Source: Pirellulales bacterium
GTDB taxonomy: Bacteria; Planctomycetota; Planctomycetia; Pirellulales; PNKZ01
Direction of reading: 5' to 3'
Assembly: GCA_036272935.1 (NCBI GenBank)
Contig: DATAXP010000075.1
Location: forward strand, 20,511 to 84,510
DNA length: 64,000 nucleotides
The notes under the pieces were generated by a model, which was given only the letters and a program-made list of their open reading frames with translations, made no database searches and was not told the origin of the DNA. The position numbers and the translations under genes were made by a program. Of the stretch, positions 1-64,000 are shown piece after piece; positions within the stretch are counted from its first letter, which is position 1; each line of letters opens with the position of its first letter.

Positions 1-564
1 CCAGATATTCGAGCGGGCCGTGCGGCTATGGGCGATGTCGCCGACCAACGCCACGGTCAAGCCAGCCAAGGTGCCGCGATGCTTGCGGATGGTGAGGATG
101 TCGAGCAGCCCCTGCGTGGGATGTTCGTGGGGACCGTCGCCGGCATTCACCACGGCGCAGCGCAAGTTTTGGGCCAGCAGATGAGTCGTCCCCGGGGTGC
201 GGTGCCGCACCACGACCAGGTCGATCCCCATCGCCTCGATGTTCTTGGCCGTGTCGATGAACGTTTCGCCCTTCGACAGGCTGGAGCCGGAAGCCGAGAA
301 ATCGATGGTATCGGCCCCCAGGCGGCGACCGGCCAACGAAAAGCTAGTGCGCGTGCGCGTCGAGTTCTCGAAGAACAGGTTCGCCAGCGTCTTGCCGGCC
401 AAAGTGTTGATCTTTCGCCGGCCCGAATCGGTGGCGTCCCACAGTGCCTCCGCGGTGTCGAGGATCAGCGTGATCTCTTCGGCCGAGAGGTCTTGCAGGC
501 CGAGCAAATGCCGATGCGTCCACGCTTCCAGCGGTGCCTCGAGATCGTGCAAGTCGAGACTCAT
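1..564 (-). CDS. pyrB: aspartate carbamoyltransferase catalytic subunit, N-terminal 188 codons (gene runs off the window start)
   Basis: Own minus-strand translation from the ATG at complement 562-564: [11 protein letters not shown]...[20 protein letters not shown]...[14 protein letters not shown]. It carries the STRTR and HPTQ motifs of ATCase. It is absent from the ORF track because there is no stop inside the window. Confidence 0.9.
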
Positions 565-746
565 GGGCGCAGCACTACCTGGGGCGACAAAAACGGCAGA
601 ACCCAAGCGACGACATCCGGGCGTGATTCTAACATTCACGCACCGGAGTACAAGCGCGCGACCGAAAGGGTCGCGGGCGCAAAAAGAGGCTCCGCCCGGT
701 TTCGAGCGGAGCCTCCGAGAGAACTCGTCCAAATGATGCGAAGCGG

Positions 747-1094
747 TTACGTGCCCGCGCCGATTGCGGCCCCGATGGCGCCGCCAATGTTCGCGCCGGC
801 ATTCACGCCTGTGCCGTATCCGTAACCGCCGTAACCGCCGTAGCCGCCGTAGCCATTCCATCCGCCATACCCGGGATAGCCGTAGCCGCGGTATCCGGAG
901 CCCCAGCCGCCGTTGTAGCCCCGGTTGCCGCCGTAGGCGCCGTACGGATGATAGCCGTAGTGGTAGCCTGGATTGGCGCCGCCCCATCCGCGAGCACCTA
1001 CGCCGGCACCGCCCCAGTGACCGTGTTGCGCCCACGCCGGCGTCGTCATCAACGCCACTGCCATTGCCGTGCCAAGAAGAATGCGTTTCATCAT
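747..1094 (-). CDS. secreted glycine/tyrosine-rich low-complexity protein with a C-terminal glycine-zipper
   Basis: Signal peptide [22 protein letters not shown], then GYGG/GYG repeats ([14 protein letters not shown]), ending [16 protein letters not shown]. The overlapping alternative-frame ORFs are Arg/Ser or Ala/Thr mirror artefacts. Confidence 0.7.
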
Positions 1095-1206
1095 TGTGTT
1101 ACCTCAAACGGACTTGTAAGCAATTCATGCGAAATGATCGCGACGGCAGGCAACCATTTCGCACAATGCGTGCCGGAGTCAGCCAAGAAAAGAATGCCGC
1201 CGGCGG

Positions 1207-3027
1207 TCATTTACCTGGCAGAATCCACACCTTGGACGCGCGTATTTCGCCGGGGTTGTCGCCCGGAGCGCACTCCCCGCAACGGGCCAGCAGCAGATGC
1301 GTTGGACCGTCGCTGGGATGATGCACGAGACTTGCCGTGAGCATCTCGGCAGCCACGGCGTTCTGACCCGCGTCGAACAGTGCGAGCGCCTGCTCGTACT
1401 CGTCGCGCAAGCGATCCCATGATTCGCCTGGTTCGCACAATTCGAACAGCTCGACAGGCTCGGCAATGTTCACGACGCGCACACTTCCCAAGCGTCGCGT
1501 GGCAAACGAGGCGGGCAACTGGGCGCGCGTGGCCGCCGTGATGAGCAGGTCGATCTTCAAATACTTGGTCGCCCCTTCGACCCGGCTGGCCAGATTGACC
1601 GTCGGCCCCAGCGGACCGTATTTGAATTTGCGCGCCGTGCCGACATTGCCGACCCGAGCGGTCCCCGTGTTGATGCCAATGCCCACGTGCATCGGCTCGC
1701 CGAGCACCCCGGCCCAGCGCTCGTTGACCGCGGGGAGGGCTTTGAGCATCGCCAGCGCCGCGGAACAGGCGCGCTGGGCATCGTTGGAGTGCGACACCGG
1801 CGCGCCCCACATCGCGATCAGCTCGTCGCCGATGTAGTCGACCAACACGCCTTCATGCTCGACGACGCAATCGCTCAGCGCGCTCATCGTGTCGGAAATC
1901 CATTCGACCGTGCGGGCGGAGCCGAGCACTTCGCTCAGCCGGCTGAACCCGCGGATGTCGCAGAACAGGATCGTCACCTGGGCGTCGCGCCCTTCGAGCA
2001 GCCCGGGGTCGACGGCCAAGGAACGTGAAAGCTCGGGCGTGAAGAACTGCTCGAAGCGAATCTGGGCGGCCAACAGCGCCTGCTCTTCCTTGAGCCGCGC
2101 GATCCCTGCCGCCACGCCGCACGCCAGTGTTTCGACCAGTTGGGCCTCGAGCGGCGAGATTTCCACCGTGTCGCTGATGTTCGTGCTGCGGCGGTCGCCG
2201 TAGAGCACGCCAAGCACTTCGCCCGAGCGATCGAGAATCGGCGCCGCAACCACCGCTTGCAGGCCGAGCATGCTGGCCGTGATGTCGCGCGAAGGCACCT
2301 GCCACATCGTCCGTCGCTGAAAGAAAACCTCGCCGAGGATTTTGCGGCTGGGACGCCAATCGACTGCCGGTTCAAATCCGCTTCGGGCAAATCGGCCGGC
2401 GTGCTGGGCAGCGGTCGTCCACGAGCCGCCCTGGCGGAGCATCACGGCACCGGCATCGAGGTGCACCAGTTCGACGACGCCTCGCGCCGCGTGCTCAAAG
2501 AAATCGTTCGAGCTGATCGCGCTGCCCAACAGCGCCGTCACTGCCTGGAACCAGGCGAGTAACTCCGACGGTCCATGGGGCGCCTGCGGCAATGGACCCA
2601 GGCTGGTGGCGCGGATCGCCGGGGCGACGGTGGCCGAGGGCAATGCATTGAGTTCCGCGGCGCTGACCGACGAAGGGTCAGCCGCCTCGACGCGAATCAG
2701 GTACTCGCCATGGACGATGCACGCCGGCAGGTGCAGACGCGCCGCCGCTTCGCCTTGCACCAGGCCGCCATCTTCCAGCCGCACCGCCACGCTGCGGTGC
2801 AGGTTGCGCAGCTCGACGCCTTGTGGCGTCGGCACCAGGCGCAGGAACGATCGCGGCATCGAACGATCATCGACCGGCGCGATGGCCAGGCGGTCGCCAT
2901 CGGTGACGTGTTGCAGTTCGAGCAGCGGCTCGCCGTCGCGCTGCCGGCCGATTTCGAGCGGCTGCGTCAGTTCGTGCTGCCGCAGTAGTTGTCGCCCGCG
3001 GTAGATGCTGACATGACTCGCGACCAT
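1207..3027 (-). CDS. class III adenylate/guanylate cyclase with a central GAF-like region, a possible FHA-like N-terminus and a C-terminal helical/TPR-like tail
   Basis: Cyclase motifs VTILFCDIRGFSRLSE, GDELIAMWGAP, GIGINTGTARVGNVG, GPTVNLASRVEG. The upstream roughly 170 aa look GAF-like. The N-terminal roughly 110 aa are only weakly FHA-like. Confidence 0.85.
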   Translation of the reverse strand: MVASHVSIYRGRQLLRQHELTQPLEIGRQRDGEPLLELQHVTDGDRLAIAPVDDRSMPRSFLRLVPTPQGVELRNLHRSVAVRLEDGGLVQGEAAARLHLPACIVHGEYLIRVEAADPSSVSAAELNALPSATVAPAIRATSLGPLPQAPHGPSELLAWFQAVTALLGSAISSNDFFEHAARGVVELVHLDAGAVMLRQGGSWTTAAQHAGRFARSGFEPAVDWRPSRKILGEVFFQRRTMWQVPSRDITASMLGLQAVVAAPILDRSGEVLGVLYGDRRSTNISDTVEISPLEAQLVETLACGVAAGIARLKEEQALLAAQIRFEQFFTPELSRSLAVDPGLLEGRDAQVTILFCDIRGFSRLSEVLGSARTVEWISDTMSALSDCVVEHEGVLVDYIGDELIAMWGAPVSHSNDAQRACSAALAMLKALPAVNERWAGVLGEPMHVGIGINTGTARVGNVGTARKFKYGPLGPTVNLASRVEGATKYLKIDLLITAATRAQLPASFATRRLGSVRVVNIAEPVELFELCEPGESWDRLRDEYEQALALFDAGQNAVAAEMLTASLVHHPSDGPTHLLLARCGECAPGDNPGEIRASKVWILPGK

Positions 3028-3104
3028 GGCGTGCCGCCCTGGATTGACGATCGTTGCCTGGCGGTCATTGGATCACAAAGGCACGAAGGACACGAAGGCG
3101 AAGA

Positions 3105-3893
3105 TTACAACTGGCTGCCGTCGAGAATGAAATCGTTGCGCGTCGGTGTCTCGGCATGCGCCGGATTCGAGTCGAAGCGAATCTCGGGCAGTTCGTGCAC
3201 CGCCTTTTGCAAGGCCGACTCCCAGCGCATGTGGACGTCGATCAAGTCGGCGTCTTTGCTGGTGAGCTGCCGGCGGCGCGTGATCTGGAACTCGTCGGCA
3301 TAGTATTGCAGCATGTCGATGGGCGGGCCGACCGTGACGTTCGAGCGCATGGTCGAATCGATCGAGATCAGCGCGTACTTTGCCGCCTCGTTGAGCGTGG
3401 TGCGATCGTAGCGGATGCCACGATCGAGGATCGGTCGGCCGTATTTACATTCGCCGATCTGCAAGTACGGCGATTCTTCGGTGGCCGACAGTGGGTTCCC
3501 CTGCGGGTAGATCAGGTACAGATTCGGAGGCTCGCCGCGAATCTGTCCGCCGAGCAACAGGTGAATGTTGAATTTGAAGTCGTCGCGCTCCAGGTAAGAC
3601 CGGTCGATCTCGGCGACGCGATGGACCTGCTCGCCGATGACGCGCGTGGCGTCGTACATCGACTGCGCAGCCGCAAGACCTTCGCCGCGCTCAAAGTCGC
3701 GGCGTAACAGCGTCATCACCGACTGCGAAATCGACAAGCTGCCGCTGGTGAGCACGATCAGCGCTCGCTCGCCGGGCTGCACAAACGTGTAGGTCTTGCG
3801 ACAGACATTGACCTGGTCGAACCCGGCGTTGGTACGCGAGTCGGACGCCATCACCAGGCCTTCATACGTCATGATCCCCAGACAATAGGTCAT
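3105..3893 (-). CDS. Anbu-type proteasome beta-subunit homologue (Ntn hydrolase)
   Basis: Starts MTYCLGIMTYEGLVMASDSRTNAG...CRKTYTF. The Thr sits directly after Met with no propeptide, and Asp and Lys fall near the proteasome triad positions. Length is 262 aa. It neighbours ATP-grasp, alpha-E and transglutaminase genes. Confidence 0.85.
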   Translation of the reverse strand: MTYCLGIMTYEGLVMASDSRTNAGFDQVNVCRKTYTFVQPGERALIVLTSGSLSISQSVMTLLRRDFERGEGLAAAQSMYDATRVIGEQVHRVAEIDRSYLERDDFKFNIHLLLGGQIRGEPPNLYLIYPQGNPLSATEESPYLQIGECKYGRPILDRGIRYDRTTLNEAAKYALISIDSTMRSNVTVGPPIDMLQYYADEFQITRRRQLTSKDADLIDVHMRWESALQKAVHELPEIRFDSNPAHAETPTRNDFILDGSQL

Positions 3894-3998
3894 TCGTGCA
3901 AAACCTTCCCCAGCAGGTGCTAATTAGAATGTGCCGCTCGATTGCCGCCGCCACAATTCATCGTAGCAGGCGGGCAAGGCAATCACCAAATGCCAGGC

Positions 3999-4062
3999 AA
4001 GCCCAGGCCAGACCGTGATTGATGCCGAGGATGGCAGGCCATTGCCGGTCTGGCCTGGGCTT
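3999..4062. repeat. perfect 17-bp inverted repeat (AAGCCCAGGCCAGACCG / CGGTCTGGCCTGGGCTT) with a 30-nt loop, in the Anbu / transglutaminase divergent spacer
   Basis: Arms at 3999-4015 and 4046-4062 are exact reverse complements. A second 8-9 bp inverted repeat (GTGCCCAA/TTGGGCAC) lies at about 4071-4112. Confidence 0.8.
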
Positions 4063-4183
4063 TGAGGGCGTGTGCCCAACCGGCGCGCTCGATTCGCGTG
4101 TCGATTGGGCACGTGACGTGCTGCGGCGAGCATAACTCTCGCAATTTCGTCAGGCATAAATTTTGCTCATTATAGGACTTCCC

Positions 4184-5002
4184 ATGCTTATCAAGACTGG
4201 CTTCGAACTGATTTTCAACACGCCCGCGCCGACCGTGATGCTCGCAATGCTGTTCGTGCATCCCGATCGCACGCATACCCTGGCCGAGCCCGAGCGGCTG
4301 ACCACCGAACCCGAACTCCCCCGCGATGAGTTCATCGACAGCTTCGGCAATCGCGTGGCCCGGCTGGTAACCGTGGCGGGGCGGAACCGCCTGTTCAGCG
4401 AAAGCGTGGTCGAAGATCACGGCCAGCCCGATGTGATTGTCCCCAACGCACCGCAGTTGCCGATCGAACAACTGCCGGTCGACGTGCTGCCGTTCTTGTT
4501 GAGCAGCCGCTACTGCGAGGTCGACAAAATGTCGGACATCGCCTGGCAGCTCTTCGGCAACACGCCTGGCGGCTGGCCGCGCGTGAAGGCCATTTGCGAT
4601 TGGGCGCATGGGCACGTCGAATTCGGTTACAAGTATGCGCGCGTGACCAAAAGCGCCCACGACGTGTACGAAGAGCGCAAAGGCGTGTGCCGCGACTTCA
4701 CCCACCTGGCAATCACGCTTTGCCGGTGCATGAACATTCCCGCACGCTACGCAACCGGCTATCTTGGCGATATTGGCGTCCCCGTGGCGCCCGATCCCAT
4801 GGACTTCAGCGCCTGGTTCGAGGTGTATCTGGGGGACCGTTGGTACACGTTCGACGCGCGGCATAACAAGCCGCGCATCGGCAGGATTGTGATGGCACGA
4901 GGCCGCGACGCCGTCGATACGGCACTGACCACGTCGTTTGGACCGGCACAGTTGCTGTCGTTCAAGGTGTGGACCGACGAACTGGTCGGGACCACCGCCT
5001 GA
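4184..5002 (+). CDS. transglutaminase-like family protein (short paralogue)
   Basis: GVCRDFTHLAITLCRCMNIPARYATGYL core. I prefer the ATG at 4184, which has AGGA 6 nt upstream, over the TTG at 4163. The canonical HAW His position reads SAW (see findings). Confidence 0.8.
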   Translation: MLIKTGFELIFNTPAPTVMLAMLFVHPDRTHTLAEPERLTTEPELPRDEFIDSFGNRVARLVTVAGRNRLFSESVVEDHGQPDVIVPNAPQLPIEQLPVDVLPFLLSSRYCEVDKMSDIAWQLFGNTPGGWPRVKAICDWAHGHVEFGYKYARVTKSAHDVYEERKGVCRDFTHLAITLCRCMNIPARYATGYLGDIGVPVAPDPMDFSAWFEVYLGDRWYTFDARHNKPRIGRIVMARGRDAVDTALTTSFGPAQLLSFKVWTDELVGTTA

Positions 5003-5076
5003 ACCACGGCAAAAGGAGAGACCGCTGCGACCATCTATTGCTCCCGTTCATGTGCGAACCAGGTAGGGTTTGACCG

Positions 5077-6600
5077 ATGGCAACGCAGAATGCGGCCATG
5101 AGCGACGATCGAACTGCTGCGCATCCGTTCGAAGGCTACGAACTGGGGCTGGCATTCGATGAAATGTTCGAATCGACCGGCAGCCCGCGCCGGCACTATC
5201 GGCCGCTGTACCAACGGCTGCTCGGGCTAAGCGCCGACGAAATCCGCCGCCGCAAGGCGATGTCGGACCTGTCGATGTTGCAGCACGGCGTGGGCTTCAC
5301 GGTGTATCGGCAAGAGGAAGGGATCGAGCGCGTGTGGCCGATGGACCCCGTGCCGCGGATCCTGCCGGCCGAGGAATGGGCTTGGATCGAACAAGGGCTG
5401 ATTCAGCGGATCACGGCGCTCAACCTGTTTCTGCACGACATCTATCACCAGCAGTTTATCCTGCGCGATCGGGTGCTCGACGCCGGCCTGATTTACGACG
5501 GCACGTTCTTCCGCCGCGAGTTCATGGGGGCCACCGTCCCGCGCGACATCTACATCCACGTCTGCGGGAGCGACCTGATCCGCGACCGTGACGGCAGCTA
5601 CCTGGTACTCGAAGACAACTGTCGCACCCCATCGGGCGTCAGCTACATGCTGCAAAACCGGCAAGTGCTGAAGCGCGTCTTCCCGCAAATCTTCGATCAC
5701 TACAACGTCCGCGCGACCGACGATTATCCAGCGGCCCTGTTGGACGTGCTGCGCTACTTGGCCCCCGGCGGCCGCCACGATCCGACGATCGTGCTGCTCA
5801 GCCCCGGCATCTACAACTCGGCGTACTTCGAGCACACATTCCTGGCGCAGCGCATGGGGATTGAGTTGGTCGAAGGGCGCGACCTGGTGGTCGACCAGAA
5901 CCGGGTGTACATGCGCACCACCCGGGGACTGGCGCGCGTCGATGTCATTTATCGCCGCGTCGACGACGACTTCCTCGATCCGCTGACGTTCCGGGCCGAT
6001 ACTTGCCTGGGCGTGCCGGGGCTCGTGAATGCGTATCGCGCCGGCAACGTCGCCTTGGCCAACAGTATCGGGACTGGGATCGCCGATGATAAAGGCATTT
6101 ACCCGTTCGTTCCCGAGATGATCCGCTACTACCTGAAGCAGGAGCCGATCCTGCCAAATGTCGAGACGTTCCGTCCGCAGATTGCGAGCCACCGCAGCCA
6201 CGTACTGGAAAACCTCGATCGGCTGGTGGTGAAGACGGTGAACGAATCGGGAGGTTCGGGGATGCTGATCGGTCCGGCCTCGACCGCCGCCCAGCGGGAA
6301 GAATTCGCGGCGCTGATCAAGGCCCGGCCGCGCGATTTTATCGCTCAGCCGACCGTGCAGCTTTCGGTCCATCCGACATTCGTTGACGGCCGGCTCGAAG
6401 GACGGCATGTCGACCTGCGGCCATTCGTGCTCTATGGCGAGCGCGTCACCGTCATCCCTGGCGCCTTGACGCGCGTGGCGCTGCGCCGCGGCAGCCTCGT
6501 CGTGAACAGCTCGCAAGGAGGCGGCAGCAAAGATACCTGGGTGCTGGCCGACGAGCGGGCGGCCGACAGTGTTCCCGTCGTCACAATTCCCTCAACGTAA
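5077..6600 (+). CDS. circularly permuted ATP-grasp type 2 protein (COG2308-like amidoligase)
   Basis: 507 aa, with the family-typical length and N-terminus (YDEMF-like [20 protein letters not shown]) and [17 protein letters not shown]. It is followed 18 nt later by an alpha-E gene, the conserved partner. Confidence 0.8.
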
Positions 6601-6618
6601 ACATCGCACTACGGTTCC

Positions 6619-7602
6619 ATGCTAAGCCGCGTTGCCGACGCGTTGTTCTGGATGAGCCGGTATCTCGAACGGGCCGAGCACGTGGCCCGTTTGCTCGATG
6701 TCTGCTTTCATCTCGATCTCGATTTGCACGGCCTGTTGTCGGGCCGTCCCGACCTGCACTGGAACGCCCTGATGGCGATCATCCAGCCGAACCGCGTCCC
6801 CGACGAATCGTCGAACGGGCAAGAGCCGCTCGATCCCGACGCGATCAGCGAAAGCTTGATGTTCGACCTGTCGAACCACGGCAGCGTGATGTCGTGCGTC
6901 AACCGCGCGCGCTCCAATGCTCGCAGCGTTCGCGGCACGATCAACGGCGAGATGTGGAAGGAATTGAACAAGCTGTACTGGCAGCTTACGGACGAGCAGT
7001 TTTGCGCTCAGGCCCGCGAGAGCCCGTACGATTTTTGCCAGGCGGTCGAGTGCGGCAGCCACCTGGTGCAAGGCGTCTGCGACGCCACGCTCACGCACGA
7101 CGAAGGCTGGCAGTTCATCCAGCTGGGCAAGTTTCTCGAACGGGCCGACAAGACCTTACGCACGCTCGACGTGCAGCATGGCCTGCTGACCAGCATGGCC
7201 GATCCGCTGGACCTGTCGCTGACCAACCTGCTGTGGGGCGCAGTGCTGCGCAGTTGCCGAGCCTACGAAGCGTACCAGACGCGCTACGTGGGGCGCGTCG
7301 AACCGGAACACGTGATCGAGTTGCTATTGCTGCATCGCAACTTTCCGCGCTCGGTGCTGTTCAGCCTGGAGAGCGCCGCGGCGGCGCTCGAGCAGATCGA
7401 GCTGAGCATGCCAGGCCGCGACACCAGCCCCGCCGATCGGCTGCTGGGGCGCGTGCTCAGCGATCTGAAGTTCATGGAAGTCGACGACTTGATGAACCGC
7501 GACCTGCACGGCTTCCTGGGCGAAGCGCTCGAAGGCTGCGCGCGTGTCTCCCGAGCCATCCAAGAACAATATTCATTCCATTACTGGGCCGCGGCGCGCT
7601 AG
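6619..7602 (+). CDS. alpha-E domain protein (COG2307-like)
   Basis: N-terminus MLSRVADALFWMSRYLERAEHVARLLDV is the hallmark opening of alpha-E proteins. 327 aa. Confidence 0.85.
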   Translation: MLSRVADALFWMSRYLERAEHVARLLDVCFHLDLDLHGLLSGRPDLHWNALMAIIQPNRVPDESSNGQEPLDPDAISESLMFDLSNHGSVMSCVNRARSNARSVRGTINGEMWKELNKLYWQLTDEQFCAQARESPYDFCQAVECGSHLVQGVCDATLTHDEGWQFIQLGKFLERADKTLRTLDVQHGLLTSMADPLDLSLTNLLWGAVLRSCRAYEAYQTRYVGRVEPEHVIELLLLHRNFPRSVLFSLESAAAALEQIELSMPGRDTSPADRLLGRVLSDLKFMEVDDLMNRDLHGFLGEALEGCARVSRAIQEQYSFHYWAAAR

Positions 7603-7663
7603 AACCACAACCGCGAGTTCGCCACCGCACCTGCTAACAACAAGCCATGCGAGGGAACAAAGC

Positions 7664-8623
7664 ATGATCGTCGAAGTGCAACACGAAACCTGCCTCGATT
7701 ACTCCGACGCGGTCACTGAATCGTTGGCCGAGTTCCGCATGGAACCCAGCAGCGACGATTATCAAAGCCTGCGCTCGTTCAAGCTCACCGTCAGCCCGAC
7801 GACCGAAGTGTTCCACTATCAGGACGGCTTCGGCAACCGCGTGCACCACTTCAACGTCCTCTCGGCCTGCAAGCAGCTGCGTGTCGTGGCGGCCAGCGTC
7901 GTCGAAACGCACCCGCCCGACGCCCGCCTAGCCGCCAGCCAGGCGAAGTTTCCGCTCGATCTTTCATCGCTGGAAATCTCCGGGTACAGCTACCTGAGCT
8001 TGCGCGGCCCGGTGCGCCCCACGCCGCTGCTCGACTCGCTGCTGGAACGACTGCGGCCGCACGAGGGTTGCCGCGCCGGCGAGTATGTGATCGGCATCGC
8101 CGACTACATCGTCTCGAATTTCGAGTACGCGCGCGACGTGACCTTGGCCTCGTCGCCGATCGACGACCTGCTTTCGCAAGGCAAAGGAGTCTGTCAGGAC
8201 TTCACGCACCTCATGCTCGCCATCCTGCGCAGCTACGGCATTCCGGCGCGCTACGCGAGTGGCTACATCCATCGGCCGAACCAGGAATCGCAGAGCCATG
8301 CCTGGTGCGAGGTGTGGCTACCCGATGTCGGCTGGTGCGGCATCGACCCGACGAACCGCACCGAAATCAACGACCACTTCATCAAGGTGGCCGTCGGCCG
8401 CGACTTCAACGATGTGTCGCCGAACAAGGGTGTGTATCACGGCCGAGCCGAAGAGGGCATTCTGGTGCGCGTCGAGACCCGCGCGCTCGAACGGCTGCCG
8501 ACGATCTCGTGGCAGGAAAAGTTGCCGCCGTTCCACGTGCCGCTGACGCCGATCGTCCGTCATCGTCAGAACCCCTACGCGATGTTCGACGACCACTCGC
8601 AGCAACAGCAGCAACAACAATAA
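7664..8623 (+). CDS. transglutaminase family protein (Bact_transglu_N plus transglutaminase core) with a C-terminal poly-Gln tail
   Basis: MIVEVQHETCLDYSDAVTESLAEFRMEP (N-terminal domain), then GVCQDFTHL...SHAWCEVW...GIDPTN (Cys-His-Asp). The ATG at 7664 has GAGGGAA upstream; the track start at 7544 would overlap the alpha-E gene. The gene ends with seven CAR Gln codons (8600-8620) and a double TAA. Confidence 0.85.
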   Translation: MIVEVQHETCLDYSDAVTESLAEFRMEPSSDDYQSLRSFKLTVSPTTEVFHYQDGFGNRVHHFNVLSACKQLRVVAASVVETHPPDARLAASQAKFPLDLSSLEISGYSYLSLRGPVRPTPLLDSLLERLRPHEGCRAGEYVIGIADYIVSNFEYARDVTLASSPIDDLLSQGKGVCQDFTHLMLAILRSYGIPARYASGYIHRPNQESQSHAWCEVWLPDVGWCGIDPTNRTEINDHFIKVAVGRDFNDVSPNKGVYHGRAEEGILVRVETRALERLPTISWQEKLPPFHVPLTPIVRHRQNPYAMFDDHSQQQQQQQ

Positions 8624-8637
8624 TAATTTCGTAGCTT

Positions 8638-8663
8638 AACCCGCGTCGTCCCCGACGCGGGTT
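8638..8663. terminator. perfect 11-bp GC-rich stem-loop (AACCCGCGTCG-TCCC-CGACGCGGGTT) in a convergent gene gap
   Basis: Exact reverse-complement arms, 15 nt after the transglutaminase stop. GTAG lies 3 nt upstream (8631-8634). There is no U-tract on the plus strand; the minus-strand side is A/T-rich. Confidence 0.6.
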
Positions 8664-8678
8664 GTCCGGGTGGGTGAA

Positions 8679-8713
8679 CACGGCCGCGTGGACGCAGCCG
8701 CTAAGCGAAGCAG
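8679..8713. repeat. short repeat family member: GC hairpin CGGCCGCG-TGGA-CGCAGCCG followed by CTAAGCGAAGCAG
   Basis: About 33 of 36 nt are shared with 20271-20306, and the architecture matches 19929-19966. It ends 2 nt before the stop of the minus-strand kinase gene. Confidence 0.75.
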
Positions 8714-8714
8714 T

Positions 8715-11168
<2,454 letters not shown>

Positions 11169-11289
11169 CTCTCCTGCACGTCCAACTCATGGCACACTCC
11201 CCACCTCGATCGATGATTTTCGCCGTAACCTGGCCGGCGACCTAATGAGAATTGTGTGAGTGCGCCGTTCGTTTCGCTACGGGAAGCAC

Positions 11290-12345
11290 TTACGGCGACG
11301 ACGCCAGTCGGCGGCGGTCTTCGTCGACCATTTCGCGCACCAGGTCGCTGAATTTCGTGCGCGGCGCCCAGCCGAACTGCTGACGGGCCTTCGTAGAATC
11401 CCCCAGCAGGTATGGCACTTCGGACGGACGGAAGTACCGCGAATCGATCCGCACCACGACCCGGCCGCTCGCCTGATCGAACCCTTGTTCCTCAACTCCC
11501 TTGCCTCGCCACGCCAGCCGCATGTCGATGTGCTCGAAGGCGATCTCGGCAAACTCGCGCACCGTGTGCGCCTCGCCGGTCGACAAGACAAAATCATCAG
11601 GCTGATCCTGCTGCAGGATTTGCCACATCCCTTCGACGTAGTCGCGGGCATGACCCCAGTCGCGCTTGGCGTCGAGGTTTCCCAGGTACAGCACCTTCTG
11701 CTTGCCGCGCTCGATGGCCGCCACCGCGCGCGTGATCTTGCGCGTGACGAACGTCTCGCCGCGCGTTGGCCCCTCGTGGTTGAACAGAATGCCGTTGGCA
11801 GCAAACAGTCCGTACGACTGCCGATAGTTCACCGTGATCCAGTAGGCGTACAGCTTGGCGGCCGCGTAGGGGCTGCGCGGCAGAAACGGCGTCGACTCGT
11901 TCTGCGGCGGCGGCGCGATGCCGAAGAGCTCCGAGGTCGATGCCTGGTAGAACCGCGTCTCGTTGAGGCCCAGGATGCGGATCGCCTCCAACAGCCGGAG
12001 CGTGCCGATGCCATCGGCATTGGCCGTGTATTCGGGCGTCTCGAAGCTCACGGCCACGTGCGTCTGCGCGGCGAGGTTGTAAACCTCGTGCGGCCGGACC
12101 TGTTGCAACACGCGGATCAGGCTCGAGCTGTCGGTCATGTCGCCGTGGTGCAGCCAGAAGCGGACATCCGACTCGTGCGGATCGGCATACAGGTGATCGA
12201 TCCGTGCAGTGTTGAACGACGACGCGCGCCGCTTGACGCCGTGAACGTCATACCCCTTCTTCAGCAGCAGTGCCGCTAGATAGGCGCCGTCCTGACCGGT
12301 GACGCCGGTGATGAGTGCGACGCGCCGGCCGCCGGAAGAGGTCAT
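11290..12345 (-). CDS. gmd: GDP-mannose 4,6-dehydratase
   Basis: [73 protein letters not shown]. Confidence 0.92.
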
Positions 12346-12543
12346 GGCTGCTCCAAATCACATGGCCCGACGCGCCGGGCACTCGCCGGCAGAGCATCGC
12401 AGGCCCTCTTTCGTATGATACTTCGCCCATTGCATCGCACCAGCTAGCACGGCGGTGTGCTCTTGCCTCGTTGCCGGAAGATTGCTACCACAGCGATCCT
12501 TTTGCGGTGCCCGCCCCCCTGCTTGTATGCCGAGTGTTAGCCC

Positions 12544-14046
12544 ATGATGTGCAACGAACAGCTTTCGGCCGCGGTGTTGCGGGTCGCCCACGCCCGGGTG
12601 CGCTGCGTCGGCGACATCATGCTCGACGAGTTCGTGCACGGCGCGGTCGAACGGCTATCGCCCGAAGCCCCAATTCCGGTGCTGCGAGTGACGCATGAGC
12701 AGCACATGCTCGGCGGCGTCGGCAACGTGGCTCGCAACCTCGCCGCGCTTGGTGCGGGGTGCCATGTTGTTTCCGCCGTCGGTGCGGACACGGCGGGGCA
12801 GCGCGTCGGGCAGCTTCTCAATCAACTCGCAGGGTGTTCGGCTGAACTGGCAGTTGATCCACAGGCCGCGACGACCATCAAAACTCGCTATATTGCCGGC
12901 AGCCAACATGTGGTGCGTGTCGACCGTGAGCGGCCGATGCCCCCAAGCGTCGATGCCGTGGCGAGGCTACTTGGCGCGCTCGATCGCGACGAACCGCAAG
13001 CCGCAGTGATTGTGCTGTCGGACTACGGCAAAGGGCTGCTCACCGATCAGGTGATCCGCGCGACGCTCGACGCGGCCCGCCGCCGCGGTACGTGCGTGAT
13101 TGTCGATCCCAAGGGGAAAGATTACTCGCGCTACCGTGGCGCCACGATCCTCACGCCCAATCGCCAGGAACTCGCCCAAGGCAGCGGCATGCCGGCGACC
13201 ACCGACGACGAAGTGATCGCTGCCGCCCTGCGACTCATCGAGCGCCACGACTTCCAATCGGTCGTGGCCACGCTGAGCGAACGAGGCATCATGGTGGTCG
13301 ATCGCGATGGCACAGCCAGACATCTGAAGGCCGAAGCCCGCGAGATTTGCGATGTTTCCGGAGCCGGCGACACGGTGGTCGCGGTGCTTGCCGCGGCGCT
13401 GGCAACCGGCGCCGCGCTGCACGACGCTGCCAGCCTGGCCAACGCGGCTGCCGGGATCGTTGTCGGCAAGGTAGGGACCGCGGTGGTCTGCCCCGACGAG
13501 TTGATCCGTGCGGTCAGCCGTGCCGAACCGGCCGGCATCGACGACAAGATCATCCCCTTCCAACGTCTGCACGATCTGGTGCATCGTTGGCGCCGCGATG
13601 GCTTGCGGATCGGCTTCACCAACGGTTGCTTCGACCTGCTGCACCCTGGACACGTGACGTTGTTGGCCAAGGCGGCGGCCGAGACCGATCGACTGGTCGT
13701 CGGGCTCAATAGCGATGCGTCGGTGCGCCGGCTTAAAGGACCGACACGCCCCGTGCAGCACGAAGCCGCCCGCGCTACCGTCCTGGCATCGCTTGCCAGC
13801 GTATCGGCCGTCACCATCTTCGAAGAAGACACGCCGCAACGGCTCATCGAGCACCTCGCACCCGATGTGCTCGTGAAAGGGGGCGACTACACCGAGGCCA
13901 CTGTTGTCGGCGCCGACTTCGTCCGCCATCGCGGCGGTCGCGTGGTGCTGGTCGACCTGGTTCCACAACAGAGCACATCGCGGCTCATCGAACGCTCCGC
14001 CGTGGGCAGTTCACCCGGCGATGCACCGCCAGCCCGCGCCGCGTGA
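12544..14046 (+). CDS. hldE: bifunctional D-glycero-beta-D-manno-heptose-7-phosphate kinase / heptose-1-phosphate adenylyltransferase
   Basis: PfkB-type kinase half (DVSGAGDTVVAVLA) plus cytidylyltransferase half (FTNGCFDLLHPGHVTLL). 500 aa. Confidence 0.9.
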   Translation: MMCNEQLSAAVLRVAHARVRCVGDIMLDEFVHGAVERLSPEAPIPVLRVTHEQHMLGGVGNVARNLAALGAGCHVVSAVGADTAGQRVGQLLNQLAGCSAELAVDPQAATTIKTRYIAGSQHVVRVDRERPMPPSVDAVARLLGALDRDEPQAAVIVLSDYGKGLLTDQVIRATLDAARRRGTCVIVDPKGKDYSRYRGATILTPNRQELAQGSGMPATTDDEVIAAALRLIERHDFQSVVATLSERGIMVVDRDGTARHLKAEAREICDVSGAGDTVVAVLAAALATGAALHDAASLANAAAGIVVGKVGTAVVCPDELIRAVSRAEPAGIDDKIIPFQRLHDLVHRWRRDGLRIGFTNGCFDLLHPGHVTLLAKAAAETDRLVVGLNSDASVRRLKGPTRPVQHEAARATVLASLASVSAVTIFEEDTPQRLIEHLAPDVLVKGGDYTEATVVGADFVRHRGGRVVLVDLVPQQSTSRLIERSAVGSSPGDAPPARAA

Positions 14047-14178
14047 TCGGCGCGCTGCTGGCGCTGGCATCGCTGGCGGTTGTCACGTCGAAATCGTCAT
14101 GCCGACCAGAAAAGCCTGGGGATTCGTGGTGAATGTGCCGACTTTAACGGCATCCATTTCTTACCGACTGCGCGCTTC

Positions 14179-15087
14179 ATGAAACACTACATCAGCTCGA
14201 AGTACCGTCGGGGCTTTTGGTCGCAATCTCTCGCGCTGGTCATTGCACTGGCCGCTAGCACGGTCAGGGCCGACGATCCATCGGCCGTGACGAACCGCAC
14301 TACGGTGCCGCGCTCGGCGCTCCGCGTCCGGCCGCCACAGGCCGCGCCCATTGCGACGATCTCCGATGATAACCCAGGCAACTCGATAGCGACCGCACCG
14401 GAGGCGCCTCTGCCAGCGAGTGGAGGAGCAACCGTATCCGACGCCGACGAGCCGCGCATTGCTTCAGAACGTTCAACAGCTTCCGCCGATGCCGCCACCC
14501 GCGCACGACCATTGGCGTCGCGCATCGCCACCAGCGGCAATTCGTCGAGAGCCAACCGGCTGGTGTTCACGACGAGCGATTCGCCCCGTCCCAACGAATC
14601 CGGAGACGGCTGGTCGCCGGCAGCCTCGGCAAAAGCGACGTCGACAAAACGGCCCGCCGGGTGGATGACGAGAGGGCAACCGGAAGAACCCACGATCTCG
14701 CCCCCCGCACGCCGTTCGAGCGTGAACAACTCCGGCATGGCCGAAGTTCCGCGCATCGTGCTGCAATCGGCCGACGATGAACAGCCTCGCAAGTCGGCTG
14801 CAACGATGACTCGATTTCCCGCGCCGCCCGTACCCGGCTTGCGCGCCAACCGCAAGGCGTCGCAAGTGGCGACGAGCACCCAACCCGACGCGAGCGGCGA
14901 AGCGAAACCAAAATCGAAACTATCGTCGTGGCTTCGCTTCGGTCCGTGGCACCGCACGGAAGTCCCAGGCGAGGTCGACGAAATCTCAACCGAACGCGCC
15001 GGCTCGATTTGGGGCGATGCAAACCGCGAAGCGCGCACCAGCGACGAACGCTCGAACGTCATCACGCCCCGGCCGCTGTTTCGCTAG
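14179..15087 (+). CDS. secreted Ser/Ala/Pro/Arg-rich, probably disordered, hypothetical protein
   Basis: The internal ATG at 14179 gives MKHYISSKYRRGFWSQSLALVIALAASTVRADD, which is signal-peptide-like. An equally long antisense ORF (14187-15065) exists, so strand choice rests on the signal peptide only. Confidence 0.5.
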   Translation: MKHYISSKYRRGFWSQSLALVIALAASTVRADDPSAVTNRTTVPRSALRVRPPQAAPIATISDDNPGNSIATAPEAPLPASGGATVSDADEPRIASERSTASADAATRARPLASRIATSGNSSRANRLVFTTSDSPRPNESGDGWSPAASAKATSTKRPAGWMTRGQPEEPTISPPARRSSVNNSGMAEVPRIVLQSADDEQPRKSAATMTRFPAPPVPGLRANRKASQVATSTQPDASGEAKPKSKLSSWLRFGPWHRTEVPGEVDEISTERAGSIWGDANREARTSDERSNVITPRPLFR

Positions 15088-15184
15088 GCGAAAATGCTGG
15101 TCTATCCTCGTCGAGGCTGGCGGCGCGCCGAAAACACGCGGCGTAAGTCATTGTTTTCCAAGGCGCTCCGCCAATTTGTCGCGA

Positions 15185-15212
15185 TTGATTATTGCGAATA
15201 GCGTCCTATATT
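15185..15212 (+). promoter_or_regulatory. sigma70-like promoter candidate TTGATT-16 nt-TATATT
   Basis: TTGATT at 15185-15190 and TATATT at 15207-15212, in an AT-rich patch. The predicted transcription start coincides with the ATG at 15219. Confidence 0.35.
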
Positions 15213-15218
15213 TTGGTT

Positions 15219-15356
15219 ATGAGACATTACAGTTCATCCATGCGATTCCGCGGTCCCTCGACGCTGGTCAAGGGTTGGCGCAGTTTGCTCGCTTGGTCGT
15301 GGGCAATCGTCGCCATGGGGCTACTCGTCCTGTCGATGGCGGTCATGCTCGGCTGA
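15219..15356 (+). CDS. candidate 45-aa small membrane protein (possibly leaderless)
   Basis: Own translation MRHYSSSMRFRGPSTLVKGWRSLLAWSWAIVAMGLLVLSMAVMLG. It is below the ORF-track length cutoff. It has a single hydrophobic helix and the promoter-like hexamers lie directly upstream. Confidence 0.35.
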   Translation: MRHYSSSMRFRGPSTLVKGWRSLLAWSWAIVAMGLLVLSMAVMLG

Positions 15357-15393
15357 CGCAACAGGCGTTGTTCGAGTGCCGGGCGCGGGCCCA

Positions 15394-15960
15394 TCATTCG
15401 AATTTCGACTTGTGCTCCGTGCGCAGCTTTTCAGCCTGTTGCGTCAAGGCTTCCGACTCGTTGCTGAGCGCGACGATGTTCGCGACCACCGGCTTCATCT
15501 GCGTGTCCAGCGCTTGAGCGTCGGCAATCGATTCGTCGAGCAGCATTAGAACCAGCTTGCGAAGCTCATCTTTCGATTCAGCGAGTTTCTGAGTCGATTG
15601 CACTTTTAGCTTCCAATACTCGACCACCTCCGAGTCGACGTCTTCCTTGCCGGCCTCATCGAACTTGGCGATCGTGATCCGGTACTGCTCGGCGGTTTTG
15701 TGAAACAAGTCGGCCGTCTCTTCGACCGTAGGCTTGAGCTTCGCGCGGTTGGCAGGAAACTCTCGCAGACTCGCCTCGCTGAACAGCTCGGTGTGTTTCG
15801 CGACAGCCTGCTTATTGAAGTCGTTGCCGACTTCCATCGCCGCGTTTCCTTCATGCACCAATCGATTGGCTACACGATTCTCGTAATAGCGATACAGCGA
15901 TGCTGCGCCGACAACAATTGCTACACACGCAATCACAATGCGCATCACTTTGTTGCCCAT
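15394..15960 (-). CDS. membrane-anchored helical/coiled-coil hypothetical protein
   Basis: N-terminal helix MRIVIACVAIVVGAASLY, then a charged helical sequence. GC content and codon usage are visibly lower than in the flanks. Confidence 0.7.
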   Translation of the reverse strand: MGNKVMRIVIACVAIVVGAASLYRYYENRVANRLVHEGNAAMEVGNDFNKQAVAKHTELFSEASLREFPANRAKLKPTVEETADLFHKTAEQYRITIAKFDEAGKEDVDSEVVEYWKLKVQSTQKLAESKDELRKLVLMLLDESIADAQALDTQMKPVVANIVALSNESEALTQQAEKLRTEHKSKFE

Positions 15961-16054
15961 GGTGTCTCCCCTTTTTTGTGTGAATCTGCCCGCTCAACTG
16001 CCTCGAGTTCATGGTACTTGGTGCCGGTGCGGCAAGCTACGAGGCGCTCGTGCG

Positions 16055-17029
16055 TTAGGGAGACAAACTCTTGAACATCGTGTCGTCCAGCACAACCGGC
16101 TCGTGGCTCATCTGCTGGAGTGTGAATTCCGCGACAAGTTCCGCCGGCCGACACGCCGTCGGCGCATCACCCAGGCCGCACGACCACGCGAGGAAGCCGA
16201 CCAGCCGCTCGGGCGACACACCTTGCTCGCGCAGCGTTGCCAGCCGCGTATCGCCATGACGCTTCGCCAGGCGGCGACCATCGGGACCGACGACCAGCGG
16301 CACATGCGCGAACTGCGGCGGCGACCAGCCGAAGAATTCATACAGCTCAAGCTGCCGAAAGGCGCTCGTGAGCAGGTCGTCGCCGCGCAGCACTTCGGTG
16401 ACGCCCATGTGGTGATCGTCGACCACGACGGCCAACTGATATGCCGGCGAACCGTCACTCTTGGCGACGACAAAATCTCCCAGCTCGCGCGCGACGTTCA
16501 TCTGGCGACGCCCCATGAACCGGTCGTCGATCACGCGATCGACACGGCTGGCACGGAATCGCCAGGCATATGGCTGCTTGAGCTCGTGCGCCTCGGCGGC
16601 GTGCCGCGTGGCACAGGTGCCGGGATAAATAGGTCCTTCGTGTCCCACGATCGCGTGTGGGGCGCTAGCTGCCTCCGCCACGTCGCTTCGCGAACAGGTG
16701 CACGGATAGACCCACTCGGCCGCGATGAGTTGCTCGAGCGCAGCCGCATACAGCGCGCGGCGATGGCTTTGCACGTACGGCGCTGCGACGCCGGGACAAT
16801 CGGGTCCTTCATCCCAATCCAGCCCCAGCCAGCGCAGATCGGCAATCGCTTGCTCCGCAGCGCCAGCTTTCACGCGCGGCGAGTCGATGTCTTCGATCCG
16901 CAACAGCATCCGGCCTTGCTGCGCGCGGATCGACAGCCACGCGAGCAAAAAGGTGCGCGCGTTGCCGATGTGCTGCGCCCCGGTCGGTGACGGTGCCAGG
17001 CGGCCGATAGGCATGACGCCGTGCACCAT
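16055..17029 (-). CDS. gluQ: glutamyl-Q tRNA(Asp) synthetase
   Basis: GRLAPSPTGAQHIGNARTFLLAWL...LLRIEDID. It is a truncated GluRS-like catalytic domain only (324 aa). Confidence 0.85.
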   Translation of the reverse strand: MVHGVMPIGRLAPSPTGAQHIGNARTFLLAWLSIRAQQGRMLLRIEDIDSPRVKAGAAEQAIADLRWLGLDWDEGPDCPGVAAPYVQSHRRALYAAALEQLIAAEWVYPCTCSRSDVAEAASAPHAIVGHEGPIYPGTCATRHAAEAHELKQPYAWRFRASRVDRVIDDRFMGRRQMNVARELGDFVVAKSDGSPAYQLAVVVDDHHMGVTEVLRGDDLLTSAFRQLELYEFFGWSPPQFAHVPLVVGPDGRRLAKRHGDTRLATLREQGVSPERLVGFLAWSCGLGDAPTACRPAELVAEFTLQQMSHEPVVLDDTMFKSLSP

Positions 17030-17053
17030 ACCATTCCCACGGCAACTTCGTCG

Positions 17054-17356
17054 CTAGCCGGCGCGGCGGGGCCCGGAGTCCGACGTACGATCGACAACGC
17101 GCAGTGTGTCGATCACGTGGAACACGCCAGGGATGGCGCGCGAGCAGGCCCGCGCAAGCTGCTTCTCGTAAAAGCTGCCGACGTCGCCATCGAGGTGGAC
17201 CGTGCCCGCTCGCACCTCGACCGATAACGCGCGAAAGGCCGGCACTTGCAGTCGGACCAAGGCGGTGCGAACGCGATCGGCCAATCGCCGGTTGGCGTCG
17301 GCAACAGCAGCCAGACCATGAATGGTCGACATATCAATATCCTCTTCGTGTTCCAT
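17054..17356 (-). CDS. BON domain protein
   Basis: VEVRAGTVHLDGDVGSFYEKQLARACSRAIPGVFHVIDTLRV matches the BON pattern (V.V..G.V.L.G.V.S...k..a......v.GV..V.n.l.V). Confidence 0.7.
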   Translation of the reverse strand: MEHEEDIDMSTIHGLAAVADANRRLADRVRTALVRLQVPAFRALSVEVRAGTVHLDGDVGSFYEKQLARACSRAIPGVFHVIDTLRVVDRTSDSGPRRAG

Positions 17357-17366
17357 GGGACAGTGG

Positions 17367-17588
17367 TTAGTGTCTGCGGGGCTTCGAGGCCAATCGCGTT
17401 TTCTCGGTCCGGTCGATCTGAACGACGACGCCGTCTTGCACGATAACCGTCACCAATCCAAAGCGCAGCCCGTGCAGCGCGTGGCGGATTTGCTCAAGCG
17501 CTTCCTCGTGGCGCGATCGTTCGGTGCCGGCGCTTTTCGGCAAATCTTCGGGATCTTGCGTGCTACCTTCGGCAGTCATCGCGGCCAA
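17367..17588 (-). CDS. YezD/DUF2292-like small protein
   Basis: HGLRFGLVTVIVQDGVVVQIDRTEKTRL matches the family core (G.v.i.vqdG.vvqiertek.rl). Confidence 0.65.
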   Translation of the reverse strand: MAAMTAEGSTQDPEDLPKSAGTERSRHEEALEQIRHALHGLRFGLVTVIVQDGVVVQIDRTEKTRLASKPRRH

Positions 17589-17800
17589 TTCTAACGACCA
17601 ATGGACTCTAGTGCAAAATTATGATGATAAGTATCGTAATCTTTCTGGTAGTTATAAAGTATTTTTGGAGTTTTTGCTGGCAGATCATAAGGCTAAGGGC
17701 GCAAAGACTCCCACTACTGCGAGTTGCATCCGACTAACTGAGCACCTATCGTGAGAGCTCCTTCCTGCACGCAACCTTGCCCACGCGCGGAGCAATTCCT

Positions 17801-19087
17801 GTGTCCTTCTATCCGGCGCCCAATCGGCGCACGTTCCTGAAGTCGGCTGCGGCCATGGCGGCACCGACGATCGTGCCTGCCACCGTCTTTGCCAAACCTG
17901 GCCAGCCCGCACCAAGCGACCGCGTCGTGATCGGTTCGATCGGCACCGGCGATCTGGGCCGGCGGCACCACTTGAACGGCAAGCTATTGCCGAACAAGCG
18001 CGTGCAGGTCGCTGCCGTGTGCGATGTCGATCGCAACCGCCGCGATCAGGCGGCGCTCGATTGCCTGAAGAAGACCGGCAAGAGTGTCGCGATCTACAAA
18101 GACTTCCGCGACCTCTGCGATCGAAAAGACATCGACGCCGTGCTGATTGCCGTCCCCGATCACTGGCATGCGCTGACGGCCATCTACGCTTGCGAATCGG
18201 GCAAAGATGTCTATGCCGAGAAGCCGCTTGCGCTCACGATCGACGAGGGACGGAAGATGGTCGAGGCGGCACGGCGGTACGGCACGGTGTTCCAGACCGG
18301 CAGCCAGCAGCGGAGCGAGGGGCCGTTTCGCCAGGCAGTCGAGTTGATCCGCAACAACAAGATCGGCAAGCTCGAGCGGATCGACACGTACATCGGCAGC
18401 GTCGATGCCGGCACGTGGATGCCCTCGCAGACGCCGCCGCCCGAGCTTGATTGGAACTTCTGGCTCGGCCCCGCGCCTTATGCCGATTATGCGCCGAACC
18501 GCTGCCACTACCAGTTCCGCTGGTTCAGCGATTACTCGGGAGGCAAGCTCACCGACTGGGGCGCGCACCACAACGATATCGCCCAGTGGGCGCTCGATGC
18601 CGACAACACCGGCCCGGTTGCCGTCGAGGGGACCGGCAAGTTCTACGACGACGGCCCACCTGACGTCGCCTATCAGTTTGACATCGAATACGCCTACGCC
18701 AATGGCGTGAAGCTGGGGTGCCATTCCGACGGCAACAATGGCGTGAAATTCACCGGCAGCGACGGCTGGGTATTCGTGACCCGCGACAAGAAGAAGTTCG
18801 ACGCCTCGGACAAGGACCTGCTCAAGTGGGAAGCTAGCAGCGGCGACGTGCAGCTTCCGCGCAACGAAGGCCACCACGCCAATTGGCTCGATTGCATTGC
18901 CAGCCGCGAGCGCCCGCTCTGCGACGTCGAAGTAGGGCATCGATCGGCCACGGTCTGCCATCTGGGGAACATCGCAATCAAGCTCGGGCGACCCTTGAAG
19001 TGGAACCCCGAGAAAGAACAGTTCGTCGACGATGACCAAGCCAATCTGCTGGTGAGCAAGCCGATGCGGGCGCCGTGGCATCTCTAG
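17801..19087 (+). CDS. Gfo/Idh/MocA-family oxidoreductase with a twin-arginine signal
   Basis: The GTG at 17801 has GGAG 8 nt upstream and gives MSFYPAPNRRTFLKSAAAMAAPTIV. Rossmann motif VVIGSIGTGDLG. AVPDHWHA motif. The track start (TTG at 17777) is also possible. Confidence 0.85.
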   Translation: MSFYPAPNRRTFLKSAAAMAAPTIVPATVFAKPGQPAPSDRVVIGSIGTGDLGRRHHLNGKLLPNKRVQVAAVCDVDRNRRDQAALDCLKKTGKSVAIYKDFRDLCDRKDIDAVLIAVPDHWHALTAIYACESGKDVYAEKPLALTIDEGRKMVEAARRYGTVFQTGSQQRSEGPFRQAVELIRNNKIGKLERIDTYIGSVDAGTWMPSQTPPPELDWNFWLGPAPYADYAPNRCHYQFRWFSDYSGGKLTDWGAHHNDIAQWALDADNTGPVAVEGTGKFYDDGPPDVAYQFDIEYAYANGVKLGCHSDGNNGVKFTGSDGWVFVTRDKKKFDASDKDLLKWEASSGDVQLPRNEGHHANWLDCIASRERPLCDVEVGHRSATVCHLGNIAIKLGRPLKWNPEKEQFVDDDQANLLVSKPMRAPWHL

Positions 19088-19146
19088 CGCGACGGCCTCG
19101 GCAAAAGCACCACCGTCATTGATCCATTTGAACCAGGAAGACTTTC

Positions 19147-19923
19147 ATGCCCACCGTCGAAGAACTTGTTAAGCAACTCAGCAGCGACGACAAGGTGCAG
19201 GTCTATAAGGGCCGCATGGCGCTCACGAAGCTCGAAGATGAAGCCGGTGCCCCGGGTCGCGAGGCAGACCGCAAGCAGCTCGCCGCCAACCTGGCTCGGC
19301 TGATCGACGAGACGCACGATGTTCCCGACCCCAAAAAACCCAAGGAAAAGCCGAAGAAGGAGCCGAAGCACTCGGTTGCGGTGCGCAATCGATTGATCCG
19401 CGGCCTGGCAACGGTTGGCGGCGACGCAGAGATCGCGACGTTAAAGCGAGCCCTGGAAGATTTCGAAGTGCGTGAGATGGCTCGCTGGTCGCTCGACCGG
19501 ATGACGGTCGCTAGCGCCACCCAGGCGCTCGCCGATGCCGCCACCAAGAGTGTCGGCACCGAGTTCCGCGTCGGGGCGATCAACGCTCTCGGGCGCAAGC
19601 CAAGCAGCCCGGTAGTGGTCGACGCGCTGAACGCCTGCCTCGACGACCGCGACGGCGAAGTGCGCTTGGCGGCGATCGAGGCGCTGTCGAACCACGTCGA
19701 CGGGTCGCAGGATGAAGTGCTCGTCGCGGCAGCCAAAAAGTTTGCCAAGAAGCGCAGCCGCGGCGCCACACGCCTGGCCCGCGCTCGGGTGCGCATGGCC
19801 GAGCGGCTCGCACAATCGGGCCAGCAAGAAGCCGCGCGAAAGATCTACCGGTCGCTCGCGGCCGACGGCGTCGACAGCGCTCAGAAGCAGGCGGCCGAGA
19901 AGGCGCTGAAGCGCCCGGGGTAG
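19147..19923 (+). CDS. HEAT/PBS-lyase repeat protein
   Basis: Repeated units such as VRNRLIRGLATVGGDAEIATLKRAL and EVRLAAIEALSNH. Confidence 0.75.
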   Translation: MPTVEELVKQLSSDDKVQVYKGRMALTKLEDEAGAPGREADRKQLAANLARLIDETHDVPDPKKPKEKPKKEPKHSVAVRNRLIRGLATVGGDAEIATLKRALEDFEVREMARWSLDRMTVASATQALADAATKSVGTEFRVGAINALGRKPSSPVVVDALNACLDDRDGEVRLAAIEALSNHVDGSQDEVLVAAAKKFAKKRSRGATRLARARVRMAERLAQSGQQEAARKIYRSLAADGVDSAQKQAAEKALKRPG

Positions 19924-19928
19924 CAGGG

Positions 19929-19966
19929 CGCTGCCGGTCGGAGACGACCGGCGCTAAGCTAGCAGT
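19929..19966. repeat. GC hairpin GCCGGTCG-GAGA-CGACCGGC followed by GCTAAGCTAGCAG; likely also the terminator of the HEAT gene
   Basis: Perfect 8-bp stem at 19933-19952, 10 nt after the stop. The tail CTAAGC..GCAG is shared with 8679-8713 and 20271-20306. Confidence 0.7.
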
Positions 19967-20115
19967 GGCACTCCAGCTAGCGGCGGCAAAGCCTTGCCAT
20001 CTTTCGCAACCGGACTTTAGTCAAACAAGCTCGCTGGACCGCGGGCCAGACGTTCGCCGATCCCTGGTACTGACGCACGGGCGGACGTTCGTTGCACCCC
20101 GAGAGACTTCAATCG

Positions 20116-20271
20116 ATGGTAGTGCACTATGCCCCGGCGGACATGCTGGAAGAGTTAGAACAACGGCAAGACGAAGTGCTGGAACAGCTCGACGAATTGA
20201 ACCTGCGTGTCGAGCGGGCGCTGGCTGAGCATGGGAAGATTCTCGCTACTGGTGCGCACGCGAAGCGGTGA
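20116..20271 (+). CDS. candidate 51-aa coiled-coil small protein
   Basis: Own translation MVVHYAPADMLEELEQRQDEVLEQLDELNLRVERALAEHGKILATGAHAKR. It has heptad-like charge and Leu spacing and is below the track cutoff. I see no clear RBS. Confidence 0.3.
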   Translation: MVVHYAPADMLEELEQRQDEVLEQLDELNLRVERALAEHGKILATGAHAKR

Positions 20272-20306
20272 CGGCCGCGTGGACGTGGCCGCTAAGCGAG
20301 GGCAGG
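20271..20306. repeat. short repeat family member: CGGCCGCG-TGGA-CGTGGCCG hairpin plus CTAAGCGAGGGCAG
   Basis: Near-identical to 8679-8713. It lies 10 nt from the stop of the minus-strand ABC1 kinase gene. Confidence 0.75.
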
Positions 20307-20315
20307 CGTCGGCGA

Positions 20316-21995
20316 TCAGTGCCGGTCGAGGCTGCCCGATTTGTAGATCGCGCGCAGCAGGCGTAGTCCCAGGAACAGACTGGTGACGCAGCCCATCGCC
20401 CCCAGCAGCGAGAACTCCGAAATGCCCGGCAAGGTTAGCAGCGGCGCGACGCGATGCGCGCACAGCAGGGTCGAGCCGACGAACAGCGCGCTGGTAATCA
20501 TGCCGTAGACCAGCCGGTTCACCGACGGCTCGAGGCCGCGGTGCTCGAGGTGTACGTCGAACTTACCGCTTTGAATCTGCTCGAAAATCTCGATCAGCCC
20601 ACGCGGCAGCATCTCGACGAATCGTTCCAACTCGCGCGTAAAACGCTGCAGCTTGCGGAAGCGGCGTTGCGGCGAATTACGCCGCCAGATCATGGTCTTC
20701 TGATACGGCAGAATGACATCGATTAGCCGGAATTGCGGGTCCAGCAGGTGCGACGTCCCTTCGAGCATCACCAGCACCTTGATCAATAGCGCCAGCCGTG
20801 GCGGCAGCGTGATGTGGAACCGGCGAATGATCTCGACCATTTCGTTCAAGGCTGCCGAGAGGTCGAAGTTGTCGAGCTGCACCTGGGTGTAGTGCATCAC
20901 GTAGTCCGACACTTCGACCATCAAGGCCGATTCGTCGAGTCCCGGCGGCACCTTGCCGACGCGCATGATGATCGATGTCAGCCGTCGGGCGTCGTGCTGG
21001 GCGATCGCCAGCAGCAGTTCTTCCAGGTCCTCGCGCAGGTCCTCGTCGATCTGGCCGATCATGCCGAAGTCAATCAGCCCGATGCGGTCGCCGGGCAGCA
21101 CCATGATGTTCCCGGGATGCGGATCGGCATGGAACAGCCCCAGCGTGAAAATCATTTCCATGTAGGCATCGGCGCCGTGCCGGGCGACCAACGGGCGGTC
21201 GACGCCGGCGGCATCCAAGCGATCGACTTCGCTGAGCTTGATTCCTTCGAGATACTGCATCGTCAGTACCCGCGTGGTCGACAGCTCGGCGAACGCGCGC
21301 GGAATGCAGACGCGGTCGTCGTCGGCGAAGTGCTGATCGAACTGCTGCATGGCGCGCTGCTCGCGGCCGAAATCGAGCTCGCGGCGAAGCGTGCGCTGGA
21401 ACTCGGCAACCACCTCGCGCGGACGGTAGTTCTCGAACTCGGGCAATTGCTCGGCCAAGGCCGCCAGCCCGGCAAGCACTTCGAGATCGACACCGATCTT
21501 CTCTTCGATGGCCGGGTGCTGCACCTTGACCGCCACGCGCTCGCCGCTGGTGAGCCGGGCCAGGTGCACCTGTGCGATCGACGCGCTGGCCAGCGGCTGA
21601 TCGTTGAACTCGGCGAACAGTTGCTCGATCGGGCGTCGCAACTCCGTTTCGATCGTCGCGCGCACCGCCGGCGTCGGATCGGCGCGCGTTTCATCTTGCA
21701 GATGGGCTAGCTCATCGGCCAGCTCAACACTCACCAGGTCGGGACGTGTGCTGAGCACCTGACCGAGCTTCACGAACGTCGGCCCCAGCTCATTGAGCGC
21801 CAGCCGCACGCGGCAGGACGCGCTTTGCCGGGCCAGCAGTTCGCCGTCGGGGTCGCGGAATATGCCCTTGGCGAACTCGAGATCGAAGCGGCTGATCCAA
21901 TCGGCCAGGCCGTACTTGCTCAGCACCGCGAGAATCTCTCGCCAGCGGTTCACGTGGCGATAGATTTGCGGAATAGTCGTAATTTTCATCGCCAA
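20316..21995 (-). CDS. ABC1/UbiB-family atypical protein kinase with C-terminal transmembrane helices
   Basis: FVKLGQVLSTRPDLV, ASIAQVHLARL, VAVKVQHP, FHADPHPGNIMV. Hydrophobic C-terminus. Confidence 0.88.
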   Translation of the reverse strand: MAMKITTIPQIYRHVNRWREILAVLSKYGLADWISRFDLEFAKGIFRDPDGELLARQSASCRVRLALNELGPTFVKLGQVLSTRPDLVSVELADELAHLQDETRADPTPAVRATIETELRRPIEQLFAEFNDQPLASASIAQVHLARLTSGERVAVKVQHPAIEEKIGVDLEVLAGLAALAEQLPEFENYRPREVVAEFQRTLRRELDFGREQRAMQQFDQHFADDDRVCIPRAFAELSTTRVLTMQYLEGIKLSEVDRLDAAGVDRPLVARHGADAYMEMIFTLGLFHADPHPGNIMVLPGDRIGLIDFGMIGQIDEDLREDLEELLLAIAQHDARRLTSIIMRVGKVPPGLDESALMVEVSDYVMHYTQVQLDNFDLSAALNEMVEIIRRFHITLPPRLALLIKVLVMLEGTSHLLDPQFRLIDVILPYQKTMIWRRNSPQRRFRKLQRFTRELERFVEMLPRGLIEIFEQIQSGKFDVHLEHRGLEPSVNRLVYGMITSALFVGSTLLCAHRVAPLLTLPGISEFSLLGAMGCVTSLFLGLRLLRAIYKSGSLDRH

Positions 21996-22089
21996 GCGGC
22001 GGCGTTTCGCGTGCAGTGGTTCGTTGCGTCGAGCTTCGGTGTTAGACTATTGTAGCTTGATGGGGCACGAAAGACTTGGGGGTAACTCG

Positions 22090-23343
22090 ATGCGCACCGC
22101 GCTGGTGATTGTGGCAACCATATTGCTGTCCGTTGCCGCCAGCGTCGCTGCGGTGCATTGGTTGCCGATGCGGCTCGATTCGTCGGCCGGGCTCACCGGT
22201 GCGAATTCTCCCCTTTCTCCGCCGGGCACGACGCAGCAGCCGGCGGTCGTCGAAACTCCACAGGTTGTGGCGCTGGGTACGTTACAGCCCGCCTCGGGAG
22301 TGATCCAAGTCAGCGGCACCGCCGGCGAAGAGCTGGCCGAAGTGAAGGTCGCCGAAGGAGACAACGTCAAGAAAGGGGACGTGCTCGCGGTGCTCGGCAG
22401 CCACACGCTGCGCAAGGCCGAGGTCGATGCTTCGCAGGCGGCACTCGAGGAGGCTGAAAGCCAATTGCCGATCGAGCGTGCCGTCGGCGATGCCCAAGTG
22501 GCCGAAGCCGAGGTGAACCTTAAGCAGGTCGATTTGCAGCGCAGCCAAATCGCGATGCAGCAGGACAAGATCAAGTCGCTGCGCAACAACCTGGCCGTAG
22601 CGCAGGACGATCTGAAGCGCATGCAGGCGGTCGACGAGTCGATCGTTTCGACCCAACAGCGGCAGAAGCAGCAGTTGGTGGTCGACCAAGCACAGACCGA
22701 ATTGCAATCGGCCGAGCGAGGACTGGAGAACTTCAAGAAGACCTGCGATTTGGAAACGAAGCTGGCCCAAGTGAAGTTGCAGGCGGCCAAGGCGTCGCGG
22801 CAGCGGATGATTGCCACCTTGCAGATCGAGTCGTTGAAGCGCGGCGTCGAATTGGCCAAGACAAAGCTCGAGCTGTCGCTGGTCCGCGCTCCCAGCGATG
22901 GCCGTATCTTCAAGGTGGTGATGCAGCCGGGTGAAACCACCGGCCAAGCTCCGATCCTGCGCATGGGATGTGTCGACCAGATGTACGCGGCAGCCGAGGT
23001 ATACGAAACCGACATCGGCCGCGTGCAACTGCACCAGAAAGCCAAGATCACAGGCGACGCACTGATCGACCCGGCCACGCAACGAAAGTACGCGATGACC
23101 GGCGAGGTCGTGCAGATCAGCACCACGGTTGCCAAGAACGAGGTCCGCAGCCTCGATCCGACCGATCGTGGCGATCTGCGCGTGGTCGAAGTGCGCGTGC
23201 GAATCGATCCGCAGTATCGCGAGGCGGCCGCCCGGCTGATCAACCTGCAAGTGACCGTGCGGATCGACACCGCCGCCGAGAGCGCCCGGGGCACGTCGAG
23301 CGCCACGGAACAGCCTGCGGAGCCCGCGCAAGACCAGCGATGA
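22090..23343 (+). CDS. DevB/HlyD-type membrane fusion (periplasmic adaptor) protein
   Basis: The ATG at 22090 follows a GGGGG run and gives the N-terminal anchor MRTALVIVATILLSVAASVAAV. A long coiled-coil middle is followed by a beta-barrel-like C-terminus. The stop overlaps the next start (ATGA). Confidence 0.8.
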   Translation: MRTALVIVATILLSVAASVAAVHWLPMRLDSSAGLTGANSPLSPPGTTQQPAVVETPQVVALGTLQPASGVIQVSGTAGEELAEVKVAEGDNVKKGDVLAVLGSHTLRKAEVDASQAALEEAESQLPIERAVGDAQVAEAEVNLKQVDLQRSQIAMQQDKIKSLRNNLAVAQDDLKRMQAVDESIVSTQQRQKQQLVVDQAQTELQSAERGLENFKKTCDLETKLAQVKLQAAKASRQRMIATLQIESLKRGVELAKTKLELSLVRAPSDGRIFKVVMQPGETTGQAPILRMGCVDQMYAAAEVYETDIGRVQLHQKAKITGDALIDPATQRKYAMTGEVVQISTTVAKNEVRSLDPTDRGDLRVVEVRVRIDPQYREAAARLINLQVTVRIDTAAESARGTSSATEQPAEPAQDQR

Positions 23344-24479
23344 AAACTCCGCTTGCCCTGCGCAACCTGGTGCACGAGCGCGTCCGGGCCGGGGTCGCGG
23401 TGGCCGGGGTCGCGTTCGCCGTCGTGCTCATTCTGATGCAGCTTGGGTTCTTCTTCTCGGTCGCGCGCACGGCGACGCTCGTCTACGACCGGCTGAACTT
23501 CGACCTGGCGATCGTGTCGAGCGATTACCTGCACATGGGCAAGGCGGGCATGATCCCCTTGGAACGCCTGTACCAGGCGCAAGACCTTCCCGAAGTCGCC
23601 GGCGCGTCTCCGTTCTGGGTCAGCTTCAACCTATGGCTCAATCCTGATCCGCGCAGCCACCAGCGACGCAGCATGATGATCCTGGCGTTCCGCCCCGACG
23701 ATGCGGTCGTGAACCTGCCGGAAGTCGAAAAATATCGCAACGACCTGAAAGAGCTGCGCACGGTGCTCGTTGATCGATTGTCGCGGCCGGAGTTCGGTCC
23801 GCACGGCCCCGGCGTGAGCACCGATATCGGCCAGACCGCGGTCCGTGTGATTGGCGAATACACGATGGGAACAGGCTTCAGCGCCGACGGCGCCGTGATG
23901 ACCAGTGATCGCACACTGTTCATGATCACGCCCATGTTGCCGCGCAATCGCGCCACGTTGGGGCTCATCTCGCTGCGCCCCGGCACCAACGCGCGACGCG
24001 TGAAAGAACGCCTCGAACAACTGCTGCCGCAAGACAGCCAGGTGATGACGCACGACGAACTGAACCGCTATGAACAGCACCACTGGGTCGTCAAGACCAG
24101 TGTCGGCGTTATCTTTGGCCTGGGGGTAGGCGTGGCGCTCGTCGTGGGCCTGGCGATCGTGTACCAGGTGCTGTCGAGCGACATTGCCAACCGTATGCCC
24201 GAATACGCGACGCTGATGGCCATGGGCTACGGTCGCCGGTACATCTCGGGCGTGGTGTTGCAGCAGGCGGTGTTGATGGCCCTGGCAGGGTTCGTGCCGG
24301 GCTGGCTCGTGTCGTACGTGCTATTCAAGGTGGCCGCGGCCGGGGCGAACCTACCGATGGCGATGACACCGGCACTGACGCTGGCCGTGCTGGCATTGAA
24401 CCTGACCATGTGCGTCACTTCCGGACTGCTGTCGCTACGCAAAGTCAACACCGCCGATCCAGCGGACCTGTTCACATGA
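23340..24479 (+). CDS. DevC/FtsX-type ABC exporter permease, paralogue 1
   Basis: MKTPLALRNLVHERVRAGVAVAGVAFAVVLILMQLGF, a large periplasmic loop, and three C-terminal TM helices. ATGA overlaps at both ends. Confidence 0.8.
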   Translation: MKTPLALRNLVHERVRAGVAVAGVAFAVVLILMQLGFFFSVARTATLVYDRLNFDLAIVSSDYLHMGKAGMIPLERLYQAQDLPEVAGASPFWVSFNLWLNPDPRSHQRRSMMILAFRPDDAVVNLPEVEKYRNDLKELRTVLVDRLSRPEFGPHGPGVSTDIGQTAVRVIGEYTMGTGFSADGAVMTSDRTLFMITPMLPRNRATLGLISLRPGTNARRVKERLEQLLPQDSQVMTHDELNRYEQHHWVVKTSVGVIFGLGVGVALVVGLAIVYQVLSSDIANRMPEYATLMAMGYGRRYISGVVLQQAVLMALAGFVPGWLVSYVLFKVAAAGANLPMAMTPALTLAVLALNLTMCVTSGLLSLRKVNTADPADLFT

Positions 24480-25651
24480 GCCGCACGCCGCTGGCCTGGA
24501 AGAACCTGACGCATGAGTATCGCCGGCTGCTGCTGGCGGTCGCGGGCATCGGCTTCGCCGTGCTGCTGATGTTCATGCAGCTCGGGTTTCGTGGCGCGCT
24601 ATTGGAGAGCACGGTGCTGCTGCCCCAGGCGTTCAATGCCGACCTGGTGATCGTCAGCAAGACGAAGTTCGCGCTGGTGATCCGCGAAACGTTCTCGCGG
24701 CAAACACTGTTCCAGGCGCGCTCGTGTCCGGGCATCGACGAGGTGTATCCGCTGTACATGGAACTGCGCGAGTCGTCGTGGCGGCTGCCGCGCGTGATGC
24801 GCCACTCGTTGCCGGTGCGGACGCTGGCGTTCAATCCGCGCGATCCGGTGCTGCTCGATGGCGACGTGCTCCGGGCACGCGACGAACTGATGATCCCCGA
24901 CACGGTGCTGTTCGATCGGCTGTCGAAGGCCGACTACGGCAAGCCGGTCGTCGGCGAGACGGCGTACCTGGCCGATCACCGAGTGCGTGTGGTTGGCACG
25001 TTCGCGCTGGGGACCGATTTCGCCACCGACGCGACGGTGATCATGAGCGATCGCGCTTACGCCCAGTTCTTCTTTCCGCCGGGAGCAGCCGACAGCGCCC
25101 TGTCGCAGATCGATATCGGCCTGCTGACGCTAGAGCAGAAAATCAAGCGCGATCCGGCAGAAGTGCGGCGGGTACAAACGCGGCTGCGCGAGATGCTCCC
25201 TGAAAACGTACGCGTGCTCACCAAGGCCGAGTACATTGCCGCCGAACAGGACTTCTGGAATCGCAGCACGCCGGTGGGCTACGTGTTCGGCTTTGGGTTG
25301 GTGCTAGGCTTCGTCGTCGGCGTGATCATCTGCTACCAGGTGCTGTATGCCGACGTGACCGATCACATGCCCGAGTTCGCCACGCTCAAGGCGATGGGAT
25401 ATCGCACCCGGTTCTTCGTGCGGCTGATCATGCAAGAGTCGCTGTATCTTTCGGTGCTGGGGTTCATCCCGGCGCTGGTGTGCAGCGAAGCAATGTACAA
25501 GACCTTGGAGTATGTCACCGGCCTGCCGTTGAACCTGAGCGTCGGCCGGGCCTTGGCTGTGCTGTGGCTGGCCGTGGCGATGTGTGCCGTGTCCGGCTTG
25601 TTGACCTTGCGGCGCCTGCTGGCCGCCGATCCCGCGGAGTTGTTCCGATGA
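24476..25651 (+). CDS. DevC/FtsX-type ABC exporter permease, paralogue 2
   Basis: MSRTPLAWKNLTHEYRRLLLAVAGIGFAVLLMFMQLGF, colinear with paralogue 1. ATGA overlaps at both ends. Confidence 0.8.
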   Translation: MSRTPLAWKNLTHEYRRLLLAVAGIGFAVLLMFMQLGFRGALLESTVLLPQAFNADLVIVSKTKFALVIRETFSRQTLFQARSCPGIDEVYPLYMELRESSWRLPRVMRHSLPVRTLAFNPRDPVLLDGDVLRARDELMIPDTVLFDRLSKADYGKPVVGETAYLADHRVRVVGTFALGTDFATDATVIMSDRAYAQFFFPPGAADSALSQIDIGLLTLEQKIKRDPAEVRRVQTRLREMLPENVRVLTKAEYIAAEQDFWNRSTPVGYVFGFGLVLGFVVGVIICYQVLYADVTDHMPEFATLKAMGYRTRFFVRLIMQESLYLSVLGFIPALVCSEAMYKTLEYVTGLPLNLSVGRALAVLWLAVAMCAVSGLLTLRRLLAADPAELFR

Positions 25652-26826
25652 GCGTTTCCACATCGCCCGACCGCAGCGGCCTGCACCCGGAAATGGCGAC
25701 TCGCCAAATTCCCTCGACCGACGGCCGACCGCAGGTTCGCGAGCTGGCGATCAAGATTCGCAAGCTGAACCACTCGTTCGGCACCGGCGAACTGGCCAAG
25801 CAGGTGCTGTTTGAGAACAACCTCGACCTGACGCGCGGCGAGATCGTGATCATGACCGGCCCCTCAGGCTCGGGAAAGACCACGCTGCTCACACTCATCG
25901 GCGGACTGCGCACCGTGCAGCAAGGAAGCCTGCAAGTGCTGGGAAACGAGATGCACGGACTCACGTCGAAGGAGCTGATGCGCGCACGGCGGAACATCGG
26001 GTTCATCTTCCAGGCGCACAACCTGTTCGCCTCGCTGACCGCGCAGGAGAACGTGCGGATGTCGTTGGAGCTGACGCACAACAATCGCTCGGAGATGAAC
26101 GACCGCGCCGCCGAGATGCTCAAGCTGCTCGGCCTGGGACATCGCATCCATTACAAGCCGGGTTCGCTATCGGGCGGACAGCGGCAGCGAGTGGCGATCG
26201 CCAGGGCCTTGGTGAGCCGGCCGAAACTGATCCTGGCCGACGAGCCGACCGCGGCCCTGGACAAGCAGTCGGGCCGCGACGTGGTCGATTTGCTGCGTCG
26301 CGTCGCGCAGGAAGACTTGTGCACCATCCTGATGGTGACTCACGACAACCGTATTCTCGACGTCGCCGATCGCATCGTGAATATGGTCGACGGGCACGTG
26401 GTGTCCGACGTGGTGGTGAGCGCCGCGGCCGTGGTCTGCGAGTTCCTGCGCAGTTGCCCGCTGTTCGAGGGCATGACGCCGGCTACCCTGCTGGCGGTGG
26501 CCGACAAGGTAATGATCGAACGGCACTCGGCCGGCGACGTCGTGATCCGCCAAGGCGAACAAGGAGACAAGTTCTACATCATTCACCACGGCGAGGCCGA
26601 GGTGCTCGTCGAGCACAGCGGCGCAACGAAGCGCATTGCCGAACTGAAGGAACGCGATTCCTTTGGCGAAGCGGCCTTGCTGCGCAACGAACCGCGCAAC
26701 GCGACCGTGCGAATCACCAAGGACGCCGAACTGTACGTGCTCGGCAAGGAAGACTTCCGTCACGTGATCGAAACGAGCGAGACCTTCGCCGAAGAGTTGC
26801 GAAAGATTCTGTTCCAGCGGCAGTGA
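25648..26826 (+). CDS. DevA-type ABC ATPase fused to a C-terminal cyclic-nucleotide-binding domain
   Basis: Walker A GPSGSGKTTLL, signature LSGGQRQRVAIARAL, Walker B LILADEPTAALD. The C-terminal part reads FLRSCPLFEGM...GDKFYIIHHGEAEV...FGEAALLRNEPRNATVRI, which is cNMP-binding. The start ATG at 25648 overlaps the previous stop. Confidence 0.85.
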   Translation: MSVSTSPDRSGLHPEMATRQIPSTDGRPQVRELAIKIRKLNHSFGTGELAKQVLFENNLDLTRGEIVIMTGPSGSGKTTLLTLIGGLRTVQQGSLQVLGNEMHGLTSKELMRARRNIGFIFQAHNLFASLTAQENVRMSLELTHNNRSEMNDRAAEMLKLLGLGHRIHYKPGSLSGGQRQRVAIARALVSRPKLILADEPTAALDKQSGRDVVDLLRRVAQEDLCTILMVTHDNRILDVADRIVNMVDGHVVSDVVVSAAAVVCEFLRSCPLFEGMTPATLLAVADKVMIERHSAGDVVIRQGEQGDKFYIIHHGEAEVLVEHSGATKRIAELKERDSFGEAALLRNEPRNATVRITKDAELYVLGKEDFRHVIETSETFAEELRKILFQRQ

Positions 26827-26851
26827 GATGTTGCGAGGCGCTGCGCCGCCA

Positions 26852-28366
26852 CTATCTCAGCAATTGTTCGGGAAAGAAGACGCGGCGAGCCGAATGGACG
26901 ACTTCTGGCGTCGCGGGGCGTTCGACCGGTATCGGCTCCAATTCGGATAGCGGAATCGCCTTTGGTTCGGCCGCCTCATCCGGGGAATGAGCCTCGGAGA
27001 GCGCGGTCGTGTCCGGCTCGGGTGTCGGCTGCGCGGCCGTGGGGGTCGTTTCGTGGGACGACCCAGCGCCGGAGCCGCAGCACTCGATGGCCAGCTCGCC
27101 TTGCAGTTGCCGCAGATGGACCCGGGCCTGCTCGACAGCGCTGATCGCCTCGATGGTCTGGGCATCGGTTTGTAGACGGCTGATCTTGGCCACCGAGATT
27201 TCGGCGAAATTCGTGCCGCCGGTAGTGTTCAGCTTGTTCAGGTCGGCCAGGCGCTGGTCCCACGCATGGCTGCGTTCTACGGCGAGTTGCACCTGGCGCA
27301 CCCGGGCGTGGTAGGTTTCGATCGCTTCGCGGATCTGCTCGCCGATCTCGCGCTCCCGCCGGCCGCGCAGATCGAGCAACTGTCCGCGCCGAGCCGCGAT
27401 CTCGCGGTCGATCAGTGCCGGCATCAGGCAGCGGACCAGGAGCGCGTGTCCCGGCGCCGCTTCGCCCAGCAGGCCGTTGGCGGCGCGCAGATAGCTGCGC
27501 GTCAAATCCAGCGTGTCGCGATCCAACGACCACACGAGCAGTCGCAGCACGTTGAGTTCCGGCCGCTGCGATAGGCCGCGCTGCACTTCGCTCTCGATGT
27601 CCATCGGCACGAACTCAGCCGACAGCTTCGTGTCGGGCCAGAACCTCACGCCGGGTTCATGCGATTCCATTCCCAGCAGCCGCCGCAACTCGTGGTTCCC
27701 CTGCGTCAGGGACAGTTCCAGATCTTCCGTCTGCGAACGGACCTCGACCTTGCGACGTTCAAATTCCGAGGCGTCGAAGGGGATCTGCAAACCTTGCCGG
27801 TGCAACTGGGCGATCCTGTCGAGCATCTGGTCGAGCTCGTGGCCGACGCGATCGAGCACGTTGCGCTTCGCCTCCCCTTCGGCCAGGCGGTAGTAAAGCT
27901 GCATCGCGGTGCCGGCAGCATCGTTCTGCAACTCGGCGGCGGCGCCGGTGAGCACCTGCGAGCGCAATGGCGCCGCGCGGTCATGACGCGAACCACCGGA
28001 CGACACGCCGCGCTCGCGCACCATCAGGCTCGCCAGCGGCGCGGCGCGGGCCGCCATGCACTGGCACTCGATCGGCGTGAGCGCGTAGTAGTGCGCCGTG
28101 GCGGCGGGCCCCGGCGAGCCGGTCGTCGCATCCCAGGCCATCGTGCCGCGCTCCACCGCCGGCAGCGCCTCTTCGACCCAATGCGAAGCCGCTGAACCGG
28201 AGCAACACGACGAGCCCCCGCTGCGATGGATGGCGCAGCCTCCGCCGGCCACTGCAAGCGTGGCCATGCCGAGCCCCAACGCCACGACCAATAGCATGCG
28301 CCCAACGCGCATCGTCCACCTTCGGCTGGTGTCGAATCGATAAAATCGCCAACGCATGGGGTTCAT
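26852..28366 (-). CDS. TolC-like outer membrane efflux protein (probable lipoprotein) with an acidic/Pro-rich C-terminal tail
   Basis: Two OEP-like helical repeats (LYYRLAEGEAKRNVLDRV..., ...ISAVEQARVHLRQLQG). An internal start at complement 28312 gives MRVGRMLLVVALGLGMATLAVAGGGC. It is convergent with the ABC ATPase gene, 25 bp away. Confidence 0.65.
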   Translation of the reverse strand: MNPMRWRFYRFDTSRRWTMRVGRMLLVVALGLGMATLAVAGGGCAIHRSGGSSCCSGSAASHWVEEALPAVERGTMAWDATTGSPGPAATAHYYALTPIECQCMAARAAPLASLMVRERGVSSGGSRHDRAAPLRSQVLTGAAAELQNDAAGTAMQLYYRLAEGEAKRNVLDRVGHELDQMLDRIAQLHRQGLQIPFDASEFERRKVEVRSQTEDLELSLTQGNHELRRLLGMESHEPGVRFWPDTKLSAEFVPMDIESEVQRGLSQRPELNVLRLLVWSLDRDTLDLTRSYLRAANGLLGEAAPGHALLVRCLMPALIDREIAARRGQLLDLRGRREREIGEQIREAIETYHARVRQVQLAVERSHAWDQRLADLNKLNTTGGTNFAEISVAKISRLQTDAQTIEAISAVEQARVHLRQLQGELAIECCGSGAGSSHETTPTAAQPTPEPDTTALSEAHSPDEAAEPKAIPLSELEPIPVERPATPEVVHSARRVFFPEQLLR

Positions 28367-28481
28367 CGTTGCAACGGTCGCCCGGACTAGAACCTTTATG
28401 CCGCGCCTGCCTTGAGCAGCAAAAGCGGCTTAAATTCCGTGCGGCGCGTAAGAACCGACGGTAGCGATCGTGCCGATTTTG

Positions 28482-29477
28482 CTACGGCGAGCGTCGTATC
28501 GCTCGGGCGTAACCGTACTCCAAGAACCAATGCCAGGCGGCCTCGGCGGCCTGGCGGGCCGGTCGCGGCGCGTAGCCTAGCTCGGCGGCCGCCCGCGCGT
28601 AACTGAAGTGGTGCGGCAGACTTGAAAGTTCGGTCGCCGCCGAGTTGATTAATGGCTCGCGACCGGTCACGCGATGCCACAGGTCTCCAGAGCGCCCCAC
28701 CACCCACACCATCATGGGACCAGCACGCACGACCGGACCGCGCGAACCTGCAACCTCGGCAAACATTCTCCAGGCTTCCAGATACCGTAGCGGCTCCCCC
28801 CCCAGCACGTACCGTCGCCCGGCCTTGCCCCGATCCATGGCACGCAAGATACCGTCGGCAACGTCGCGCACATCGCAAAAATCGTTGCCGCCGCGCGGCG
28901 CCAGCATCGGCCGCGCCGCCACCACATCCAGCAGCATTCGCCCACTCGATGGCTTCCAATCCCAGGGGCCGAGCATGAACGCCGGATTCACGATCACCGC
29001 GTCGAGCCCCTCGCGCACCAGGTCGAGCACCACCGCCTCTCCCTGTCGCTTGCTTTGCACGTAGGGATAGCGAACCGCGGCGTCGGCTGGAGTCTCTTCG
29101 TCGGCCGGCTGGGCTCGAGTCCCCAGCCCCAGCGTATCGACGGTCGATATGTGGACCATCCGCGCGCCGGCATCGCGTGCCGCGCGGGCCACGTTGCGCG
29201 TCCCCTCGACGTTGATCGCCCGATGCGTGTCGAGCCCTGACCAGCCGATGTGCACGTGACCCGCGGCGTGGATCACTCGATCGACACCGCGCATCGCCTT
29301 CCGCAGGCATCCGGCATCGCAGACGTCGCCGACGACGATTTCCACGTCGAGCCCAGCCAGCGGCTTGTCGGCGCTGGCCGAGCGCCTCAGGACGCGCACC
29401 GCCCTGCCGCGCTCCAGCGCAAGCCGCACCACGTTATTGCCGAGCAAGCCCGTTGCCCCGGTAACCAAAAGAACCAT
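28482..29477 (-). CDS. NAD-dependent epimerase/dehydratase (extended SDR) family protein
   Basis: MVLLVTGATGLLGNNVV Rossmann motif. YxxxK region YPYVQSKRQGE. Confidence 0.85.
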   Translation of the reverse strand: MVLLVTGATGLLGNNVVRLALERGRAVRVLRRSASADKPLAGLDVEIVVGDVCDAGCLRKAMRGVDRVIHAAGHVHIGWSGLDTHRAINVEGTRNVARAARDAGARMVHISTVDTLGLGTRAQPADEETPADAAVRYPYVQSKRQGEAVVLDLVREGLDAVIVNPAFMLGPWDWKPSSGRMLLDVVAARPMLAPRGGNDFCDVRDVADGILRAMDRGKAGRRYVLGGEPLRYLEAWRMFAEVAGSRGPVVRAGPMMVWVVGRSGDLWHRVTGREPLINSAATELSSLPHHFSYARAAAELGYAPRPARQAAEAAWHWFLEYGYARAIRRSP

Positions 29478-29524
29478 GTGAGCAGTAGTGATACGTCGAT
29501 GCTTAGCCGCCGCGTTCGCTTATC

Positions 29525-30646
29525 CTACGCGGCACGTGCCGAGGGAGCCACTATGCGGCGCTCGGCAATTCTGCGCACCAGTCGAGCCACTTCAGCCGCG
29601 GCATGGGGCATGGCCATGGTCCGCATCCCCTCTCGCAACTTCTGGCGCGAGCGCGGATCGACCGCCAGCCGCAACAGTTGATCGGCCAGCTCGCCGGCCG
29701 GATCTGTGGCGCGCCGGAAGTCGACCGCCCGGCACGCACCGTGCCGGGCGTAAACCACCGCGTTGCGCAACTGATGATCGTCGGCAGCGTGCGGATATGG
29801 AACTACGATTGCCGTCGAGCCGCACGCGGCCAATTCGGCCAAGGTCGTCCCGCCGGCGCGCGAGATCACCACGTCCGCATCGGCCAATAGCTCGGCAACG
29901 TTCGGAAAGAACGCTCGCAGCGTTGCCCAGCGTCCCCGCTGCGCGTAGCGATCGCGCGTCGTGGCCAACTCGGCCGCGCCCGTTTGATGGAACACCCCCC
30001 ATTGCTCGAATCGAGCGCCAAGGCGGGCAATCGCTTCGGGGACCGTGCGATTCAAGTCGGCCGAGCCGTTGCTGCCCCCCAGCACGACGAGCCGCGGTGG
30101 GCGCGATCCGAGCTTCGCTGCTGCTCGCTGCGAGAACATCGAGCGCACCGGATTCCCGGTGTGCCGAAAGCGATCCTGGCGAATGTTCAACCATGGCTGG
30201 GCCTCTGCCATCGCCGCGCACACCAGTTCGGCATGTGGTGCGAGCCAGCGGGTCACGCGACCCGGCAACGCGTTCTGTTCCAGCAACACCAGCGGCGTGC
30301 GGGTGGCGTGCGCCGCACGTGCCATCGGCACGCTCGACCAACCACCGAGGCCGACCACCACGTCGGCCGGATGCTTTGCCAACCATCGTCGGGCTGCGGC
30401 GACCCCGGCGACATAGTCCAGCGCAAAGTGGGGCATCTTCCACGGCCTGCGTGGCCACGCCCGGCAACGGAACGCGACATATTGGTGGCCGTGCTGCTCG
30501 ACGATGCGCCGCTCCATGGCGCCGCCGGCACCCGCGAACGTGATTCGTATGCAGTCGCCCAGAGCGCCGAGCCGCTCGGCCACCGCCAAGCCCGGGAACA
30601 AGTGCCCACCAGTCCCACCGCCGCAAAAAATGATGTGAGCATTCAT
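29525..30646 (-). CDS. murG: UDP-N-acetylglucosamine--N-acetylmuramyl-(pentapeptide) pyrophosphoryl-undecaprenol GlcNAc transferase
   Basis: MNAHIIFCGGGTGGHLFPGLAVAE from the ATG at complement 30644-30646. ISRAGGTTLAELA...HQLRNA. The 578-aa track ORF is an artefactual upstream extension into mraY. Confidence 0.9.
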   Translation of the reverse strand: MNAHIIFCGGGTGGHLFPGLAVAERLGALGDCIRITFAGAGGAMERRIVEQHGHQYVAFRCRAWPRRPWKMPHFALDYVAGVAAARRWLAKHPADVVVGLGGWSSVPMARAAHATRTPLVLLEQNALPGRVTRWLAPHAELVCAAMAEAQPWLNIRQDRFRHTGNPVRSMFSQRAAAKLGSRPPRLVVLGGSNGSADLNRTVPEAIARLGARFEQWGVFHQTGAAELATTRDRYAQRGRWATLRAFFPNVAELLADADVVISRAGGTTLAELAACGSTAIVVPYPHAADDHQLRNAVVYARHGACRAVDFRRATDPAGELADQLLRLAVDPRSRQKLREGMRTMAMPHAAAEVARLVRRIAERRIVAPSARAA

Positions 30647-30657
30647 GGCTGGTTGCC

Positions 30658-31644
30658 TCAAAGCGGCCACAGGATGTACGAGGCCGCCACACCGACGATC
30701 GCGCAACACGCCGCCGCGTTGCGGAATGCCGCCACGATGCTCGGCTCCGACCAGCCAAGAAACTGAAAGTGATGATGCAGCGGCGCACATCGCAGCAGAC
30801 GACGTTGCGTCGCACGGAACCACGCAACCTGCGCGATCACACTGAGCGTCTCGACGACAAACACCCCGGCAACTAGCGGCCACAAGAACTGCACATCGGC
30901 CACGATCGCCAAGTACCCGAGCAATCCCCCCAAGGCCAGCGAGCCGGTATCGCCCATGAATACCCGCGCCGGATGGCGGTTGAACCACAGGAAGCCGGCA
31001 AGCACGCCGACCAGCGCGCCCAGCAGCACGAGTAACTCGCCGCGGTTCGCAGCGGCGGCGGTGGCGACGACCATCAACGCCAAGGCACCGGCCGACCACA
31101 ACGAGCATCCTGCAGCCAGGCCGTCGAGCCCGTCGGTCAGGTTCACGGCGTTGGCCGAGGCGACCATCACCAACGTCGCCCACGGGATCATCGACCACGC
31201 AGCCGCACCGTCGTCGCGTAGGTGCGCCAGGCCCGCGGCAACCATCGCCGCCACGACACATTGCCCGGCGAGCTTTTGCTGCCGCGAGAGGCCGCTGCCA
31301 TGCTTCACGCGTTTGCGGAGATCATCGACCGCGCCAACTGCCGCCATCCCGGCCGTGGCCACGAGTGCCAGCAGCACCGTGCCGCAACGGAGATCGGCTA
31401 GCACAACCACTGTGAGCATCCACACTGCAACGATCACCGCGCCCCCCATCGACGGCGTGGCATGCTTGGCGGCGTGCAGTTGCCGCAGCATCGGCGAAGG
31501 GCTGGCGTTGGTGTCGGTACACAGCCGCCGCAATCGTCTGATCGCCCAAGGCATGACGATCAGCATCAGCACGAGTGCGACGCCACCGGCCAGCGCGGCG
31601 CGGACGACGGGACCGGCTACATTCGTCAACGGGTCGAAAAACAC
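30658..31644 (-). CDS. mraY: phospho-N-acetylmuramoyl-pentapeptide transferase
   Basis: NAVNLTDGLDGLA, MGDTGSLALGG, HHHFQ. I prefer the GTG at complement 31642-31644, which has GAGGAG 8 nt upstream, over the ATG at 31752 that adds an Arg-rich 36 aa. Confidence 0.85.
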   Translation of the reverse strand: MFFDPLTNVAGPVVRAALAGGVALVLMLIVMPWAIRRLRRLCTDTNASPSPMLRQLHAAKHATPSMGGAVIVAVWMLTVVVLADLRCGTVLLALVATAGMAAVGAVDDLRKRVKHGSGLSRQQKLAGQCVVAAMVAAGLAHLRDDGAAAWSMIPWATLVMVASANAVNLTDGLDGLAAGCSLWSAGALALMVVATAAAANRGELLVLLGALVGVLAGFLWFNRHPARVFMGDTGSLALGGLLGYLAIVADVQFLWPLVAGVFVVETLSVIAQVAWFRATQRRLLRCAPLHHHFQFLGWSEPSIVAAFRNAAACCAIVGVAASYILWPL

Positions 31645-31950
31645 CGGGTCGCTCCTCGCTCTCGGTGGCTTGGGGTGCGACGCCGAGAGTCGGCCGGGTG
31701 GGGCTCGCGACTCTCGGCGGCACCGGTGATCCCTGAGACGCCGGAGCGGCAACGTTTGCCGCTCCGGCGCTCAGTCAAAAGGCTCCGCCGAGAAGCACCT
31801 GCCGGAGCGGTTGACCCAGTAACCGCGGACCCGGCAAGTTGAAGCTTCGACCCAGGAGGAGGGGTAGCAATCCCAAGGTCCCGCAACCTCGAGAACGCCT
31901 TCGGCGGAGCCCGCAATGGTTCCTTGCAATTAGTCGGTTGCGTTCTTGTT

Positions 31951-33327
31951 TCAAGCCACGTTCAGCAGCGCCAGGCAACGTTCAAGCCCCACGGCCCGCG
32001 ATCCTTTGACCAGCAATACATCGTCAGACGTTACGACCTGCCGGGCCACGTCGGCCGCCTCGCAGGCATCGCGGCAGGTGAACACGCATTGTTCGGCCAT
32101 CCCGGCAGCCCGCGCCCCGGCAATCACGTGCTCGGCATGTTCGCCGCAGGCGATCAGCACGTCGGCACCGCACACGGTCACCACCTGGTCGCCCACCTGG
32201 CGATGAAGCTGCGGCGTTTCGGGACCAAGCTCGCGCATGTCGCCACATAGGGCAATCCGCCGACCGGCGGCGTCGAAATCGCGCAGCAGTTCGAGCGCCG
32301 CCCGCATCGCCGTGGGGCTGGCGTTGTAGCAATCGTTGATGATCGTCGCCCCGCGCCACTCGCGCACTTCGCAGCGCATCTGCGGCGAACGGAAGTCGGC
32401 CAACCCGGTGGTGATCGCCGGCCACGTCACGCCCAGGTGTCGGGCGACCGCAATGGCCATCAGCGCGCTGGTAAGATGGTGACGACCCCAGACCGGCACA
32501 GCCATCTCGTGGCCGTTGGCGGTGAATTCGAGCAGGCCGCCGGAGCTGCGCACGCCGGTAGCTGCGTAGTCGGCCTCGGCGCTGCGTCCTACGGTGACCA
32601 CGCGCGCCGTGCAGCGCCCCACCAACGGTCGTATCCGCGCATCGTCAGCCGATAGAATCGCCAGCCCGTCGCGCGGCAGCGCGTCGAGCAGTTCCGCTTT
32701 CGCTCCGGCCAATGCCTCGCGGCTGCCGAAGGTGCCCAGGTGTGCCTCGCCGAGTTGCGTGATCACACCGACCTGCGGGCGACAAATATCGGCCAAGGCG
32801 GCAATTTCGCCGGCGGCGCTGGCTCCCAGCTCGACCACGGCATAGTCGTGGTCGTGCCGCCAGCCGAGCATGCTCAGCGGCAGCCCCACATGATTGTTGT
32901 AGTTCCGCGGACTGGCGCTACCGCTTTGTCCCGCGCCCAGCGCCGCGTGGATCATTTGCCGCGTCGTGGTCTTGCCGACGCTGCCGGTCACCGCGACTAC
33001 GCGCCCTTGAAAACGGTTCCGCTGCCAGCGCGCCGCGGCGACCAACGCCTCGGCAGCATCGTGTACTTCGATCGCCCAGCGTCCTGCCGGCGGCTCCGCG
33101 GCGCGGCTCGACACCGTGCCCGCCGCTCCTTGGCGATACGCATCGCCGATGAACTCGGCACCGTCGACGCGCATGCCGGGCAGAGCCCAGAACACGTCGC
33201 CGGGTCGCACGTCGCGGCTATCGATCACCACGCGGCGAATCGCCGTGTGCCGTCCCTTGCCGCCGGCGCCCGTTCGGCAACGGCCTTGCGTGGCGGCGAT
33301 CAGTTCGTCGAGCGTAAGCCGGGACAT
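31951..33327 (-). CDS. murF: UDP-N-acetylmuramoyl-tripeptide--D-alanyl-D-alanine ligase
   Basis: VIDSRDVRPGDVFWALPG, VAVTGSVGKTTT, and overall Mur ligase layout. Confidence 0.9.
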   Translation of the reverse strand: MSRLTLDELIAATQGRCRTGAGGKGRHTAIRRVVIDSRDVRPGDVFWALPGMRVDGAEFIGDAYRQGAAGTVSSRAAEPPAGRWAIEVHDAAEALVAAARWQRNRFQGRVVAVTGSVGKTTTRQMIHAALGAGQSGSASPRNYNNHVGLPLSMLGWRHDHDYAVVELGASAAGEIAALADICRPQVGVITQLGEAHLGTFGSREALAGAKAELLDALPRDGLAILSADDARIRPLVGRCTARVVTVGRSAEADYAATGVRSSGGLLEFTANGHEMAVPVWGRHHLTSALMAIAVARHLGVTWPAITTGLADFRSPQMRCEVREWRGATIINDCYNASPTAMRAALELLRDFDAAGRRIALCGDMRELGPETPQLHRQVGDQVVTVCGADVLIACGEHAEHVIAGARAAGMAEQCVFTCRDACEAADVARQVVTSDDVLLVKGSRAVGLERCLALLNVA

Positions 33328-33345
33328 GAGAACCCTAAAGTATGG

Positions 33346-34860
33346 TTATGCCGCGATGCGCAACAGCGAGCGGGTCGGGACCACTTCGCGCGCGTCGTCG
33401 TACAGCCAGCGGCGGGCCACGTCGGCATCGTCGAATTCATAGCGCTCGTCGCCGACGATCTGATACGTTTCGTGCCCTTTGCCGGCAATCAGCACGCAGT
33501 CGCCGGGCCGCGCTTGGCCCAGCGCCCGCTCGATCGCCGCTGCACGGTCGGGAATCACTTCGATGCCCGCGGGCTCGACGCAGCCGTGGAGCACGTCGCG
33601 CGTGATACGCCGCGGGTCTTCGGTGCGAGGGTTGTCGCTGGTGAGCACCACGACGTCGGCTCGTGCCTCGACGGCGCGACCCATCTTCGGGCGCTTGGTC
33701 GAGTCGCGGTCGCCGCCGGCGCCAAAGACGCACAGCACCCGGCCGCTCGTCAGGTTTCGCAGGGCGTCGAGCACGCCGGCCAGGGCATCGGGCGTGTGAG
33801 CGTAGTCGACGAACACACCGAACGGCTGGCCGCACTCGATCCGCTCCAATCGTCCGGGAAGCCGATCGACCGTCTCCAGGCCGCGCACGATCGTTGTTAG
33901 ATCGAAACCGTAGCCAAGGCCGACCGCCGCCGCGACCAGGCAGTTGTAGATATTGTGTCGACCGATCAGGTGCGTGCGGACCGCAGCCGTTTCGTTGCCG
34001 GCGTGCAGCAGGAACGTCTGCTCCGAAAGGCACTGCTCGATGGGTGTGGCGGTGATCTCGGCCTCGGCATCGAGCGCGATGGTCAGCGCCGGAGCATCGA
34101 GCCGCTCGAGGTAATCGACGCAGGCATCGTCATCGGCGTTGAGCACCGCGAACCCACCGGGGCGCAGATGCTCGAACAGCCGCTCCTTGGCGGCGCGGTA
34201 GGCCACTGGGGTGCGGTGGAAATCGAGATGATCGTGCCGGACGTTGGTCACGCAGGCGACGTCGTACTCCAGTCCCGCCACACGATCCTGCGCCAGCGCG
34301 TGGCTCGAAACTTCCATCACCGCGTGGGTGCGATTGGTCGTGAGCATCCGGTTGAGCCATGCGGCAAGCACCGGCGCGGGAGGCGTCGTCCAAGCGGCCG
34401 GCTCCAGCTCGTTGCCATCGCAGTAGCCGAGCGTGCCCAGGATGCCGGCACGTTGCCCCGCGGCAGCGAGAATGCTGCCGATGAGCCACGACGTGGTGGT
34501 TTTGCCGTTCGTGCCGGTGACGCCGATCAGCTTCAGGCGCCCCGTGGGATTGTCGGCCAAGGCCTGGCACAACCGAGCATAGGCGGGGCGCGTGTCGGCA
34601 ACCCTCGCCACCGGCATGCCGAGGGCGTCGATCGGCCGATCGGCAAGCACGGCCGAGGCACCGCGACGGATCGCTTCCTGCACGAAATCGTGGCCGTCGA
34701 TCTTCACGCCCGGCAAGGCGGCGAACAGGTCGCCAGGCTGGCATTGCCGCGAGTCGGCGCAAATGCTGCTGACGCGCAGATCGTTGGCGCCGTGAATCGT
34801 GGCATTCGGCAATACTTGCCGTAGCCACACATGTCGAACCGGCGCAGTTGTAGCCTGCAT
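33346..34860 (-). CDS. murE: UDP-N-acetylmuramoyl-L-alanyl-D-glutamate--2,6-diaminopimelate ligase
   Basis: ADSRQCQPGDLFAALPG, IGVTGTNGKTTTSW, VLTSDNPRTEDP. The start is set at MQATTAP (complement 34858-34860); the ATG at 34929 is possible. Confidence 0.88.
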   Translation of the reverse strand: MQATTAPVRHVWLRQVLPNATIHGANDLRVSSICADSRQCQPGDLFAALPGVKIDGHDFVQEAIRRGASAVLADRPIDALGMPVARVADTRPAYARLCQALADNPTGRLKLIGVTGTNGKTTTSWLIGSILAAAGQRAGILGTLGYCDGNELEPAAWTTPPAPVLAAWLNRMLTTNRTHAVMEVSSHALAQDRVAGLEYDVACVTNVRHDHLDFHRTPVAYRAAKERLFEHLRPGGFAVLNADDDACVDYLERLDAPALTIALDAEAEITATPIEQCLSEQTFLLHAGNETAAVRTHLIGRHNIYNCLVAAAVGLGYGFDLTTIVRGLETVDRLPGRLERIECGQPFGVFVDYAHTPDALAGVLDALRNLTSGRVLCVFGAGGDRDSTKRPKMGRAVEARADVVVLTSDNPRTEDPRRITRDVLHGCVEPAGIEVIPDRAAAIERALGQARPGDCVLIAGKGHETYQIVGDERYEFDDADVARRWLYDDAREVVPTRSLLRIAA

Positions 34861-35077
34861 GGCGTGAAGGCCTCCGTGCCTGGGACGCCGGACATTGCGT
34901 TGCATCACTGGGTCGGCATCGCGGCGCATCGTGCGCTGGTGCGGTGCCTATCGCTCGACGGTTTGATCCGCCGATCGATTGCGGGTGGCGAGTGTTCCGA
35001 ATTTCGCGTTTAGTGTCAAGGTCGGTTGGCCACAGGCCTTGTAAGCACTACAAATGCGTCGAGGAGTTTCTTGGCCC

Positions 35078-35163
35078 GGACCAAAAAACTCGCCGAGTTT
35101 ATTTTTTGGTTCCTGAGGGTCCCAGGGGGGTAAGGCCAAAATACTCGCCTCGTTTTTTGGTCC
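35078..35163. repeat. two tandem related A/T-tract hairpins (GGACC-A6-CTCGCCGAG-T-rich-GGTTCC and GGCC-A4-TACTCGCCTCG-T6-GGTCC)
   Basis: Units at 35078-35113 and 35134-35163 share the core CCAAAA.ACTCGCC..G..TTTTTTGGT.CC. They sit in an unusually AT-rich 360-bp spacer upstream of murE. Confidence 0.7.
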
Positions 35164-35288
35164 GAGCTACGCAATGCCGCGGGCCTGCCACGTGCGATCG
35201 AGTTGTCAAAGAGCGAGAACTTTCCATCGCATACATAGCGGACGAGCGCGAAACGTTCCAGCCATAAAGGAGCCACGGACGCGGCGCA

Positions 35289-35555
35289 TCAGGCTTGGCA
35301 CGTGAGTTCTTCTCGCGCGGGTCCGCAGTGGCGGCGCTCTTCGCTCAGGAACACGGCCATACGGTAGCCGCGCGCTTTGGAGACGAACACGCGCTCCATG
35401 CCGGCACGTGGAGGGATGCGCATGTCGCGAAAGATCGTGCGTCGGCTGATGCCGAACCGCGCGGCCAAGTGGTCCACGTCGCGCTGCGGCTCAGCGTGCA
35501 TCAGCGCCGTCAAACGAGCAATGCGCACCAAACGGTCTGACCGATTCGCTGGCAT
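35289..35555 (-). CDS. short HTH protein resembling the N-terminal DeoR/YafY-type HTH_11 domain only (no WYL or ligand domain)
   Basis: RLVRIARLTALMHAEPQRDVDHLAARFGISRRTIFRDMRI. 88 aa, possibly a truncated regulator. Confidence 0.6.
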   Translation of the reverse strand: MPANRSDRLVRIARLTALMHAEPQRDVDHLAARFGISRRTIFRDMRIPPRAGMERVFVSKARGYRMAVFLSEERRHCGPAREELTCQA

Positions 35556-35805
35556 AGCTGCCTTTTCCTAATGCTCATCATGTTGTACCCCGATGGAAAA
35601 TGCCCCAAGCCGCCTGATCGCCCGATCTCTACAAACCGGAACGCCCCAGCCAAGATCGAATCGCGTCCCCCCGACCCCTTTGTATTCTCCGGGGCGCAAA
35701 GCCAAACAGTGGTCGGCAGGTGAAAACCGCCGCCGATTTGTGCGGATTTGCTGAGCAAGTCCGCCGCCCTGCTCGCCGGGTACTGTGAAAATCGATCCGC
35801 CCTGC

Positions 35806-35838
35806 TTGACAGCGCCGTACCAGTGATATATCACTGGT
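35806..35838 (+). promoter_or_regulatory. TTGACA -35 box followed by a perfect 20-bp palindrome ACCAGTGATATATCACTGGT (candidate GntR operator overlapping the -10 region)
   Basis: TTGACA at 35806-35811. The palindrome at 35819-35838 is an exact reverse complement with a central TATA, and it ends 6 nt before the first ATG of the GntR ORF. Confidence 0.6.
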
Positions 35839-35844
35839 GAAACG

Positions 35845-36750
35845 ATGCCTGGTCCACGCGAACGACCCGCAAAAACCGGGCAGCACCCTCGCAAAGAAAG
35901 AGCTCGCATGCGATCCGCGAAAGTCCGCCGTGGCGCGAAGAGAAAGCCGTCCACATTGGCCCAGGATCTCTACGAAGGGCTTTGCCGCGAAATTACTACC
36001 GGGAAGTTGAAGCCGGGCGAGCTGTTGTCGCGCCGGAAGATCGCCGCCAATTATGGGACCAGCTATATCCCGGTGGTCGAGGCCATGGTCCGGCTGGAGA
36101 ATGTCGGTTTGATTGAGTCCGAGTCAGCGCAAATGGCTCGGGTCAGCGCGATCACCGTGGAAGGCATCGAACATGCCTGCACACTGCGGGAGGCATTGGA
36201 AACGCAAGCCATTCGCTTGGCCTGTGAATCGGCGACCGACCAGGAGATCGCGGCACTGTATCAGCTCGCGGAGGCGGTGGAGGCGCGCACCTCACAATGG
36301 GATGCGTCCCACGGAAACGTGAGCGACGGCGAAGGCCCGGTGTTGCATTTCCGGTTTCATCACCGGATCGCGGAAATCAGCCGTTGCCCAACCCTGGTCC
36401 GTGAATTGGAGAAGAGCGAACTGGCGCACCGGCTACGGGCGAACTGGATCTATGTCGCGGGGATGCACGACGTGCCGCGGTTTCATTCCCTCTTAGCCGA
36501 TGCCATCAAGGCCCGCGACCCGCAGGCTGCCGATGCCGCGATGCGATCCCATGTACGCTTCGGCTTGGCCAAAGAACTGCGTGGCTATCGCGTCCAGGCA
36601 ACGAAACCAGGCAATGAAAATGGGCATTTAAGGGTTCTTCCCCCTGATGAACCATCCCGTCAAGGGAGCAAGACTATAAACGTCGCGGCAGCTCGTCCCA
36701 CCCCTGCGCTGCGTGCCGTGGGTGCGACGAGGACGGTGACGTCAACGTGA
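35845..36750 (+). CDS. GntR-family (FadR/FCD-type) transcriptional regulator
   Basis: LYEGLCREITTGKLKPGELLSRRKIAANYGTSYIPVVEAMVRLENVGLIES (winged HTH), then a helical FCD-like domain. An alternative start exists at the ATG at 35908. Confidence 0.8.
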   Translation: MPGPRERPAKTGQHPRKERARMRSAKVRRGAKRKPSTLAQDLYEGLCREITTGKLKPGELLSRRKIAANYGTSYIPVVEAMVRLENVGLIESESAQMARVSAITVEGIEHACTLREALETQAIRLACESATDQEIAALYQLAEAVEARTSQWDASHGNVSDGEGPVLHFRFHHRIAEISRCPTLVRELEKSELAHRLRANWIYVAGMHDVPRFHSLLADAIKARDPQAADAAMRSHVRFGLAKELRGYRVQATKPGNENGHLRVLPPDEPSRQGSKTINVAAARPTPALRAVGATRTVTST

Positions 36751-36823
36751 AATCCCGGCAGCGTTGGTTGCGGCGGAAAAACGGCCGCGGGGAACGATGA
36801 TTGCCGGAAAAAGGACGCAAACG

Positions 36824-38944
36824 ATGAACACTCTCCGACGGCTGCTCTCCGCGGGCGCGCTATTAAGTTCGCTTTGCACACAGGCCGTTGCTGCCCCGCC
36901 GAGCGCCGCGGCTCTGGATCAGTTTGAAAAGAAAGTCCGGCCGCTGCTGGCCGAGAAATGTTGGAAGTGTCATGGAGAAGGCAAGCAGAAAGGTGGTCTG
37001 CGGCTCGACTCGGCAGCGGGCTTGGCCCATGGCGGCAGCACGGGCCCTGTCATTTCGCCAGGAGAACCCGAGCGCAGCTTGCTGATCCAGGCCGTCGAGC
37101 AGACAGGCGACGTCGAGATGCCGCCTGACGGCAAGCTGAGCGAGCAGCAGATTGCAGATCTGATCGCGTGGATCAAAGCTGGGGCCGTCTGGCCCGGGGC
37201 TGCGCCCCATCAGAAAGGCGGCAACGACTTCACGGCGGAGCAAAAAGCCTTCTGGGCCTTTCAGCCAGTCAAGCAGGTCAAAGTACCGGTGGTGAAGAAC
37301 GCCGCCTGGCCAACTTCGCCGATCGATCATTTCATTCTTGCCAAGCTGGAAGAAAAGAGTCTCGCCCCCGCGCCGCGAGCCGACAATCGCACGTTGCTTC
37401 GCCGGGTCACGTTCGACCTGACCGGCCTGCCACCGACAGCGGCCGAACTCGACGCCTTTCAGAAAGACACTTCTGCCGACGCCTTCGCCAAGGTTGTCGA
37501 TCGCCTGCTGGCTTCGCCGCATTACGGCGAACGCTGGGGCCGGCACTGGCTCGACGTGGTCCGTTATTCGGAGACGACGGCCAATGACGGCAACTGCGTC
37601 ATGCGCTACGCCTGGCGCTACCGCGATTACGTCGTGGCCGCCTTGAACCGTGACAAACCGTATGACCAGTTCATTACGGAGCAGTTGGCCGGCGATCTGC
37701 TACCGGCGACAACCAATCTCAGCCAGATGGCCGAGCGCGTCGTCGCCACCGGCATGCTGATGGTCGGTCCCAAGGCCCTTGCCGAGAAAGATAAGGAACA
37801 GACGCGGCTCGACATTGTCGACGACCAGCTTGACGTCATCGGGCGGGGGATTTTGGGTTTGACGCTCGGCTGTGCCCGCTGCCACAACCACAAGTTCGAT
37901 CCCATCCTGACCAGCGACTATTACAGTCTGGCCGGCATCCTTCGCAGCACCGAAGTCTACCGGGGTGGCATCCAGGAATGGCCGCTGTTGGAGCTGCCGG
38001 GTGATCAGGCCGTGGTGGTCATGGCGCCGAAGGAAGGCAAGACGGTCGATCTGCCGATTCACATTCGCGGCAATCATTTCCAACTCGGTGCGCTCGCGCC
38101 GCGCGGCTTTCCGCGGATCTAGCGGGCAACGACCAGCCGAGCCTGCCCAAGGATCAGAGCGGGAGGCTGCAATTGGCTCGCTGGATTGTCGCCCAGGAAA
38201 ACCCGTTGACCGCGAGGGTATTGGTCAATCGGCTCTGGCAGTGGCATTTCGGCACAGGGATTGTCGCGACGAGCGACAACTTCGGCTCGCGCGGCGAGAT
38301 ACCCTCGCACCCTGAGTTGTTGGATTGGCTGGCGGCGCGGTGCGTCGCCGAAGGCTGGTCGCTCAAAGCTCTGCACCGCTTGCTCGTGTTGTCGAGCACT
38401 TACCAGATGGCCAGCACGTCCAGTGCCCAGGCCTTGCTGGTTGATCCGAGCAATCGTCTGCTGGCATCCATGCCACGGCGCCGGCTCGAGGCCGAGGAAC
38501 TGCATGACGCCCTGCTGCTGGTCAGCGGCCAGCTCGATCGGGCCGTGGGCGGCAACGACGCGACCGAACACCTGTGGAAAAAGGGAAAGGGGCCCGACGC
38601 AATGCACTCCAACGACATCGCCGCGGATGATCCCTATTACCGGGAGTCGCGCCGTCGCAGTCTTTACCTGCCTGCCGTCCGCAATGTTCTTGCCGATGTA
38701 CTGGCTTTGTTTGACGCTGCCGACCCCAATAGCGTCACTTCGGTGCGCAACGAGACGACCGTTCCTTCGCAAGCCCTGTTTATGCTGAATAATCCCTTCG
38801 TGCGCGACCAGGCCCTGCACCTGGCCGAGTCCCTCCTGAGCGATGCCAAGCTGAGCGATCCGGACAGGATAGCCACCGCGTATCTCCGCGCCCTGGGGCG
38901 TCCTCCGCTAAGGGACGAACAGAGTGAAGCCCTGCAGTACTTGA

Positions 38945-38950
<6 letters not shown>
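36824..38950 (+). pseudogene. PSCyt1/DUF1549/DUF1553 (Planctomycete cytochrome-c-like) gene, frameshifted near 38117-38122 and truncated at its 3' end
   Basis: Signal peptide MNTLRRLLSAGALLSSLCTQAVA, heme-like CWKCHG, DUF1549 SPIDHFILAKL...FDLTGLPPT. The frame stops at 38120. The expected continuation LAGNDQPSLPKDQSGRLQLARWIV...NRLWQWHFG...STYQMAS reads on in the -1 frame. Sensible sequence ends around ALQYLTVY (about 38945). Confidence 0.8.
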
Positions 38951-39658
<708 letters not shown>

Positions 39659-39949
39659 CGATTTGAGTCGCTGCTGGCGCCCCCTTGAACATCAACCCGG
39701 GAGGGAGAAAAGCGGACGCGAGTGGAGGCGTCCCTTTCGCCGACCGATGGCATGGACTACGTAGAATCGGCGATAGGAATCGCCTCCCACATTCGAGATA
39801 ACGCAAGCCCGCCGTTTCTCCCTTTCCGCATTTCGTACTTTCGTCATCCTCCGCCGCCGTGTGGCGGCCGATTGAAGTCGTGCGGCGGATGGTTTAGACT
39901 CGACAGCGAAGCTTGTCCGCCGCTCTAGGCGGCGGCCGGCTACACCCGA

Positions 39950-40033
39950 GCGCGAGTGGCGGAATTGGCAGACGCACCAGCTTGAGGGGCTGGCGATCGC
40001 AAGATCGTGCAGGTTCAACTCCTGTCTCGCGCA
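39950..40033 (+). tRNA. tRNA-Leu (anticodon GAG), type II with long variable arm, no encoded CCA
   Basis: Hand fold: acceptor GCGCGAG/CTCGCGC, D arm GCGGAATTGGCAGACGC, anticodon stem CCAGC/GCTGG with loop TTGAGGG, variable arm CGATCGCAAGATCGT, T arm GCAGG-TTCAACT-CCTGT, discriminator A. Confidence 0.88.
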
Positions 40034-40074
40034 GTTTGCTTTTCGAGGGGCCGAAGGGGGTTTTTGGCCAACTT

Positions 40075-40560
40075 TCACACCCCCCGCGGACCGGTGAACC
40101 GTTTGCGGAACACCGTCAAGTGGTCGCCGTCGGCGTAGAAGTCGGCCAGGGTGGCGGCCAGTTCGTAGCCGTGCTTCAGATAGAACCGCCGCGTCGGTTC
40201 GTAGTGCGGCAGCGACGAGGTTTCGATCAGCAGTAGCCGCCCGTGCCGGTCGTGGATTTCGCGCTCGGCATGCTTCAGCAGTTGGCTGCCGATGCCCCGC
40301 GCCTGCGTGTGCCGCGTGACGGCAATCCAGTACAGGTACCAGGTGCGGTCGGTCATCGCCGCCGGGGCGTAGTAGGCGAAGCCGAGAATTTGCCCGTCGC
40401 GCTCGAACGTGACCGAGCGATGCCCGAGTGCCTGGTTGTGGGCGAAATAATCGCGGAGCACTTCGCCCAGGGCGTCGATTTCCAACGGCTTGAACACGCC
40501 GGTTTCGCGCGCCAGGGCGACCAGCGTGTCGTTATCGGCCGCGAGGGTGGGGCGGATCAT
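40075..40560 (-). CDS. GNAT-family N-acetyltransferase
   Basis: WIAVTRHTQARGIGSQLLKHAE (acetyl-CoA Q/RxxGxG/A motif). The start is taken at MIRPTLAADND (complement 40558-40560); the track TTG at 40614 is possible. Confidence 0.8.
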   Translation of the reverse strand: MIRPTLAADNDTLVALARETGVFKPLEIDALGEVLRDYFAHNQALGHRSVTFERDGQILGFAYYAPAAMTDRTWYLYWIAVTRHTQARGIGSQLLKHAEREIHDRHGRLLLIETSSLPHYEPTRRFYLKHGYELAATLADFYADGDHLTVFRKRFTGPRGV

Positions 40561-40622
40561 GGGTTGGTCGGATAGACTTCGAATCCGGGAGTTGAGAAAT
40601 ACATCGCCCGTCAAGGAATACC

Positions 40623-43532
40623 ATGCCCACGCGCGGATGGAAACAACTGCTGGCCGACGATCGTTGGTTCCGCGGCCCGGGACGCTACCCGATTGCCGCG
40701 TACTCCGAGTTCATGCCGCCGCCGCGGCTGGGACGCAAGGCGTGCGGCGAGGTCGATCGGCTGCTGTTCGACGAGGCCGATCCGTGGGGCTGGCACGTCA
40801 CCGAGTACGACGAGGCGTTCGAGCTGCGCCCGGGGCTGGAGCAGATCGCTCCGCAATTGCTGCACGCGCTAAAGCACCTGGGTCGCTGCGAGCAGGGGCA
40901 CGGTATCTCGCGTTCCAAGCTGCAGAACAACCCATTCTGGCTCGAGGAACTGCGCACCGCCGGAGCACCAAAACACGAGCGCTACGTGATCCTCGCGCCG
41001 CTGGCACTGGCGCAATCGCAGGACGACAAAGGGCGCGTGCGGTGGACGTTGTTCGGCGGCAGCGAGCAAGGACCGGCAAAGGCGTTTTGGCGCAGCTTCT
41101 ACCATGCTCCCGGCCAGGAACGCGATGCCGACGAAGGGCTCGGCTTCCTGCGTCGATTGCTCGCCGCGGCCTACGGCGAGTCGATCGCCAGCAACGACGC
41201 GCTGCACGCCGCCGGATTTCGCATCTTGCCCGTCGGCAACTCGCTGCCGTACGCGCATTGGTGCGATGAATCGTTGCCGAGCTGGACGAAGCCGCTCGTG
41301 TTGCGGCCGCGTGAACCGCTCCAACACGTTCGTTATCTATTGACGTTTCGACCGTTGGCGAGCTTGCCGCGCCCCATCCGCGAGGCCTATCGCGACGGCC
41401 GGCTGCACCTGATCCCGTTTCCCGGCAGCCTGGTGTTTTGGGGAGCGACGATGTTTGCCGAGCTCGTGCGCGAGCTGCCACTGGCGGCCCAGATTCCGCT
41501 ACTCCATTCCATCGAGCGGCATGCCGCACCGCGCGGTCTGCGGGTGCCGCAATCGGGTTGGATGCACGAGCCGCGTCCCGACCTGCCCGAGCACGACACG
41601 CACTTCGGCCCGCTGCGGAACACCTACAAGCGCACGCATCGGTGGGCGCGCGTGCATCGGTACGAAGATGAGTTGGCGTGCACCAGCGATGAGGACCGCG
41701 TGGCCCACGTGCTGTTCAGCAGCGCGCCGGGCGACATCGGCCTGTACGGGAAGCCGATGGCTCGCAATGCCCAAATCTGGACGCGCGACCGGCGGCTGCT
41801 GCTCGACGGCCCCCACGCCACGCCGCGGCAGCTTGCGCGGGCCGCGAAGACGCTGGCCGCCGGGGGGTCGTTCGGCTACCGATTCATGTTCCCGGCGATG
41901 CGCGTGGGTCGGCACGAAGTGTACTGGCATCGGCCGCTGGTGGCGTATTTTTCGGAAACCGATATGCCGACGGTGCTCGACGACGCGCCGCTGGGATATC
42001 TGACCGCCTACCGCGCCGCGCGCCCCATACTGGAGCGAGCCATCGAATTGTGGCCGCGGCTGCTGGCTCGGCCTGCCCATCGCGCCGCGGTGACCGCCTA
42101 CGACCGCGAGCATGACGTGCACTATCACCGCACGACGAACAACATCCGCAAACTGCTCGAATCCGCCGCGCTCGCCGGCCGGCCGCTCGAGCGCAGCTTC
42201 GCGCGGCAACTGCTCACACTGCCCCATCACGTGTCGCTCGATCAGTGGCTGGCCGAAGTGCCCCAGAAGGCAGCGAACACGTCGGCCGCCGCGGAACTTG
42301 CTAGCGCGCTAGGTGAAACGATCGAGCCGGCGACAGACAGCGCGGCCGAGAAGCTGCCGCGCCCGCTCACCTTTGCGCGCACTGCCACGCGCTCGTTCGA
42401 GACGGCGTACTGGAAAACGATCGCCGCCCTGTCGACCGGCAAGTTCATCAACAAGGACAATGCCGACTGTGTGCGCGATCCACCCACGCGGGCCCGATTG
42501 CTGCACGAACATCGTGATCTTGAAGCGCTCGGCGACTATCTGCTGGCGTATTACTCGCGCCTCATCGCCGGGCGCAAGATGACCGACACGGCCTGGGTCG
42601 GCGAGCTGCCGTTCCGCTGGCAGACCGACTTTCAATTCTCGTGGATGGGCGGCTGGTTGAAGAACCAGGCGAACCAACTGCGCGAACGCGACCTGGTGGT
42701 GATGATCCCCGGGCGCGATCGCCGCCGGGCGGTCATCATGGCCGACCATTACGACACGGCCTATATGGAAGACGAGTACGGCTACACGCACGGTGGCGGC
42801 GGGCCGCGCCTGGCCGCGGCAGGCGCCGATGACAACCACTCGGCAACCGCGGCGCTGATGCTGGCCGCGCCGGTGTTGCTCGATCTGAGCCGCAAGGGAA
42901 AGCTGCTGCGCGACGTGTGGCTGGTGCATCTCACGGGGGAAGAATTTCCGGCCGATTGCATGGGGGCACGCCACTTGTGCCAGCAGGTGGTCGAAGGGGA
43001 GCTGCGGCTGCGCAGTGCCCGCGGCCGGCCCCGGCGCATGACGGGCGTGCAGATTGACGGCGTGTACGTGCTCGATATGGTCGCGCACAACAACGATCGC
43101 GACCGCGACGTGTTCCAGATTTGCCCGGGCACCGGAAGCAAGTCGCTGTGGCTGGCTCGTCAGGCGCACGGCGCCAACCGAGATTGGAACGCACTGGCCC
43201 CGCACTGGAACGCGCGTCCCGCGCGCCGCAAAGCAGGGCGCGGGCGCCGCAGTGCCGACGGCCGCACGATGCCCGCCATCGCCCAGCATCCGCTGCTTTC
43301 CGGCGAAGTGCGTCCGCCGCGCGATCCGCGCAGCACACTCTACAACACCGACGGCCAGATCTTTTCCGACGCCGGTGTGCCGGTCGTGCTGTTCATGGAG
43401 AACTACGACATCAACCGTCACGGCTACCACGACAGCCACGACACGCTCGAGAACATCGACCTCGATTATGGCGCGGCAGTGGCAGCGATCGCCATCGAAT
43501 CGGTCGCCCGGGCGGCGAGCGCGGGTGCTTAG
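40623..43532 (+). CDS. 969-aa cytoplasmic protein: uncharacterised roughly 640-aa N-terminal region plus a C-terminal M28-like dizinc peptidase domain
   Basis: AAGGAA RBS before the ATG. I see no signal peptide. The C-terminal ligand pattern is ADHYD, GADDNHSATAALM, LTGEEF, VLDMVAHN, GYHDSHDT. Confidence 0.75.
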   Translation: MPTRGWKQLLADDRWFRGPGRYPIAAYSEFMPPPRLGRKACGEVDRLLFDEADPWGWHVTEYDEAFELRPGLEQIAPQLLHALKHLGRCEQGHGISRSKLQNNPFWLEELRTAGAPKHERYVILAPLALAQSQDDKGRVRWTLFGGSEQGPAKAFWRSFYHAPGQERDADEGLGFLRRLLAAAYGESIASNDALHAAGFRILPVGNSLPYAHWCDESLPSWTKPLVLRPREPLQHVRYLLTFRPLASLPRPIREAYRDGRLHLIPFPGSLVFWGATMFAELVRELPLAAQIPLLHSIERHAAPRGLRVPQSGWMHEPRPDLPEHDTHFGPLRNTYKRTHRWARVHRYEDELACTSDEDRVAHVLFSSAPGDIGLYGKPMARNAQIWTRDRRLLLDGPHATPRQLARAAKTLAAGGSFGYRFMFPAMRVGRHEVYWHRPLVAYFSETDMPTVLDDAPLGYLTAYRAARPILERAIELWPRLLARPAHRAAVTAYDREHDVHYHRTTNNIRKLLESAALAGRPLERSFARQLLTLPHHVSLDQWLAEVPQKAANTSAAAELASALGETIEPATDSAAEKLPRPLTFARTATRSFETAYWKTIAALSTGKFINKDNADCVRDPPTRARLLHEHRDLEALGDYLLAYYSRLIAGRKMTDTAWVGELPFRWQTDFQFSWMGGWLKNQANQLRERDLVVMIPGRDRRRAVIMADHYDTAYMEDEYGYTHGGGGPRLAAAGADDNHSATAALMLAAPVLLDLSRKGKLLRDVWLVHLTGEEFPADCMGARHLCQQVVEGELRLRSARGRPRRMTGVQIDGVYVLDMVAHNNDRDRDVFQICPGTGSKSLWLARQAHGANRDWNALAPHWNARPARRKAGRGRRSADGRTMPAIAQHPLLSGEVRPPRDPRSTLYNTDGQIFSDAGVPVVLFMENYDINRHGYHDSHDTLENIDLDYGAAVAAIAIESVARAASAGA

Positions 43533-43697
43533 AGGCGCGAGTCGTGACGGCCTAATGTTTGCCAGCCCCGAGCGCGAGCGAGCGGTTCGCAAACGCAAAT
43601 CGCACGACTAGAAAATGCTAGGTTTGAAGGTGCCGTTCGACCGTCACGGCATGCTTTTGCGGTTCGAACATATGCCGTCTCTGAGGAAAACCTTCCC

Positions 43698-45440
43698 ATG
43701 CTGCGGGCAACAAACCTCCGCACCACGTTGATCGCTACGTTGCTTGAATTTGCTTTCGCGCTCGCCCCGGGCCGAGGGTTCGCCGCCGAGATGGCCGACG
43801 CGATCTATCACGGTGGCGAGATTGTCACGGTCGATGACCGCCAGCCGACGGCCCAGGCACTGGCGGTGCACGATGGCAAGATTCTCGCGGTCGGCTCGCT
43901 AGACGACGTGATGAAGCTGCGCGGCTCCGAGACGCACGTCGTCGACCTTGCCGGCAAGGCGCTCTTGCCAGGGTTCATCGATCCGCATTCGCACTACGCA
44001 ATGGCATTGGTCATTGCCGACGAGTGCAAGCTGTTCGCTCCGCCGTCGGGGCCGGGCAAGGACGTCGACAGCATGATCGCCGCGCTCAAGCAATTCGCTG
44101 CCGATCGGAAGATCGCACCCGGTGAAGAGATTATCGGCTACGGCTACGACGACACCGTGATGCCCCAGGGACGGCTGCTGAATCGCGACGACCTCGACGC
44201 AGCGTTTCCAAACAACCCAGTGCGCGTCGATCACGTGTCGATGCACGGCACGGTGCTCAACAGCCTGGCGATGCAGCAGTACGGCTTCAGTGCCGAGACC
44301 AAGGCTCCGCCGGGTGGCGTGATCGTCCGCAAGCCCGGCACGAACGAGCCGTGGGGCCTGATCATGGAGACGGCGTTCCTGCCGATTCTGGAACAGACGC
44401 CGCGGATGACCGAGCAGCAGGAAATCGCGGCGACCAAGGCGGGGCAGTGGCTATATGCCGAGGCGGGCATCACCACGGCCCACGAAGGGCTCACCAACCT
44501 GGCGCAACTAAGGATGATGAAGCGTGCCGCCGATGCCGGCATCCACACGATCGACGTGATCGCGTTTGCATCGATCTTCGAGCTGGACGAAATCGTTGCC
44601 GAGTTCCCCATCGCTGCGTGGGGCACGTACGACCAGGGGCTCAAGATCGGCGGCGTGAAGATCACGATCGATGGCTCGCCGCAAGGCCGCACCGCGGCCT
44701 TCACGACGCCGTATCTCACCGGTGGCCCGGGTGGCGAAAGGCCGTGGTCGGGCGAGCTAGCCGCTCCGAAGCAAACGATCGACGCGGCGGTCAAGCATGT
44801 CTACGACCTCGGCGTGCCGCTGAACCTGCACGCCAACGGTGATGCCGCGATCGACGCTTTCCTGCAGGCTCACGAGTACGCCGCCTCAGGCGATTTGGGG
44901 CGCGATCGCCGTGTGACGCTGATGCATGCCCAGTTCACGCGCAAGGACCAGATCGCCAAGTTCGTCGACTACAAGATCCGGCCGTCGTTCTACTCGCTGC
45001 ACACCTATTACTTTGCCGATGCGCACATCCGCAACCGCGGCGTAACCCAGGCGATGTACATCAGCCCCATGCGCGACGCGATCGACGCCGGCCTGCATCC
45101 GACGAACCATACCGACTTTGTCGTCGCACCGTTGGACCAGGCGATGGTGCTGTGGTCGGCCGTGAACCGCATTTCCCGGGCGGGCAATCGCATCGGCCCC
45201 GATCAGCGCATCACGCCGCTCGAAGCCCTGAAGGCAATCACCCTCTGGCCGGCCGAGCAATACGGTGAGCAGGATACGAAGGGCTCGCTCGCGCCCGGCA
45301 AGCGGGCCGACATGGTGATCCTCGACCGCAACCCGCTGGTATGCCCGCCGCTCGGGCTCAACGAGCTGTGCGTGCTCGAAACCATTAAGGATGGCCGCAC
45401 AATCTACGCGGCGGGCGCCGACACACCTTCGGCGCAATAG
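43698..45440 (+). CDS. secreted amidohydrolase-family (Amidohydro_3 / YtcJ-like) metal-dependent hydrolase
   Basis: Signal-like MLRATNLRTTLIATLLEFAFALAPGRGFAAE. GFIDPHSHY metal motif. HANGDAAID. 580 aa. Confidence 0.85.
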   Translation: MLRATNLRTTLIATLLEFAFALAPGRGFAAEMADAIYHGGEIVTVDDRQPTAQALAVHDGKILAVGSLDDVMKLRGSETHVVDLAGKALLPGFIDPHSHYAMALVIADECKLFAPPSGPGKDVDSMIAALKQFAADRKIAPGEEIIGYGYDDTVMPQGRLLNRDDLDAAFPNNPVRVDHVSMHGTVLNSLAMQQYGFSAETKAPPGGVIVRKPGTNEPWGLIMETAFLPILEQTPRMTEQQEIAATKAGQWLYAEAGITTAHEGLTNLAQLRMMKRAADAGIHTIDVIAFASIFELDEIVAEFPIAAWGTYDQGLKIGGVKITIDGSPQGRTAAFTTPYLTGGPGGERPWSGELAAPKQTIDAAVKHVYDLGVPLNLHANGDAAIDAFLQAHEYAASGDLGRDRRVTLMHAQFTRKDQIAKFVDYKIRPSFYSLHTYYFADAHIRNRGVTQAMYISPMRDAIDAGLHPTNHTDFVVAPLDQAMVLWSAVNRISRAGNRIGPDQRITPLEALKAITLWPAEQYGEQDTKGSLAPGKRADMVILDRNPLVCPPLGLNELCVLETIKDGRTIYAAGADTPSAQ

Positions 45441-45453
45441 CGCCTGCGGCGCA

Positions 45454-45548
45454 TTAGCCCCGGCCTCTGGTCGGGGGTGGTTTTGCGATCGCGCCCAGCG
45501 CATATTGTCATCGTGTCGAAACACCCCCGGGCAAAGCCCGGGGCTAAG
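45454..45548. repeat. REPIN-like doublet: two inverted copies of a roughly 25-nt REP (TTAGCCCCGGCCTCTGGTCGGGGG ... CCCCCGGGCAAAGCCCGGGGCTAAG)
   Basis: Each copy is an 8-bp CCCCGGsC hairpin with a 3-nt loop. The copies at 45454-45477 and 45524-45548 are reverse complements of each other apart from a few substitutions. Confidence 0.8.
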
Positions 45549-45569
45549 AACCTCACGAAAGAAATTGCA

Positions 45570-47522
45570 ATGCTGCCGATTCGAGTCGCGGTTGCGGTGA
45601 TTCTTGCGATCGCCGCGACTCAGTCGGCCTCCGCCGCAACGCTCTCGCCGGGACTGGGTCGATTCGAGGCAACGCACGCCGGCCGCTCGATTCCGGTTTG
45701 GTACTTCGTACCTGATGATGCCGGTGCCGATACGCCGGTGCTGATCGTGATGCACGGCGTCAACCGCGACGCCGATCGCTACCGCGACGAATGGGTGCCG
45801 CATGCCCGGCGGTATGGATTCATCGTGCTGGCTCCCGAGTTCTCGAAGGAAGCGTGGCCCGGCGAAGATCGCTACAACTCCGGCAACACGCTCGACGACC
45901 AGAGCCGCCCGCTGCCGCGCGAACAGTGGTCGTTCAGCTACATCGAACCGGTGTTCGATGCCGCGAAGAAATCGCTGGGCAATCGCACGAAGCAGTATTA
46001 CCTCTATGGGCACTCGGCTGGCGCGCAGTTCGTGCATCGGTTTTTGTATCACGTCCCCGAGGCCCGCGTCGCCAAGGCGGTGGCGGCCAACGCCGGCTGG
46101 TGGACGTTGCCCGATCCGGCGGTCGATTTTCCCTACGGCCTGCGCGGAAGTGCGGTCGATGTCGCCGATTTGAAGACGATGCTCGGCCGCCCACTCGTCG
46201 TGTTGCTCGGCACGGCCGACACCGATCCGAATCACAAGAACCTGCGCCGCACACCCGAGGCGAACGCACAAGGTCCGCATCGCTTCGCGCGCGGACACAC
46301 CTTCTACGAAGCAGGGCAGAAACGGGCGGCGGCGCTCGGCGTCCCGCTTCACTGGCAGCTTGCCACCGCGCCGGGCGTGGGCCACAGCGACAGCGGCATG
46401 TCGGTATACGCCGTGCGACATCTGTTCGGCCAGCCCAAGATTATCAGCCGCAGCCCCGACCGGGTGCGCATCCTATTCGGCGGCGACACCAGCGGCGGCG
46501 AGAGTTACCAGGACCAGTACGCCCAGCAAGGCCAAACCAACGTGCTCATCGAAAAAGGCTACGAGCACGGCACCGTGCAGCTCGATCGGTTGCTGGCTGC
46601 GGCCGACTACCGGGTGATCAATCTCGAAACGCCGTTGACCGCGCGTCGCGATAGTCCGCTCAAGGGGAAGGACTATCTGCACTACAGCGACCCGGTGAAG
46701 GTGCCGGCGCTGTTCAGCAAGTTCGGGCGCACGGCATTCTCGCTGGCGAACAATCACACGCTCGATTTCGGCCCCGAGGGGCTCGACGACACGCGTGCCG
46801 CGCTGGCCGCGGCTGAGGCCGATTGGTTCGGCGGCGGCGAGAACCTGCGTGAGGCGGCGAAGCCGCTGGTGCAAGAATTCCAATTAGGCAAGCAATCGCT
46901 GACGCTCGCGATCTTCGGCACGTTTGAATACCGCCAGGATTACGACCGCGATTTTCACTTCTACGCGAGCGCCGATCGCCCCGGCACCGCGCCGATCGAC
47001 CTGGCCGCCGTGCGACAAGCGATTGCGGAACTTCGCAAGACGTCGCCACAAGCGTTTGTCGTGTACTTCGTGCATTGGGGCGGCAACTATGCCTGGAAAA
47101 CCGACGAGCAGACGGCACTCGCGCGCGACCTGCGCAATGCGGACGTGGACTTGATCGTCGGCCATGGCGCGCACATGCTGCAAGAAGTTGAGCACGACGG
47201 CCGGAGTTGGACCTTCTACAGCATCGGCAATTTTCTGTTCAACGCGCGTGGCCGCTACGCGGCGCACAACGCACCACCCTATAGCCTGCCATTGCTCGTC
47301 GATCTGTCGCTCGTCGACGGGAGGGTGCAGCCAATGGTGCGCGCCTATCCGATCGTCAGCGACAACCAGGCCACCGGCTACCAACCGCGCTTCGTCACCG
47401 ACGAAGAGCTGACGCAGATCGAAACACTGCTGGCCGAGAAGAGCGCCTGGAGCCCGCAAACCCGCGCCGCCATCAAGCGCGGCGCCGACGATTGCGGCCG
47501 GTACTTGCAATGCGATATGTAG
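45570..47522 (+). CDS. secreted fusion protein: alpha/beta-hydrolase (PHB-depolymerase-type esterase) N-domain plus CapA/PGA_cap metallophosphatase-like C-domain
   Basis: The ATG at 45570 gives MLPIRVAVAVILAIAATQSASA. Esterase nucleophile elbow LYGHSAGAQF. C-terminal half VINLETPLT, SLANNHTLDFG, VHWGGNY, IVGHGAHMLQ. Confidence 0.8.
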   Translation: MLPIRVAVAVILAIAATQSASAATLSPGLGRFEATHAGRSIPVWYFVPDDAGADTPVLIVMHGVNRDADRYRDEWVPHARRYGFIVLAPEFSKEAWPGEDRYNSGNTLDDQSRPLPREQWSFSYIEPVFDAAKKSLGNRTKQYYLYGHSAGAQFVHRFLYHVPEARVAKAVAANAGWWTLPDPAVDFPYGLRGSAVDVADLKTMLGRPLVVLLGTADTDPNHKNLRRTPEANAQGPHRFARGHTFYEAGQKRAAALGVPLHWQLATAPGVGHSDSGMSVYAVRHLFGQPKIISRSPDRVRILFGGDTSGGESYQDQYAQQGQTNVLIEKGYEHGTVQLDRLLAAADYRVINLETPLTARRDSPLKGKDYLHYSDPVKVPALFSKFGRTAFSLANNHTLDFGPEGLDDTRAALAAAEADWFGGGENLREAAKPLVQEFQLGKQSLTLAIFGTFEYRQDYDRDFHFYASADRPGTAPIDLAAVRQAIAELRKTSPQAFVVYFVHWGGNYAWKTDEQTALARDLRNADVDLIVGHGAHMLQEVEHDGRSWTFYSIGNFLFNARGRYAAHNAPPYSLPLLVDLSLVDGRVQPMVRAYPIVSDNQATGYQPRFVTDEELTQIETLLAEKSAWSPQTRAAIKRGADDCGRYLQCDM

Positions 47523-47594
47523 CCCCGGGCTCTGCCCGGGGGCAGTTAACCGTGACCACGCACAATTGGCCCCCGGCCAAAGACCGGGGCTAAC
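47519..47594. repeat. second REPIN-like doublet of the same REP family (GTAGCCCCGGGCTCTGCCCGGGGG ... CCCCCGGCCAAAGACCGGGGCTAAC)
   Basis: Copies at 47519-47545 and 47568-47594. The first begins with the canonical GTAG and overlaps the stop codon of the upstream gene. Confidence 0.8.
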
Positions 47595-48080
47595 GACCGC
47601 TATGGGGTACGAGGACGGCGCTGGCGTATCGCACGCCGCGTGCAGTGTACCGCGAGGGGTCGAATGGCCGATGAACATCTTGGGCCGCAAAATTTCTGGC
47701 TGCGCCAGACTGACACAGCAACCCACGACCACCAGCAACACGTAACCAGCCACTGCGGCCGCGCGAGACCTGTGAGGGGTCTCACGGGCCGCTGGCACAA
47801 CAACCCTGCATCTTATTCAACGCCCAAAAGCGCCCAACACTTGGGGTCCACCTCACTCTTAAGAGCATTCCTTTGTCGCTACAGGCTGCACAACCGTCAT
47901 GCGCTGATGACGCACGGGCAAAATGCCGCAATTGAAATTGAGTGATGAGGGGGGGACAGGTCTTCCCGGTGAGCCGGTTGACCGAAGCGAGCGCAGCGCG
48001 TGCTAATATTCCATAGCCATGCTTTACATTAGGCGATACGGCCACAACACGCTAGCCAATAAGCCATTTGCATCGAGATT

Positions 48081-48815
48081 ATGGATTCAACTGCGATGCG
48101 ATTGGTCGTGCTGACGGAAGCGCACTGGATTGTCGGAACATTCCCCACTGGCGGACAGCGGCTCTTAGACCTGTTGAATTCAGCGCATAGCGAGTTTTTG
48201 TTGCTGAGCGATGTGCGACTTCAGGAGCGCTTTGCGGGGTCAACGACTCGGATCGGCAAAGCCACCATCCGCAAATCACAGATCGTCGTCGCCACGCCCG
48301 CGGCCGACCGGCACGAAGCGCCTGAAAAGCGTAGAAATGCTCTGTCTTCGAAGCGGGTAGGATCCGCCCACCTCGTTGTCGCGAATGCCCACTTGCGAGG
48401 CAAGGTCCATCTTCGCGGACACAACGACTCATTCCACGCGCTTGTTCATGAATTGGGAGACTTTTTTCCGGTCACTGAGGCCACGCTCGTCGAGGCAATC
48501 CCGCTGCTGCCGATCGAGTTGGCCGTCGCCATCGTGAACAAATCGTTTGTCAGTGTTTTCAGCGTGGGCAACGAAACCGTAGACCCGGCATCGACCGCGT
48601 GCCTCGAGACTCAGACTGCGGATTCGATCCACGACGTCGAATCGCGGATCGAATCAGCGCTTCACGAAATCAGCCGGCTCGTCGGCGACCGTTGGGTAAG
48701 TCGCGAAGAATCGCAAGCACCGCTTTTCGGCGGCGACGTGCTGCCGGTGCATGTTGGCTCCTGCCGCTCGGCAGGGAGCACCACGCCTTCCCCCACAGCG
48801 ATCAAGCCGCGGTAG
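48081..48815 (+). CDS. hypothetical protein with an internal tandem duplication of a roughly 70-aa module
   Basis: Module 1 is RLVVLTEAHWIVGTFPTGGQRLLDLLNSAHSEFLLLSDV...ATIRKSQIVVATP. Module 2 is AHLVVANAHLRGKVHLRGHNDSFHALVHELGDFFPVTEA...VAIVNKSFVSVFSV. The region has lower GC. The C-terminal roughly 70 aa are of doubtful coding quality. Confidence 0.5.
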   Translation: MDSTAMRLVVLTEAHWIVGTFPTGGQRLLDLLNSAHSEFLLLSDVRLQERFAGSTTRIGKATIRKSQIVVATPAADRHEAPEKRRNALSSKRVGSAHLVVANAHLRGKVHLRGHNDSFHALVHELGDFFPVTEATLVEAIPLLPIELAVAIVNKSFVSVFSVGNETVDPASTACLETQTADSIHDVESRIESALHEISRLVGDRWVSREESQAPLFGGDVLPVHVGSCRSAGSTTPSPTAIKPR

Positions 48816-48885
48816 GAGTCATCAGCCGCGCCGGTGATCGTGATCGCCGGGCGGGGGAACTCCATCCCCAACTTTCGCGACCCTT

Positions 48886-49257
48886 GTGGGCCTGGTTTGG
48901 CCGAAATCGTCACGAGCGAAAATCAGTCCGCTTCTGAAGGGCATCAAGCAACCGTTTTCCAATCGCGTCCGCCAAACGCTTGAAGAGGGGGGTGATCCAT
49001 TGATGAAGCAGCTCACGATTCCTGAGCGGCCGGGCAAGGACGCATTTCGATTCTGGCAAGAAGGGGGTGGCTACGACCGCAACCTGACGACGTCGAAAGC
49101 GGCTTATTCGGTCATTGATTACCTTCACTTGAACCCGGTTCGTCGTGGCTTGGTCGAGCACCCGAGACAGTGGAAATGGTCGAGCTTTCGGTACTACGAA
49201 TCTGATGGCATGCACGTCGAGCCGGATACGCCGAGGATCGACCCGCTGCCACAGTAG
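48886..49257 (+). mobile_element. remnant of a RayT / IS200-like Y1 (HUH) transposase: C-terminal part only, HUH-motif region absent
   Basis: LVWPKSSRAKISPLLKGIKQPFSNRV...FRFWQEGGGYDRNL...VIDYLHLNPVRRGLVEHPRQWKWSSFRYY matches the C-terminal two thirds of REP-associated tyrosine transposases. Stops in this frame at 48835 and 48841, and no HxH in any frame upstream. Confidence 0.7.
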
Positions 49258-49290
49258 TTTTGGGATGCTCGTTAGCTCAAGCCACAAAAG

Positions 49291-49340
49291 CACTGGCTGG
49301 CAAGCAGCCAGTGGCACCCGGCAGGCAGCCAGTGGGAACC
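49291..49340. repeat. repeat copy A: CACTGGCTG-GCAAG-CAGCCAGTG hairpin plus GCACCCGGCAGGCAGCCAGTGGGAACC
   Basis: Perfect 9-bp stem. The first 32 nt match 50502-50533 at 31 of 32 positions, in direct orientation. Confidence 0.8.
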
Positions 49341-49343
49341 AAG

Positions 49344-49874
49344 TCACGACTTTCGCTTGAGTTCGAAGACAACGTTTCCCGAGGGCTTTCCGTCGTTGTA
49401 ATGCGTCCACTCGCTGCGCAAGGTGTCCTTGTCGACGAACGTGTAGGTGACGTCGTGCATGTACATGTCCTTGTCGGACCCCAGATTCGTCGCCCGCACG
49501 AACTTGAACGCGACTGTTTTGCTTTTCCCGTCGCCGGGGGCCTTCATTTGGGGCTGGTTGCCGAGCATGCAGTAATGCGTGAGTACCAAGTCGGGACCGT
49601 CGCCGTGAATCACGGTGACCATCTCGTGATCGGTACCCGGAGAGATTGTCTCGACCACCGCGCTTCCGCCGGCGGTCACCTTGTAGTTGACGGTGAACTC
49701 CTTTTCGTCCCCGCCAACCTGTTTCGCCACCCAGTCGCCGGTCAAGGCCTTGAACGCATCGAGACCCGGGCAGCTTGCGACGGTCGGATGATGCTCATCG
49801 GCGCCGCGAGCCTCCATCACTCCTGCGGCAAGCAATGCGAGCACCAGGCAACCGAGCGATGTTCGAGACTGCAT
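49344..49874 (-). CDS. secreted small beta-rich protein (DUF1579-like from memory; needs HMM confirmation)
   Basis: The ATG at complement 49872-49874 has GGAGGA upstream and gives MQSRTSLGCLVLALLAAGVMEARG. LTGDWVAK...THYCMLGNQPQM...FELKR. Confidence 0.7.
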   Translation of the reverse strand: MQSRTSLGCLVLALLAAGVMEARGADEHHPTVASCPGLDAFKALTGDWVAKQVGGDEKEFTVNYKVTAGGSAVVETISPGTDHEMVTVIHGDGPDLVLTHYCMLGNQPQMKAPGDGKSKTVAFKFVRATNLGSDKDMYMHDVTYTFVDKDTLRSEWTHYNDGKPSGNVVFELKRKS

Positions 49875-49921
49875 TGCGATTCCTCCGTTGCACGCGGTTC
49901 GTGAAGATATTTTCCTCGGCA

Positions 49922-50464
49922 TCATATCATGTCCCGCCACGCCAAGATGCTCTCGATGACATCCGTCTTTGCTTGAGCGTATTCGTTCATGTGGTTCCAC
50001 GAGCGGGCTGCGAGTCGACGCTTGACGGCTTCGTAGCGGGCGCGGTCCTCGGCATTGGCGCGCAGACGGTCGCGGAAAACCAGATAGCGATCAATCTCTG
50101 GCGAATCGGGCGAGAAGAAGTGAATGTGCACATCGCGCTCGGGCGTCCGGAGCATGCGATGTTCGAAGAAGCTCGGCTCGCGGACTCGCAGTTGGTAGCC
50201 GACCGCTTCGAGCGCCGGGAGATAGGACGATTCGTCTGCCGACTGCGGCACGACCGCCAGGATGTCGATAATCGGTTTCGCGGCGAGTCCGGGCACGGAG
50301 GTCGAGCCGATGTGCTCGATGCGCAGCAGTGCTTGCCCGAGGGCTGCGCAGATGATCGCGGCGTGGTGTGCGTAACGGGCGGGCCAAGCGGGGTCGTACG
50401 GCACGATGATGATCGGTTGCTTCTCGAACCCGCCGATGAAGCATGCCTCGGGGTTGTCGTCCAT
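49922..50464 (-). CDS. GrpB/UPF0157-family protein
   Basis: IIVPYDPAWPARYAHHAAIICAALGQALLRIEHIGSTSVPGLAAKPIIDILAVV...HIHFF. Confidence 0.85.
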   Translation of the reverse strand: MDDNPEACFIGGFEKQPIIIVPYDPAWPARYAHHAAIICAALGQALLRIEHIGSTSVPGLAAKPIIDILAVVPQSADESSYLPALEAVGYQLRVREPSFFEHRMLRTPERDVHIHFFSPDSPEIDRYLVFRDRLRANAEDRARYEAVKRRLAARSWNHMNEYAQAKTDVIESILAWRDMI

Positions 50465-50501
50465 TTCAGCACTACGACTGGTTAATCGACGACTTATAAC
50501 G

Positions 50502-50566
50502 CACTGGCGGGCAAGCAGCCAGTGGCACCCGGCCGCCAGCAGATCGGCTACACTGGCGGGCCGGGG
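50502..50566. repeat. repeat copy B: CACTGGCGGGCAAGCAGCCAGTGGCACCCGGCC... plus a second hairpin CCGGCCGCCAG...CTGGCGGGCCGG
   Basis: Direct repeat of 49291-49322. CACTGGCGGGC recurs at 50551-50561. Confidence 0.8.
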
Positions 50567-50591
50567 GGATTAGCAGTCGTGAGGAGTTTCG

Positions 50592-51278
50592 ATGTCGAAG
50601 AAGATGATCAAGTTGATCCACGGGATCGTCGAGTTTCGCGAGACGAGGCTGCCGAAGTATGCCGAGCATTTTCGGCACCTGGCCGAGGGGCAGTGTCCCG
50701 ATGCCCTGTTCATCACCTGCTCCGACAGCCGCGTGGTGCCCGAGCTGCTGGCCTCGACCGATCCCGGCGAGCTGTTCGTGAATCGCAACGTCGGCAACAT
50801 GATCCCGCCAGCGACCGCCGAAGGGAACTCGACCGGCGACCTGTCGGAGGCGGCCGGGATCGAGTTTGCCGTGAACGTGCTGGGGGTCGAGAACATCGTC
50901 ATCTGCGGCCACTCGGAATGCGGAGCGATGCGCGCGGCGCTCGATCCGTCGGCGGTACCGAAGGGATCGAACCTAGGCAAGTGGCTGCACCATTGTGCCT
51001 CGGCGGTGTTCCGGCTCGAGCAGGAAGGCCCCCTCGACCGATCGTTGAGCGTTCACAACCAGCTTTCGCAGGTGAACGTGCTGGTGCAACTCGAGCATCT
51101 GATGACCTATCCGATCGTCAAAGAGAAAGTCCTAGCAAAGAAGATTCGCATCTGCGGTTGGTGGTTCGAAATCCGCTCGGGGGAGATGCACGCCTACAAT
51201 AAGGAAGCCCGGAAGTTCGAACCGATCGATCGCGACGCCTCGGTCCGCATCATCGAACGCATCGCCGCGGGGCGGTGA
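50592..51278 (+). CDS. beta-class carbonic anhydrase
   Basis: GAGGAG RBS. Zinc ligands in FITCSDSRVVPE and ICGHSECGAM. Confidence 0.9.
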   Translation: MSKKMIKLIHGIVEFRETRLPKYAEHFRHLAEGQCPDALFITCSDSRVVPELLASTDPGELFVNRNVGNMIPPATAEGNSTGDLSEAAGIEFAVNVLGVENIVICGHSECGAMRAALDPSAVPKGSNLGKWLHHCASAVFRLEQEGPLDRSLSVHNQLSQVNVLVQLEHLMTYPIVKEKVLAKKIRICGWWFEIRSGEMHAYNKEARKFEPIDRDASVRIIERIAAGR

Positions 51279-51285
51279 GGGGCAA

Positions 51286-51410
51286 AATGACGAATGTCGA
51301 AATTCGAATGACGAATCAAGCTCGAAATCCGAAGCTCGAACCGGCATAATCACCGTTCGTCATTCGTGCTTCGTCATTGATTCGTCATTCGAATTTCGTC
51401 ATTCGTCATT
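51286..51410. repeat. long word-built inverted repeat (AATGACGAAT / AATTCGAATG words); arms pair 33 of 34 and then degrade
   Basis: The left arm from 51286 and the reverse complement of the segment ending at 51410 align at AATGACGAATG[T/A]CGAAATTCGAATGACGAATCAA. It fills the spacer up to the GGAGGA RBS of tpiA. Confidence 0.85.
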
Positions 51411-51423
51411 CTCCGGAGGAGCC

Positions 51424-52183
<760 letters not shown>

Positions 52184-52185
<2 letters not shown>

Positions 52186-52260
52186 GGCAGAAGTCAGAAG
52201 GAGGAATGCAGAAGTGGATCGCCTGCCGACTTCTGCATTCATCCTTCTGCCTTCTGCATT
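52184..52260. repeat. long word-built inverted repeat (CAGAAG words); 32-nt arms pair at 29 of 32, 13-nt loop
   Basis: AAGGCAGAAGTCAGAAGGAGGAATGCAGAAGT (52184-52215) against ACTTCTGCATTCATCCTTCTGCCTTCTGCATT (52229-52260). The left arm overlaps the tpiA stop. Confidence 0.85.
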
Positions 52261-52275
52261 TTCTGAGGGCGACCG

Positions 52276-52728
52276 ATGAACGTGCTGCTGGGAACGTTGA
52301 TGCTGGTGACGTCGATCTTTTTGATCCTGCTGGTGCTGGTCCAGCGCGGTCGCGGCGGCGGTCTGGCCGGAGCACTCGGCGGCATGGGTGGCCAGAGCGC
52401 GTTCGGCACCAAGGCTGGCGACCTGTTCACGCGGATCACCATCGGCGTGGCTTTTGTCTGGATCGTACTCAGCATTGTTGCCGTGAAGTACTACAGCCAC
52501 AGCGGCGAGGAATTCGACAACATGGGCACCGCGACACAAACCGCTCCGATCGCGTCGTCGGCTGCACCTTCAGGCACGACAACACCAAGCACCCCCACGG
52601 CACCAACGACTGAAGCAGCGCCGACGGGCGGATCGACCAGCGCGCCCGCCGCACAGACGCCGGCGCCCCCGGCGACGAGCGCCCCGGCGACGAGCACACC
52701 GTCGGAGACGCCCGCCAAGACGCCGTAG
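52276..52728 (+). CDS. secG: preprotein translocase subunit SecG with a long Pro/Thr/Ala-rich C-terminal extension
   Basis: [35 protein letters not shown] core, then a second TM helix, then a roughly 75-aa low-complexity tail. Confidence 0.85.
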
Positions 52729-52833
52729 GCCGGCGACCTGTTTGATATGGCCGGTCGCCGTGACGACCGCGTTTTGGCGCAACGCCCCTGGCTCGCCATC
52801 GAGCCGCCGGAGACGATCACCTTGCTGCTCAGC

Positions 52834-53706
52834 ATGACCGGTTTCGGCGAAGCCCATTACCAAGGCGACGGCCTGTCGATCGGCATCGAGCTGCGCACCA
52901 TCAACAGCCGGTACTTCAAGCTGACGGTGAAATGTGGCGAGGGGTATAGCGCGCTTGAGGCCGAGATTGAGAACGTTGTGCGGCAGCAGATTCGCCGCGG
53001 CACGTTGCAACTGACCCTGCACGTTCATCGCACCAAGGCCTCGGACGATTTTCAAATCAACATCGCGGTGCTCGACAGCTACCGCCGTCAGTTGACCGTC
53101 CTGGGGCAGCAGTGGCACGTGCCGCAGCCGCCGCCGCTGGAAAGCCTGCTGTCGCTGCCGGGAGTGATCAGCGAGCACGTGCCCAGCGCCGACGATGCCG
53201 AGCGCGATTGGCCGGTGATCCATTCGACGCTCGAGGCCGCCTTGGAAAACCTGTCCAAGATGCGGACCGAAGAAGGCCGCGCGATGGCTGACGATCTGCG
53301 CAATAACTGCCGCACGGTAAGCGGCGAACTGGCGGAGATCGATCGTCGCGTGCCAATGGTCTCCGAAGCGTATCGGCAGCGCTTGGCCGATCGGCTGCAA
53401 ACGGTGCTCACCGAGTACCAGGTGACGCTCGATCCCTCGGACGTGGTGCGCGAGGTGAGCATTTTCGCCGAGCGGAGCGATATTTCCGAGGAAATCGTGC
53501 GGCTGCGGAGCCATTTGCAGCAGTTCGACTCGATCATGGAACTGCCCGAAAGCTCGGGGCGTAAGCTAGATTTTCTTACCCAGGAGATGTTTCGCGAAGC
53601 GAACACGATCGGCTCGAAGGCGAACGACGCCGAGATCTCTCGGCGCGTGATCGACATCAAGGCCGCCATCGAACGCATCCGCGAAATGATCCAGAACGTG
53701 GAGTGA
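52834..53706 (+). CDS. yicC: YicC-family protein
   Basis: MTGFGEAHYQ start (family SMTGFG), FKLTVK, and the C-terminal REANTIGSKANDAEISRRVIDIKAAIERIREMIQNVE. The track start at 52747 is less likely. Confidence 0.85.
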   Translation: MTGFGEAHYQGDGLSIGIELRTINSRYFKLTVKCGEGYSALEAEIENVVRQQIRRGTLQLTLHVHRTKASDDFQINIAVLDSYRRQLTVLGQQWHVPQPPPLESLLSLPGVISEHVPSADDAERDWPVIHSTLEAALENLSKMRTEEGRAMADDLRNNCRTVSGELAEIDRRVPMVSEAYRQRLADRLQTVLTEYQVTLDPSDVVREVSIFAERSDISEEIVRLRSHLQQFDSIMELPESSGRKLDFLTQEMFREANTIGSKANDAEISRRVIDIKAAIERIREMIQNVE

Positions 53707-53716
53707 GATCTGGGGG

Positions 53717-53805
53717 AATGCGGAATTTGGAATGGGGAGTGGGGAATGAAAGAGTCACAGTTACAATCACTGACATTCCCCATTCGCCATTCCGAATTCC
53801 CCATT
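53717..53805. repeat. long word-built inverted repeat (GGAATG / GGGGAAT words); 32-nt arms pair at 28 of 32, 25-nt loop
   Basis: AATGCGGAATTTGGAATGGGGAGTGGGGAATG (53717-53748) against CATTCCCCATTCGCCATTCCGAATTCCCCATT (53774-53805). Confidence 0.85.
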
Positions 53806-53814
53806 GACGGCGTT

Positions 53815-54420
53815 ATGGACAGCCCATCGTCGACACGCCCTGCCGCCGGGCAGGTCATTGTCATTTCCGGCCCCTCGGGAGCCGGCAAGACTACACTGCT
53901 GCGCAAGCTGCTGGCCGACTGTCCGTTGCCGCTCCAGCGCTCGGTGTCGGCCACCACGCGCTCGCCGCGCCCCGGCGAGCAGCCCGACGTCGACTACCAC
54001 TTCCTCAGCCGCGATGAGTTTCAGCGCCGCCGCCAAGCGGGCGACTTCCTCGAATGCTGCGAAGTATTCGGCCGCGGCGACTGGTACGGCACGCTGGTCA
54101 GCGAAGTTGCCCCTCGACTCGTCCGCGGAAAATGGGTAATCTTAGAGGTCGACGTACAAGGAGCGATGGCGGTCCTTGAGCAGTATCCCGACGCACTGAC
54201 GATCTTTGTCCTCCCCGGAAACATTGAGCAGTTGCAGCGCCGGCTGGCGGGGCGGGGGACCGAATCGGACGAGTCGATGGCGCGGCGGCTCGATGCGGCG
54301 GCACGCGAACTTTCGATGGCCGACCGGTACCGTCATCGCGTCGTCAACGAAAATCTCGACCAGGCGGTGGGCGATATCTGCGCGATCCTCAAGCAAGAGT
54401 TAAATAAGTCGAACGAGTAA
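53815..54420 (+). CDS. gmk: guanylate kinase
   Basis: VIVISGPSGAGKTTLL, SATTRSPRPGEQPDVDYHF. The start is set at the ATG at 53815 because the track start at 53746 lies inside the hairpin. Confidence 0.9.
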   Translation: MDSPSSTRPAAGQVIVISGPSGAGKTTLLRKLLADCPLPLQRSVSATTRSPRPGEQPDVDYHFLSRDEFQRRRQAGDFLECCEVFGRGDWYGTLVSEVAPRLVRGKWVILEVDVQGAMAVLEQYPDALTIFVLPGNIEQLQRRLAGRGTESDESMARRLDAAARELSMADRYRHRVVNENLDQAVGDICAILKQELNKSNE

Positions 54421-54496
54421 AGAGTTGTGCAAGCCGCCCATCGGCTTGCCTCTTCGCGGTTAACAACAAACCATTCGATACGGAGCATGAGACACG

Positions 54497-54760
54497 ATGA
54501 TCGACGAACTGCGTGAAGAAGCGATCGTGAACAAGGTCGGTGGACGGTTCAAGCTCTCCACGCTGATTCAAAAGCGGCTGGTGGCGCTCAACGGCGGCAG
54601 CCGGCCGCTGGTCGACATGGACACGACCGACAAACTCGAGATCGTGATCCAGGAAATCATGCAGGACAAGATCTACCTCGACACCTCGGGCCAGGTCCGC
54701 CAGGCGACCCCGTCGGAAGAAGCAGGCGGCCCGCCGGAACTCGACCTGGCGAATCTGTAG
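54497..54760 (+). CDS. rpoZ: DNA-directed RNA polymerase subunit omega
   Basis: An 87-aa protein directly downstream of gmk, which is the conserved gmk-rpoZ synteny. [20 protein letters not shown] core. Confidence 0.75.
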
Positions 54761-54772
54761 CAGGCGGGCGTC

Positions 54773-54843
54773 GGGCTACAGGCTACGGGGAGCCGACTGG
54801 AACATGTTCCATACTTTTCCCTGTAGCCCGTAGCCTGTAGCCC
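54773..54843. repeat. word-built inverted repeat (CTACAGG / CTACGGG words): perfect 17-bp stem with a nested 12-bp palindrome GGAACATGTTCC in the loop
   Basis: GGGCTACAGGCTACGGG (54773-54789) is the exact reverse complement of 54827-54843. The 3' arm abuts the coaC ATG at 54844. The inner palindrome is at 54799-54810. Confidence 0.9.
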
Positions 54844-55407
54844 ATGAAATCCGAACTCATTATCGGCGTCACCGGAGGCATCGCGGCGTACAAGACCGCG
54901 GCCTTGGTCAGCCAGTTGGTGCAGGCGGGGGCGGGTGTCTCAGTGGTGATGACCGAGGCGGCCGAGCACTTTGTCGGCCCTGCCACGTTCGCCGCGCTCA
55001 CGGGGCGCAGCGTGCATCGTCACGTCTTCGGCGATGCCGAGTTTCCTCTCGGCGCGCACATCACCGTGGCCCAGCGCGCCGAGCTGCTGTGCGTCGCCCC
55101 GGCAACGGCTGACTTTTTGGCGCAAGCTGCTCACGGTTTGGCGCACGATCTGTTAAGCACGCTGATGCTTTCGTTCACAGGCCCAGTGCTCGTAGCGCCA
55201 GCGATGAACAACCAGATGTGGTCAAAGCCTGCCGTTCAGCGCAATGTCGAGCAGCTTCGCCGCGACGGCGTGCGGATCATCGATCCCGAAGAAGGTTGGT
55301 TGAGCTGCCGCGACGTCGGCCCCGGTCGCATGGCCGCGCCGGAACGCATCTTCGCGGCCATCGCCGAGACGCTCCGCCAATCCCAACCCCCAGCCCCCAA
55401 CCCCTAG
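54844..55407 (+). CDS. coaC: phosphopantothenoylcysteine decarboxylase (flavoprotein domain of CoaBC)
   Basis: IIGVTGGIAAYKTAALVSQLV, PAMNNQMW. It ends at the TAG at 55405-55407, in the same frame as the following coaB ORF. Confidence 0.88.
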   Translation: MKSELIIGVTGGIAAYKTAALVSQLVQAGAGVSVVMTEAAEHFVGPATFAALTGRSVHRHVFGDAEFPLGAHITVAQRAELLCVAPATADFLAQAAHGLAHDLLSTLMLSFTGPVLVAPAMNNQMWSKPAVQRNVEQLRRDGVRIIDPEEGWLSCRDVGPGRMAAPERIFAAIAETLRQSQPPAPNP

Positions 55408-55416
55408 CCCCTCCGC

Positions 55417-56049
55417 TTGTCCCGCATCCTCATCACCTCCGGGCCGACGCGGCAATACCTCGACCCGGTGCGCTATCTCACCAATGCTTCGAGCGGCCGG
55501 ATGGGGCAGGCCCTGGTGCAGGCCGCACTGGCGCGCGGTCACGAGGTGGTGGTGGTCAGCGGTCCCGTCGAGATCGAGTATCCCGCGGCAGCCGAAGTGG
55601 TGCCGGTCGTGTCGACCGAGGACATGCTCGAGGCCGGCCAGCGCATATTCCCGCGCTGCGATGGACTGATCGGCGTCGCGGCACCGTGCGATTATCGACC
55701 CCGGAAAGTCGAGCCGGGAAAGATCGCCAAGACCGGTGCCCCGCTGGCCTTGGAGCTGATCGAAACGCCCGACGTGGTGGCGACACTCGGGGCGATGAAA
55801 AAGCAGCAGTGGCTCGTCGGCTTCGCGCTTGAAACCGACGACCATCGGCTGCGCGCCCTGGCCAAGCTGCAAAAGAAATGCTGCGACCTAATGGTGGTCA
55901 ACAGTCCCTCGGCGATGAACGCCGTCGACACCGAGGTGGAGATCATCGAGCCGCACGGCGACGTGATCGCCACGCTCACCGGCTCGAAGCTGGAAGTGGC
56001 CGAGCGCCTGTTCGCAGTAATCCAGGAACGGCTGGTCAAGAAGATTTGA
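55417..56049 (+). CDS. coaB: phosphopantothenate--cysteine ligase (CoaB domain)
   Basis: ILITSGPTRQYLDPVRYLTNASSGRMG. The only nearby start is the TTG at 55417 with no visible SD. It is in frame with coaC, 9 nt after its TAG. Confidence 0.8.
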   Translation: MSRILITSGPTRQYLDPVRYLTNASSGRMGQALVQAALARGHEVVVVSGPVEIEYPAAAEVVPVVSTEDMLEAGQRIFPRCDGLIGVAAPCDYRPRKVEPGKIAKTGAPLALELIETPDVVATLGAMKKQQWLVGFALETDDHRLRALAKLQKKCCDLMVVNSPSAMNAVDTEVEIIEPHGDVIATLTGSKLEVAERLFAVIQERLVKKI

Positions 56050-56086
56050 TAACAGCTATTGGTCGTCCGAACGCTCGGCGGAGCCA

Positions 56087-57207
56087 TCACCTTCGCTGTT
56101 GGTACGGCAGGTGATCTTCGTAACGGCGAAGCTGAAAATTCAAATCGTCGCGGGCGTCCATTGGGGCGAGATTAATTGCCTGCCGTTCATATTTGGTCGC
56201 CGCCTCGAAGTCGCCAGTCGACGCAAAAGCAGCCGCCAGCGTATCGAGATACGCCCACTTTTCCCAATGGGTCGATTCGCTGCCGAGCGCCCGTGCTGAT
56301 TTCGCGTTCCGCTTAAGCGCCTCGTTGCAGTCGGCGAGGGCAAGGTCATATTGCTTTAGCCACAACCGGATTCTGCTTTGCTCGACGTAAGGCATTTCGC
56401 TTCGCGGATCGAGCGATATTGCTTTGGCGCAATCGGCGAGCGCGGCGTCATCCTGTCCGAGCGCATGGTAGATCTCGGCGCGATTAGTGTAGGCTCCAGC
56501 GTTACGCGGCGCGAGCTTTATCCATTCGTCCAAGTCGCTCAGCGAACTAGCAACTAGCCCACGCCTGTTTTTCCCGCCACGCCCAACTGCGGGCTTTGTA
56601 GGCATTGACATCGTTCGGGCCGAGACACAGCGCGCCGCTCGCATCGGCAATCGCGGAGTCCCACCTCGCTTGGGCAACGGCGAGATGAGCACGCTGGCTG
56701 CGATAAAACGCCACTTCGGGCTTTCGTGCGATCGCTTCGTCGATGTCGCTCTTTGCGGCCGCGAAGTCTCCCTTCTCTTGCAAGGCGGCGCTACGGCAAC
56801 TCCAGGCGGTGTCGTCGTTGGGTTCTAACCCTATTGCCTCTGTGAAGTCGTCGATGCCTGTCCCGAGGTCGCCAATCGCTACCCGAGCCATCCCGCGAAC
56901 AGTATAAGCGTCAATGAGTAAAGGGTTGATTCGAATCGCCGTGTCGCAGTGGGTGATCGCTTCTCTATAGAGATGCGCCTTGTAATGCAGCGCACCGCAG
57001 AGGGCTGGAGAGTTTCGCGTTCTTGGGAGCGAGGCTTTCCAGCAGAGCCAAGAACGAAGCCGCATTATGAATCGCTTCTGCATTCGCAGAATCGACGTTC
57101 GTGCTGTCGACCGGGACAAGAGAGAAAAGTCCGATGTGCTCCTGGGCTGAACAGGGATACGCGATCGCCGTGTACAAACTCACAAAGATAATAAAGGGAG
57201 CATGCAC
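56087..57207 (-). pseudogene. TPR-repeat protein gene disrupted by a 7-bp tandem duplication (56545-56558) and probably a second 1-nt frameshift near 56995-57005
   Basis: Six consecutive 34-aa TPR units read through if one AACTAGC copy is removed (...KQAWASSLSDLDEWIKLAPRN...). The N-terminal signal-like and first TPR segment (..FIIFVSLYTAIAYPCSAQE..AEAIHNAASFLALLESLAPKN) lies in another frame. GC content is lower than in the flanks. Confidence 0.75.
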
Positions 57208-57215
57208 GCTGTTGA

Positions 57216-58292
57216 TTACCGCTGCATCGGCATTTGCGGCGAGGTGGGCTGCGCCTGGTACATCGGCTGCCCCTGGTAGATGCCCGGCCCGTAGCCCGGG
57301 ATTGCTGGGTTGGCAGCCGGGGTCGACAGGCCGCCCGGTTGCCAGGGAGCATTGCCGGCAGTCTGGATCACCGGATACTGCGACTGCCCGGGCATGGCGG
57401 CTTGAGAATATGCACCCGGCGGATACGCCCCCTCGCCGCCAGCGCGCTGGGCGAGCATTTGCTGCGCGTCGGCCTCGGCGCGGTGGAAGTCCTGGTAGGC
57501 GAGCACGCTGGTGAACCGCGGCGAAAGGTTCTGCGCCATGCCTTCGGGGCGGCGGTAGCTTTCGAGCTGCCCCGCGCGCCGCACGTGCAGCATCAGCTCG
57601 TCGAGTCCCCCGACCGTGCGCCATTGGCGGTGGACATGCGCGCCGTCGAGCGTCACATCGATGTCGACACCAGCAACCTTTTCGCCATTCGCCATCTTGC
57701 CCGAGAAGAAGCCGCTTTCGTTCACCTGACCGATCGCGCGATCCAGCTCGATCTTGGGCACGTCAAGCGTCCACGACTCGTAGATCATGTCGTTGCGCGA
57801 CCAGGGAGACTTCAGCGATTTGAGCCCCGATTCGACCGAGCCGGTAACGTGCGCGGTTGTCGATTTCGGCGAGGTGGGGATTGGCACCGGATGCGACTCG
57901 ATCACCACGCGGCACCGGGCGAAGCCGACGCGACCGGCGGGGTGCGGATAGTCGACCGTGAGCACGCCTCGCGCCGAGCCTGCCACCGGCGAACTTGGAT
58001 TGTCCTGGTACGAGACGAGCTGCCCTTCGATCTTGGCGATCGCCATCGGTTCGCACAGCTTGCTCGCGTCGAGCCGATACGTCACGTGGGCCGAGTCGTA
58101 GATGCCCGCGGCCGAGTCGAGCCGCACGCGATCCTGCCGGCCGGGAATCTTGCATCCGCCAATTGCGAACAGCAGCGCCGCCGAGCAGACGACACGCAGG
58201 GTGCCATGCCCACGTCGCGCAGCAGCGTGGGCATGTCCACGGCGGCCGTGGACATGGCACCGCCCGCTCGTCGATTCGCCTGGTCGGCTCAC
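57216..58292 (-). CDS. lipoprotein-like hypothetical protein with a Gln/Pro/Gly/Tyr-rich C-terminal tail
   Basis: LRVVCSAALLFAIGGCK lipobox-like segment. The tail reads YPPGAYSQAAMPGQSQYPVIQ...GYGPGIYQGQPMYQAQP. The nearest in-frame start is the GTG at complement 58290-58292, overlapping the cupin stop (GTGA). The track start at 58589 would overlap the cupin gene. Confidence 0.6.
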   Translation of the reverse strand: MSRPGESTSGRCHVHGRRGHAHAAARRGHGTLRVVCSAALLFAIGGCKIPGRQDRVRLDSAAGIYDSAHVTYRLDASKLCEPMAIAKIEGQLVSYQDNPSSPVAGSARGVLTVDYPHPAGRVGFARCRVVIESHPVPIPTSPKSTTAHVTGSVESGLKSLKSPWSRNDMIYESWTLDVPKIELDRAIGQVNESGFFSGKMANGEKVAGVDIDVTLDGAHVHRQWRTVGGLDELMLHVRRAGQLESYRRPEGMAQNLSPRFTSVLAYQDFHRAEADAQQMLAQRAGGEGAYPPGAYSQAAMPGQSQYPVIQTAGNAPWQPGGLSTPAANPAIPGYGPGIYQGQPMYQAQPTSPQMPMQR

Positions 58293-58624
58293 CGGTAATC
58301 CTCGCGGATGGGATGGAACACGTCGAGCGCCCGCAGTCCCTTGTCGCCGGCGACAATGCGATGCGGCGTGCCGCCGGGGATGCGCCACATCTCGCCCGCC
58401 TTCACGAGGCGCGATTGATCGCCGATGTCGAACTGGCCTGAACCTTCGAGCATCATGCCAACCTGCTCGTGCGGATGGCTGTGCGAGGGAATCTCGGCAG
58501 CCGGTTCCATCTCGACAATCGACAGCGTCATCTTCTCGCCGCAAGCAGTGAACATCTGCACGCCAGGGAAGGGCCGCCGATGGTTGCATTGGCTCTTATC
58601 GACGTAAAACTGATCCATCTTCAA
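58289..58624 (-). CDS. cupin domain protein
   Basis: PSHSHPHEQVGMMLEG...GEMWRIPGGTPHRIV (cupin motifs 1 and 2). 111 aa. Confidence 0.85.
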   Translation of the reverse strand: MKMDQFYVDKSQCNHRRPFPGVQMFTACGEKMTLSIVEMEPAAEIPSHSHPHEQVGMMLEGSGQFDIGDQSRLVKAGEMWRIPGGTPHRIVAGDKGLRALDVFHPIREDYR

Positions 58625-58647
58625 CGACCCTCACGCGCGGCAAGGTT

Positions 58648-59943
58648 TTACCAATTAATGCGATCCGATCCCAGTTCATCCTCGATGTGCAGCAAGCGAT
58701 TGTATTTCGCCAGGCGTTCGCTGCGCTGGATCGAGCCGATCTTGATCGTTTTGGTGGCGGTGCCCACGGCCAGATCGGCGATCGTGGTGTCCTCGGTTTC
58801 GCCGCTGCGGGCCGAGACAACGCGGCCATAATTCGAGTTTTGGGCAGTGCGCATCGTGCGCATCGTTTCTGATAGCGTGCCGATCTGGTTCACCTTGATC
58901 AGCACCGAGTTGGCCGCTCGCAACGAGATGCCGCGCCGCAGCCGATCGTCGCGCGTTGCAAATAAGTCATCGCCGACCAGCTTCACGCGCTCACCGAGCC
59001 GAGAAGTCAATGCTTGCCAGCCTTCCCAATCCTCCTCGGCCAGGCCGTCCTCGATGCTGGTAACCGGGAACTTGTCGACGATCTCTGCTAGCTGGTCGAT
59101 CATCTGCTGGCTGGTGAGCCGCGCGCCGCCGGTGGCCGCCAGGCGATAGTGCGAGCCGTCGTAGAACTGCGTGCTGGCAACGTCGATGGCGATCGTCACG
59201 TCCTCGGCCGGCCGCAGCCGCGCCGCCTCGATCGCGCGGACGATGAACTCGGCTGCTTGCGAGTTGCTCTTGAGTCGCGGGCCGTAGCCTCCTTCGTCGC
59301 CGACCAGACGGCCTTCGTAGCCGGCATCGCGCAGCAAGGTGCCCAGCCGCCGAAACACGCGCACGATCCACTCCAGCGCCTCGGCGTAGCTGCCAGCCCC
59401 GACGGGCATGATCAGGAAATCCTGAAAGTCGATGTTCCCGCCGGCGTGGGCGCCGCCGGAAATCATGTTCGTCATCGGCAGCGGAATGCGCGGCTGCACG
59501 GTGGCGGCTGAGCTGGGCGTGAGCCGCTGCCACAGATGGCAGATATGACGATACAGCGGGATGTGCTCGGCGGCGGCGGCAGCGTGGGCCGCGGCGAGCG
59601 ACGCGCCGAGGATCGCGTTGGCGCCGAGCCGTGATTTGCGCGGCGAGTTGTCGAGTTCGCACAGCCGGGCATCGACGGCAAATTGGTCGGCAACGTCCAT
59701 TCCCGCCAAGGCTGGCGCGATCACCTGCTCCACGTTCCGCACGGCTTGCAACACACCGCGGCCATCGTAGCGGTCGGGATCGCCGTCACGCAGCTCTTGT
59801 GCTTCGGCGCTACCGGTGCTCGCCCCAGCCGGCACGATGGCGCGCCCAGTCGCTCCGCCGGCGCATTGCATCTCCACCTCAACCGTGGGCGCGCCGCGGC
59901 TGTCGAGCACTTCCCAGGCGCGGACTTTCGTAATCGCAGTCAT
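58648..59943 (-). CDS. eno: enolase (phosphopyruvate hydratase)
   Basis: VRAWEVLDSRGAPTVEVE, SGETEDTTIADLAVG, IKIGSIQRSERLAKYNRLL. Confidence 0.95.
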   Translation of the reverse strand: MTAITKVRAWEVLDSRGAPTVEVEMQCAGGATGRAIVPAGASTGSAEAQELRDGDPDRYDGRGVLQAVRNVEQVIAPALAGMDVADQFAVDARLCELDNSPRKSRLGANAILGASLAAAHAAAAAEHIPLYRHICHLWQRLTPSSAATVQPRIPLPMTNMISGGAHAGGNIDFQDFLIMPVGAGSYAEALEWIVRVFRRLGTLLRDAGYEGRLVGDEGGYGPRLKSNSQAAEFIVRAIEAARLRPAEDVTIAIDVASTQFYDGSHYRLAATGGARLTSQQMIDQLAEIVDKFPVTSIEDGLAEEDWEGWQALTSRLGERVKLVGDDLFATRDDRLRRGISLRAANSVLIKVNQIGTLSETMRTMRTAQNSNYGRVVSARSGETEDTTIADLAVGTATKTIKIGSIQRSERLAKYNRLLHIEDELGSDRINW

Positions 59944-59947
59944 GCGT

Positions 59948-60997
59948 CTAAAAACTCGTCAACGCTTCGTTCCAGTTTTTCGGTGAATGGGCGAACAAGC
60001 CGAGGCACGCCATGCGCACCCGCTGGCGCGACGGTTCATCGTCGAGATATTCGATCCGGCTCTTGCCGTCGAGCCGTGCCCAAGCGCAGCCGGCCAGGTG
60101 CTGGATGCCGCGCTCGACGAGCTGGCCGTACTCGTCGTCGCCGATGCGCGGCCGCACTTGCGCCTCGTACGCGGCCAGGAACGCTTGCTCGAGCGCCCGG
60201 TGTTGCGCCGCGGCGGCGGGACGTGCGACGCGCTTCAACACCAGGTGAGCCAGGAACAGCCCCAGGTCGAAGGCGGGGTCGCCGAAGTGGCCGGTTTCGA
60301 AATCGACCATCATCAGCCCGCCGTCCCACACCAGCAGGTTCTTAGGGGTGAAATCGGCATGCACCAGCGAACGAGGATGCGCGAGCGTCGAGACAATCAG
60401 TCGATCGAGGTGCGCGCGGTGCTCGGGCCACGCGGCCGCCACGGCGCGGTAATAGGGATCGAGCCGCAACTCGTCGAACAAGGTGCGGTCCCCCAGCCGG
60501 CGCTCGATGTCCGCATCATTCCAGGTGCCGGCGTGCAGCACGCCAAGCAAGGTTCCGCACTGGCGTGCGATTTCAGGATCGAGCCGGCCAGCGAGCAAAT
60601 CGCGCTTCCACACCCGGTGGGCCCGGTCGGCGGCCGACATGGCAAACACGTAATTCTCGCGATCCTCGCCCACGATTCGCGGCGTGCGGGCGACCAACCC
60701 CGGCGGAGCATGGCGGCTAAGCACCTCGTCGCAGGCGCGCAACACGTCGATCTCGCGCCAGATGCGCTCGATGCTCGAAAACCACGGCTGCGGAGTACGC
60801 AACTGATGGCGGACCTGCTTGACGACGAACTCTTGGCCCGGCCGCTCGGGACGCTCGACGAAGAACACCTCGTTCGAAACGCCGCCAGCCAGCCGCGCCA
60901 CGGTAACTGGCTCGTCGGGGCCGATCCAGCCGCGCGTGCGCAGGTACGCGGCGGTGTTCTGTTCGTCGAGCAGCAGCGACATGACTTCGGCGGTCAT
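59948..60997 (-). CDS. phosphotransferase enzyme family protein (APH / methylthioribose-kinase-like fold)
   Basis: ARLAGGVSNEVFFV, VVKQ, Brenner-like LVHADFTPKNLLV, VDFETGHFGDPAFDLG. Confidence 0.75.
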   Translation of the reverse strand: MTAEVMSLLLDEQNTAAYLRTRGWIGPDEPVTVARLAGGVSNEVFFVERPERPGQEFVVKQVRHQLRTPQPWFSSIERIWREIDVLRACDEVLSRHAPPGLVARTPRIVGEDRENYVFAMSAADRAHRVWKRDLLAGRLDPEIARQCGTLLGVLHAGTWNDADIERRLGDRTLFDELRLDPYYRAVAAAWPEHRAHLDRLIVSTLAHPRSLVHADFTPKNLLVWDGGLMMVDFETGHFGDPAFDLGLFLAHLVLKRVARPAAAAQHRALEQAFLAAYEAQVRPRIGDDEYGQLVERGIQHLAGCAWARLDGKSRIEYLDDEPSRQRVRMACLGLFAHSPKNWNEALTSF

Positions 60998-61028
60998 GCC
61001 GACAGTTTAGCGGGGTAGATGGCAACAG

Positions 61029-61100
61029 CAACCAGCCCGAAGCGCAAGCGAGGGAGAACACTGTACCCGCCTCGCCCTCGCTTGCGCGTCGGGCTGGTTG
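61029..61100. repeat. 72-nt hairpin: roughly 28-nt arms (CAACCAGCCCGAAGCGCAAGCGAGGGAG / CTCGCCCTCGCTTGCGCGTCGGGCTGGTTG) with 2-3 mismatches
   Basis: Arms read as reverse complements by hand. A related single arm (CCAGCCCCGAGCGCGAGCGAGCGG) occurs at 43563-43586. Confidence 0.8.
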
Positions 61101-61323
61101 TCGGTTGGATCGTTTAACCCCTCGGTTGATGGTTAGTGGGTGGTGACAGCAAGATCGGCGCGATCGTTACAACACCACCGCCCGGCATGCCCACGCTCCC
61201 GGGGCATGCGCTGGATAAACGTGACCTACACTTATTCTGACCATGTAGTCTTGGAACCGACATGCGCTGGACCATCGACCGATGCGTCACGTTTGGTATG
61301 CCTACGGTTGGACGATGAACCAC

Positions 61324-61425
61324 ATGGATCGGCTCAGCTCGCGCGAGTGGCTGATCGTGCTGCTGAGCGTGGTGCTGTGGGGACTGTTTTGCATGCGCGG
61401 TTTTGGGTCACGCAAGGACTACTAG
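61324..61425 (+). CDS. candidate 33-aa single-helix membrane peptide upstream of the GGDEF gene
   Basis: Own translation MDRLSSREWLIVLLSVVLWGLFCMRGFGSRKDY. It is below the track cutoff. Confidence 0.35.
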   Translation: MDRLSSREWLIVLLSVVLWGLFCMRGFGSRKDY

Positions 61426-61462
61426 CCACTGGCGGGTCGACGATTTTGAGAGGTACACGGTA

Positions 61463-62470
61463 ATGTCTTGCTTTGCGCTATTCGATTTCGAGTTGCTGCG
61501 CAACTTGCCGATGTCGACGCCGTTGGCGTTGGCGATGGTAGCCTTTTTGGGCTACGTGTTCGGGCGGCATCGGAAGGTGCAGGTGATTTCCAGCGAGTCG
61601 ACCAATGCGCGGCGCGATATGAAGCGCGCCCAGGCGGTGGCCAAGGACCTCGAAGGGATCGCCAAGATGCTGCGCAAGAGCCTGGCGCGGCATCACGGCA
61701 GCATCGTGCGGTTCAAGGGGCGCGTGAGCGAGCTGAGCGAGCGCGGCGAAGAATCGGCCTGGCGCGACCTGTGCAAGGAAGTTGAAGAAATCCTGGGTCC
61801 GACCATCGAGCTGAGCACGCAGATCGCCCGCGCCTACGATGAAATCCGTCAGCAAAGCCATCAGTTGATGACATTCACCGAGGTGCGCACCGATCAGCTC
61901 ACCGGCGTGGCCAATCGCCGGGCGCTCGACGACACGCTCAAGAGCTGGGTGGCGATGAAGCACCGCTACGAACTGCACTTCTCGATCGTGATCCTCGACA
62001 TCGACCATTTCAAGCGCATCAACGACGAGCGGGGCCACGTGGTCGGCGACCAGGTGCTGCAGAGCGTCGCCCGGCTGATCGAGGAAGCGGCCCGCGAAAC
62101 CGACCTGGTGACGCGGTTCGGCGGCGAGGAGTTCGTGATCCTGATGCCGCAGACCGACATCGACGGAGCGTGCATCGGCGCCGAGCGCATCCGCAAAATG
62201 ATCGAAGGCAAGCTGACCGTCACGGTCAGCGGCGGCGTGGCCGAGGCGATCAACGGCGACACGCCCGAGCTGCTGCTCGAGCGGGCCGACGCGGCGATGT
62301 ATCATGCCAAGGCGGGCGGCCGCAACCGGGTCAGCTTCAGCGACGGCACGCGCGTGCAGGCAATCGCGTCACGCTGGAATCCGCCGACCGCGAAGGCCGA
62401 GGCTTCGCAGGAAGCGACGAAGGCCGACGCCCCGGCCGCTGCCGAGCCAGCGGAACCCGCCGCGGTCTAA
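61463..62470 (+). CDS. diguanylate cyclase (GGDEF domain, GGEEF active site, RxxD I-site) with an N-terminal TM helix and coiled coil
   Basis: DQLTGVANRRALDD, RETDLVTRFGGEEFVILMP, MYHAKAGGRNRV. The ATG at 61463 has GAGAGG upstream. Confidence 0.88.
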   Translation: MSCFALFDFELLRNLPMSTPLALAMVAFLGYVFGRHRKVQVISSESTNARRDMKRAQAVAKDLEGIAKMLRKSLARHHGSIVRFKGRVSELSERGEESAWRDLCKEVEEILGPTIELSTQIARAYDEIRQQSHQLMTFTEVRTDQLTGVANRRALDDTLKSWVAMKHRYELHFSIVILDIDHFKRINDERGHVVGDQVLQSVARLIEEAARETDLVTRFGGEEFVILMPQTDIDGACIGAERIRKMIEGKLTVTVSGGVAEAINGDTPELLLERADAAMYHAKAGGRNRVSFSDGTRVQAIASRWNPPTAKAEASQEATKADAPAAAEPAEPAAV

Positions 62471-63852
62471 AGCGAGCGGGCATCACGATAGGCCTGGAAG
62501 AACGCGCGCCGGCAGGCCGCGTTGCGAGCCCAACAACGGGCGATGCGGCGCAGATCGCGGCGCTCTTGCCGCTTGCTCATTCGGCGCACGAAGCGGACTA
62601 CTGATGCCTCGGCCAGGGCCGCACGACCGTCGACCATGCGCAGATGGTCGGCCGTCAGCTTTGAGGCATTGATTCGCCACCAGTGCAGTCGGCCGAGCAG
62701 GCGACCGACCGCCGCTGCGTCTGTCGCGCCTTCCGGCACACCTGCTGGACAACGCTCGCACACCAACAGACCCGCAGATGGAATCACGAGCAGCGGGCGA
62801 GGCACGTCGATGCCGCGGGCAAGCTGGGCGTGTTCGATCAACCAGCGACGCAATGCGTCGGATCGCCGCGGGAACCTGATGACCTCGGCGCCGTTGACCA
62901 GCATGGCTGCGCGCTGGGTTGAGACATCGCGCACCGCGTGTACACGCTGGCTTTGAAGCTCGAAGCGATAGAAATCGCGATTGTCGGCCAGCGCTCGCTT
63001 GTCGCGGCGGGCCATCAGCCGCAGCCCGTAGCGGCGCGTGCGAAGCGCGATCTCGCTCAGGGCGCGCCGGCAATCGAGCGACTGCCATCCTCGCCGGTGG
63101 CGCAGATAGTGAACGAAGAACCGCAGGCGCTCGCGGCGCGTTACCCGATCGAGCCAGTCCCAGTTCATCATCACCAGGTTCGCGCGGCATCGGCGCCACG
63201 AGAGTGCGGCCGACAAACGCACTCCCGGCACATCGACCCAGTGCAGGCGCGGCTTGCCGCCTTCGAGCCGTACCAGGACGTTGCCCGAGTGCGGGTCGTT
63301 ATGGTAGGCGCCAGCATCGTGGGCCGCGGCGGTCAACTCGGCCAGTGCCTCGAGCAGTGCCCGGCGCATGTTGGTGCGGTCGGGCACGTCGAGCTGCGGC
63401 AGCTGGGTCGCCACGAAATCGGTCAGACTCGTAGCGTCGTCGATCGCCGCGGTGAGCAGAAAGTTATCGTTGGTAGCCTGCCCGAATGCCACAGGCGCCA
63501 CCGCTGGCAAATGTCGGCGGGCCAGCTCGAGCGCCCGGCAATATTCACGCTCGGAAGCACTCGATCGTAGTAAGTCGCGGAGCCGATCGATCCAGCCACT
63601 GGCGCGGTAGCGCTTCAAAAAGAACGATTGCCGCGGCAGATCGATGCGATACACGGTGCGATGCGTCCCGTGCTTGACGACGCGCGCGGTGCCCGTGCCG
63701 AGCCAGGCGAGCAAGTCGCCGCCGTGTGCCGCGGGCAGCTCGGCCTGCCAGCGTGGGTCGATGTGCCAACACACTTCGCAATCGGCCAGGGCCGAGAGAT
63801 CGTGTTCCATCACACGTCGTCCCTGACGTAGCACAACAAACTCGCGTCGCAA
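62467..63852 (-). CDS. lipopolysaccharide (Kdo/WaaP/InaA-type) kinase family protein with an extended C-terminal region
   Basis: RTVYRIDLPRQSFFLKRY, GAYHNDPHSGNVLV, WVDVPGV. Its stop overlaps the convergent GGDEF stop by 4 nt. Confidence 0.7.
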   Translation of the reverse strand: MRREFVVLRQGRRVMEHDLSALADCEVCWHIDPRWQAELPAAHGGDLLAWLGTGTARVVKHGTHRTVYRIDLPRQSFFLKRYRASGWIDRLRDLLRSSASEREYCRALELARRHLPAVAPVAFGQATNDNFLLTAAIDDATSLTDFVATQLPQLDVPDRTNMRRALLEALAELTAAAHDAGAYHNDPHSGNVLVRLEGGKPRLHWVDVPGVRLSAALSWRRCRANLVMMNWDWLDRVTRRERLRFFVHYLRHRRGWQSLDCRRALSEIALRTRRYGLRLMARRDKRALADNRDFYRFELQSQRVHAVRDVSTQRAAMLVNGAEVIRFPRRSDALRRWLIEHAQLARGIDVPRPLLVIPSAGLLVCERCPAGVPEGATDAAAVGRLLGRLHWWRINASKLTADHLRMVDGRAALAEASVVRFVRRMSKRQERRDLRRIARCWARNAACRRAFFQAYRDARSL

Positions 63853-63878
63853 GCACGCGGCTAAATGAGAACAATCAT

Positions 63879-64000
63879 CTAAAACACGCCTTCGGCCGGG
63901 TTGTAGCCGAGTTGCTTGGCCTTGGCAAAGTCGGCGGTGGCGCGATCGGCCTGCCCCATCTTCTCAAACACCTCGCCGCGATGGTGGTATAGCACGCTGA
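63879..64000 (-). CDS. TPR-like protein, C-terminal end only (gene enters from beyond the window end)
   Basis: Own translation ...VLYHHRGEVFEKMGQADRATADFAKAKQLGYNPAEGVF, stop at complement 63879-63881. Confidence 0.5.
   Translation of the reverse strand, partial: SVLYHHRGEVFEKMGQADRATADFAKAKQLGYNPAEGVF

Follow-up and report, generated by a model that had tools for sequence, protein, structure and literature searches.

Layout of the locus

The locus is a genuine Anbu gene cluster of a Pirellulales bacterium with a recurrent variant layout (Table 1; positions refer to the window, i.e., the whole 64-kb stretch of DNA that was analyzed). A 100% identical protein annotated in a 'Pirellulales bacterium' MAG gives this origin. 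Four same-strand genes, encoding a short transglutaminase-like protein (sTG), a CP-ATP-grasp amidoligase, an Alpha-E protein, and a longer transglutaminase (lTG), form a unit with gaps of 74, 18, and 61 bp that is divergent from Anbu across a 290-bp spacer (3894-4183). Our check of the open reading frames placed the five genes, their spacings, and an inverted repeat in the spacer at the coordinates given in the initial annotation, and Pfam profile searches matched the families it had predicted (Proteasome, Transglut_core, CP_ATPgrasp_2, Alpha-E, and Bact_transglu_N). An earlier in-frame start codon is impossible for the Anbu ORF. The sTG ORF spans 4163-5002(+), with a conserved start at ATG 4184 (MLIKTGFE) common to its orthologues. 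Similarly, the lTG ORF spans 7544-8623(+), and we place its real start at ATG 7664 because the Pfam match to Bact_transglu_N starts at residue 44 of the long reading frame and because the alignment with the R. solanacearum orthologue starts at residue 5.

Table 1. Genes and sequence features of the Anbu locus, in window coordinates.
Feature	Position	Strand	Description
Anbu (proteasome-like Ntn hydrolase)	3105-3893	-	262 aa; starts MTYCLGIMTYEG
Perfect 17-bp inverted repeat	3999-4015 / 4046-4062	none	arms AAGCCCAGGCCAGACCG / CGGTCTGGCCTGGGCTT, 30-nt loop
Second, imperfect inverted repeat	4072-4112	none	17-nt arms, 82% complementary, 7-nt loop
Distal sigma-54-type -24/-12 motif GGGCACGTGACGTGCT	4107-4122	+	61 nt before sTG start codon
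Proximal sigma-54-type motif AGGCATAAATTTTGCT	4152-4167	+	16 nt before sTG start codon
sTG (short transglutaminase-like)	4184-5002	+	272 aa; first gene of + operon
CP-ATP-grasp amidoligase (COG2308 type)	5077-6600	+	507 aa
Alpha-E protein (COG2307 type)	6619-7602	+	327 aa; starts MLSRVADALFWMSRYLERAEH
lTG (Bact_transglu_N + transglutaminase-like core)	7664-8623	+	319 aa
Oligo-glutamine tail of lTG (SQQQQQQQ-stop)	8600-8620	+	C-terminal

Protein families

The Anbu protein matched the Pfam Proteasome profile at 5e-5. Against PDB sequences, the top matches were 5loy (5.6e-66), 5lox (2.5e-58), and 5nyj, 5nyw, and 5nyf (~1e-56), five solved Anbu sequences that cover residues 1-240 of the window protein (E 6e-66 to 4e-56). 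The next-best match was a 20S beta subunit at only 3e-3, which upholds the earlier assignment to Anbu rather than to HslV or 20S beta. As had been proposed, Thr directly follows Met with no propeptide, and Thr1, Asp17, and Lys32 fall in aligned columns with little or no variation across the clade. The clade alignment also revealed a clade-specific C-terminal tail of ~22 aa. When S1 pocket residues were assigned after PMC5666114, T20/C30/T48/L52/S55 corresponded to the Anbu-1 type except for C in place of F30. Judged by these residues, the window Anbu is an Anbu-1-type, propeptide-less Thr1 Ntn hydrolase, whereas Fuchs et al. (2017) assigned planctomycete Anbu to Anbu-2.

The ATP-grasp protein covered the full CP_ATPgrasp_2 profile (3e-162) and matched PDB entry 3N6X at 9e-163; its counterpart in Y. 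bercovieri releases Pi from ATP (PMC6376114). Alpha-E matched its Pfam profile at 1.5e-88 and carries an ER motif (MSRYLERAEH) in which E17 and R18 are invariant among 28 homologues; our PDB sequence search found no solved relative.

The two transglutaminase-like proteins do bracket the ligase pair as initially described, but they are not equivalent. lTG (Transglut_core, 1e-23; Bact_transglu_N, 1e-19) has a canonical Cys-His-Asp core (GVCQDF, SHAWCEV, IDPTN), and the R. solanacearum operon transglutaminase matched it over its full length at 1e-37, compared with 5e-9 for sTG. The alignment identifies lTG as the orthologue of the classical Anbu-operon transglutaminase, with an intact triad. sTG (Transglut_core, 1.2e-20) is closest among solved structures to 3ISR (1.3e-41, residues 8-259), a Cytophaga hutchinsonii 'transglutaminase-like enzyme, putative cysteine protease' from structural genomics with no reported function. 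The two have the same two-domain build; however, 3ISR has the canonical His (DFHAC), whereas sTG keeps Cys169 and Asp224 and has Ser209 at the His position (DFSAW), followed by DARHN. Ser occupies this position in 34/34 sTG orthologues and in 116 of the 120 closest database homologues. On these residues, sTG belongs to a separate transglutaminase-like family without the canonical His. Its Cys is almost invariant (34/39) and therefore sTG may be catalytic rather than a reader.

lTG orthologues end in Q in 25 of 36 cases, and 32 of 36 have at least three Q within the last 12 residues. For comparison, a terminal Q was found in 0/40 sTG, 3/35 ATP-grasp, and 8/78 Anbu proteins; among 34 Alpha-E proteins, Q was outside the six commonest last residues. 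Six of eight proteobacterial operon transglutaminases also end in Q. In these alignments, the C-terminal Gln of lTG is conserved across phyla.

Instead of the protein tagging that we favor below, these families could metabolize gamma-glutamyl amides of small molecules or short peptides in order to scavenge or store nitrogen, with no protein tagged. Here, the ATP-grasp would make a low-molecular-weight amide, e.g., a gamma-glutamyl-amine or peptide, and the transglutaminase-like proteins and Anbu would be amidases acting on it. Domains of the sTG family occur in fusion proteins, in P0366 with gamma-glutamyl cyclotransferase domains (GGACT, 6e-30; AIG2_2) and in P0410 with an Ntn domain of the class-II glutamine amidotransferase type (GATase_4, 1e-21), and a convergent GATase_4 gene lies directly after Anbu in three related loci (L089, L047, and L003). 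Moreover, the closest solved ATP-grasp was deposited as a 'putative glutathionylspermidine synthase', the system is part of a nitrogen-limitation regulon, purified Anbu proteins had no activity on standard proteasome substrates in vitro, and some Ntn hydrolases are amidases or amidotransferases (Piasecka et al., PMC6376114). We nevertheless consider this explanation possible but unlikely. Anbu assembles into a large split-ring oligomer whose many active sites face a cavity, and peptide-type proteasome inhibitors bind to it, at Thr1 in Pa-Anbu (PMC5666114). In addition, the Y. bercovieri ATP-grasp is not stimulated by glutamine or glutamate, and the conserved Gln tail of lTG points to a protein-level substrate. 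In agreement with the initial annotation, the literature consulted (PMC6376114; PMC8665760, 2021) establishes no substrate or role for the system.

Conservation of the neighborhood and the spacer

In 38 of the 77 related loci that could be assessed, sTG adjoins Anbu divergently. These pairs span Planctomycetota, Acidobacteriota (where 9/9 loci have the divergent sTG next to Anbu), Armatimonadota, and one Rokubacteria-labelled MAG. A reverse look-up from sTG homologues found Anbu upstream in 4/4, including an Anaerolineae (Chloroflexota) MAG. The ATP-grasp/Alpha-E/transglutaminase trio lies within 10 kb of Anbu in roughly half of the related loci (~39/80), and the expected co-conservation of the neighbors is thus borne out for both. 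Among the 38 sTG/Anbu loci, the trio is divergent in 10, co-directional in 13, downstream in one, and absent from the available flanks in 14. Within the clade, sTG rather than the ligase pair shows the tightest linkage to Anbu.

Eight of the 14 pairs without the trio have a full 10 kb on both sides, and in ~27 loci Anbu has neither sTG nor the trio in the available flanks, some of which are short. Many same-clade Anbu genes stand alone, and Anbu can therefore work without adjacent partners. Such loci are consistent with Anbu being a general protease in its own right, its adjacency to sTG and the ligase reflecting shared regulation or gene-island inheritance with no common pathway. So are the lack of conservation of genes flanking the system across related loci, the failure to detect a stable Anbu complex with operon partners in Y. 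bercovieri (PMC6376114), and the orientation of the promoter motifs described below. However, the linkage recurs in at least four phyla despite differing flanks, sTG is beside Anbu in all three arrangements, and in Proteobacteria Anbu takes the final position in the same operon, which makes the absence of any common pathway improbable.

The spacer carries two sigma-54-type -24/-12 motifs directed to sTG, for which we set a threshold of at least 13 of 15. The distal motif scored 13.5/15. The proximal one, at 12.5/15, is under the threshold and is supported by alignment, as it matches column for column the stronger motifs AGGCACGAAGTTTGCT and TGGCACACGGTTTGCC in the related loci L001 and L002, respectively. 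A single window motif is not decisive alone because our scan of the window returned 22 matches of at least 13 in 128 kb; no enhancer-binding protein gene was found within the window. Across 36 spacers, we found nine sTG-directed motifs where 0.53 were expected (0/500 shuffles reached nine) and no Anbu-directed motifs. Motif density was 1.16 per kb in related spacers and 0.074 per kb in the background. The regions upstream of Anbu in 78 loci contained no forward and 11 reverse motifs. Since the motifs never point towards Anbu, it appears not to be co-transcribed or obviously co-regulated here. They occur mainly in the subset of Pirellulales, Gemmatales, and relatives, and none were found in Isosphaerales and Acidobacteriota spacers. 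Elsewhere, the ATP-grasp/Alpha-E/transglutaminase cluster depends on sigma-54 and NtrC in B. cenocepacia (PMC5491218), nitrogen limitation in P. putida induces the operon more than any other (PMC3235984), and genes of COG3484 show an enrichment of predicted sigma-54 promoters (PMC12316311).

The perfect 17-bp inverted repeat reported for the spacer exists, but loci of this type do not conserve it. Folded as RNA (-52.5 kcal/mol, z -5.5, 0/200 shuffles as stable), it would form a strong hairpin if transcribed; it is single-copy in the window and has no Rfam match. The closest relative, L001 (Anbu 87% identical), is missing the right arm, and no comparable inverted repeat was found in 10 related spacers; by this comparison, the repeat is genome-specific rather than characteristic of the locus type. 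The imperfect repeat overlaps the distal sigma-54-like motif, and L001 and L002 retain part of its block TCGCGTGTCGATTGGGCA. Although the perfect repeat is too long and perfect for chance and lies 90-170 bp upstream of the sigma-54-like motifs, about where enhancer-binding sites of bEBP-dependent promoters usually are, it is most doubtful that it is a shared operator or enhancer site co-regulating both divergent units, as first emphasized, given this lack of conservation, its single copy and lack of an Rfam family, and an arm separation of 30 bp that is atypical for a dimeric regulator site.

Known systems and the proposed pathway

The classical Anbu operon (ATP-grasp, Alpha-E, transglutaminase, Anbu) is described from Proteobacteria and Cyanobacteria, with examples in P. 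aeruginosa (Anbu PA1733), Y. bercovieri, and R. solanacearum (Valas & Bourne 2008; Iyer et al. 2009; Fuchs 2017; Piasecka 2018). We verified the canonical order, with Anbu last, in R. solanacearum and Limimaricola. The window locus has four protein families in common with this operon, including an orthologous lTG, as well as Thr1, Asp17, Lys32, the Anbu-1-type pocket and, likely, sigma-54/nitrogen-limitation control. In contrast, its Anbu is encoded on the other strand and has a promoter region of its own, Cys takes the place of Phe at S1 residue 30, and the His-less sTG is present as a fifth gene that leads the operon and stays beside Anbu. Descriptions of the gene set go back to 2008-2009; the layout with a divergent sTG appears to be undescribed. 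Anbu-less clusters such as B. cenocepacia I35_5080-83 contain the same ligase, Alpha-E, and transglutaminase core but have no Ntn hydrolase. The B. cenocepacia cluster also has two transglutaminase-like proteins and demonstrated NtrC/sigma-54 dependence, but its second transglutaminase is large, not of the 272-aa His-less type. Rv2411c and Rv2567 of M. tuberculosis belong to the same ATP-grasp family; GABA-trehalose synthesis is the one activity for which they were assayed, and the outcome was negative.

The actinobacterial Pup-proteasome (Pup, Dop, PafA, Mpa, 20S) likewise links a proteasome-family hydrolase genomically to an ATP-dependent amide ligase, and the C-terminal Gln of lTG (GGAQ in B. 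cenocepacia) recalls that of Pup. However, the window ligase has an ATP-grasp rather than a glutamine-synthetase-like fold, the Gln tail is on a 319-aa enzyme rather than a small disordered tag, Anbu forms an open split ring and lacks alpha subunits, and the locus has no AAA+ unfoldase. TTL/RimK-type tagging (tubulin polyglutamylation; poly-Glu tails on ribosomal protein S6) also combines an ATP-grasp ligase with a predicted tag-removing hydrolase, and a Glx-rich C-terminus is a possible acceptor here as well; unlike those ligases, the window ATP-grasp has a circularly permuted fold and either requires Alpha-E or accompanies it. As with lTG and sTG, active and inactive transglutaminase-like (TGL) versions have been proposed to coexist among ciliary TGL proteins, and TGL domains beside ATP-grasp ligases have been predicted to reverse peptide tags, with inactive versions binding peptides (PMC3495828).

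Taken together, we favor, with moderate confidence, a pathway of sigma-54-driven tagging, tag trimming, sTG coupling, and Anbu hydrolysis, a mechanism inferred after Iyer/Aravind and extended here. The four-gene unit would be driven by a sigma-54 promoter and, by analogy with NtrC/sigma-54 control of the same gene set in Proteobacteria, may be switched on under nitrogen stress, while Anbu would be transcribed from its own promoter of a different type. The ATP-grasp with Alpha-E would form an amide bond via an acyl-phosphate, putting amino-acid or short peptide tags, probably of Glu/Gln type, on a protein carboxylate, and lTG, with its intact triad, would trim or reverse such tags. The His-less sTG may link tagged polypeptides to Anbu, either by binding or as a non-canonical module, and Anbu would hydrolyze them so that their amino-acid nitrogen is recycled.

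Gene content and identity of the locus proteins

The ORF table recovered all five genes where the initial annotation had put them, with a divergent spacer of 290 bp and same-strand gaps of 74, 18, and 61 bp. Pfam likewise returned the predicted family for each of the five proteins: the Anbu protease, a short transglutaminase-like protein (sTG, 272 aa), a circularly permuted ATP-grasp protein (CP-ATP-grasp), an Alpha-E protein, and a second, classical operon transglutaminase (lTG, 319 aa). For four of them NCBIfam offered no dedicated model, and none of the five matched the PADLOC anti-phage defence models. A database lookup returned a 100% identical protein, labelled hypothetical, in a Pirellulales MAG. 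By motif scan, the 64-kb window contains no further transglutaminase, no further ATP-grasp, and no second Anbu.

Features of the Anbu locus and its flanks
Feature	Position	Strand	Details
GAF-domain adenylate/guanylate cyclase	1207-3027	-	77 bp downstream of Anbu, same strand
Anbu	3105-3893	-	262 aa, starts MTYCLG; in-frame earlier start impossible (ORF table)
Perfect 17-bp inverted repeat	3999-4015 / 4046-4062		in Anbu/sTG spacer
Predicted sigma-54-type motifs	4107-4122 and 4152-4167	sTG direction	consensus scoring
sTG	ATG 4184	+	conserved start, common to orthologues
CP-ATP-grasp	5077-6600	+	ORF table
Alpha-E	6619-7602	+	ORF table
lTG	start ATG 7664	+	Pfam and R. solanacearum orthologue alignment
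lTG C-terminal SQQQQQQQ	8600-8620	+	3' end of lTG
Hybrid histidine kinase, two receiver domains and Hpt domain	8715-11168	-	convergent with lTG

When the 262-aa protein was searched against all PDB sequences, its five top matches were Anbu structures (5.6e-66 to 3.6e-56, residues 1-240), whereas the best non-Anbu match was a 20S beta subunit at 3.3e-3; the NCBIfam archaeal beta model gave 30 bits, below its cutoff of 224. The assignment to Anbu rather than to HslV or 20S beta is thus upheld, as is the reported Thr directly after Met with Asp and Lys at the catalytic positions. Alignment to solved Anbu chains begins at that Thr, which implies that there is no propeptide. Within the clade, T2 (Met numbering) reaches 90% conservation or more, and D18 and K33 are invariant in 14 clade members. 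These residues align, as Asp17/Lys32(33), with ASDSRTNAG and FRK of Pa-Anbu; their catalytic roles are taken from PMC6376114.

Fuchs et al. 2017 (PMC5666114) divided Anbu proteins by their S1 pocket into an amphiphilic Anbu-1 type (T20/F30/T48/L52/S55) and a basic Anbu-2 type (I20/A29/R46/R50/T53), and linked the latter to planctomycetes. The window protein differs from that link: its pocket reads T20/C30/T48/L52/S55, and since four of five residues are identical to Anbu-1 and none is Arg, it is, judged by these residues, an Anbu-1-type pocket in which Cys takes the place of F30. Conservation of this Cys30 across clade members is 90% or higher. We also observed that the C-terminal ∼22 aa (3105-3170), which are seen in this clade, extend past the region aligned to solved structures. 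A short motif in this tail, (N/T)DF(I/V)(L/K), is common to the window protein and the homologues P0003, P0006, P0010, P0042, and P0032, and the tail could be a docking element.

The ATP-grasp protein matched CP_ATPgrasp_2 (COG2308 / PF14403) over profile positions 1-374 of 374 (3.2e-162) and PDB 3N6X (9e-163) and is, at the sequence level, a full-length member of the circularly permuted ATP-grasp family. Alpha-E matched its Pfam model (PF04168) over 1-293 of 294 (1.5e-88) with an invariant ER motif (E17 and R18), and an AlphaFold2 model built from 28 homologues was all-helical, at a low confidence (pLDDT 61) that was insufficient for a fold search. M. tuberculosis Rv2411c and Rv2567, which belong to this ATP-grasp family, were assayed as GABA-trehalose synthetase candidates only, with a negative result (2026 preprint). 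For lTG, the motifs GVCQDF, SHAWCEV, and IDPTN aligned with the triad of the R. solanacearum operon transglutaminase, giving a complete Cys-His-Asp triad within a full-length match (1e-37).

A search for further conserved neighbours turned up nothing but housekeeping synteny confined to single lineages, for instance a gene that, by inspection of its sequence, resembles a peptide-chain release factor; neither the GAF-domain cyclase nor the hybrid kinase is conserved beside Anbu in relatives. Elsewhere in the window, an ORF of 115 aa (747-1094, minus strand) begins with what resembles a signal peptide and continues into an extreme Gly/Tyr-rich low-complexity region; it could encode a secreted or structural protein, or be spurious in DNA this rich in GC. 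The segment 15000-16000 has a GC of 0.56 and an AT skew of -0.19, against a surrounding GC of ∼0.63-0.67.

Arrangement of sTG and Anbu in related loci

The ATP-grasp, Alpha-E, transglutaminase, and Anbu gene set has been known since 2008-2009 as genes on one strand in conserved order, which we confirmed for both R. solanacearum and Limimaricola. The window contains all four families, yet Anbu is divergent and sTG stands ahead of the ATP-grasp gene. We placed the five window proteins by tblastn on related loci, the 80 top-ranking among at least 582 Anbu loci, identified by scanning a genome collection with an Anbu alignment; only three of these 80 had the canonical one-strand order. In 38 of the 77 assessable loci of this set, sTG was the divergent neighbour directly upstream of Anbu, across spacers of 53-450 bp. 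Cultivable carriers of the pair are Singulisphaera acidiphila DSM 18658 (L050), Tautonia sociabilis (L010), and Tundrisphaera (L030, L039). Within this set, the adjacency was found in Acidobacteriota (9/9), Isosphaeraceae-type genera (6/8), Tepidisphaerales (10/21), Pirellulales (2/2), Armatimonadota (3/11), and one Rokubacteria-labelled MAG (1/1), with Gemmataceae at 0/4. A reverse lookup from four sTG homologues, including one in an Anaerolineae MAG, found Anbu divergently upstream in all four.

The positions of CP-ATP-grasp, Alpha-E, and lTG, hereafter the trio, varied across these 38 loci. The trio followed sTG as in the window in 10 and lay downstream in 1; in 13 it was on the Anbu strand, leaving sTG inverted between lTG and Anbu; and in 14 it was absent from the available flanks, 8 of which spanned the full 10 kb on both sides. 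The expectation that the neighbours would be co-conserved with Anbu held, in this set, for sTG in 38/77 loci and for the trio, within 10 kb of Anbu, in about 39 of 80. Since flanks and trio vary while sTG stays by Anbu, what stays together in this clade is sTG and Anbu rather than Anbu and the ligase. Mirror-tree (Mantel) correlations were 0.75 for Anbu and sTG over 36 loci, 0.89 in a 21-locus subset, and 0.93 for Anbu and ATP-grasp; because all are high, they do not discriminate. We found no description of the sTG/Anbu pair in the literature searched, which did not cover Iyer et al. 2009, and the layout is a phylogenetically recurrent and apparently undescribed variant.

Membership of sTG in the transglutaminase fold is solid (Pfam, 1e-20; 3ISR, 1e-41), its closest structure being the uncharacterised 3ISR (1.3e-41). 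The annotated bracketing of the ligase pair by two transglutaminases was confirmed in position, but the two are not equivalent, as sTG is 28% identical to lTG and lacks the canonical His. It matched the R. solanacearum operon transglutaminase weakly (5e-9 over 93 residues) and keeps Cys169 and Asp224 of an incomplete Cys-His-Asp triad. Ser occupies the canonical His position in 34/34 orthologues, as it does in 116 of the 120 homologues close to sTG in the database. Among 39 diverse full-length family members, this position was Ser in 16, His in 11, Ala in 8, Cys in 2, and another residue in 2, with Asp kept in 39/39 and Cys in 34/39. A substitute His in the sTG DARHN motif was ruled out, since many of 150 diverse representatives have neither His (A with DPRNN in 13, A with DARNN in 11, S with DARNN in 6); some of the 150 carry both.

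Homologues 55-59% identical to sTG, also without the His (DFSAW or DYNAW), occur without Anbu on alphaproteobacterial plasmids (L083-L085); the sTG family at large is therefore wider than the Anbu system. In two of these three cases the gene comes tandemly right after a canonical Cys-His-Asp Bact_transglu_N transglutaminase, which suggests that a pair of active and degenerate transglutaminases is a recurring unit. In the representative search, the sTG domain was fused with two gamma-glutamyl cyclotransferase-type (GGACT/AIG2) domains in P0366 and with a class-II glutamine amidotransferase (Ntn) domain in P0410. A GATase_4 gene is convergent right after Anbu in three related loci (L089, 4137-4961; L047, 10821-11594; L003, 10865-11575). 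These fusions and neighbours hint at gamma-glutamyl amide chemistry.

Inverted repeat and sigma-54-type motifs in the spacer

The perfect 17-bp inverted repeat described in the initial annotation is present in the spacer and unique within the 64-kb window, with a predicted hairpin energy of -52.5 kcal/mol (z -5.5). It was rejected as a conserved feature, being missing from the closest relative, L001, and from 10 related spacers. An Rfam scan of 2900-8800 with E up to 1 returned nothing, and the repeat is a local feature. Directly after it lies a second, imperfect hairpin (4072-4112, -31 kcal/mol, z -3.4) that overlaps the distal sigma-54-like motif. Part of this hairpin, TCGCGTGTCGATTGGGCA, is kept in L001 and in the related locus L002, unlike the perfect repeat.

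We scored sigma-54-type motifs against a fixed -24/-12 consensus (TGGCACG-N4-TTGCW) in which GG and GC were required and a hit had at least 13 of 15. The sTG/Anbu spacers contained nine motifs directed towards sTG and none towards Anbu, with 0.53 expected, and 0/500 shuffles reached nine matches. Within 300 bp upstream of Anbu in 78 loci, none pointed towards Anbu and 11 pointed away. The motif density exceeded the background of all loci 16-fold. In L006 and L059, which lack sTG and have the ATP-grasp gene facing Anbu, the motif precedes ATP-grasp. The motifs are concentrated in the subset of Pirellulales, Gemmatales, and their relatives. For the window alone, one such motif would not be decisive. 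The distal match there scored 13.5, and the proximal match, at 12.5, lines up with stronger counterparts in both L001 and L002. The enrichment towards sTG agrees with published data, as the same cluster is NtrC/sigma-54-dependent in B. cenocepacia (PMC5491218), the operon is the strongest induced under nitrogen limitation in P. putida (PMC3235984), and COG3484 has predicted sigma-54 promoters in Proteobacteria (PMC12316311).

A motif scan of the 64-kb window for the enhancer-binding-protein signature GAFTGA found no sigma-54 activator. A consensus scan of the locus for sigma-70 yielded 0 sites, and terminator-like sites there were not above expectation. On an Acidithiobacillus caldus megaplasmid (L090), Anbu lies ∼4 kb from ntrC/glnL (regions 1-2175 and 6001-6771), with a second, weaker Anbu-like match at 2368-3132 and a large transglutaminase and CP-ATP-grasp downstream. 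This neighbourhood is consistent with a link to nitrogen regulation.

The lTG glutamine tail and the proposed role of the locus

We surveyed the lTG C-terminus in the window and in related loci L001-L080, L087-L089, L091, and L093-L097. An exact C-terminal Gln was found in 25/36 orthologues and at least three Gln among the last twelve residues in 32/36; the tail also occurs in L087-L089. Among controls, proteins ending in Gln numbered 0/40 for sTG, 3/35 for ATP-grasp, and 8/78 for Anbu, and for Alpha-E (n = 34) Gln fell outside the six commonest last residues. Six of eight canonical proteobacterial operon transglutaminases end in Gln (Klebsiella QQAQQQ, Aeromonas DGQQQ, Limimaricola VRQQQ, B. 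cenocepacia AGGAQ, Caballeronia ATADQ, Paracoccus EEMEQ), the two without being those of R. solanacearum and Acinetobacter. The Y. bercovieri Anbu paper (PMC6376114) does not mention this tail, nor did we find a description of it in the literature searched.

Pup likewise has a C-terminal Gln, and here the Gln stands beside an ATP-dependent amide ligase and a proteasome relative. This is the sole resemblance of the locus to the Pup-proteasome system, whose small disordered tag, PafA/Dop-fold ligase, and AAA+ unfoldase are not among the domains of the five locus proteins. The Glx-rich C-terminus of lTG is also similar to the acceptors of RimK and TTL.

The system is known by name, the locus finding is real, and its earlier interpretation is correct. 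The accompanying statement that no role had been established was a fair account of the field: structures of Anbu exist, yet the purified protein showed neither measurable peptidase activity nor a partner (PMC6376114), and a 2021 survey (PMC8665760) still stated that its function was not known. Beyond the observed identities, layout statistics, triad states, motif enrichment, and tail conservation, we infer a mechanism in which a sigma-54-driven unit would encode a ligation module, ATP-grasp with Alpha-E, and lTG as a reversing or processing enzyme. The His-less sTG would couple modified polypeptides to Anbu, which would hydrolyse them. This tagging-plus-hydrolysis model is an extension of the Iyer/Aravind proposal (PMC3495828), which set active transglutaminase-like peptidases against inactive peptide-binding versions. 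Taken with its secure identity part, we give it an even chance.

The main rival, that the locus serves small-molecule gamma-glutamyl-amide metabolism, draws on the GGACT and GATase_4 links and on the missing peptidase activity of Anbu in vitro; we consider it the less likely account. An Anbu that works independently of its neighbours seems improbable. That the 17-bp inverted repeat is a shared operator is very improbable, as it is unconserved even in the closest relative.

Within tagging plus hydrolysis, a more specific and decidedly speculative version would make lTG itself the acceptor or primer under sigma-54 control and nitrogen stress. Its Gln run would be deamidated or activated and then extended or ligated by CP-ATP-grasp/Alpha-E, in a chemistry resembling that of Pup and RimK, and the His-less sTG would read the modification and pass modified proteins to Anbu. 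If true, this would be a third, independently evolved bacterial tag-and-degrade pathway.

Since 2008, Anbu has been among the few proteasome relatives with solved structures but no known substrate, partner, or role. The locus alone gives no answer, but comparison with ∼90 related loci narrows the search to three leads. The first is a candidate partner of Anbu, the His-less sTG, which is kept beside it while all else moves. The second is the conserved C-terminal Gln of the operon transglutaminase, a candidate protein-level substrate or primer of the ligase. The third is sigma-54 control pointing away from Anbu, which, with nitrogen stress, suggests in which condition to look for activity. Tagging, if confirmed, would constitute a new bacterial protein-modification pathway.

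Follow-up and report, generated by a model that had tools for sequence, protein, structure and literature searches.

An ABC-exporter ATPase with a C-terminal cyclic-nucleotide-binding domain in a DevBCA-type operon of a Pirellulales bacterium

Can a second messenger act directly on the motor subunit of an ABC exporter? This question is raised by a gene of an uncultured Pirellulales bacterium (assembly GCA_036272935.1), located in the 64,000-nucleotide stretch of contig DATAXP010000075.1 that we analysed as a whole and call here the window. The initial annotation, made from the nucleotide letters and their ORFs, had described a DevA-like ATPase domain continued in the same ORF by about 130 aa with the pattern of cyclic-nucleotide-binding domains, and had suggested that cAMP or cGMP might gate export. 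We recovered this ORF with the same boundaries (Table 1), both domains scoring above the cut-offs of their profiles and all the motifs quoted for them (GPSGSGKTT, LSGGQ, Walker B, FLRSCPLFEGM, GDKFYIIHHGEAEV, and FGEAALLRNEPRNATVRI) being present; the extension measured 137 aa (residues 256-392).

The gene, which we call devA~CNBD (392 aa; ATG at 25648, stop codon at 26824-26826), is the last of a four-gene operon, devB-devC-devC-devA~CNBD, without internal terminator and with start and stop codons overlapping as ATGA at all three gene junctions, including those between devB and devC1 (23340-23343) and between devC2 and devA~CNBD. DevB scored 214.6 bits against the NCBIfam model TIGR02971 (cut-off 129) and also matched the Pfam models HlyD_3 and HlyD_D23; its translation probably begins at the ATG near 22090, ahead of a hydrophobic N-terminal helix. 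Both permease subunits matched the DevC family TIGR01185 (NCBIfam; 308.8 bits for DevC1, cut-off 290.35, and 322.6 bits for DevC2) and Pfam FtsX (59.2 and 55.1 bits, respectively). DevC1 also had a MacB_PCD match barely over the cut-off (27.3 bits against 27), and Pfam detected no periplasmic domain in DevC2. The presence of two devC paralogues implies a heterodimeric permease, comparable to LolC/LolE, and paired devC genes also occur in five related loci (L081, L082, L083, L087, and P0212). As its ATPase subunit, the product of devA~CNBD probably powers a tripartite ABC exporter of the DevBCA type (MacB-like, type VII).

Table 1. Coordinates of the features discussed, in window numbering.
Feature	Coordinates	Strand	Description	Evidence
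ABC1/UbiB-type atypical kinase	20316..21995	-	divergent neighbour	Pfam ABC1 252.1 bits
devB	22024..23343 (ORF bounds)	+	membrane-fusion / periplasmic adaptor protein	TIGR02971, HlyD_3, HlyD_D23
devC1	23340..24479	+	first FtsX/MacB-type permease subunit	TIGR01185, FtsX, MacB_PCD
devC2	24476..25651	+	second FtsX-type permease subunit	TIGR01185, FtsX
devA~CNBD	25648..26826	+	ATPase subunit with C-terminal cyclic-nucleotide-binding domain	TIGR02982, PF00005, PF00027
Nucleotide-binding (ATPase) domain	25750..26412	+	residues 35-255 of devA~CNBD	
Cyclic-nucleotide-binding domain	26413..26823	+	residues 256-392	PF00027, phmmer, AF2
Phosphate-binding cassette FGEAALLRNEPRNATVRI	26662..26715	+	residues 339-356	
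Convergent downstream gene	26852..28366	-	candidate very divergent TolC-like outer-membrane factor	Pfam OEP E=0.099
NAD-dependent epimerase/dehydratase	28482..29477	-		Pfam Epimerase 123 bits
GAF + class III nucleotide cyclase	1207..3027	-		Guanylate_cyc 75.5 bits, GAF 26.1 bits

Residues 35-251 of devA~CNBD matched the DevA family TIGR02982 with 344.9 bits (NCBIfam, cut-off 295.8), and Pfam ABC_tran (PF00005) was found with 125.6 bits. The domain contains Walker A (GPSGSGKTT, residues 71-79), the Q-loop (Q122), LSGGQ (174-178), Walker B with the catalytic Glu (LILADE, 194-199), the D-loop (ALD, 203-205), and the H-loop (VTHD, 230-233, including H232). In an alignment of 34 homologues with 60-80% identity, Walker A, Q122, LSGGQ, Walker B/E199, ALD, and H232 were all invariant. 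Foldseek superposed the ATPase domain of an AF2 model on YbbA (1.3 Å), MJ0796 (1.6 Å), LolD (1.7-2.0 Å), and the MacB ATPase domain (2.2-2.4 Å), as well as on FtsE and HrtA; of these, MacB, LolD, YbbA, FtsE, and HrtA are type VII ABC ATPases. Structurally, this domain is a member of the MacB/LolD/FtsE group and, encoded together with an FtsX and MacB_PCD permease, it belongs to type VII.

The C-terminal extension matched cNMP_binding (PF00027) over residues 292-376 with 77.1 bits (Pfam gathering score 27.5), covering profile positions 3-88 out of 89. It includes FLRSCPLFEGM (residues 266-276), GDKFYIIHHGEAEV (residues 306-319), and a predicted phosphate-binding cassette, FGEAALLRNEPRNATV, that fits the Gly-Glu/Arg pattern G-E-x-A-L-...-R-x-A-[ST]. 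The Glu and Arg of this cassette are intact: G340, E341, A343, L344, R350, and A352 were invariant in the same 34 homologues, as were G303, G306, and G315, while P349, T353, and V354 were conserved in at least 90% of them. Family cassettes tabulated in a published CNB census agree with that of devA~CNBD (PMC2246266). A phmmer search against solved structures placed the domain closest to PfPKG, PKA-R, PKG I, Epac2, MloK1, SthK, and HCN, and the two PfPKG cassettes FGEAALIHNTQRSATI and FGERALLYDEPRSATI aligned with it; these solved relatives are proven cAMP/cGMP binders. In the AF2 model (overall pLDDT 81.4; mostly 83-92 in the sensor and 73 over its last residues), the sensor is formed by helix αA (257-268), a second helix (278-285), a β-roll (289-366), and two C-terminal helices (367-376 and 378-391). 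Helix 257-268 begins straight after the last ATPase strand (250-256), leaving no linker, in a monomer model where the inter-domain geometry is moderately confident (pTM 0.62). Judged by its sequence, the extension is a canonical PKA/PKG-type cNMP-binding domain with an intact predicted phosphate-binding cassette. No solved structure with both an ATPase and a cNMP-binding domain in one chain emerged from the solved-structure searches.

Which ligand would this domain recognise? The canonical motif was present in 163 of the 193 fused proteins gathered. The residue that follows the cassette Arg is typically Ala at cAMP sites and Thr at cGMP sites. Asn occupies this position in 143 of those 163 proteins (the cyanobacterial relatives checked have Thr) and, being neither Ala nor Thr, it does not allow the nucleotide specificity to be read from the sequence. 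This unusual residue leaves room for a different ligand, which might be ppGpp, GTP/GDP, or, following the example of NtcA/FNR-type proteins, some metabolite; the pump would then follow the stringent or metabolic state of the cell. The cNMP-binding fold does take varied ligands (PMC2246266), and the cNMP-type domain of HetC, a cyanobacterial protein and the one ABC exporter with such a domain that has been studied, binds ppGpp (Kd 59 µM), GTP, and GDP in vitro, shows no binding of cAMP or 2-OG, and is required in vivo (PMC10986499). However, devA~CNBD keeps the full cyclic-phosphate cassette with G340, E341, R350, and A352 invariant, whereas the cassette Arg is variable in census family 16 (PMC2246266, Table 1), which comprises ATPase-linked CNB domains, several with an ABC-transporter-like membrane region, and is taken to include HetC-like proteins. 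The best matches of the devA~CNBD sensor are, moreover, true cAMP/cGMP binders, and cyclase genes lie beside the gene cassette in several relatives. We consider that sensing of a non-cyclic ligand of this kind is unlikely.

Somewhat less probable still is that the domain works as a ligand-independent structural module, either a dimerisation clamp beneath the ATPase domains or a protein docking site, with a vestigial ligand site. The C-terminal domains of MalK and MetN do make dimer contacts, and degenerate tandem copies are tolerated in cyanobacteria, where 48 of 65 second sensor domains lack a canonical cassette. Nevertheless, 101 of the 120 cyanobacterial proteins have a canonical first domain, and in the single-domain planctomycete proteins the ligand-contact residues are invariant at overall identities of 60-80%; purifying selection on exactly these residues would be hard to explain without a ligand.

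A GAF-containing class III cyclase in the window had been put forward initially as a plausible source of the second messenger. The gene is indeed there (Table 1), with Synechocystis Cya2 (2W01) as its best solved match, but it lies ~19 kb upstream of devB and ~22 kb from devA~CNBD on the opposite strand, and its substrate-determining residues differ from those of canonical adenylyl cyclase. At ~22 kb it is too far away to count as a linked source, and we retain it as a possible but distant one. Better support for a link comes from three relatives that have a cyclase gene adjoining the gene cassette or close to it. In the P0212 locus this gene is a divergent neighbour; in Spirulina (L085) it encodes a CHASE2-cyclase, and in Isosphaeraceae (L086) a receiver-cyclase. 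Since planctomycete genomes contain many class III cyclases, proximity of a cyclase is weak evidence.

The genes around the operon provide clues about the rest of the machine and its cargo. The convergent downstream gene, which probably starts at 28312 and would then encode 486 aa, reached only E=0.099 with Pfam OEP; its AF2 model, of low confidence (pLDDT 58.8), shows long helical hairpins, and its top 41 Foldseek matches in the PDB were all TolC-family channels, at weak scores (E 1e-4 to 0.2, TM 0.22-0.29). These weak profile and fold matches are suggestive only of a TolC-like partner. The gene has a syntenic homologue with 49% identity in L081 and, likened by position alone, a counterpart in L087, where a hypothetical gene encoding 492 aa and lacking any Pfam match lies in convergent orientation. 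In L083 the gene directly upstream of devB has a weak Pfam OEP match, and BLAST gave no match between it and the downstream ORF of the window. The epimerase neighbour is shared with L081, L083, and L087, and Anabaena too has an epimerase gene, hgdA, next to hgdB/hgdC (PMC6161253). The divergent ABC1/UbiB-type kinase gene, which has no established link to the pump, keeps its position in L081 and L087. Elsewhere, the gene cassette is found near a giant PKS (L082), among KS, ACP, OEP, epimerase, and glycosyltransferase genes (L083), or with acyl-AMP ligases and desaturases (L084), and in the lineage of the window it adjoins a murE-murF-mraY-murG wall-synthesis cluster. Given the precedent of heterocyst-glycolipid export by DevBCA and the PKS/FAS, ACP, glycosyltransferase, and epimerase neighbours in relatives, the cargo would by analogy probably be a lipid or glycolipid of the envelope that the pump picks up in the inner membrane or the periplasm.

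It is very improbable that the cyclic nucleotide is itself the cargo, with the domain serving to sense or load it on the cytoplasmic side; export of cAMP/cGMP by animal MRP4/5 would be a loose parallel. We found nothing that directly favours this possibility, although it would account for a sensor on a transporter and for the nearby cyclases; MacB/DevC-type (type VII) transporters offer cytoplasmic substrates no route across the membrane and load their cargo on the periplasmic side (PMC5985334), the known cargo of DevBCA is glycolipid (PMC6161253), and the gene context in relatives is one of lipid and glycolipid synthesis.

Comparison with other genomes showed the fusion to be neither rare nor unnoticed: it is real, but it is not new, being common in planctomycetes and cyanobacteria, where NCBI automatic annotation already labels such fused proteins as cyclic nucleotide-binding. 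Both domains were present in the same order in 120 of the best 120 planctomycete homologues, all from independent assemblies, and both were present in all 120 cyanobacterial matches listed. In all the fused proteins examined, 193 on the planctomycete side and 120 from cyanobacteria, the sensor was C-terminal. The fusion, with from one to four sensor domains, is abundant in Planctomycetota, where Thalassoroseus pseudoceratinae (WP_166820162.1) is a cultured carrier, and in cyanobacteria in culture (Nostoc, Chlorogloeopsis, Desmonostoc), and it also occurs in one Chloroflexota and one Gammaproteobacteria MAG. Alignments of devA~CNBD with cyanobacterial and gammaproteobacterial proteins were colinear across both domains at 41-42% identity, and the synteny of the gene cassette was kept at 78% and 65% identity. 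Conservation of the fusion extends over several phyla. In a search of a representative library with residues 190-392, ~45 of the best 150 matches were true ATPase-to-sensor fusions; proteins with multiple tandem sensor domains filled the top ranks of that search. A tblastn search of plasmids returned unfused DevA only, with no fused copy on any plasmid, and a genome scan with generic Walker A and LSGGQ peptides returned 80 loci, all of them plain ABC ATPases without a sensor by HMM. An assembly or annotation artefact, in which loss of a stop codon or a frameshift would have joined two genes, found no support and is ruled out for practical purposes by these conservation data, since the two domains share a single ORF in 120/120 of the best independent homologues, the fusion is present on a 5.96 Mb contig (L081), in T. 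pseudoceratinae, and in many cultured cyanobacteria, the junction sequence is conserved in the 34-homologue alignment, and the DNA across the junction (26380-26480) reads as one normal, uninterrupted frame.

Cyclic-nucleotide control of the pump is the best-supported reading of these observations; the gating itself we infer from sequence. In the model that we regard as probable, the C-terminal domain binds cAMP or cGMP, which by allostery adjusts ATP hydrolysis and, with it, the export of an envelope lipid or glycolipid. A DevA~CNBD homodimer beneath a DevC1/DevC2 heterodimer would place two sensor domains on each pump. Occupation of the phosphate-binding cassette by cAMP or cGMP would close the C-terminal lid helix and shift the N-terminal helix of the sensor, and this shift, transmitted through a helix continuous with the ATPase core, may alter ATPase-domain dimerisation or the coupling with the permease and so set ATP turnover and export rate. 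Control of ATPase-domain closure by C-terminal regulatory domains is established for the ABC ATPases MetN and ModC (PMC10710835). Activation by the nucleotide would be somewhat likelier than inhibition because the unliganded domain is inhibitory in PKA, Epac, HCN, and MloK1, the direction of regulation being drawn purely from this analogy. We lean, a little less firmly, towards a directly cyclic-mononucleotide-gated ABC motor, in which cAMP or cGMP, by binding to the tail of DevA, would turn the tripartite envelope-lipid pump on or off in a matter of seconds.

If this is true, second-messenger signalling would be coupled to the remodelling of the planctomycete outer envelope, beside a wall-synthesis cluster, and by extension the same gating would operate in cyanobacteria and Mycobacterium tuberculosis. 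In the literature searched there is apparently no biochemically or structurally demonstrated cNMP-regulated ABC transporter, and we found there no functional or structural study of the ATPase-sensor fusion and no binding or activity data for any of its members. Should the sensor work as its sequence suggests, these pumps would provide the first demonstrated case of direct cAMP/cGMP control of ABC transporters, in which envelope export is switched post-translationally, without recourse to transcription. The window protein alone is of modest value, as one more uncultured Pirellulales member of a family that databases already recognise; the fusion is also carried by many genetically tractable cultured cyanobacteria, and a single biochemical study could explain a widespread and unexplored class.

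Among known systems, DevBCA-HgdD of Anabaena/Nostoc is similar in its components: the DevA, DevC, and DevB families match the operon, all over NCBIfam cut-offs, the ATPase domain is 62-67% identical to that of cyanobacterial DevA, the ATPase is a separate polypeptide in both cases, and the epimerase, PKS, and glycosyltransferase genes near the gene cassette in relatives recall the hgl/hgd region (PMC6161253). However, classical DevA stops after the ATPase domain, whereas devA~CNBD adds the 137-aa sensor; DevBCA-HgdD has one devC and the Pirellulales operon two paralogues; and the outer-membrane partner is the TolC-like HgdD in the former and a tentative candidate in the latter. Since the planctomycete host has no heterocysts, the cargo must also differ.

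The same parts are found in M. tuberculosis, in Rv2563/Rv2564 (GlnQ) and Rv0072/Rv0073, a likeness that we take from published descriptions and not from sequence. Rv2564 and Rv0073 are both reportedly classed as cNMP-binding proteins. In a published scheme these ABC ATPases are paired with MacB-like permeases, and the ATPase is shown bearing a regulatory domain (PMC7761784); Rv2564 is listed with PF00027 (PMC4886424). Their host differs, being an actinobacterium without an outer-membrane factor or a DevB adaptor of the Pirellulales type. Only 4 of 12 predicted cAMP effectors of M. tuberculosis have been studied (PMC8856561), and a working sensor in devA~CNBD would bear on Rv2564 and Rv0073, which by these descriptions share its design.

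HetC of Nostoc PCC 7120 and the cyclic nucleotide-regulated ABC bacteriocin/lantibiotic exporters also carry a cNMP-type domain on an ABC exporter, where it is needed for function (PMC10986499). In HetC this domain is N-terminal, in a single-chain, peptidase-containing transporter with a different ABC fold, the ligand found for it is ppGpp and not cAMP, and the cassette Arg varies in its group. The N-terminal cNMP domain, C39 peptidase, and fused membrane domain of HetC-type proteins have no equivalent in devA~CNBD, which bears its sensor at the C-terminus and contains neither a peptidase nor a membrane domain.

A small C-terminal sensor on the ATPase subunit controls domain closure in MetN (C2 domain), ModC, MalK, and OpuCA (c-di-AMP-binding CBS domains) (PMC10710835), but these are importers whose sensor folds and ligands differ from those of devA~CNBD; in Foldseek, MetN, MalK, and CysA aligned to the model with their ATPase part only (full-length rmsd ~12 Å). 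The sensor itself has its homologues in the MloK1, SthK, and HCN/CNG channels, where a C-terminal domain with the same phosphate-binding cassette and lid helix relays ligand binding, through its N-terminal helix, to a membrane machine. Those proteins are passive channels acted upon via a C-linker, whereas the output of devA~CNBD would be an ATPase motor.

The gene 25648-26826, here called devA~CNBD, had been described in the initial annotation as encoding a DevA-like nucleotide-binding domain followed by a CAP/PKA-R-type tail, possibly forming a cyclic-nucleotide-gated efflux pump. Its uninterrupted translation of 392 aa carries each of the quoted motifs at its expected place. Both halves of the description were recovered by profile searches: Pfam detected ABC_tran (125.6 bits) and cNMP_binding (PF00027; 77.1 bits against a gathering score of 27.5), and residues 35-251 belong to the DevA family TIGR02982 of NCBIfam (344.9 bits, curated cut-off 295.8). 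The protein has an identical counterpart, P0001, whose label names a Pirellulales metagenome-assembled genome as its source; the G+C content of the window is 63.8%.

Features of the devA~CNBD protein and of its surroundings (window positions, or residues where stated)
Feature	Position	Strand	Remarks
GAF + Guanylate_cyc class III cyclase	1207-3027	-	
ABC1/UbiB-type kinase	20316-21995	-	upstream of devB, divergent
devB	22024-23343	+	TIGR02971, 214.6 bits
devC1	23340-24479	+	TIGR01185, 308.8 bits
devC2	24476-25651	+	TIGR01185, 322.6 bits
devA~CNBD	25648-26826	+	last of four genes
Walker A	residues 71-79		devA~CNBD
LSGGQ	residues 174-178		devA~CNBD
Walker B and catalytic Glu	residues 194-199		devA~CNBD
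H-loop	residues 230-233		devA~CNBD
Three sensor-domain strings quoted in the initial annotation	residues 266-276, 306-319, 339-356		devA~CNBD
486-504 aa protein without family assignment	26852-28366	-	downstream, convergent
NAD-dependent epimerase, then murG, mraY, murF, murE homologues	28482-33327	-	beyond the convergent gene

An assembly artefact merging two genes, a possibility raised in the initial annotation, can be excluded. PF00005 and PF00027 are both present in all 120 best homologues (345-406 aa, 60-80% identity), which derive from numerous independent assemblies and sources, and custom HMMs for each half found both domains, the ATPase first, in 120/120. In addition, the junction (...VNMVDGxxxSDVVV-xxAxxICEFLRxCPLF...) is conserved in an alignment of 34 homologues, and the DNA across it shows nothing unusual.

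The 138-residue tail matched the solved binding domains of Plasmodium PKG, PKA regulatory subunits and PKG I, as well as those of Epac2, MloK1, SthK and HCN channels, and its phosphate-binding cassette can be aligned residue for residue, for example to PfPKG FGEAALIHNTQRSATI. It also fits the bacterial-family cassettes tabulated in a census of CNB domains (PMC2246266). Among the 34 aligned homologues, G340, E341, A343, L344, R350 and A352 of this cassette are invariant, so that the Arg/Glu phosphate-binding residues, singled out for checking in the initial annotation, are intact; conservation reaches at least 90% at P349, T353 and V354, and the structural glycines G303, G306 and G315 are likewise invariant. 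An AlphaFold2 model built on the same 34-sequence alignment (mean pLDDT 81.4; sensor mostly 83-92, its C-terminal end 73) predicts N-terminal helices, a β-roll and two C-terminal helices, the arrangement standard for such domains. In this model the last ATPase strand (250-256) is followed immediately by the first sensor helix (257-268), leaving no flexible linker between the two domains. Residues 1-34 (25648-25749) form an N-terminal extension, predicted to be disordered (pLDDT <50), with a short motif, ATR[EQ], kept in most planctomycete homologues. After the cassette Arg, cAMP sites (PKA) typically have Ala and cGMP sites (PKG) Thr. Of the 163 proteins with a canonical cassette motif, 143 have Asn there, neither of the two, and nucleotide preference is therefore not readable from the sequence.

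The four genes devB-devC1-devC2-devA~CNBD overlap by four bases (ATGA, start/stop) at all three junctions, and no terminator-like site was found on the plus strand within the operon; we infer that they are almost certainly co-transcribed and translationally coupled. The presence of two devC paralogues points to a permease that is a heterodimer, and such a pair recurred in all relatives whose context was read (L081, L082, L083, L087 and the P0212 locus). The predicted ATPase domain superposes on those of MacB, LolD, YbbA, FtsE and HrtA at 1.3-3.0 Å (Foldseek) and DevC contains FtsX and MacB periplasmic-core domains (Pfam), and the pump is therefore of the type VII, mechanotransmission class, whose members take their cargo from the periplasmic side (PMC5985334). 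C-terminal sensor domains on ABC ATPases are an established control of ATPase-domain closure, for example in MetN and ModC (PMC10710835). In devA~CNBD, binding of cAMP or cGMP would close the C-terminal lid helix and move the N-terminal helix of the sensor; because the ATPase core runs on into this helix, its motion would alter ATPase-domain dimerisation or coupling and, with it, ATP turnover. By analogy with PKA, Epac, HCN and MloK1, the nucleotide seems somewhat more likely to activate than to inhibit.

A GAF-containing class III cyclase, proposed in the initial annotation as a source of the messenger, does exist in the window, but on the minus strand and ~22 kb from devA~CNBD. Its closest solved match is Synechocystis Cya2, a guanylyl cyclase. 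At the first specificity position the window enzyme has Asp, where CyaB of P. aeruginosa and the engineered Cya2 adenylyl cyclase (6FHT) have Lys and wild-type Cya2 has Glu; at the second it has Gly, as in Cya2. This Asp/Gly pair differs from the Lys/Asp or Lys/Thr of adenylyl cyclases and the Glu/Gly of Cya2, and the window enzyme is therefore not a canonical adenylyl cyclase. Unrelated to the fusion, a proteasome-family protein (3105-3893, minus strand; 23.4 bits) is encoded near a circularly permuted ATP-grasp protein (5077-6600, plus strand; 540 bits), a pairing reminiscent of the bacterial Anbu-type operon.

In relatives, a cyclase gene divergently adjoins the cassette of genes in the P0212 locus, and a receiver-cyclase lies ~7.5 kb from it in an Isosphaeraceae locus (L086). 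A giant polyketide synthase occurs near the cassette in L082, a KS-ACP-OEP-...-epimerase-glycosyltransferases arrangement lies close to it in L083, and acyl-AMP ligases and desaturases are found near it in L084, a lipid-synthesis context resembling the heterocyst-glycolipid DevBCA/HgdBC-HgdA region (PMC6161253). These neighbours, together with a CHASE2-cyclase and a second CNBD protein in the Spirulina locus, support a tie to cyclic nucleotides and a putative lipid cargo. Spirulina sp. SIO3F2 (L085:2606-9488) has together a CHASE2-cyclase, a FeeM-like N-acyl synthase fused to a cNMP-binding domain, devC and a two-sensor DevA, a cluster dense in cyclic-nucleotide signalling and lipid-like chemistry.

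The gene order of the window (UbiB/ABC1 kinase, devBCCA, hypothetical, epimerase, murG-mraY-murF-murE) is the same in L081, on a 5.96 Mb contig (78% identity), and is kept in the planctomycete L087 (65% identity) up to murF, where the locus ends, with one additional PMT_2 glycosyltransferase gene between epimerase and murG. Such a conserved order may point to a connection of the pump with cell-wall or envelope synthesis. The convergent gene is matched by a syntenic homologue of 49% identity in L081, and its place in L087 is taken by a convergent hypothetical gene of similar length. Its protein had only four word-index matches and a weak Pfam OEP match (E=0.099); long helical hairpins appear in its model, which is of low confidence (pLDDT 58.8), and the best 41 Foldseek matches were all TolC-family channels, with weak scores. 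The product may be a very divergent outer-membrane factor of the pump.

The fusion, whose spread the initial annotation proposed to survey, proved widespread in planctomycetes and cyanobacteria, with members in Chloroflexota and Gammaproteobacteria. About 45 of the best 150 representatives for residues 190-392 (library clustered at 50% identity) were ATPase-to-sensor fusions, the remainder being proteins with many tandem sensor domains; named carriers included Planctomycetia, Isosphaeraceae and the cultured Thalassoroseus pseudoceratinae (WP_166820162.1). A Spirulina fusion protein has two sensor domains and a Chloroflexota one three. With the former as query, all 120 listed matches were fused (one sensor domain in 55, two in 57, three or four in 8), many of them from cultured cyanobacteria, such as Nostoc minutum NIES-26, N. 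calcicola FACHB-389, Desmonostoc muscorum LEGE 12446, Chlorogloeopsis fritschii PCC 6912 and Lusitaniella coriacea LEGE 07157, and one from a Gammaproteobacteria MAG. devA~CNBD can be aligned colinearly across its two domains with a cyanobacterial member (41% identity, E 4e-90) and with the gammaproteobacterial one (42% identity). In the cyanobacterial fused proteins P0306-P0423 the first sensor domain usually reads RTAT, in which the Thr after Arg matches cGMP-selective PKG sites. From the second domain on, most tandem copies depart from the canonical form, the motif being absent in 48/65 second domains. The metagenomic proteins P0141, P0162 and P0171 (alignment A2) form a fused sub-group with a 50-200 aa insertion in the helical part of the ATPase domain.

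The anatomy was exactly as initially described and none of the refuting conditions named with it applied, but the fusion was already catalogued: source labels read 'cyclic nucleotide-binding domain-containing protein' or 'DevA-like, part of ABC transporter'. Rv2564 and Rv0073 of M. tuberculosis were reportedly classed as cNMP-binding proteins by McCue et al. 2000 (Genome Res). Rv2564 is listed with PF00027 (PMC4886424), and both are described as ABC ATPases with a regulatory domain and MacB-like permeases as partners (PMC7761784). The ATPase-sensor fusion is, therefore, a known, predicted architecture, to which the window adds a member from an uncultured planctomycete, and cyclic-nucleotide regulation of the pump is a reasonable hypothesis. 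In line with the initial annotation, full-text literature searches yielded no biochemical or structural work on a fusion of this kind, and among solved structures none was found with both domains in one chain. The closest experimental parallel is HetC, an ABC exporter of another kind whose cNMP-type domain is N-terminal. This domain is essential in vivo and binds ppGpp, GTP and GDP, not cAMP (PMC10986499), a caution against assuming the ligand of devA~CNBD. The HetC-like group has been noted for its variable cassette Arg (PMC2246266), a trait in which the devA~CNBD family differs from it.

Follow-up and report, generated by a model that had tools for sequence, protein, structure and literature searches.

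REP/RAYT systems in Planctomycetota

REP elements and their associated tyrosine transposases have already been reported from this phylum, so a REP/RayT system in a planctomycete-type genome is not undocumented, as the original prediction for the locus considered here had supposed. Di Nocera 2013 describes REP/RAYT systems in Planctomycetes, among them the GTAG-20, GTAG-21 and GTAG-22 families of Rhodopirellula baltica (PMC3733652). Further, Quentin et al. 2018 (PMC6006769) report class 3 TnpA-Y1 proteins, which have abundant flanking hairpins, chiefly from Planctomycetes and Acidobacteria; the supplements of that work hold nothing on planctomycete hairpins. Against this background we analyzed the window, i.e., the whole 64-kb stretch of DNA presented above, in which four hairpins surround a single gene at 45570–47522. 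We use REP-A as our own name for this hairpin element, and RayT-A as our own name for a clade of ~157-aa HUH/Tyr proteins linked to it. We consider it likely, with a probability of roughly 0.8, that the four hairpins are two REPIN-type doublets belonging to REP-A as a dispersed planctomycete REP family with RayT-A as its own partner.

Two convergent doublets in the window

The following features are central to the comparison:

45454..45477, plus strand: REP-A copy 1; TTAG foot, stem CCCCGGCC/GGTCGGGG with one G-T pair, loop TCT
45524..45548, minus strand: REP-A copy 2; TTAG foot (minus strand), perfect 8-bp stem CCCCGGGC, loop TTT
47519..47543, plus strand: REP-A copy 3; GTAG foot, perfect 8-bp stem, loop TCT
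47569..47594, minus strand: REP-A copy 4; TTAG foot (minus strand), stem with one T-G pair
45454..45548, unstranded: REP-A doublet 1; convergent, feet outward, 46-nt spacer
47519..47594, unstranded: REP-A doublet 2; convergent, feet outward, 27-nt spacer
45570..47522, plus strand: flanked gene, given for context and not belonging to the element; PHB-depolymerase-like esterase at the N-terminus, joined to a PGA_cap (CapA-like) domain

The four copies of TAGCCCCGGnCTyTGnnCGGGGG and their arrangement as two inverted pairs around the gene had been proposed from the sequence, and both points hold. A scan of the 64 kb with a degenerate 22-nt pattern, allowing up to three mismatches, recovers exactly these four, matching at 45455–45477, 45524–45546, 47520–47542, and 47570–47592, against a chance expectation of 0.08, and none of the 100 dinucleotide shuffles of the window underlying that figure yielded four. 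A fifth occurrence of the 9-mer TAGCCCCGG, at 916, was rejected as a REP-A copy. The 8-bp stem with a 3-nt loop, earlier ascribed to every copy, is perfect in copies 2 and 3 and carries a single G-T mismatch in copies 1 and 4. As single-stranded DNA, copies 1–3 fold at −8 to −11 kcal/mol (z from −2.9 to −3.6 versus shuffles), with copy 2 reaching −10.6 kcal/mol (z = −3.6), while copy 4 on its own does no better than shuffles (z = −0.86). Each complete doublet folds as one long imperfect hairpin, at −29.1 kcal/mol for doublet 1 (z = −4.25) and −23.6 kcal/mol for doublet 2 (z = −3.74).

Doublet 1 occupies a 129-nt gap between an amidohydrolase gene and the esterase/PGA_cap gene, starting 14 nt past the stop codon of the former and ending 22 nt before the ATG at 45570. 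The stop codon of the 45570–47522 gene is itself the TAG of copy 3; save for this shared codon all four copies are extragenic. Judged by its arm types, with the GGGC arm preceding the GGYC arm, doublet 2 is inverted relative to doublet 1, the 29-nt inverted arms of doublet 1 are 83% complementary, and comparison of the two spacers gave no convincing similarity. Given these degenerate arms and unrelated spacers, the window doublets are probably older members of the REP-A population.

A dispersed family arranged mostly as inverted doublets

Beyond the window, a pattern search of a 596-Gb collection with the exact REP-A pattern of 19 specified bases bore out the dispersal expected of a REP family: matches fell in at least 118 genome blocks, which come from 36 assemblies and nearly all from Planctomycetota, where a uniform-composition estimate predicts a handful of chance matches. 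Since such a search picks out the conserved core, how widely the element is seen to be conserved depends in part on the method. The 118 blocks, amounting to 823 kb, contain 215 copies at up to three mismatches. The elements are REP-type hairpins in inverted doublets, as had been proposed, with 69 of the 77 adjacent pairs in the foot-outward inverted (+/−) orientation as against four each in the −/+ and +/+ orientations; a further 65 copies are singlets. Doublet spacers range from 12 to 135 nt, most commonly 39–46 nt. Copy numbers per genome are lower bounds: at least 45 for one Lacipirellula MAG, spread over 15 blocks, and at least 25 for a second MAG of that genus, with the four of the source genome being those seen in the 64-kb window.

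The unit so defined comprises a foot of the form N-T/C-A-G, an 8-bp G+C stem CCCC[C/G]GGC, and a 3-nt pyrimidine loop, and is thus a short (20–40 bp) imperfect palindrome able to form a stem-loop, as expected of a REP. Its foot departs from the canonical GTAG or GT[AG]G: only the TAG is conserved among the collected copies, and the preceding base is genome-specific (TTAG 77, ATAG 51, CTAG 33, and GTAG 28 across the blocks and the window). The canonical GTAG pointed out earlier at 47519 is hence not the standard foot of this element. We also asked whether the TAG preferentially serves as a stop codon, as it does in copy 3: an upstream frame open for at least 100 codons was in register with it in 50 of 189 cases, versus 29 and 40 in the two control frames; in high-GC DNA this enrichment is not convincing.

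The flanks and spacers bear on how the doublets spread. Across 71 doublets no target-site duplications were found, with direct repeats of 1 nt or more being no commoner than in shuffled-flank controls, and inverted extension is enriched, such that the palindrome runs 1–5 nt past the TAG. Spacers with at least 0.7 identity account for 23 of 285 pairs within genomes versus 11 of 990 between genomes; identities of 0.8 or more are reached by six within-genome pairs and by a single between-genome one, which involves an orthologous position. Thus, unlinked, non-allelic doublets of one genome have spacers in common, with up to 89% identity. These sequence patterns point to the inverted doublet as the predominant and replicating unit of REP-A, which is what defines a REPIN.

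One might instead see in the hairpins primarily signals at the RNA or DNA level, for instance protein-binding sites, stabilizers of mRNA 3′ ends or intrinsic terminators working in both directions, repeated owing to selection for their function. In line with this, each window doublet comes right after a coding region, copy 1 with its T-rich tail scores as terminator-like, and enterobacterial REPs stabilize mRNA and bind proteins, according to background cited in PMC3733652. However, the other three copies have no T-run, and terminator-like structures in the region number 4 as compared to 2.2 ± 1.6 in shuffles, which does not mark the hairpins as Rho-independent terminators. Moreover, foot, loop and stem are conserved across the 36 assemblies though a terminator has no need of them, spacers recur at unlinked loci of one genome, the hairpins are 90-fold denser around a Y1 transposase-like gene (see below) than in the surrounding DNA, and Rfam contains no family matching REP-A (or REP-B, the second hairpin discussed below). 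We accordingly regard a primary signaling role as improbable. The REP-A hairpins may have a secondary, exapted function. In the window, where the doublets sit at the 3′ ends of two genes read in the same direction, this role may be that of a weak terminator or of an mRNA 3′ stabilizer.

RayT-A, the candidate partner of REP-A

The co-occurring RayT-like Y1/HUH gene that a REP family calls for was indeed found, in the form of RayT-A, whose genes in related genomes and metagenome contigs have REP-A-type hairpins on both sides. This holds at loci L087, L026, L124–L127, and L208, the last from the cultured Lacipirellula limnantheis I41, where the RayT-A gene is frameshifted. Of the 37 closest homologues from metagenomes, about 35, by inspection, lie no more than 260 nt from such hairpins. 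Under a strict class definition their density is 3.4 per kb near the RayT-A gene versus 0.04 per kb further off; hairpins on both sides are then counted in 15 of 31 loci, with the definition being narrow and many of the contigs short. The gene is most often enclosed with the feet facing away from it (+, −). Around these genes the feet vary further, including TCAG and ACAG, and the stem variants (CCCCGGGC, CCCCCGGC, CCCCCCGC, CACCGGGC, and CCACCGGC) follow the RayT-A lineage, with homologues at 26–33% identity having hairpins with 4-nt loops and other feet.

RayT-A proteins share the invariant motifs W-H-x-H, R.K, W..GY, and Y...H.G, and most members lack a precomputed Pfam match. They score below the cutoffs of both relevant families: E = 0.13 and 12.8 bits (cutoff 23) against Pfam PF01797 (Y1_Tnp), and E = 0.003 and 17.5 bits (cutoff 80) against NCBIfam NF047646. 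As a sequence-only profile search of the PDB was likewise not significant (4ER8 at E = 0.94), comparison at the level of the fold was needed. The AF2 model (pLDDT 86.7) has as its best PDB match the E. coli TnpA-REP structure 4ER8 (E = 3.5e-5, TM 0.55), followed in ranks 2–30 by the ISDra2, IS608, and IS200 transposases. RayT-A is thus predicted from its model to have the HUH motif and catalytic tyrosine on an IS200-like fold. In sister MAGs (L087 and L026), the doublet beside RayT-A at the orthologous position has different spacers, and this difference, the sole sign of its kind, hints at cleavage or mobility dependent on RayT-A. The 64-kb window itself has no RayT-A gene, and the source MAG (locus-tag prefix VHZ24) is absent among the 240 homologues listed.

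A DDE_Tnp_1 gene is present near the RayT-A locus in L208. Its proximity, together with the size of the units (75–95 bp) and their 24–29-nt inverted termini, could be taken to mean that the doublets are MITEs, bounded by terminal inverted repeats and moved by a DDE-type transposase. We deem this scarcely credible: none of the 71 doublets has the target-site duplications typifying a MITE, each terminus is itself a hairpin that also exists as a singlet in 65 cases, and the gene consistently linked to the family codes for a Y1/HUH protein rather than a DDE enzyme.

A transposase remnant from a second REP system

Downstream of the doublets lie three further features:

48886..49257, plus strand: truncated REP-associated tyrosine transposase of the RayT-B clade (NF047646, E = 1e-10)
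49290..49313, plus strand: REP-B copy; GCACTGGCTGGCAAGCAGCCAGTG then GCACCC, 33 nt past the stop codon of the remnant
50501..50524, plus strand: second REP-B copy; GCACTGGCGGGCAAGCAGCCAGTG then GCACCC

The remnant covers positions 68–146 of the 146 in the NF047646 profile and aligns to columns 78–198 of a 210-column full-length profile. It begins just past the HUH motif, with about 67–77 N-terminal residues gone relative to full-length homologues of 190–200 aa, and upstream of it there are stop codons in all frames. Hence, while it retains FWQEGGGYDRN and YLHLNPVRRG, it is neither full-length nor equipped with the HUH motif that characterizes the RAYT/TnpA-REP family.

That a decayed RayT lies here was therefore correctly recognized. 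In the original prediction, however, it was also cast as the source of mobility for the doublets, an idea favored by the distance of just 1.3 kb and by the fact that it is a genuine fragment of a REP-associated tyrosine transposase. Several observations make this pairing very unlikely. REP-B, a CACTG...CAGTG palindrome with a GGTGC/GCACC foot, is present as CACTG..CAGTG hairpins on both sides of all five independent intact RayT-B homologues examined (L119, L120, L122, L210 from Botrimarina, and L211), and no REP-A is found within 5–10 kb of any of them. In the window, REP-B directly follows the remnant and recurs at 50501, the nearer copy being the likely cognate hairpin. When the 823 kb of REP-A-bearing blocks were searched for relatives of the remnant with tblastn and the family HMM, only weak matches emerged, and these led to RayT-A. 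Finally, REP-A has its own protein clade in RayT-A, which is only distantly related to RayT-B (hhalign aligns their HUH and Tyr motifs, at a probability of 88% and E = 3e-6). What remains here is the dead core of another REPtron, independent of REP-A and composed of RayT-B and REP-B; thus, the REP/RayT concept holds for this locus, and what was wrong is the proposed pairing.

The gene between the doublets

The flanked gene codes for a product with a signal-peptide-like N-terminus, matching PF09587 at E = 1e-50 and esterase models at E of about 1e-13. Since the only two doublets in the 64 kb flank this one gene, in mutually inverted orientation and with their inner copies (2 and 3) 96% complementary, the two doublets and the gene might constitute a single cassette that is mobile or prone to recombination, the REPINs allowing the gene to be delivered or excised. 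We give this little credence. The gene is ordinary in composition (GC 0.63–0.65, similar to its neighbors), and clustered doublets are commonplace elsewhere, with three within a few kb at both L028 and L034 and two at L058. The loci compared include no orthologue of this locus, and among them there is no related locus missing the gene. The symmetric flanking, earlier called notable, also does not look like a REPtron, as the feet face the gene (−, +), the opposite of the arrangement most often enclosing RayT-A genes.

Proposed mechanism and implications

By analogy with E. coli TnpA-REP and the IS200/IS605 TnpA, we posit that each REP-A unit would fold into a hairpin on single-stranded DNA, to be bound by a RayT-A dimer that would read the foot and cleave beside it via the conserved tyrosine. 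Excision or copying would then involve the doublet as a whole, its reinsertion would leave no duplication, and a single-copy transposase gene could in this way serve and maintain the doublet population.

More tentatively, and at somewhat less than even odds, REP-A and RayT-A might represent a previously unclassified REPIN–RAYT lineage, widespread in Planctomycetota (Pirellulales and Phycisphaerae), with a transposase essentially invisible to Pfam, a hairpin core almost invariant across classes, foot-base and stem variants tracking lineages, and REP-B/RayT-B co-resident in the same genomes. If true, this would be a second large, independently evolving case of long-lived 'domesticated' REPIN populations outside Proteobacteria. 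Independently of this reading, the analysis adds a REP family defined by sequence, together with its partner clade, to a phylum for which such a system was previously described only from R. baltica, as well as a clear case of two REP systems side by side with separate transposases, which can be used for testing the specificity of RAYT–REP pairing and the persistence of REPIN populations. For annotation, short intergenic G+C hairpin doublets of planctomycetes can be labeled REP/REPIN rather than terminators or regulatory sites, and ~157-aa 'hypothetical proteins' flanked by such hairpins can be labeled RayT-like. No new kind of mechanism is opened by REP-A/RayT-A.

Comparison with known systems

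A limited literature search found no published class matching RayT-A. In the scheme of PMC6006769, the remnant and RayT-B resemble class 2 TnpA-Y1 (RAYT) in having WQ and Y-[IL]-H-x-N-P, with HVH upstream in the homologues. RayT-A differs from class 3, which shows NHVH, Y----Q, and a CnGA foot, in having WHxH, YIxRHxG, and an NYAG foot. REP-A is comparable to the GTAG families of Di Nocera, which according to PMC3733652 have 6–9-bp stems, short loops, and mostly 'HH' dimers 20–100 bp apart. It differs from those of R. baltica in that the REP-encoded peptides given there match neither REP-A nor REP-B; by this peptide comparison, REP-A could still conceivably coincide with another of the families listed there. 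With the IS200/IS605 TnpA proteins (IS608, ISDra2) RayT-A shares, by predicted fold, the HUH/Y1 architecture, along with a putative recognition of subterminal ssDNA hairpins and the lack of target duplications. Unlike those elements, RayT-A genes are not obviously multi-copy IS; in the manner of REP systems, the hairpins are far more numerous than the gene and are also present where it is absent.

The closest parallels are with the proteobacterial REP/REPIN–RAYT systems, namely the E. coli REP/BIME elements with TnpA-REP (4ER8) and the REPINs of P. fluorescens (PMC3116915, PMC3337134). As in these, the REP-A unit is a short G+C-rich hairpin preceded on its 5′ side by an unpaired foot that ends in AG; inverted doublets predominate, are copied as a unit and lack target-site duplications; and the same hairpins flank an HUH/Tyr gene whose product has a predicted fold closest to TnpA-REP. 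In contrast to the GTAG of proteobacterial REPs, the REP-A foot is NTAG, its first base being specific to the genome; RayT-A is a divergent clade below the Pfam Y1_Tnp and NF047646 cutoffs, with Y-[IV]-x-R-H-x-G and W-T in place of the YIHxNP and W-Q of canonical RAYTs, and the hosts belong to the Planctomycetota.

The REP-A Hairpins of the Window

Four copies of a hairpin family, hereinafter REP-A, surround the esterase/PGA_cap gene at 45570-47522, each combining an NTAG foot with a stem and a 3-nt loop.

REP-A copies in the window (sequences foot first)
45454-45477, plus strand: copy 1, doublet 1, TTAG-CCCCGGCC-TCT-GGTCGGGG-G
45524-45548, minus strand: copy 2, doublet 1, TTAG-CCCCGGGC-TTT-GCCCGGGG-G
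47519-47543, plus strand: copy 3, doublet 2, GTAG-CCCCGGGC-TCT-GCCCGGGG-G
47569-47594, minus strand: copy 4, doublet 2, TTAG-CCCCGGTC-TTT-GGCCGGGG-G

The two inverted pairs of the original prediction were recovered both by reading and by a pattern scan of the 64 kb: a degenerate pattern allowing up to three mismatches matches only these four units of 23-25 nt (all within 45300-47800), where 0.08 copies are expected by chance and none of 100 shuffles gave four. A fifth TAGCCCCGG 9-mer, at 916, was rejected as a copy as it sits in repetitive coding sequence. The region around it (860-1040) is very repetitive and GTAGCC/GTAGCCGCC-like, and its reverse strand would encode a low-complexity Gly/Tyr-rich protein.

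The 8-bp stem and 3-nt loop ascribed to every copy are perfect in copies 2 and 3, while copies 1 and 4 have one G-T pair apiece. Folded as ssDNA, copies 1-3 reach -8 to -11 kcal/mol (z -2.9 to -3.6), and copy 4 does not rise above shuffles; each whole doublet folds into a single long imperfect hairpin (doublet 1, -29.1 kcal/mol, z = -4.25; doublet 2, -23.6 kcal/mol, z = -3.74). Doublet 1 occupies most of the 129-nt gap that separates the Amidohydro_3 gene (43698-45440) from the esterase/PGA_cap gene; the latter ends on the TAG of copy 3, which serves as its stop codon. A T-rich tail follows copy 1 alone. A role for REP-A at the 3′ ends of these two genes is speculative. Since their spacers are unrelated and their arms degenerate, both doublets look old.

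REP-A as a Dispersed Family

Across 596 Gb, with one genome per species, the exact pattern TAGCCCCGGNCTYTGNNCGGGGG (19 specified bases) occurs in at least 118 stretches, where a uniform-composition estimate predicts only a handful of chance matches. The stretches listed come from 36 assemblies, nearly all Planctomycetota, and the hosts among them include Lacipirellula (with the cultured L. limnantheis I41), further Pirellulales, and Phycisphaerae and Sedimentisphaerales MAGs. Exact matches also occur in MAGs labeled Thermoanaerobaculia (L040, L043 and L045, the last including one doublet) and in one labeled Deltaproteobacteria (L016), which could reflect mis-binned contigs, horizontal spread or a broader host range.

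At up to three mismatches these stretches (823 kb) hold 215 copies, of which 65 are singlets. Among the 77 neighboring pairs (copies within 150 nt of each other), 69 converge with their feet outward, four diverge and four are tandem, with spacers of 12-135 nt (mode 39-46 nt). This arrangement is that of the "HH dimer" or REPIN, and the wider search thus bore out the predicted class of inverted doublets. Some doublets have their spacers filled by short tandem repeats that come from the hairpin arm, as with GTGTGCCCGGGG ×4 in L107 (3620-3680) and arrays of CTTGGGGGCAAGA and CCCCGGACAT in L024 (1230-1350). Which base precedes TAG depends on the genome, and it is mirrored at the opposite end of the doublet: one Lacipirellula MAG has C and another has G, two lake MAGs share A, and several others have T. 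With TTAG at 77, ATAG at 51, CTAG at 33 and GTAG at only 28 among the matches listed, GTAG is not the rule for this family, contrary to its presumed canonical status.

RayT-A, the Partner of REP-A

Scanning the REP-A blocks with an HMM of the family of a truncated transposase in the window (48886-49257) gave only weak matches. One, in L087, is an ORF of 160 aa placed precisely between a REP-A doublet and a REP-A singlet plus doublet, and is sub-threshold on Pfam Y1_Tnp (E = 0.13) and NF047646 (E = 0.003). Database searches with this HUH/Tyr protein, RayT-A, returned 289 and 228 homologs of ~150-170 aa, mostly labeled "hypothetical" and a few called RayT by JGI; an exhaustive profile search, clustered at 50% identity, yielded 21 clusters with E ≤ 1e-30 and 498 with E ≤ 1e-10. 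The loci retrieved all agree: REP-A-type hairpins stand on both sides of the RayT-A genes of L124-L127 and of a frameshifted copy in L. limnantheis I41 (L208, CP036339), which supports the predicted REP/RayT-type system. In L208 (9860-10340) a 1-nt frameshift following GSWLP, which could be real decay or a sequencing error, interrupts the gene; the annotation gives it as a 111-aa "transposase". Immediately upstream is a DDE_Tnp_1 gene, and dnaA/dnaN/gyrB are ~2-8 kb away (dnaA at ~8 kb).

By inspection, about 35 of the 37 closest metagenome homologs have, within 260 nt, NYAG-footed hairpins with a stem of 7-8 bp and a 3-nt loop. Under a strict class definition, there are 3.4 hairpins per kb up to 300 nt from the gene versus 0.04 per kb beyond. 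The stems vary with RayT-A lineage (CCCCGGGC, CCCCCGGC, CCCCCCGC, CACCGGGC and CCACCGGC), and homologs at 26-33% identity are accompanied by hairpins with 4-nt loops and other feet; a transposase and its substrate would be expected to co-vary in this way. A RayT-A paralog in L026 is flanked by the loop variant TAGCCCCCGGC-TGTTA-GCCGGGGG (4900-5010 and 5586-5708), beside a tandem array in which CCCCCGGCCAATTAG is repeated ~7 times, resembling amplified half-hairpins.

RayT-A proteins share invariant W-H-x-H (HUH), R.K, W..GY and Y...H.G motifs. The best match of the AlphaFold model (pLDDT 86.7) is E. coli TnpA-REP in complex with a REP hairpin (4ER8, E = 3.5e-5, TM 0.55), followed by the ISDra2, IS608 and IS200 transposases. 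Profile-profile comparison with RayT-B, the clade of the window remnant, aligns both catalytic motifs (88% probability, E = 3e-6), and the two clades are distant homologs.

Spread of REP-A

Target-site duplications are absent from 71 REP-A doublets, direct flank matches being no commoner than in shuffled-flank controls, and a DDE enzyme was accordingly set aside as the mover. At the same doublets the palindrome reaches 1-5 nt past TAG much oftener than in controls. Unlinked doublets of one genome have spacers in common, which indicates that the doublet including its spacer is the unit copied: in one Lacipirellula MAG one spacer recurs at four loci (77-83% identity) and another at two further loci (89%). 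Spacer identity of at least 0.7 is seen in 23 of 285 within-genome pairs versus 11 of 990 between-genome pairs, and of at least 0.8 in six versus one, the latter at an orthologous position. The sister MAGs L087 (1481-2242) and L026 (333-465) have a RayT-A locus in common, and their orthologous downstream doublet has different spacers, that of L026 being 91% identical to the L087 doublet across the RayT-A gene; this difference points to doublets that turned over recently or underwent gene conversion with one another.

A hairpin family copied as doublets, without duplications and with a dedicated HUH/Tyr protein bracketed by the hairpins, fits spread by a Y1 enzyme rather than a DDE enzyme. By analogy with TnpA-REP and IS608, the hairpins would form on ssDNA, RayT-A would read the foot and cleave through its tyrosine, and the doublet would then be moved or copied.

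The symmetric flanking in the window, singled out originally, stands insofar as the doublets are mutually inverted by arm type, with inner copies 2 and 3 being 96% complementary. However, their feet face the gene, and in other genomes it is common for several doublets to lie a few kb apart or less. At RayT-A loci, feet pointing away from the gene are commonest (8/16) and the window-like geometry occurs in 3/16. The GC content of the esterase/PGA_cap gene equals that of its neighbors, and two independent insertions in adjacent gaps are the simplest reading.

The Transposase Remnant and a Second Hairpin Family

The ORF at 48886-49257 is RayT-like and decayed, as proposed: it matches the NCBIfam "REP-associated tyrosine transposase" (E = 1e-10) only over profile positions 68-146 of 146, every frame upstream has stop codons, and against a profile of full-length homologs (190-200 aa) it begins directly after the HUH motif. 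It is a dead fragment. Its proposed partnership with the four REP-A hairpins fails: all five independent intact homologs examined (L119, L120, L122, L210 from Botrimarina hoheduenensis, and L211) carry a second type, REP-B (CACTG..CAGTG), on both sides ~20-110 nt away, and none has REP-A in the 5-10 kb examined at each. Upstream, REP-B takes the form GGTGC-CACTGGCAGC...GCTGCCAGTG; downstream, it ends in ...CAGTG-GCACC, and the stems co-vary among lineages (CACTGGCAGC, CACTGGTGGC, CACTGCTGGC).

REP-B elements in the window
49290-49313: GCACTGGCnGGCAAGCAGCCAGTG then GCACCC, 33 nt past the remnant stop
49320-49334: half-site, partial extra arm GGCAGGCAGCCAGTGGG, directly after the first copy
50501-50524: GCACTGGCnGGCAAGCAGCCAGTG then GCACCC, 1.2 kb from the 49290 copy, same orientation

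Given these copies and the flanks of the intact homologs, the remnant appears to be the core of a decayed REPtron of this second family.

In the 70-nt gap between the ORF 48081-48815 (plus strand) and the remnant sits a full-length match to the fluoride riboswitch (Rfam RF01734; 48806-48878, minus strand; 37.8 bits where the gathering score is 34, E = 6e-8). On the minus strand nothing beyond it makes a plausible gene, the ORFs being Arg-rich and spurious-looking, and a 117-aa ORF (48432..48079) has no Pfam match; the rearrangement behind the truncation of the transposase gene may have left the riboswitch orphaned. The surrounding 47600-49700 (GC 0.56-0.61 versus 0.63-0.69 around), comprising ~490 nt of non-coding DNA, the hypothetical gene 48081-48815 (weak DUF6812 match), the riboswitch and the remnant, has the look of DNA that is foreign or in decay.

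Comparison with Known Systems

GTAG-tagged REPs, mainly HH dimers 20-100 bp apart, and repeat-specific tyrosine-transposase "REPtrons" in many phyla were described by Di Nocera et al. 2013 (PMC3733652), whose set includes the Rhodopirellula baltica families GTAG-20 to GTAG-22; a REP/RayT system in a planctomycete is therefore no novelty. Judged by the peptides listed in that paper, the R. baltica repeats correspond to neither REP-A nor REP-B. The "class 3" TnpA-Y1 of Quentin et al. 2018 (PMC6006769), found mainly in Planctomycetes and Acidobacteria, have a Y----Q motif and a CnGA foot, a signature that RayT-A does not match, whereas RayT-B fits their class 2 (RAYT). The original interpretation was right about the class of element and wrong about its partner, the remnant belonging to the REP-B system. 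Set against both studies, REP-A and RayT-A appear to be a new sequence family with its own partner clade inside a type of system that is already known, and not a type of their own.
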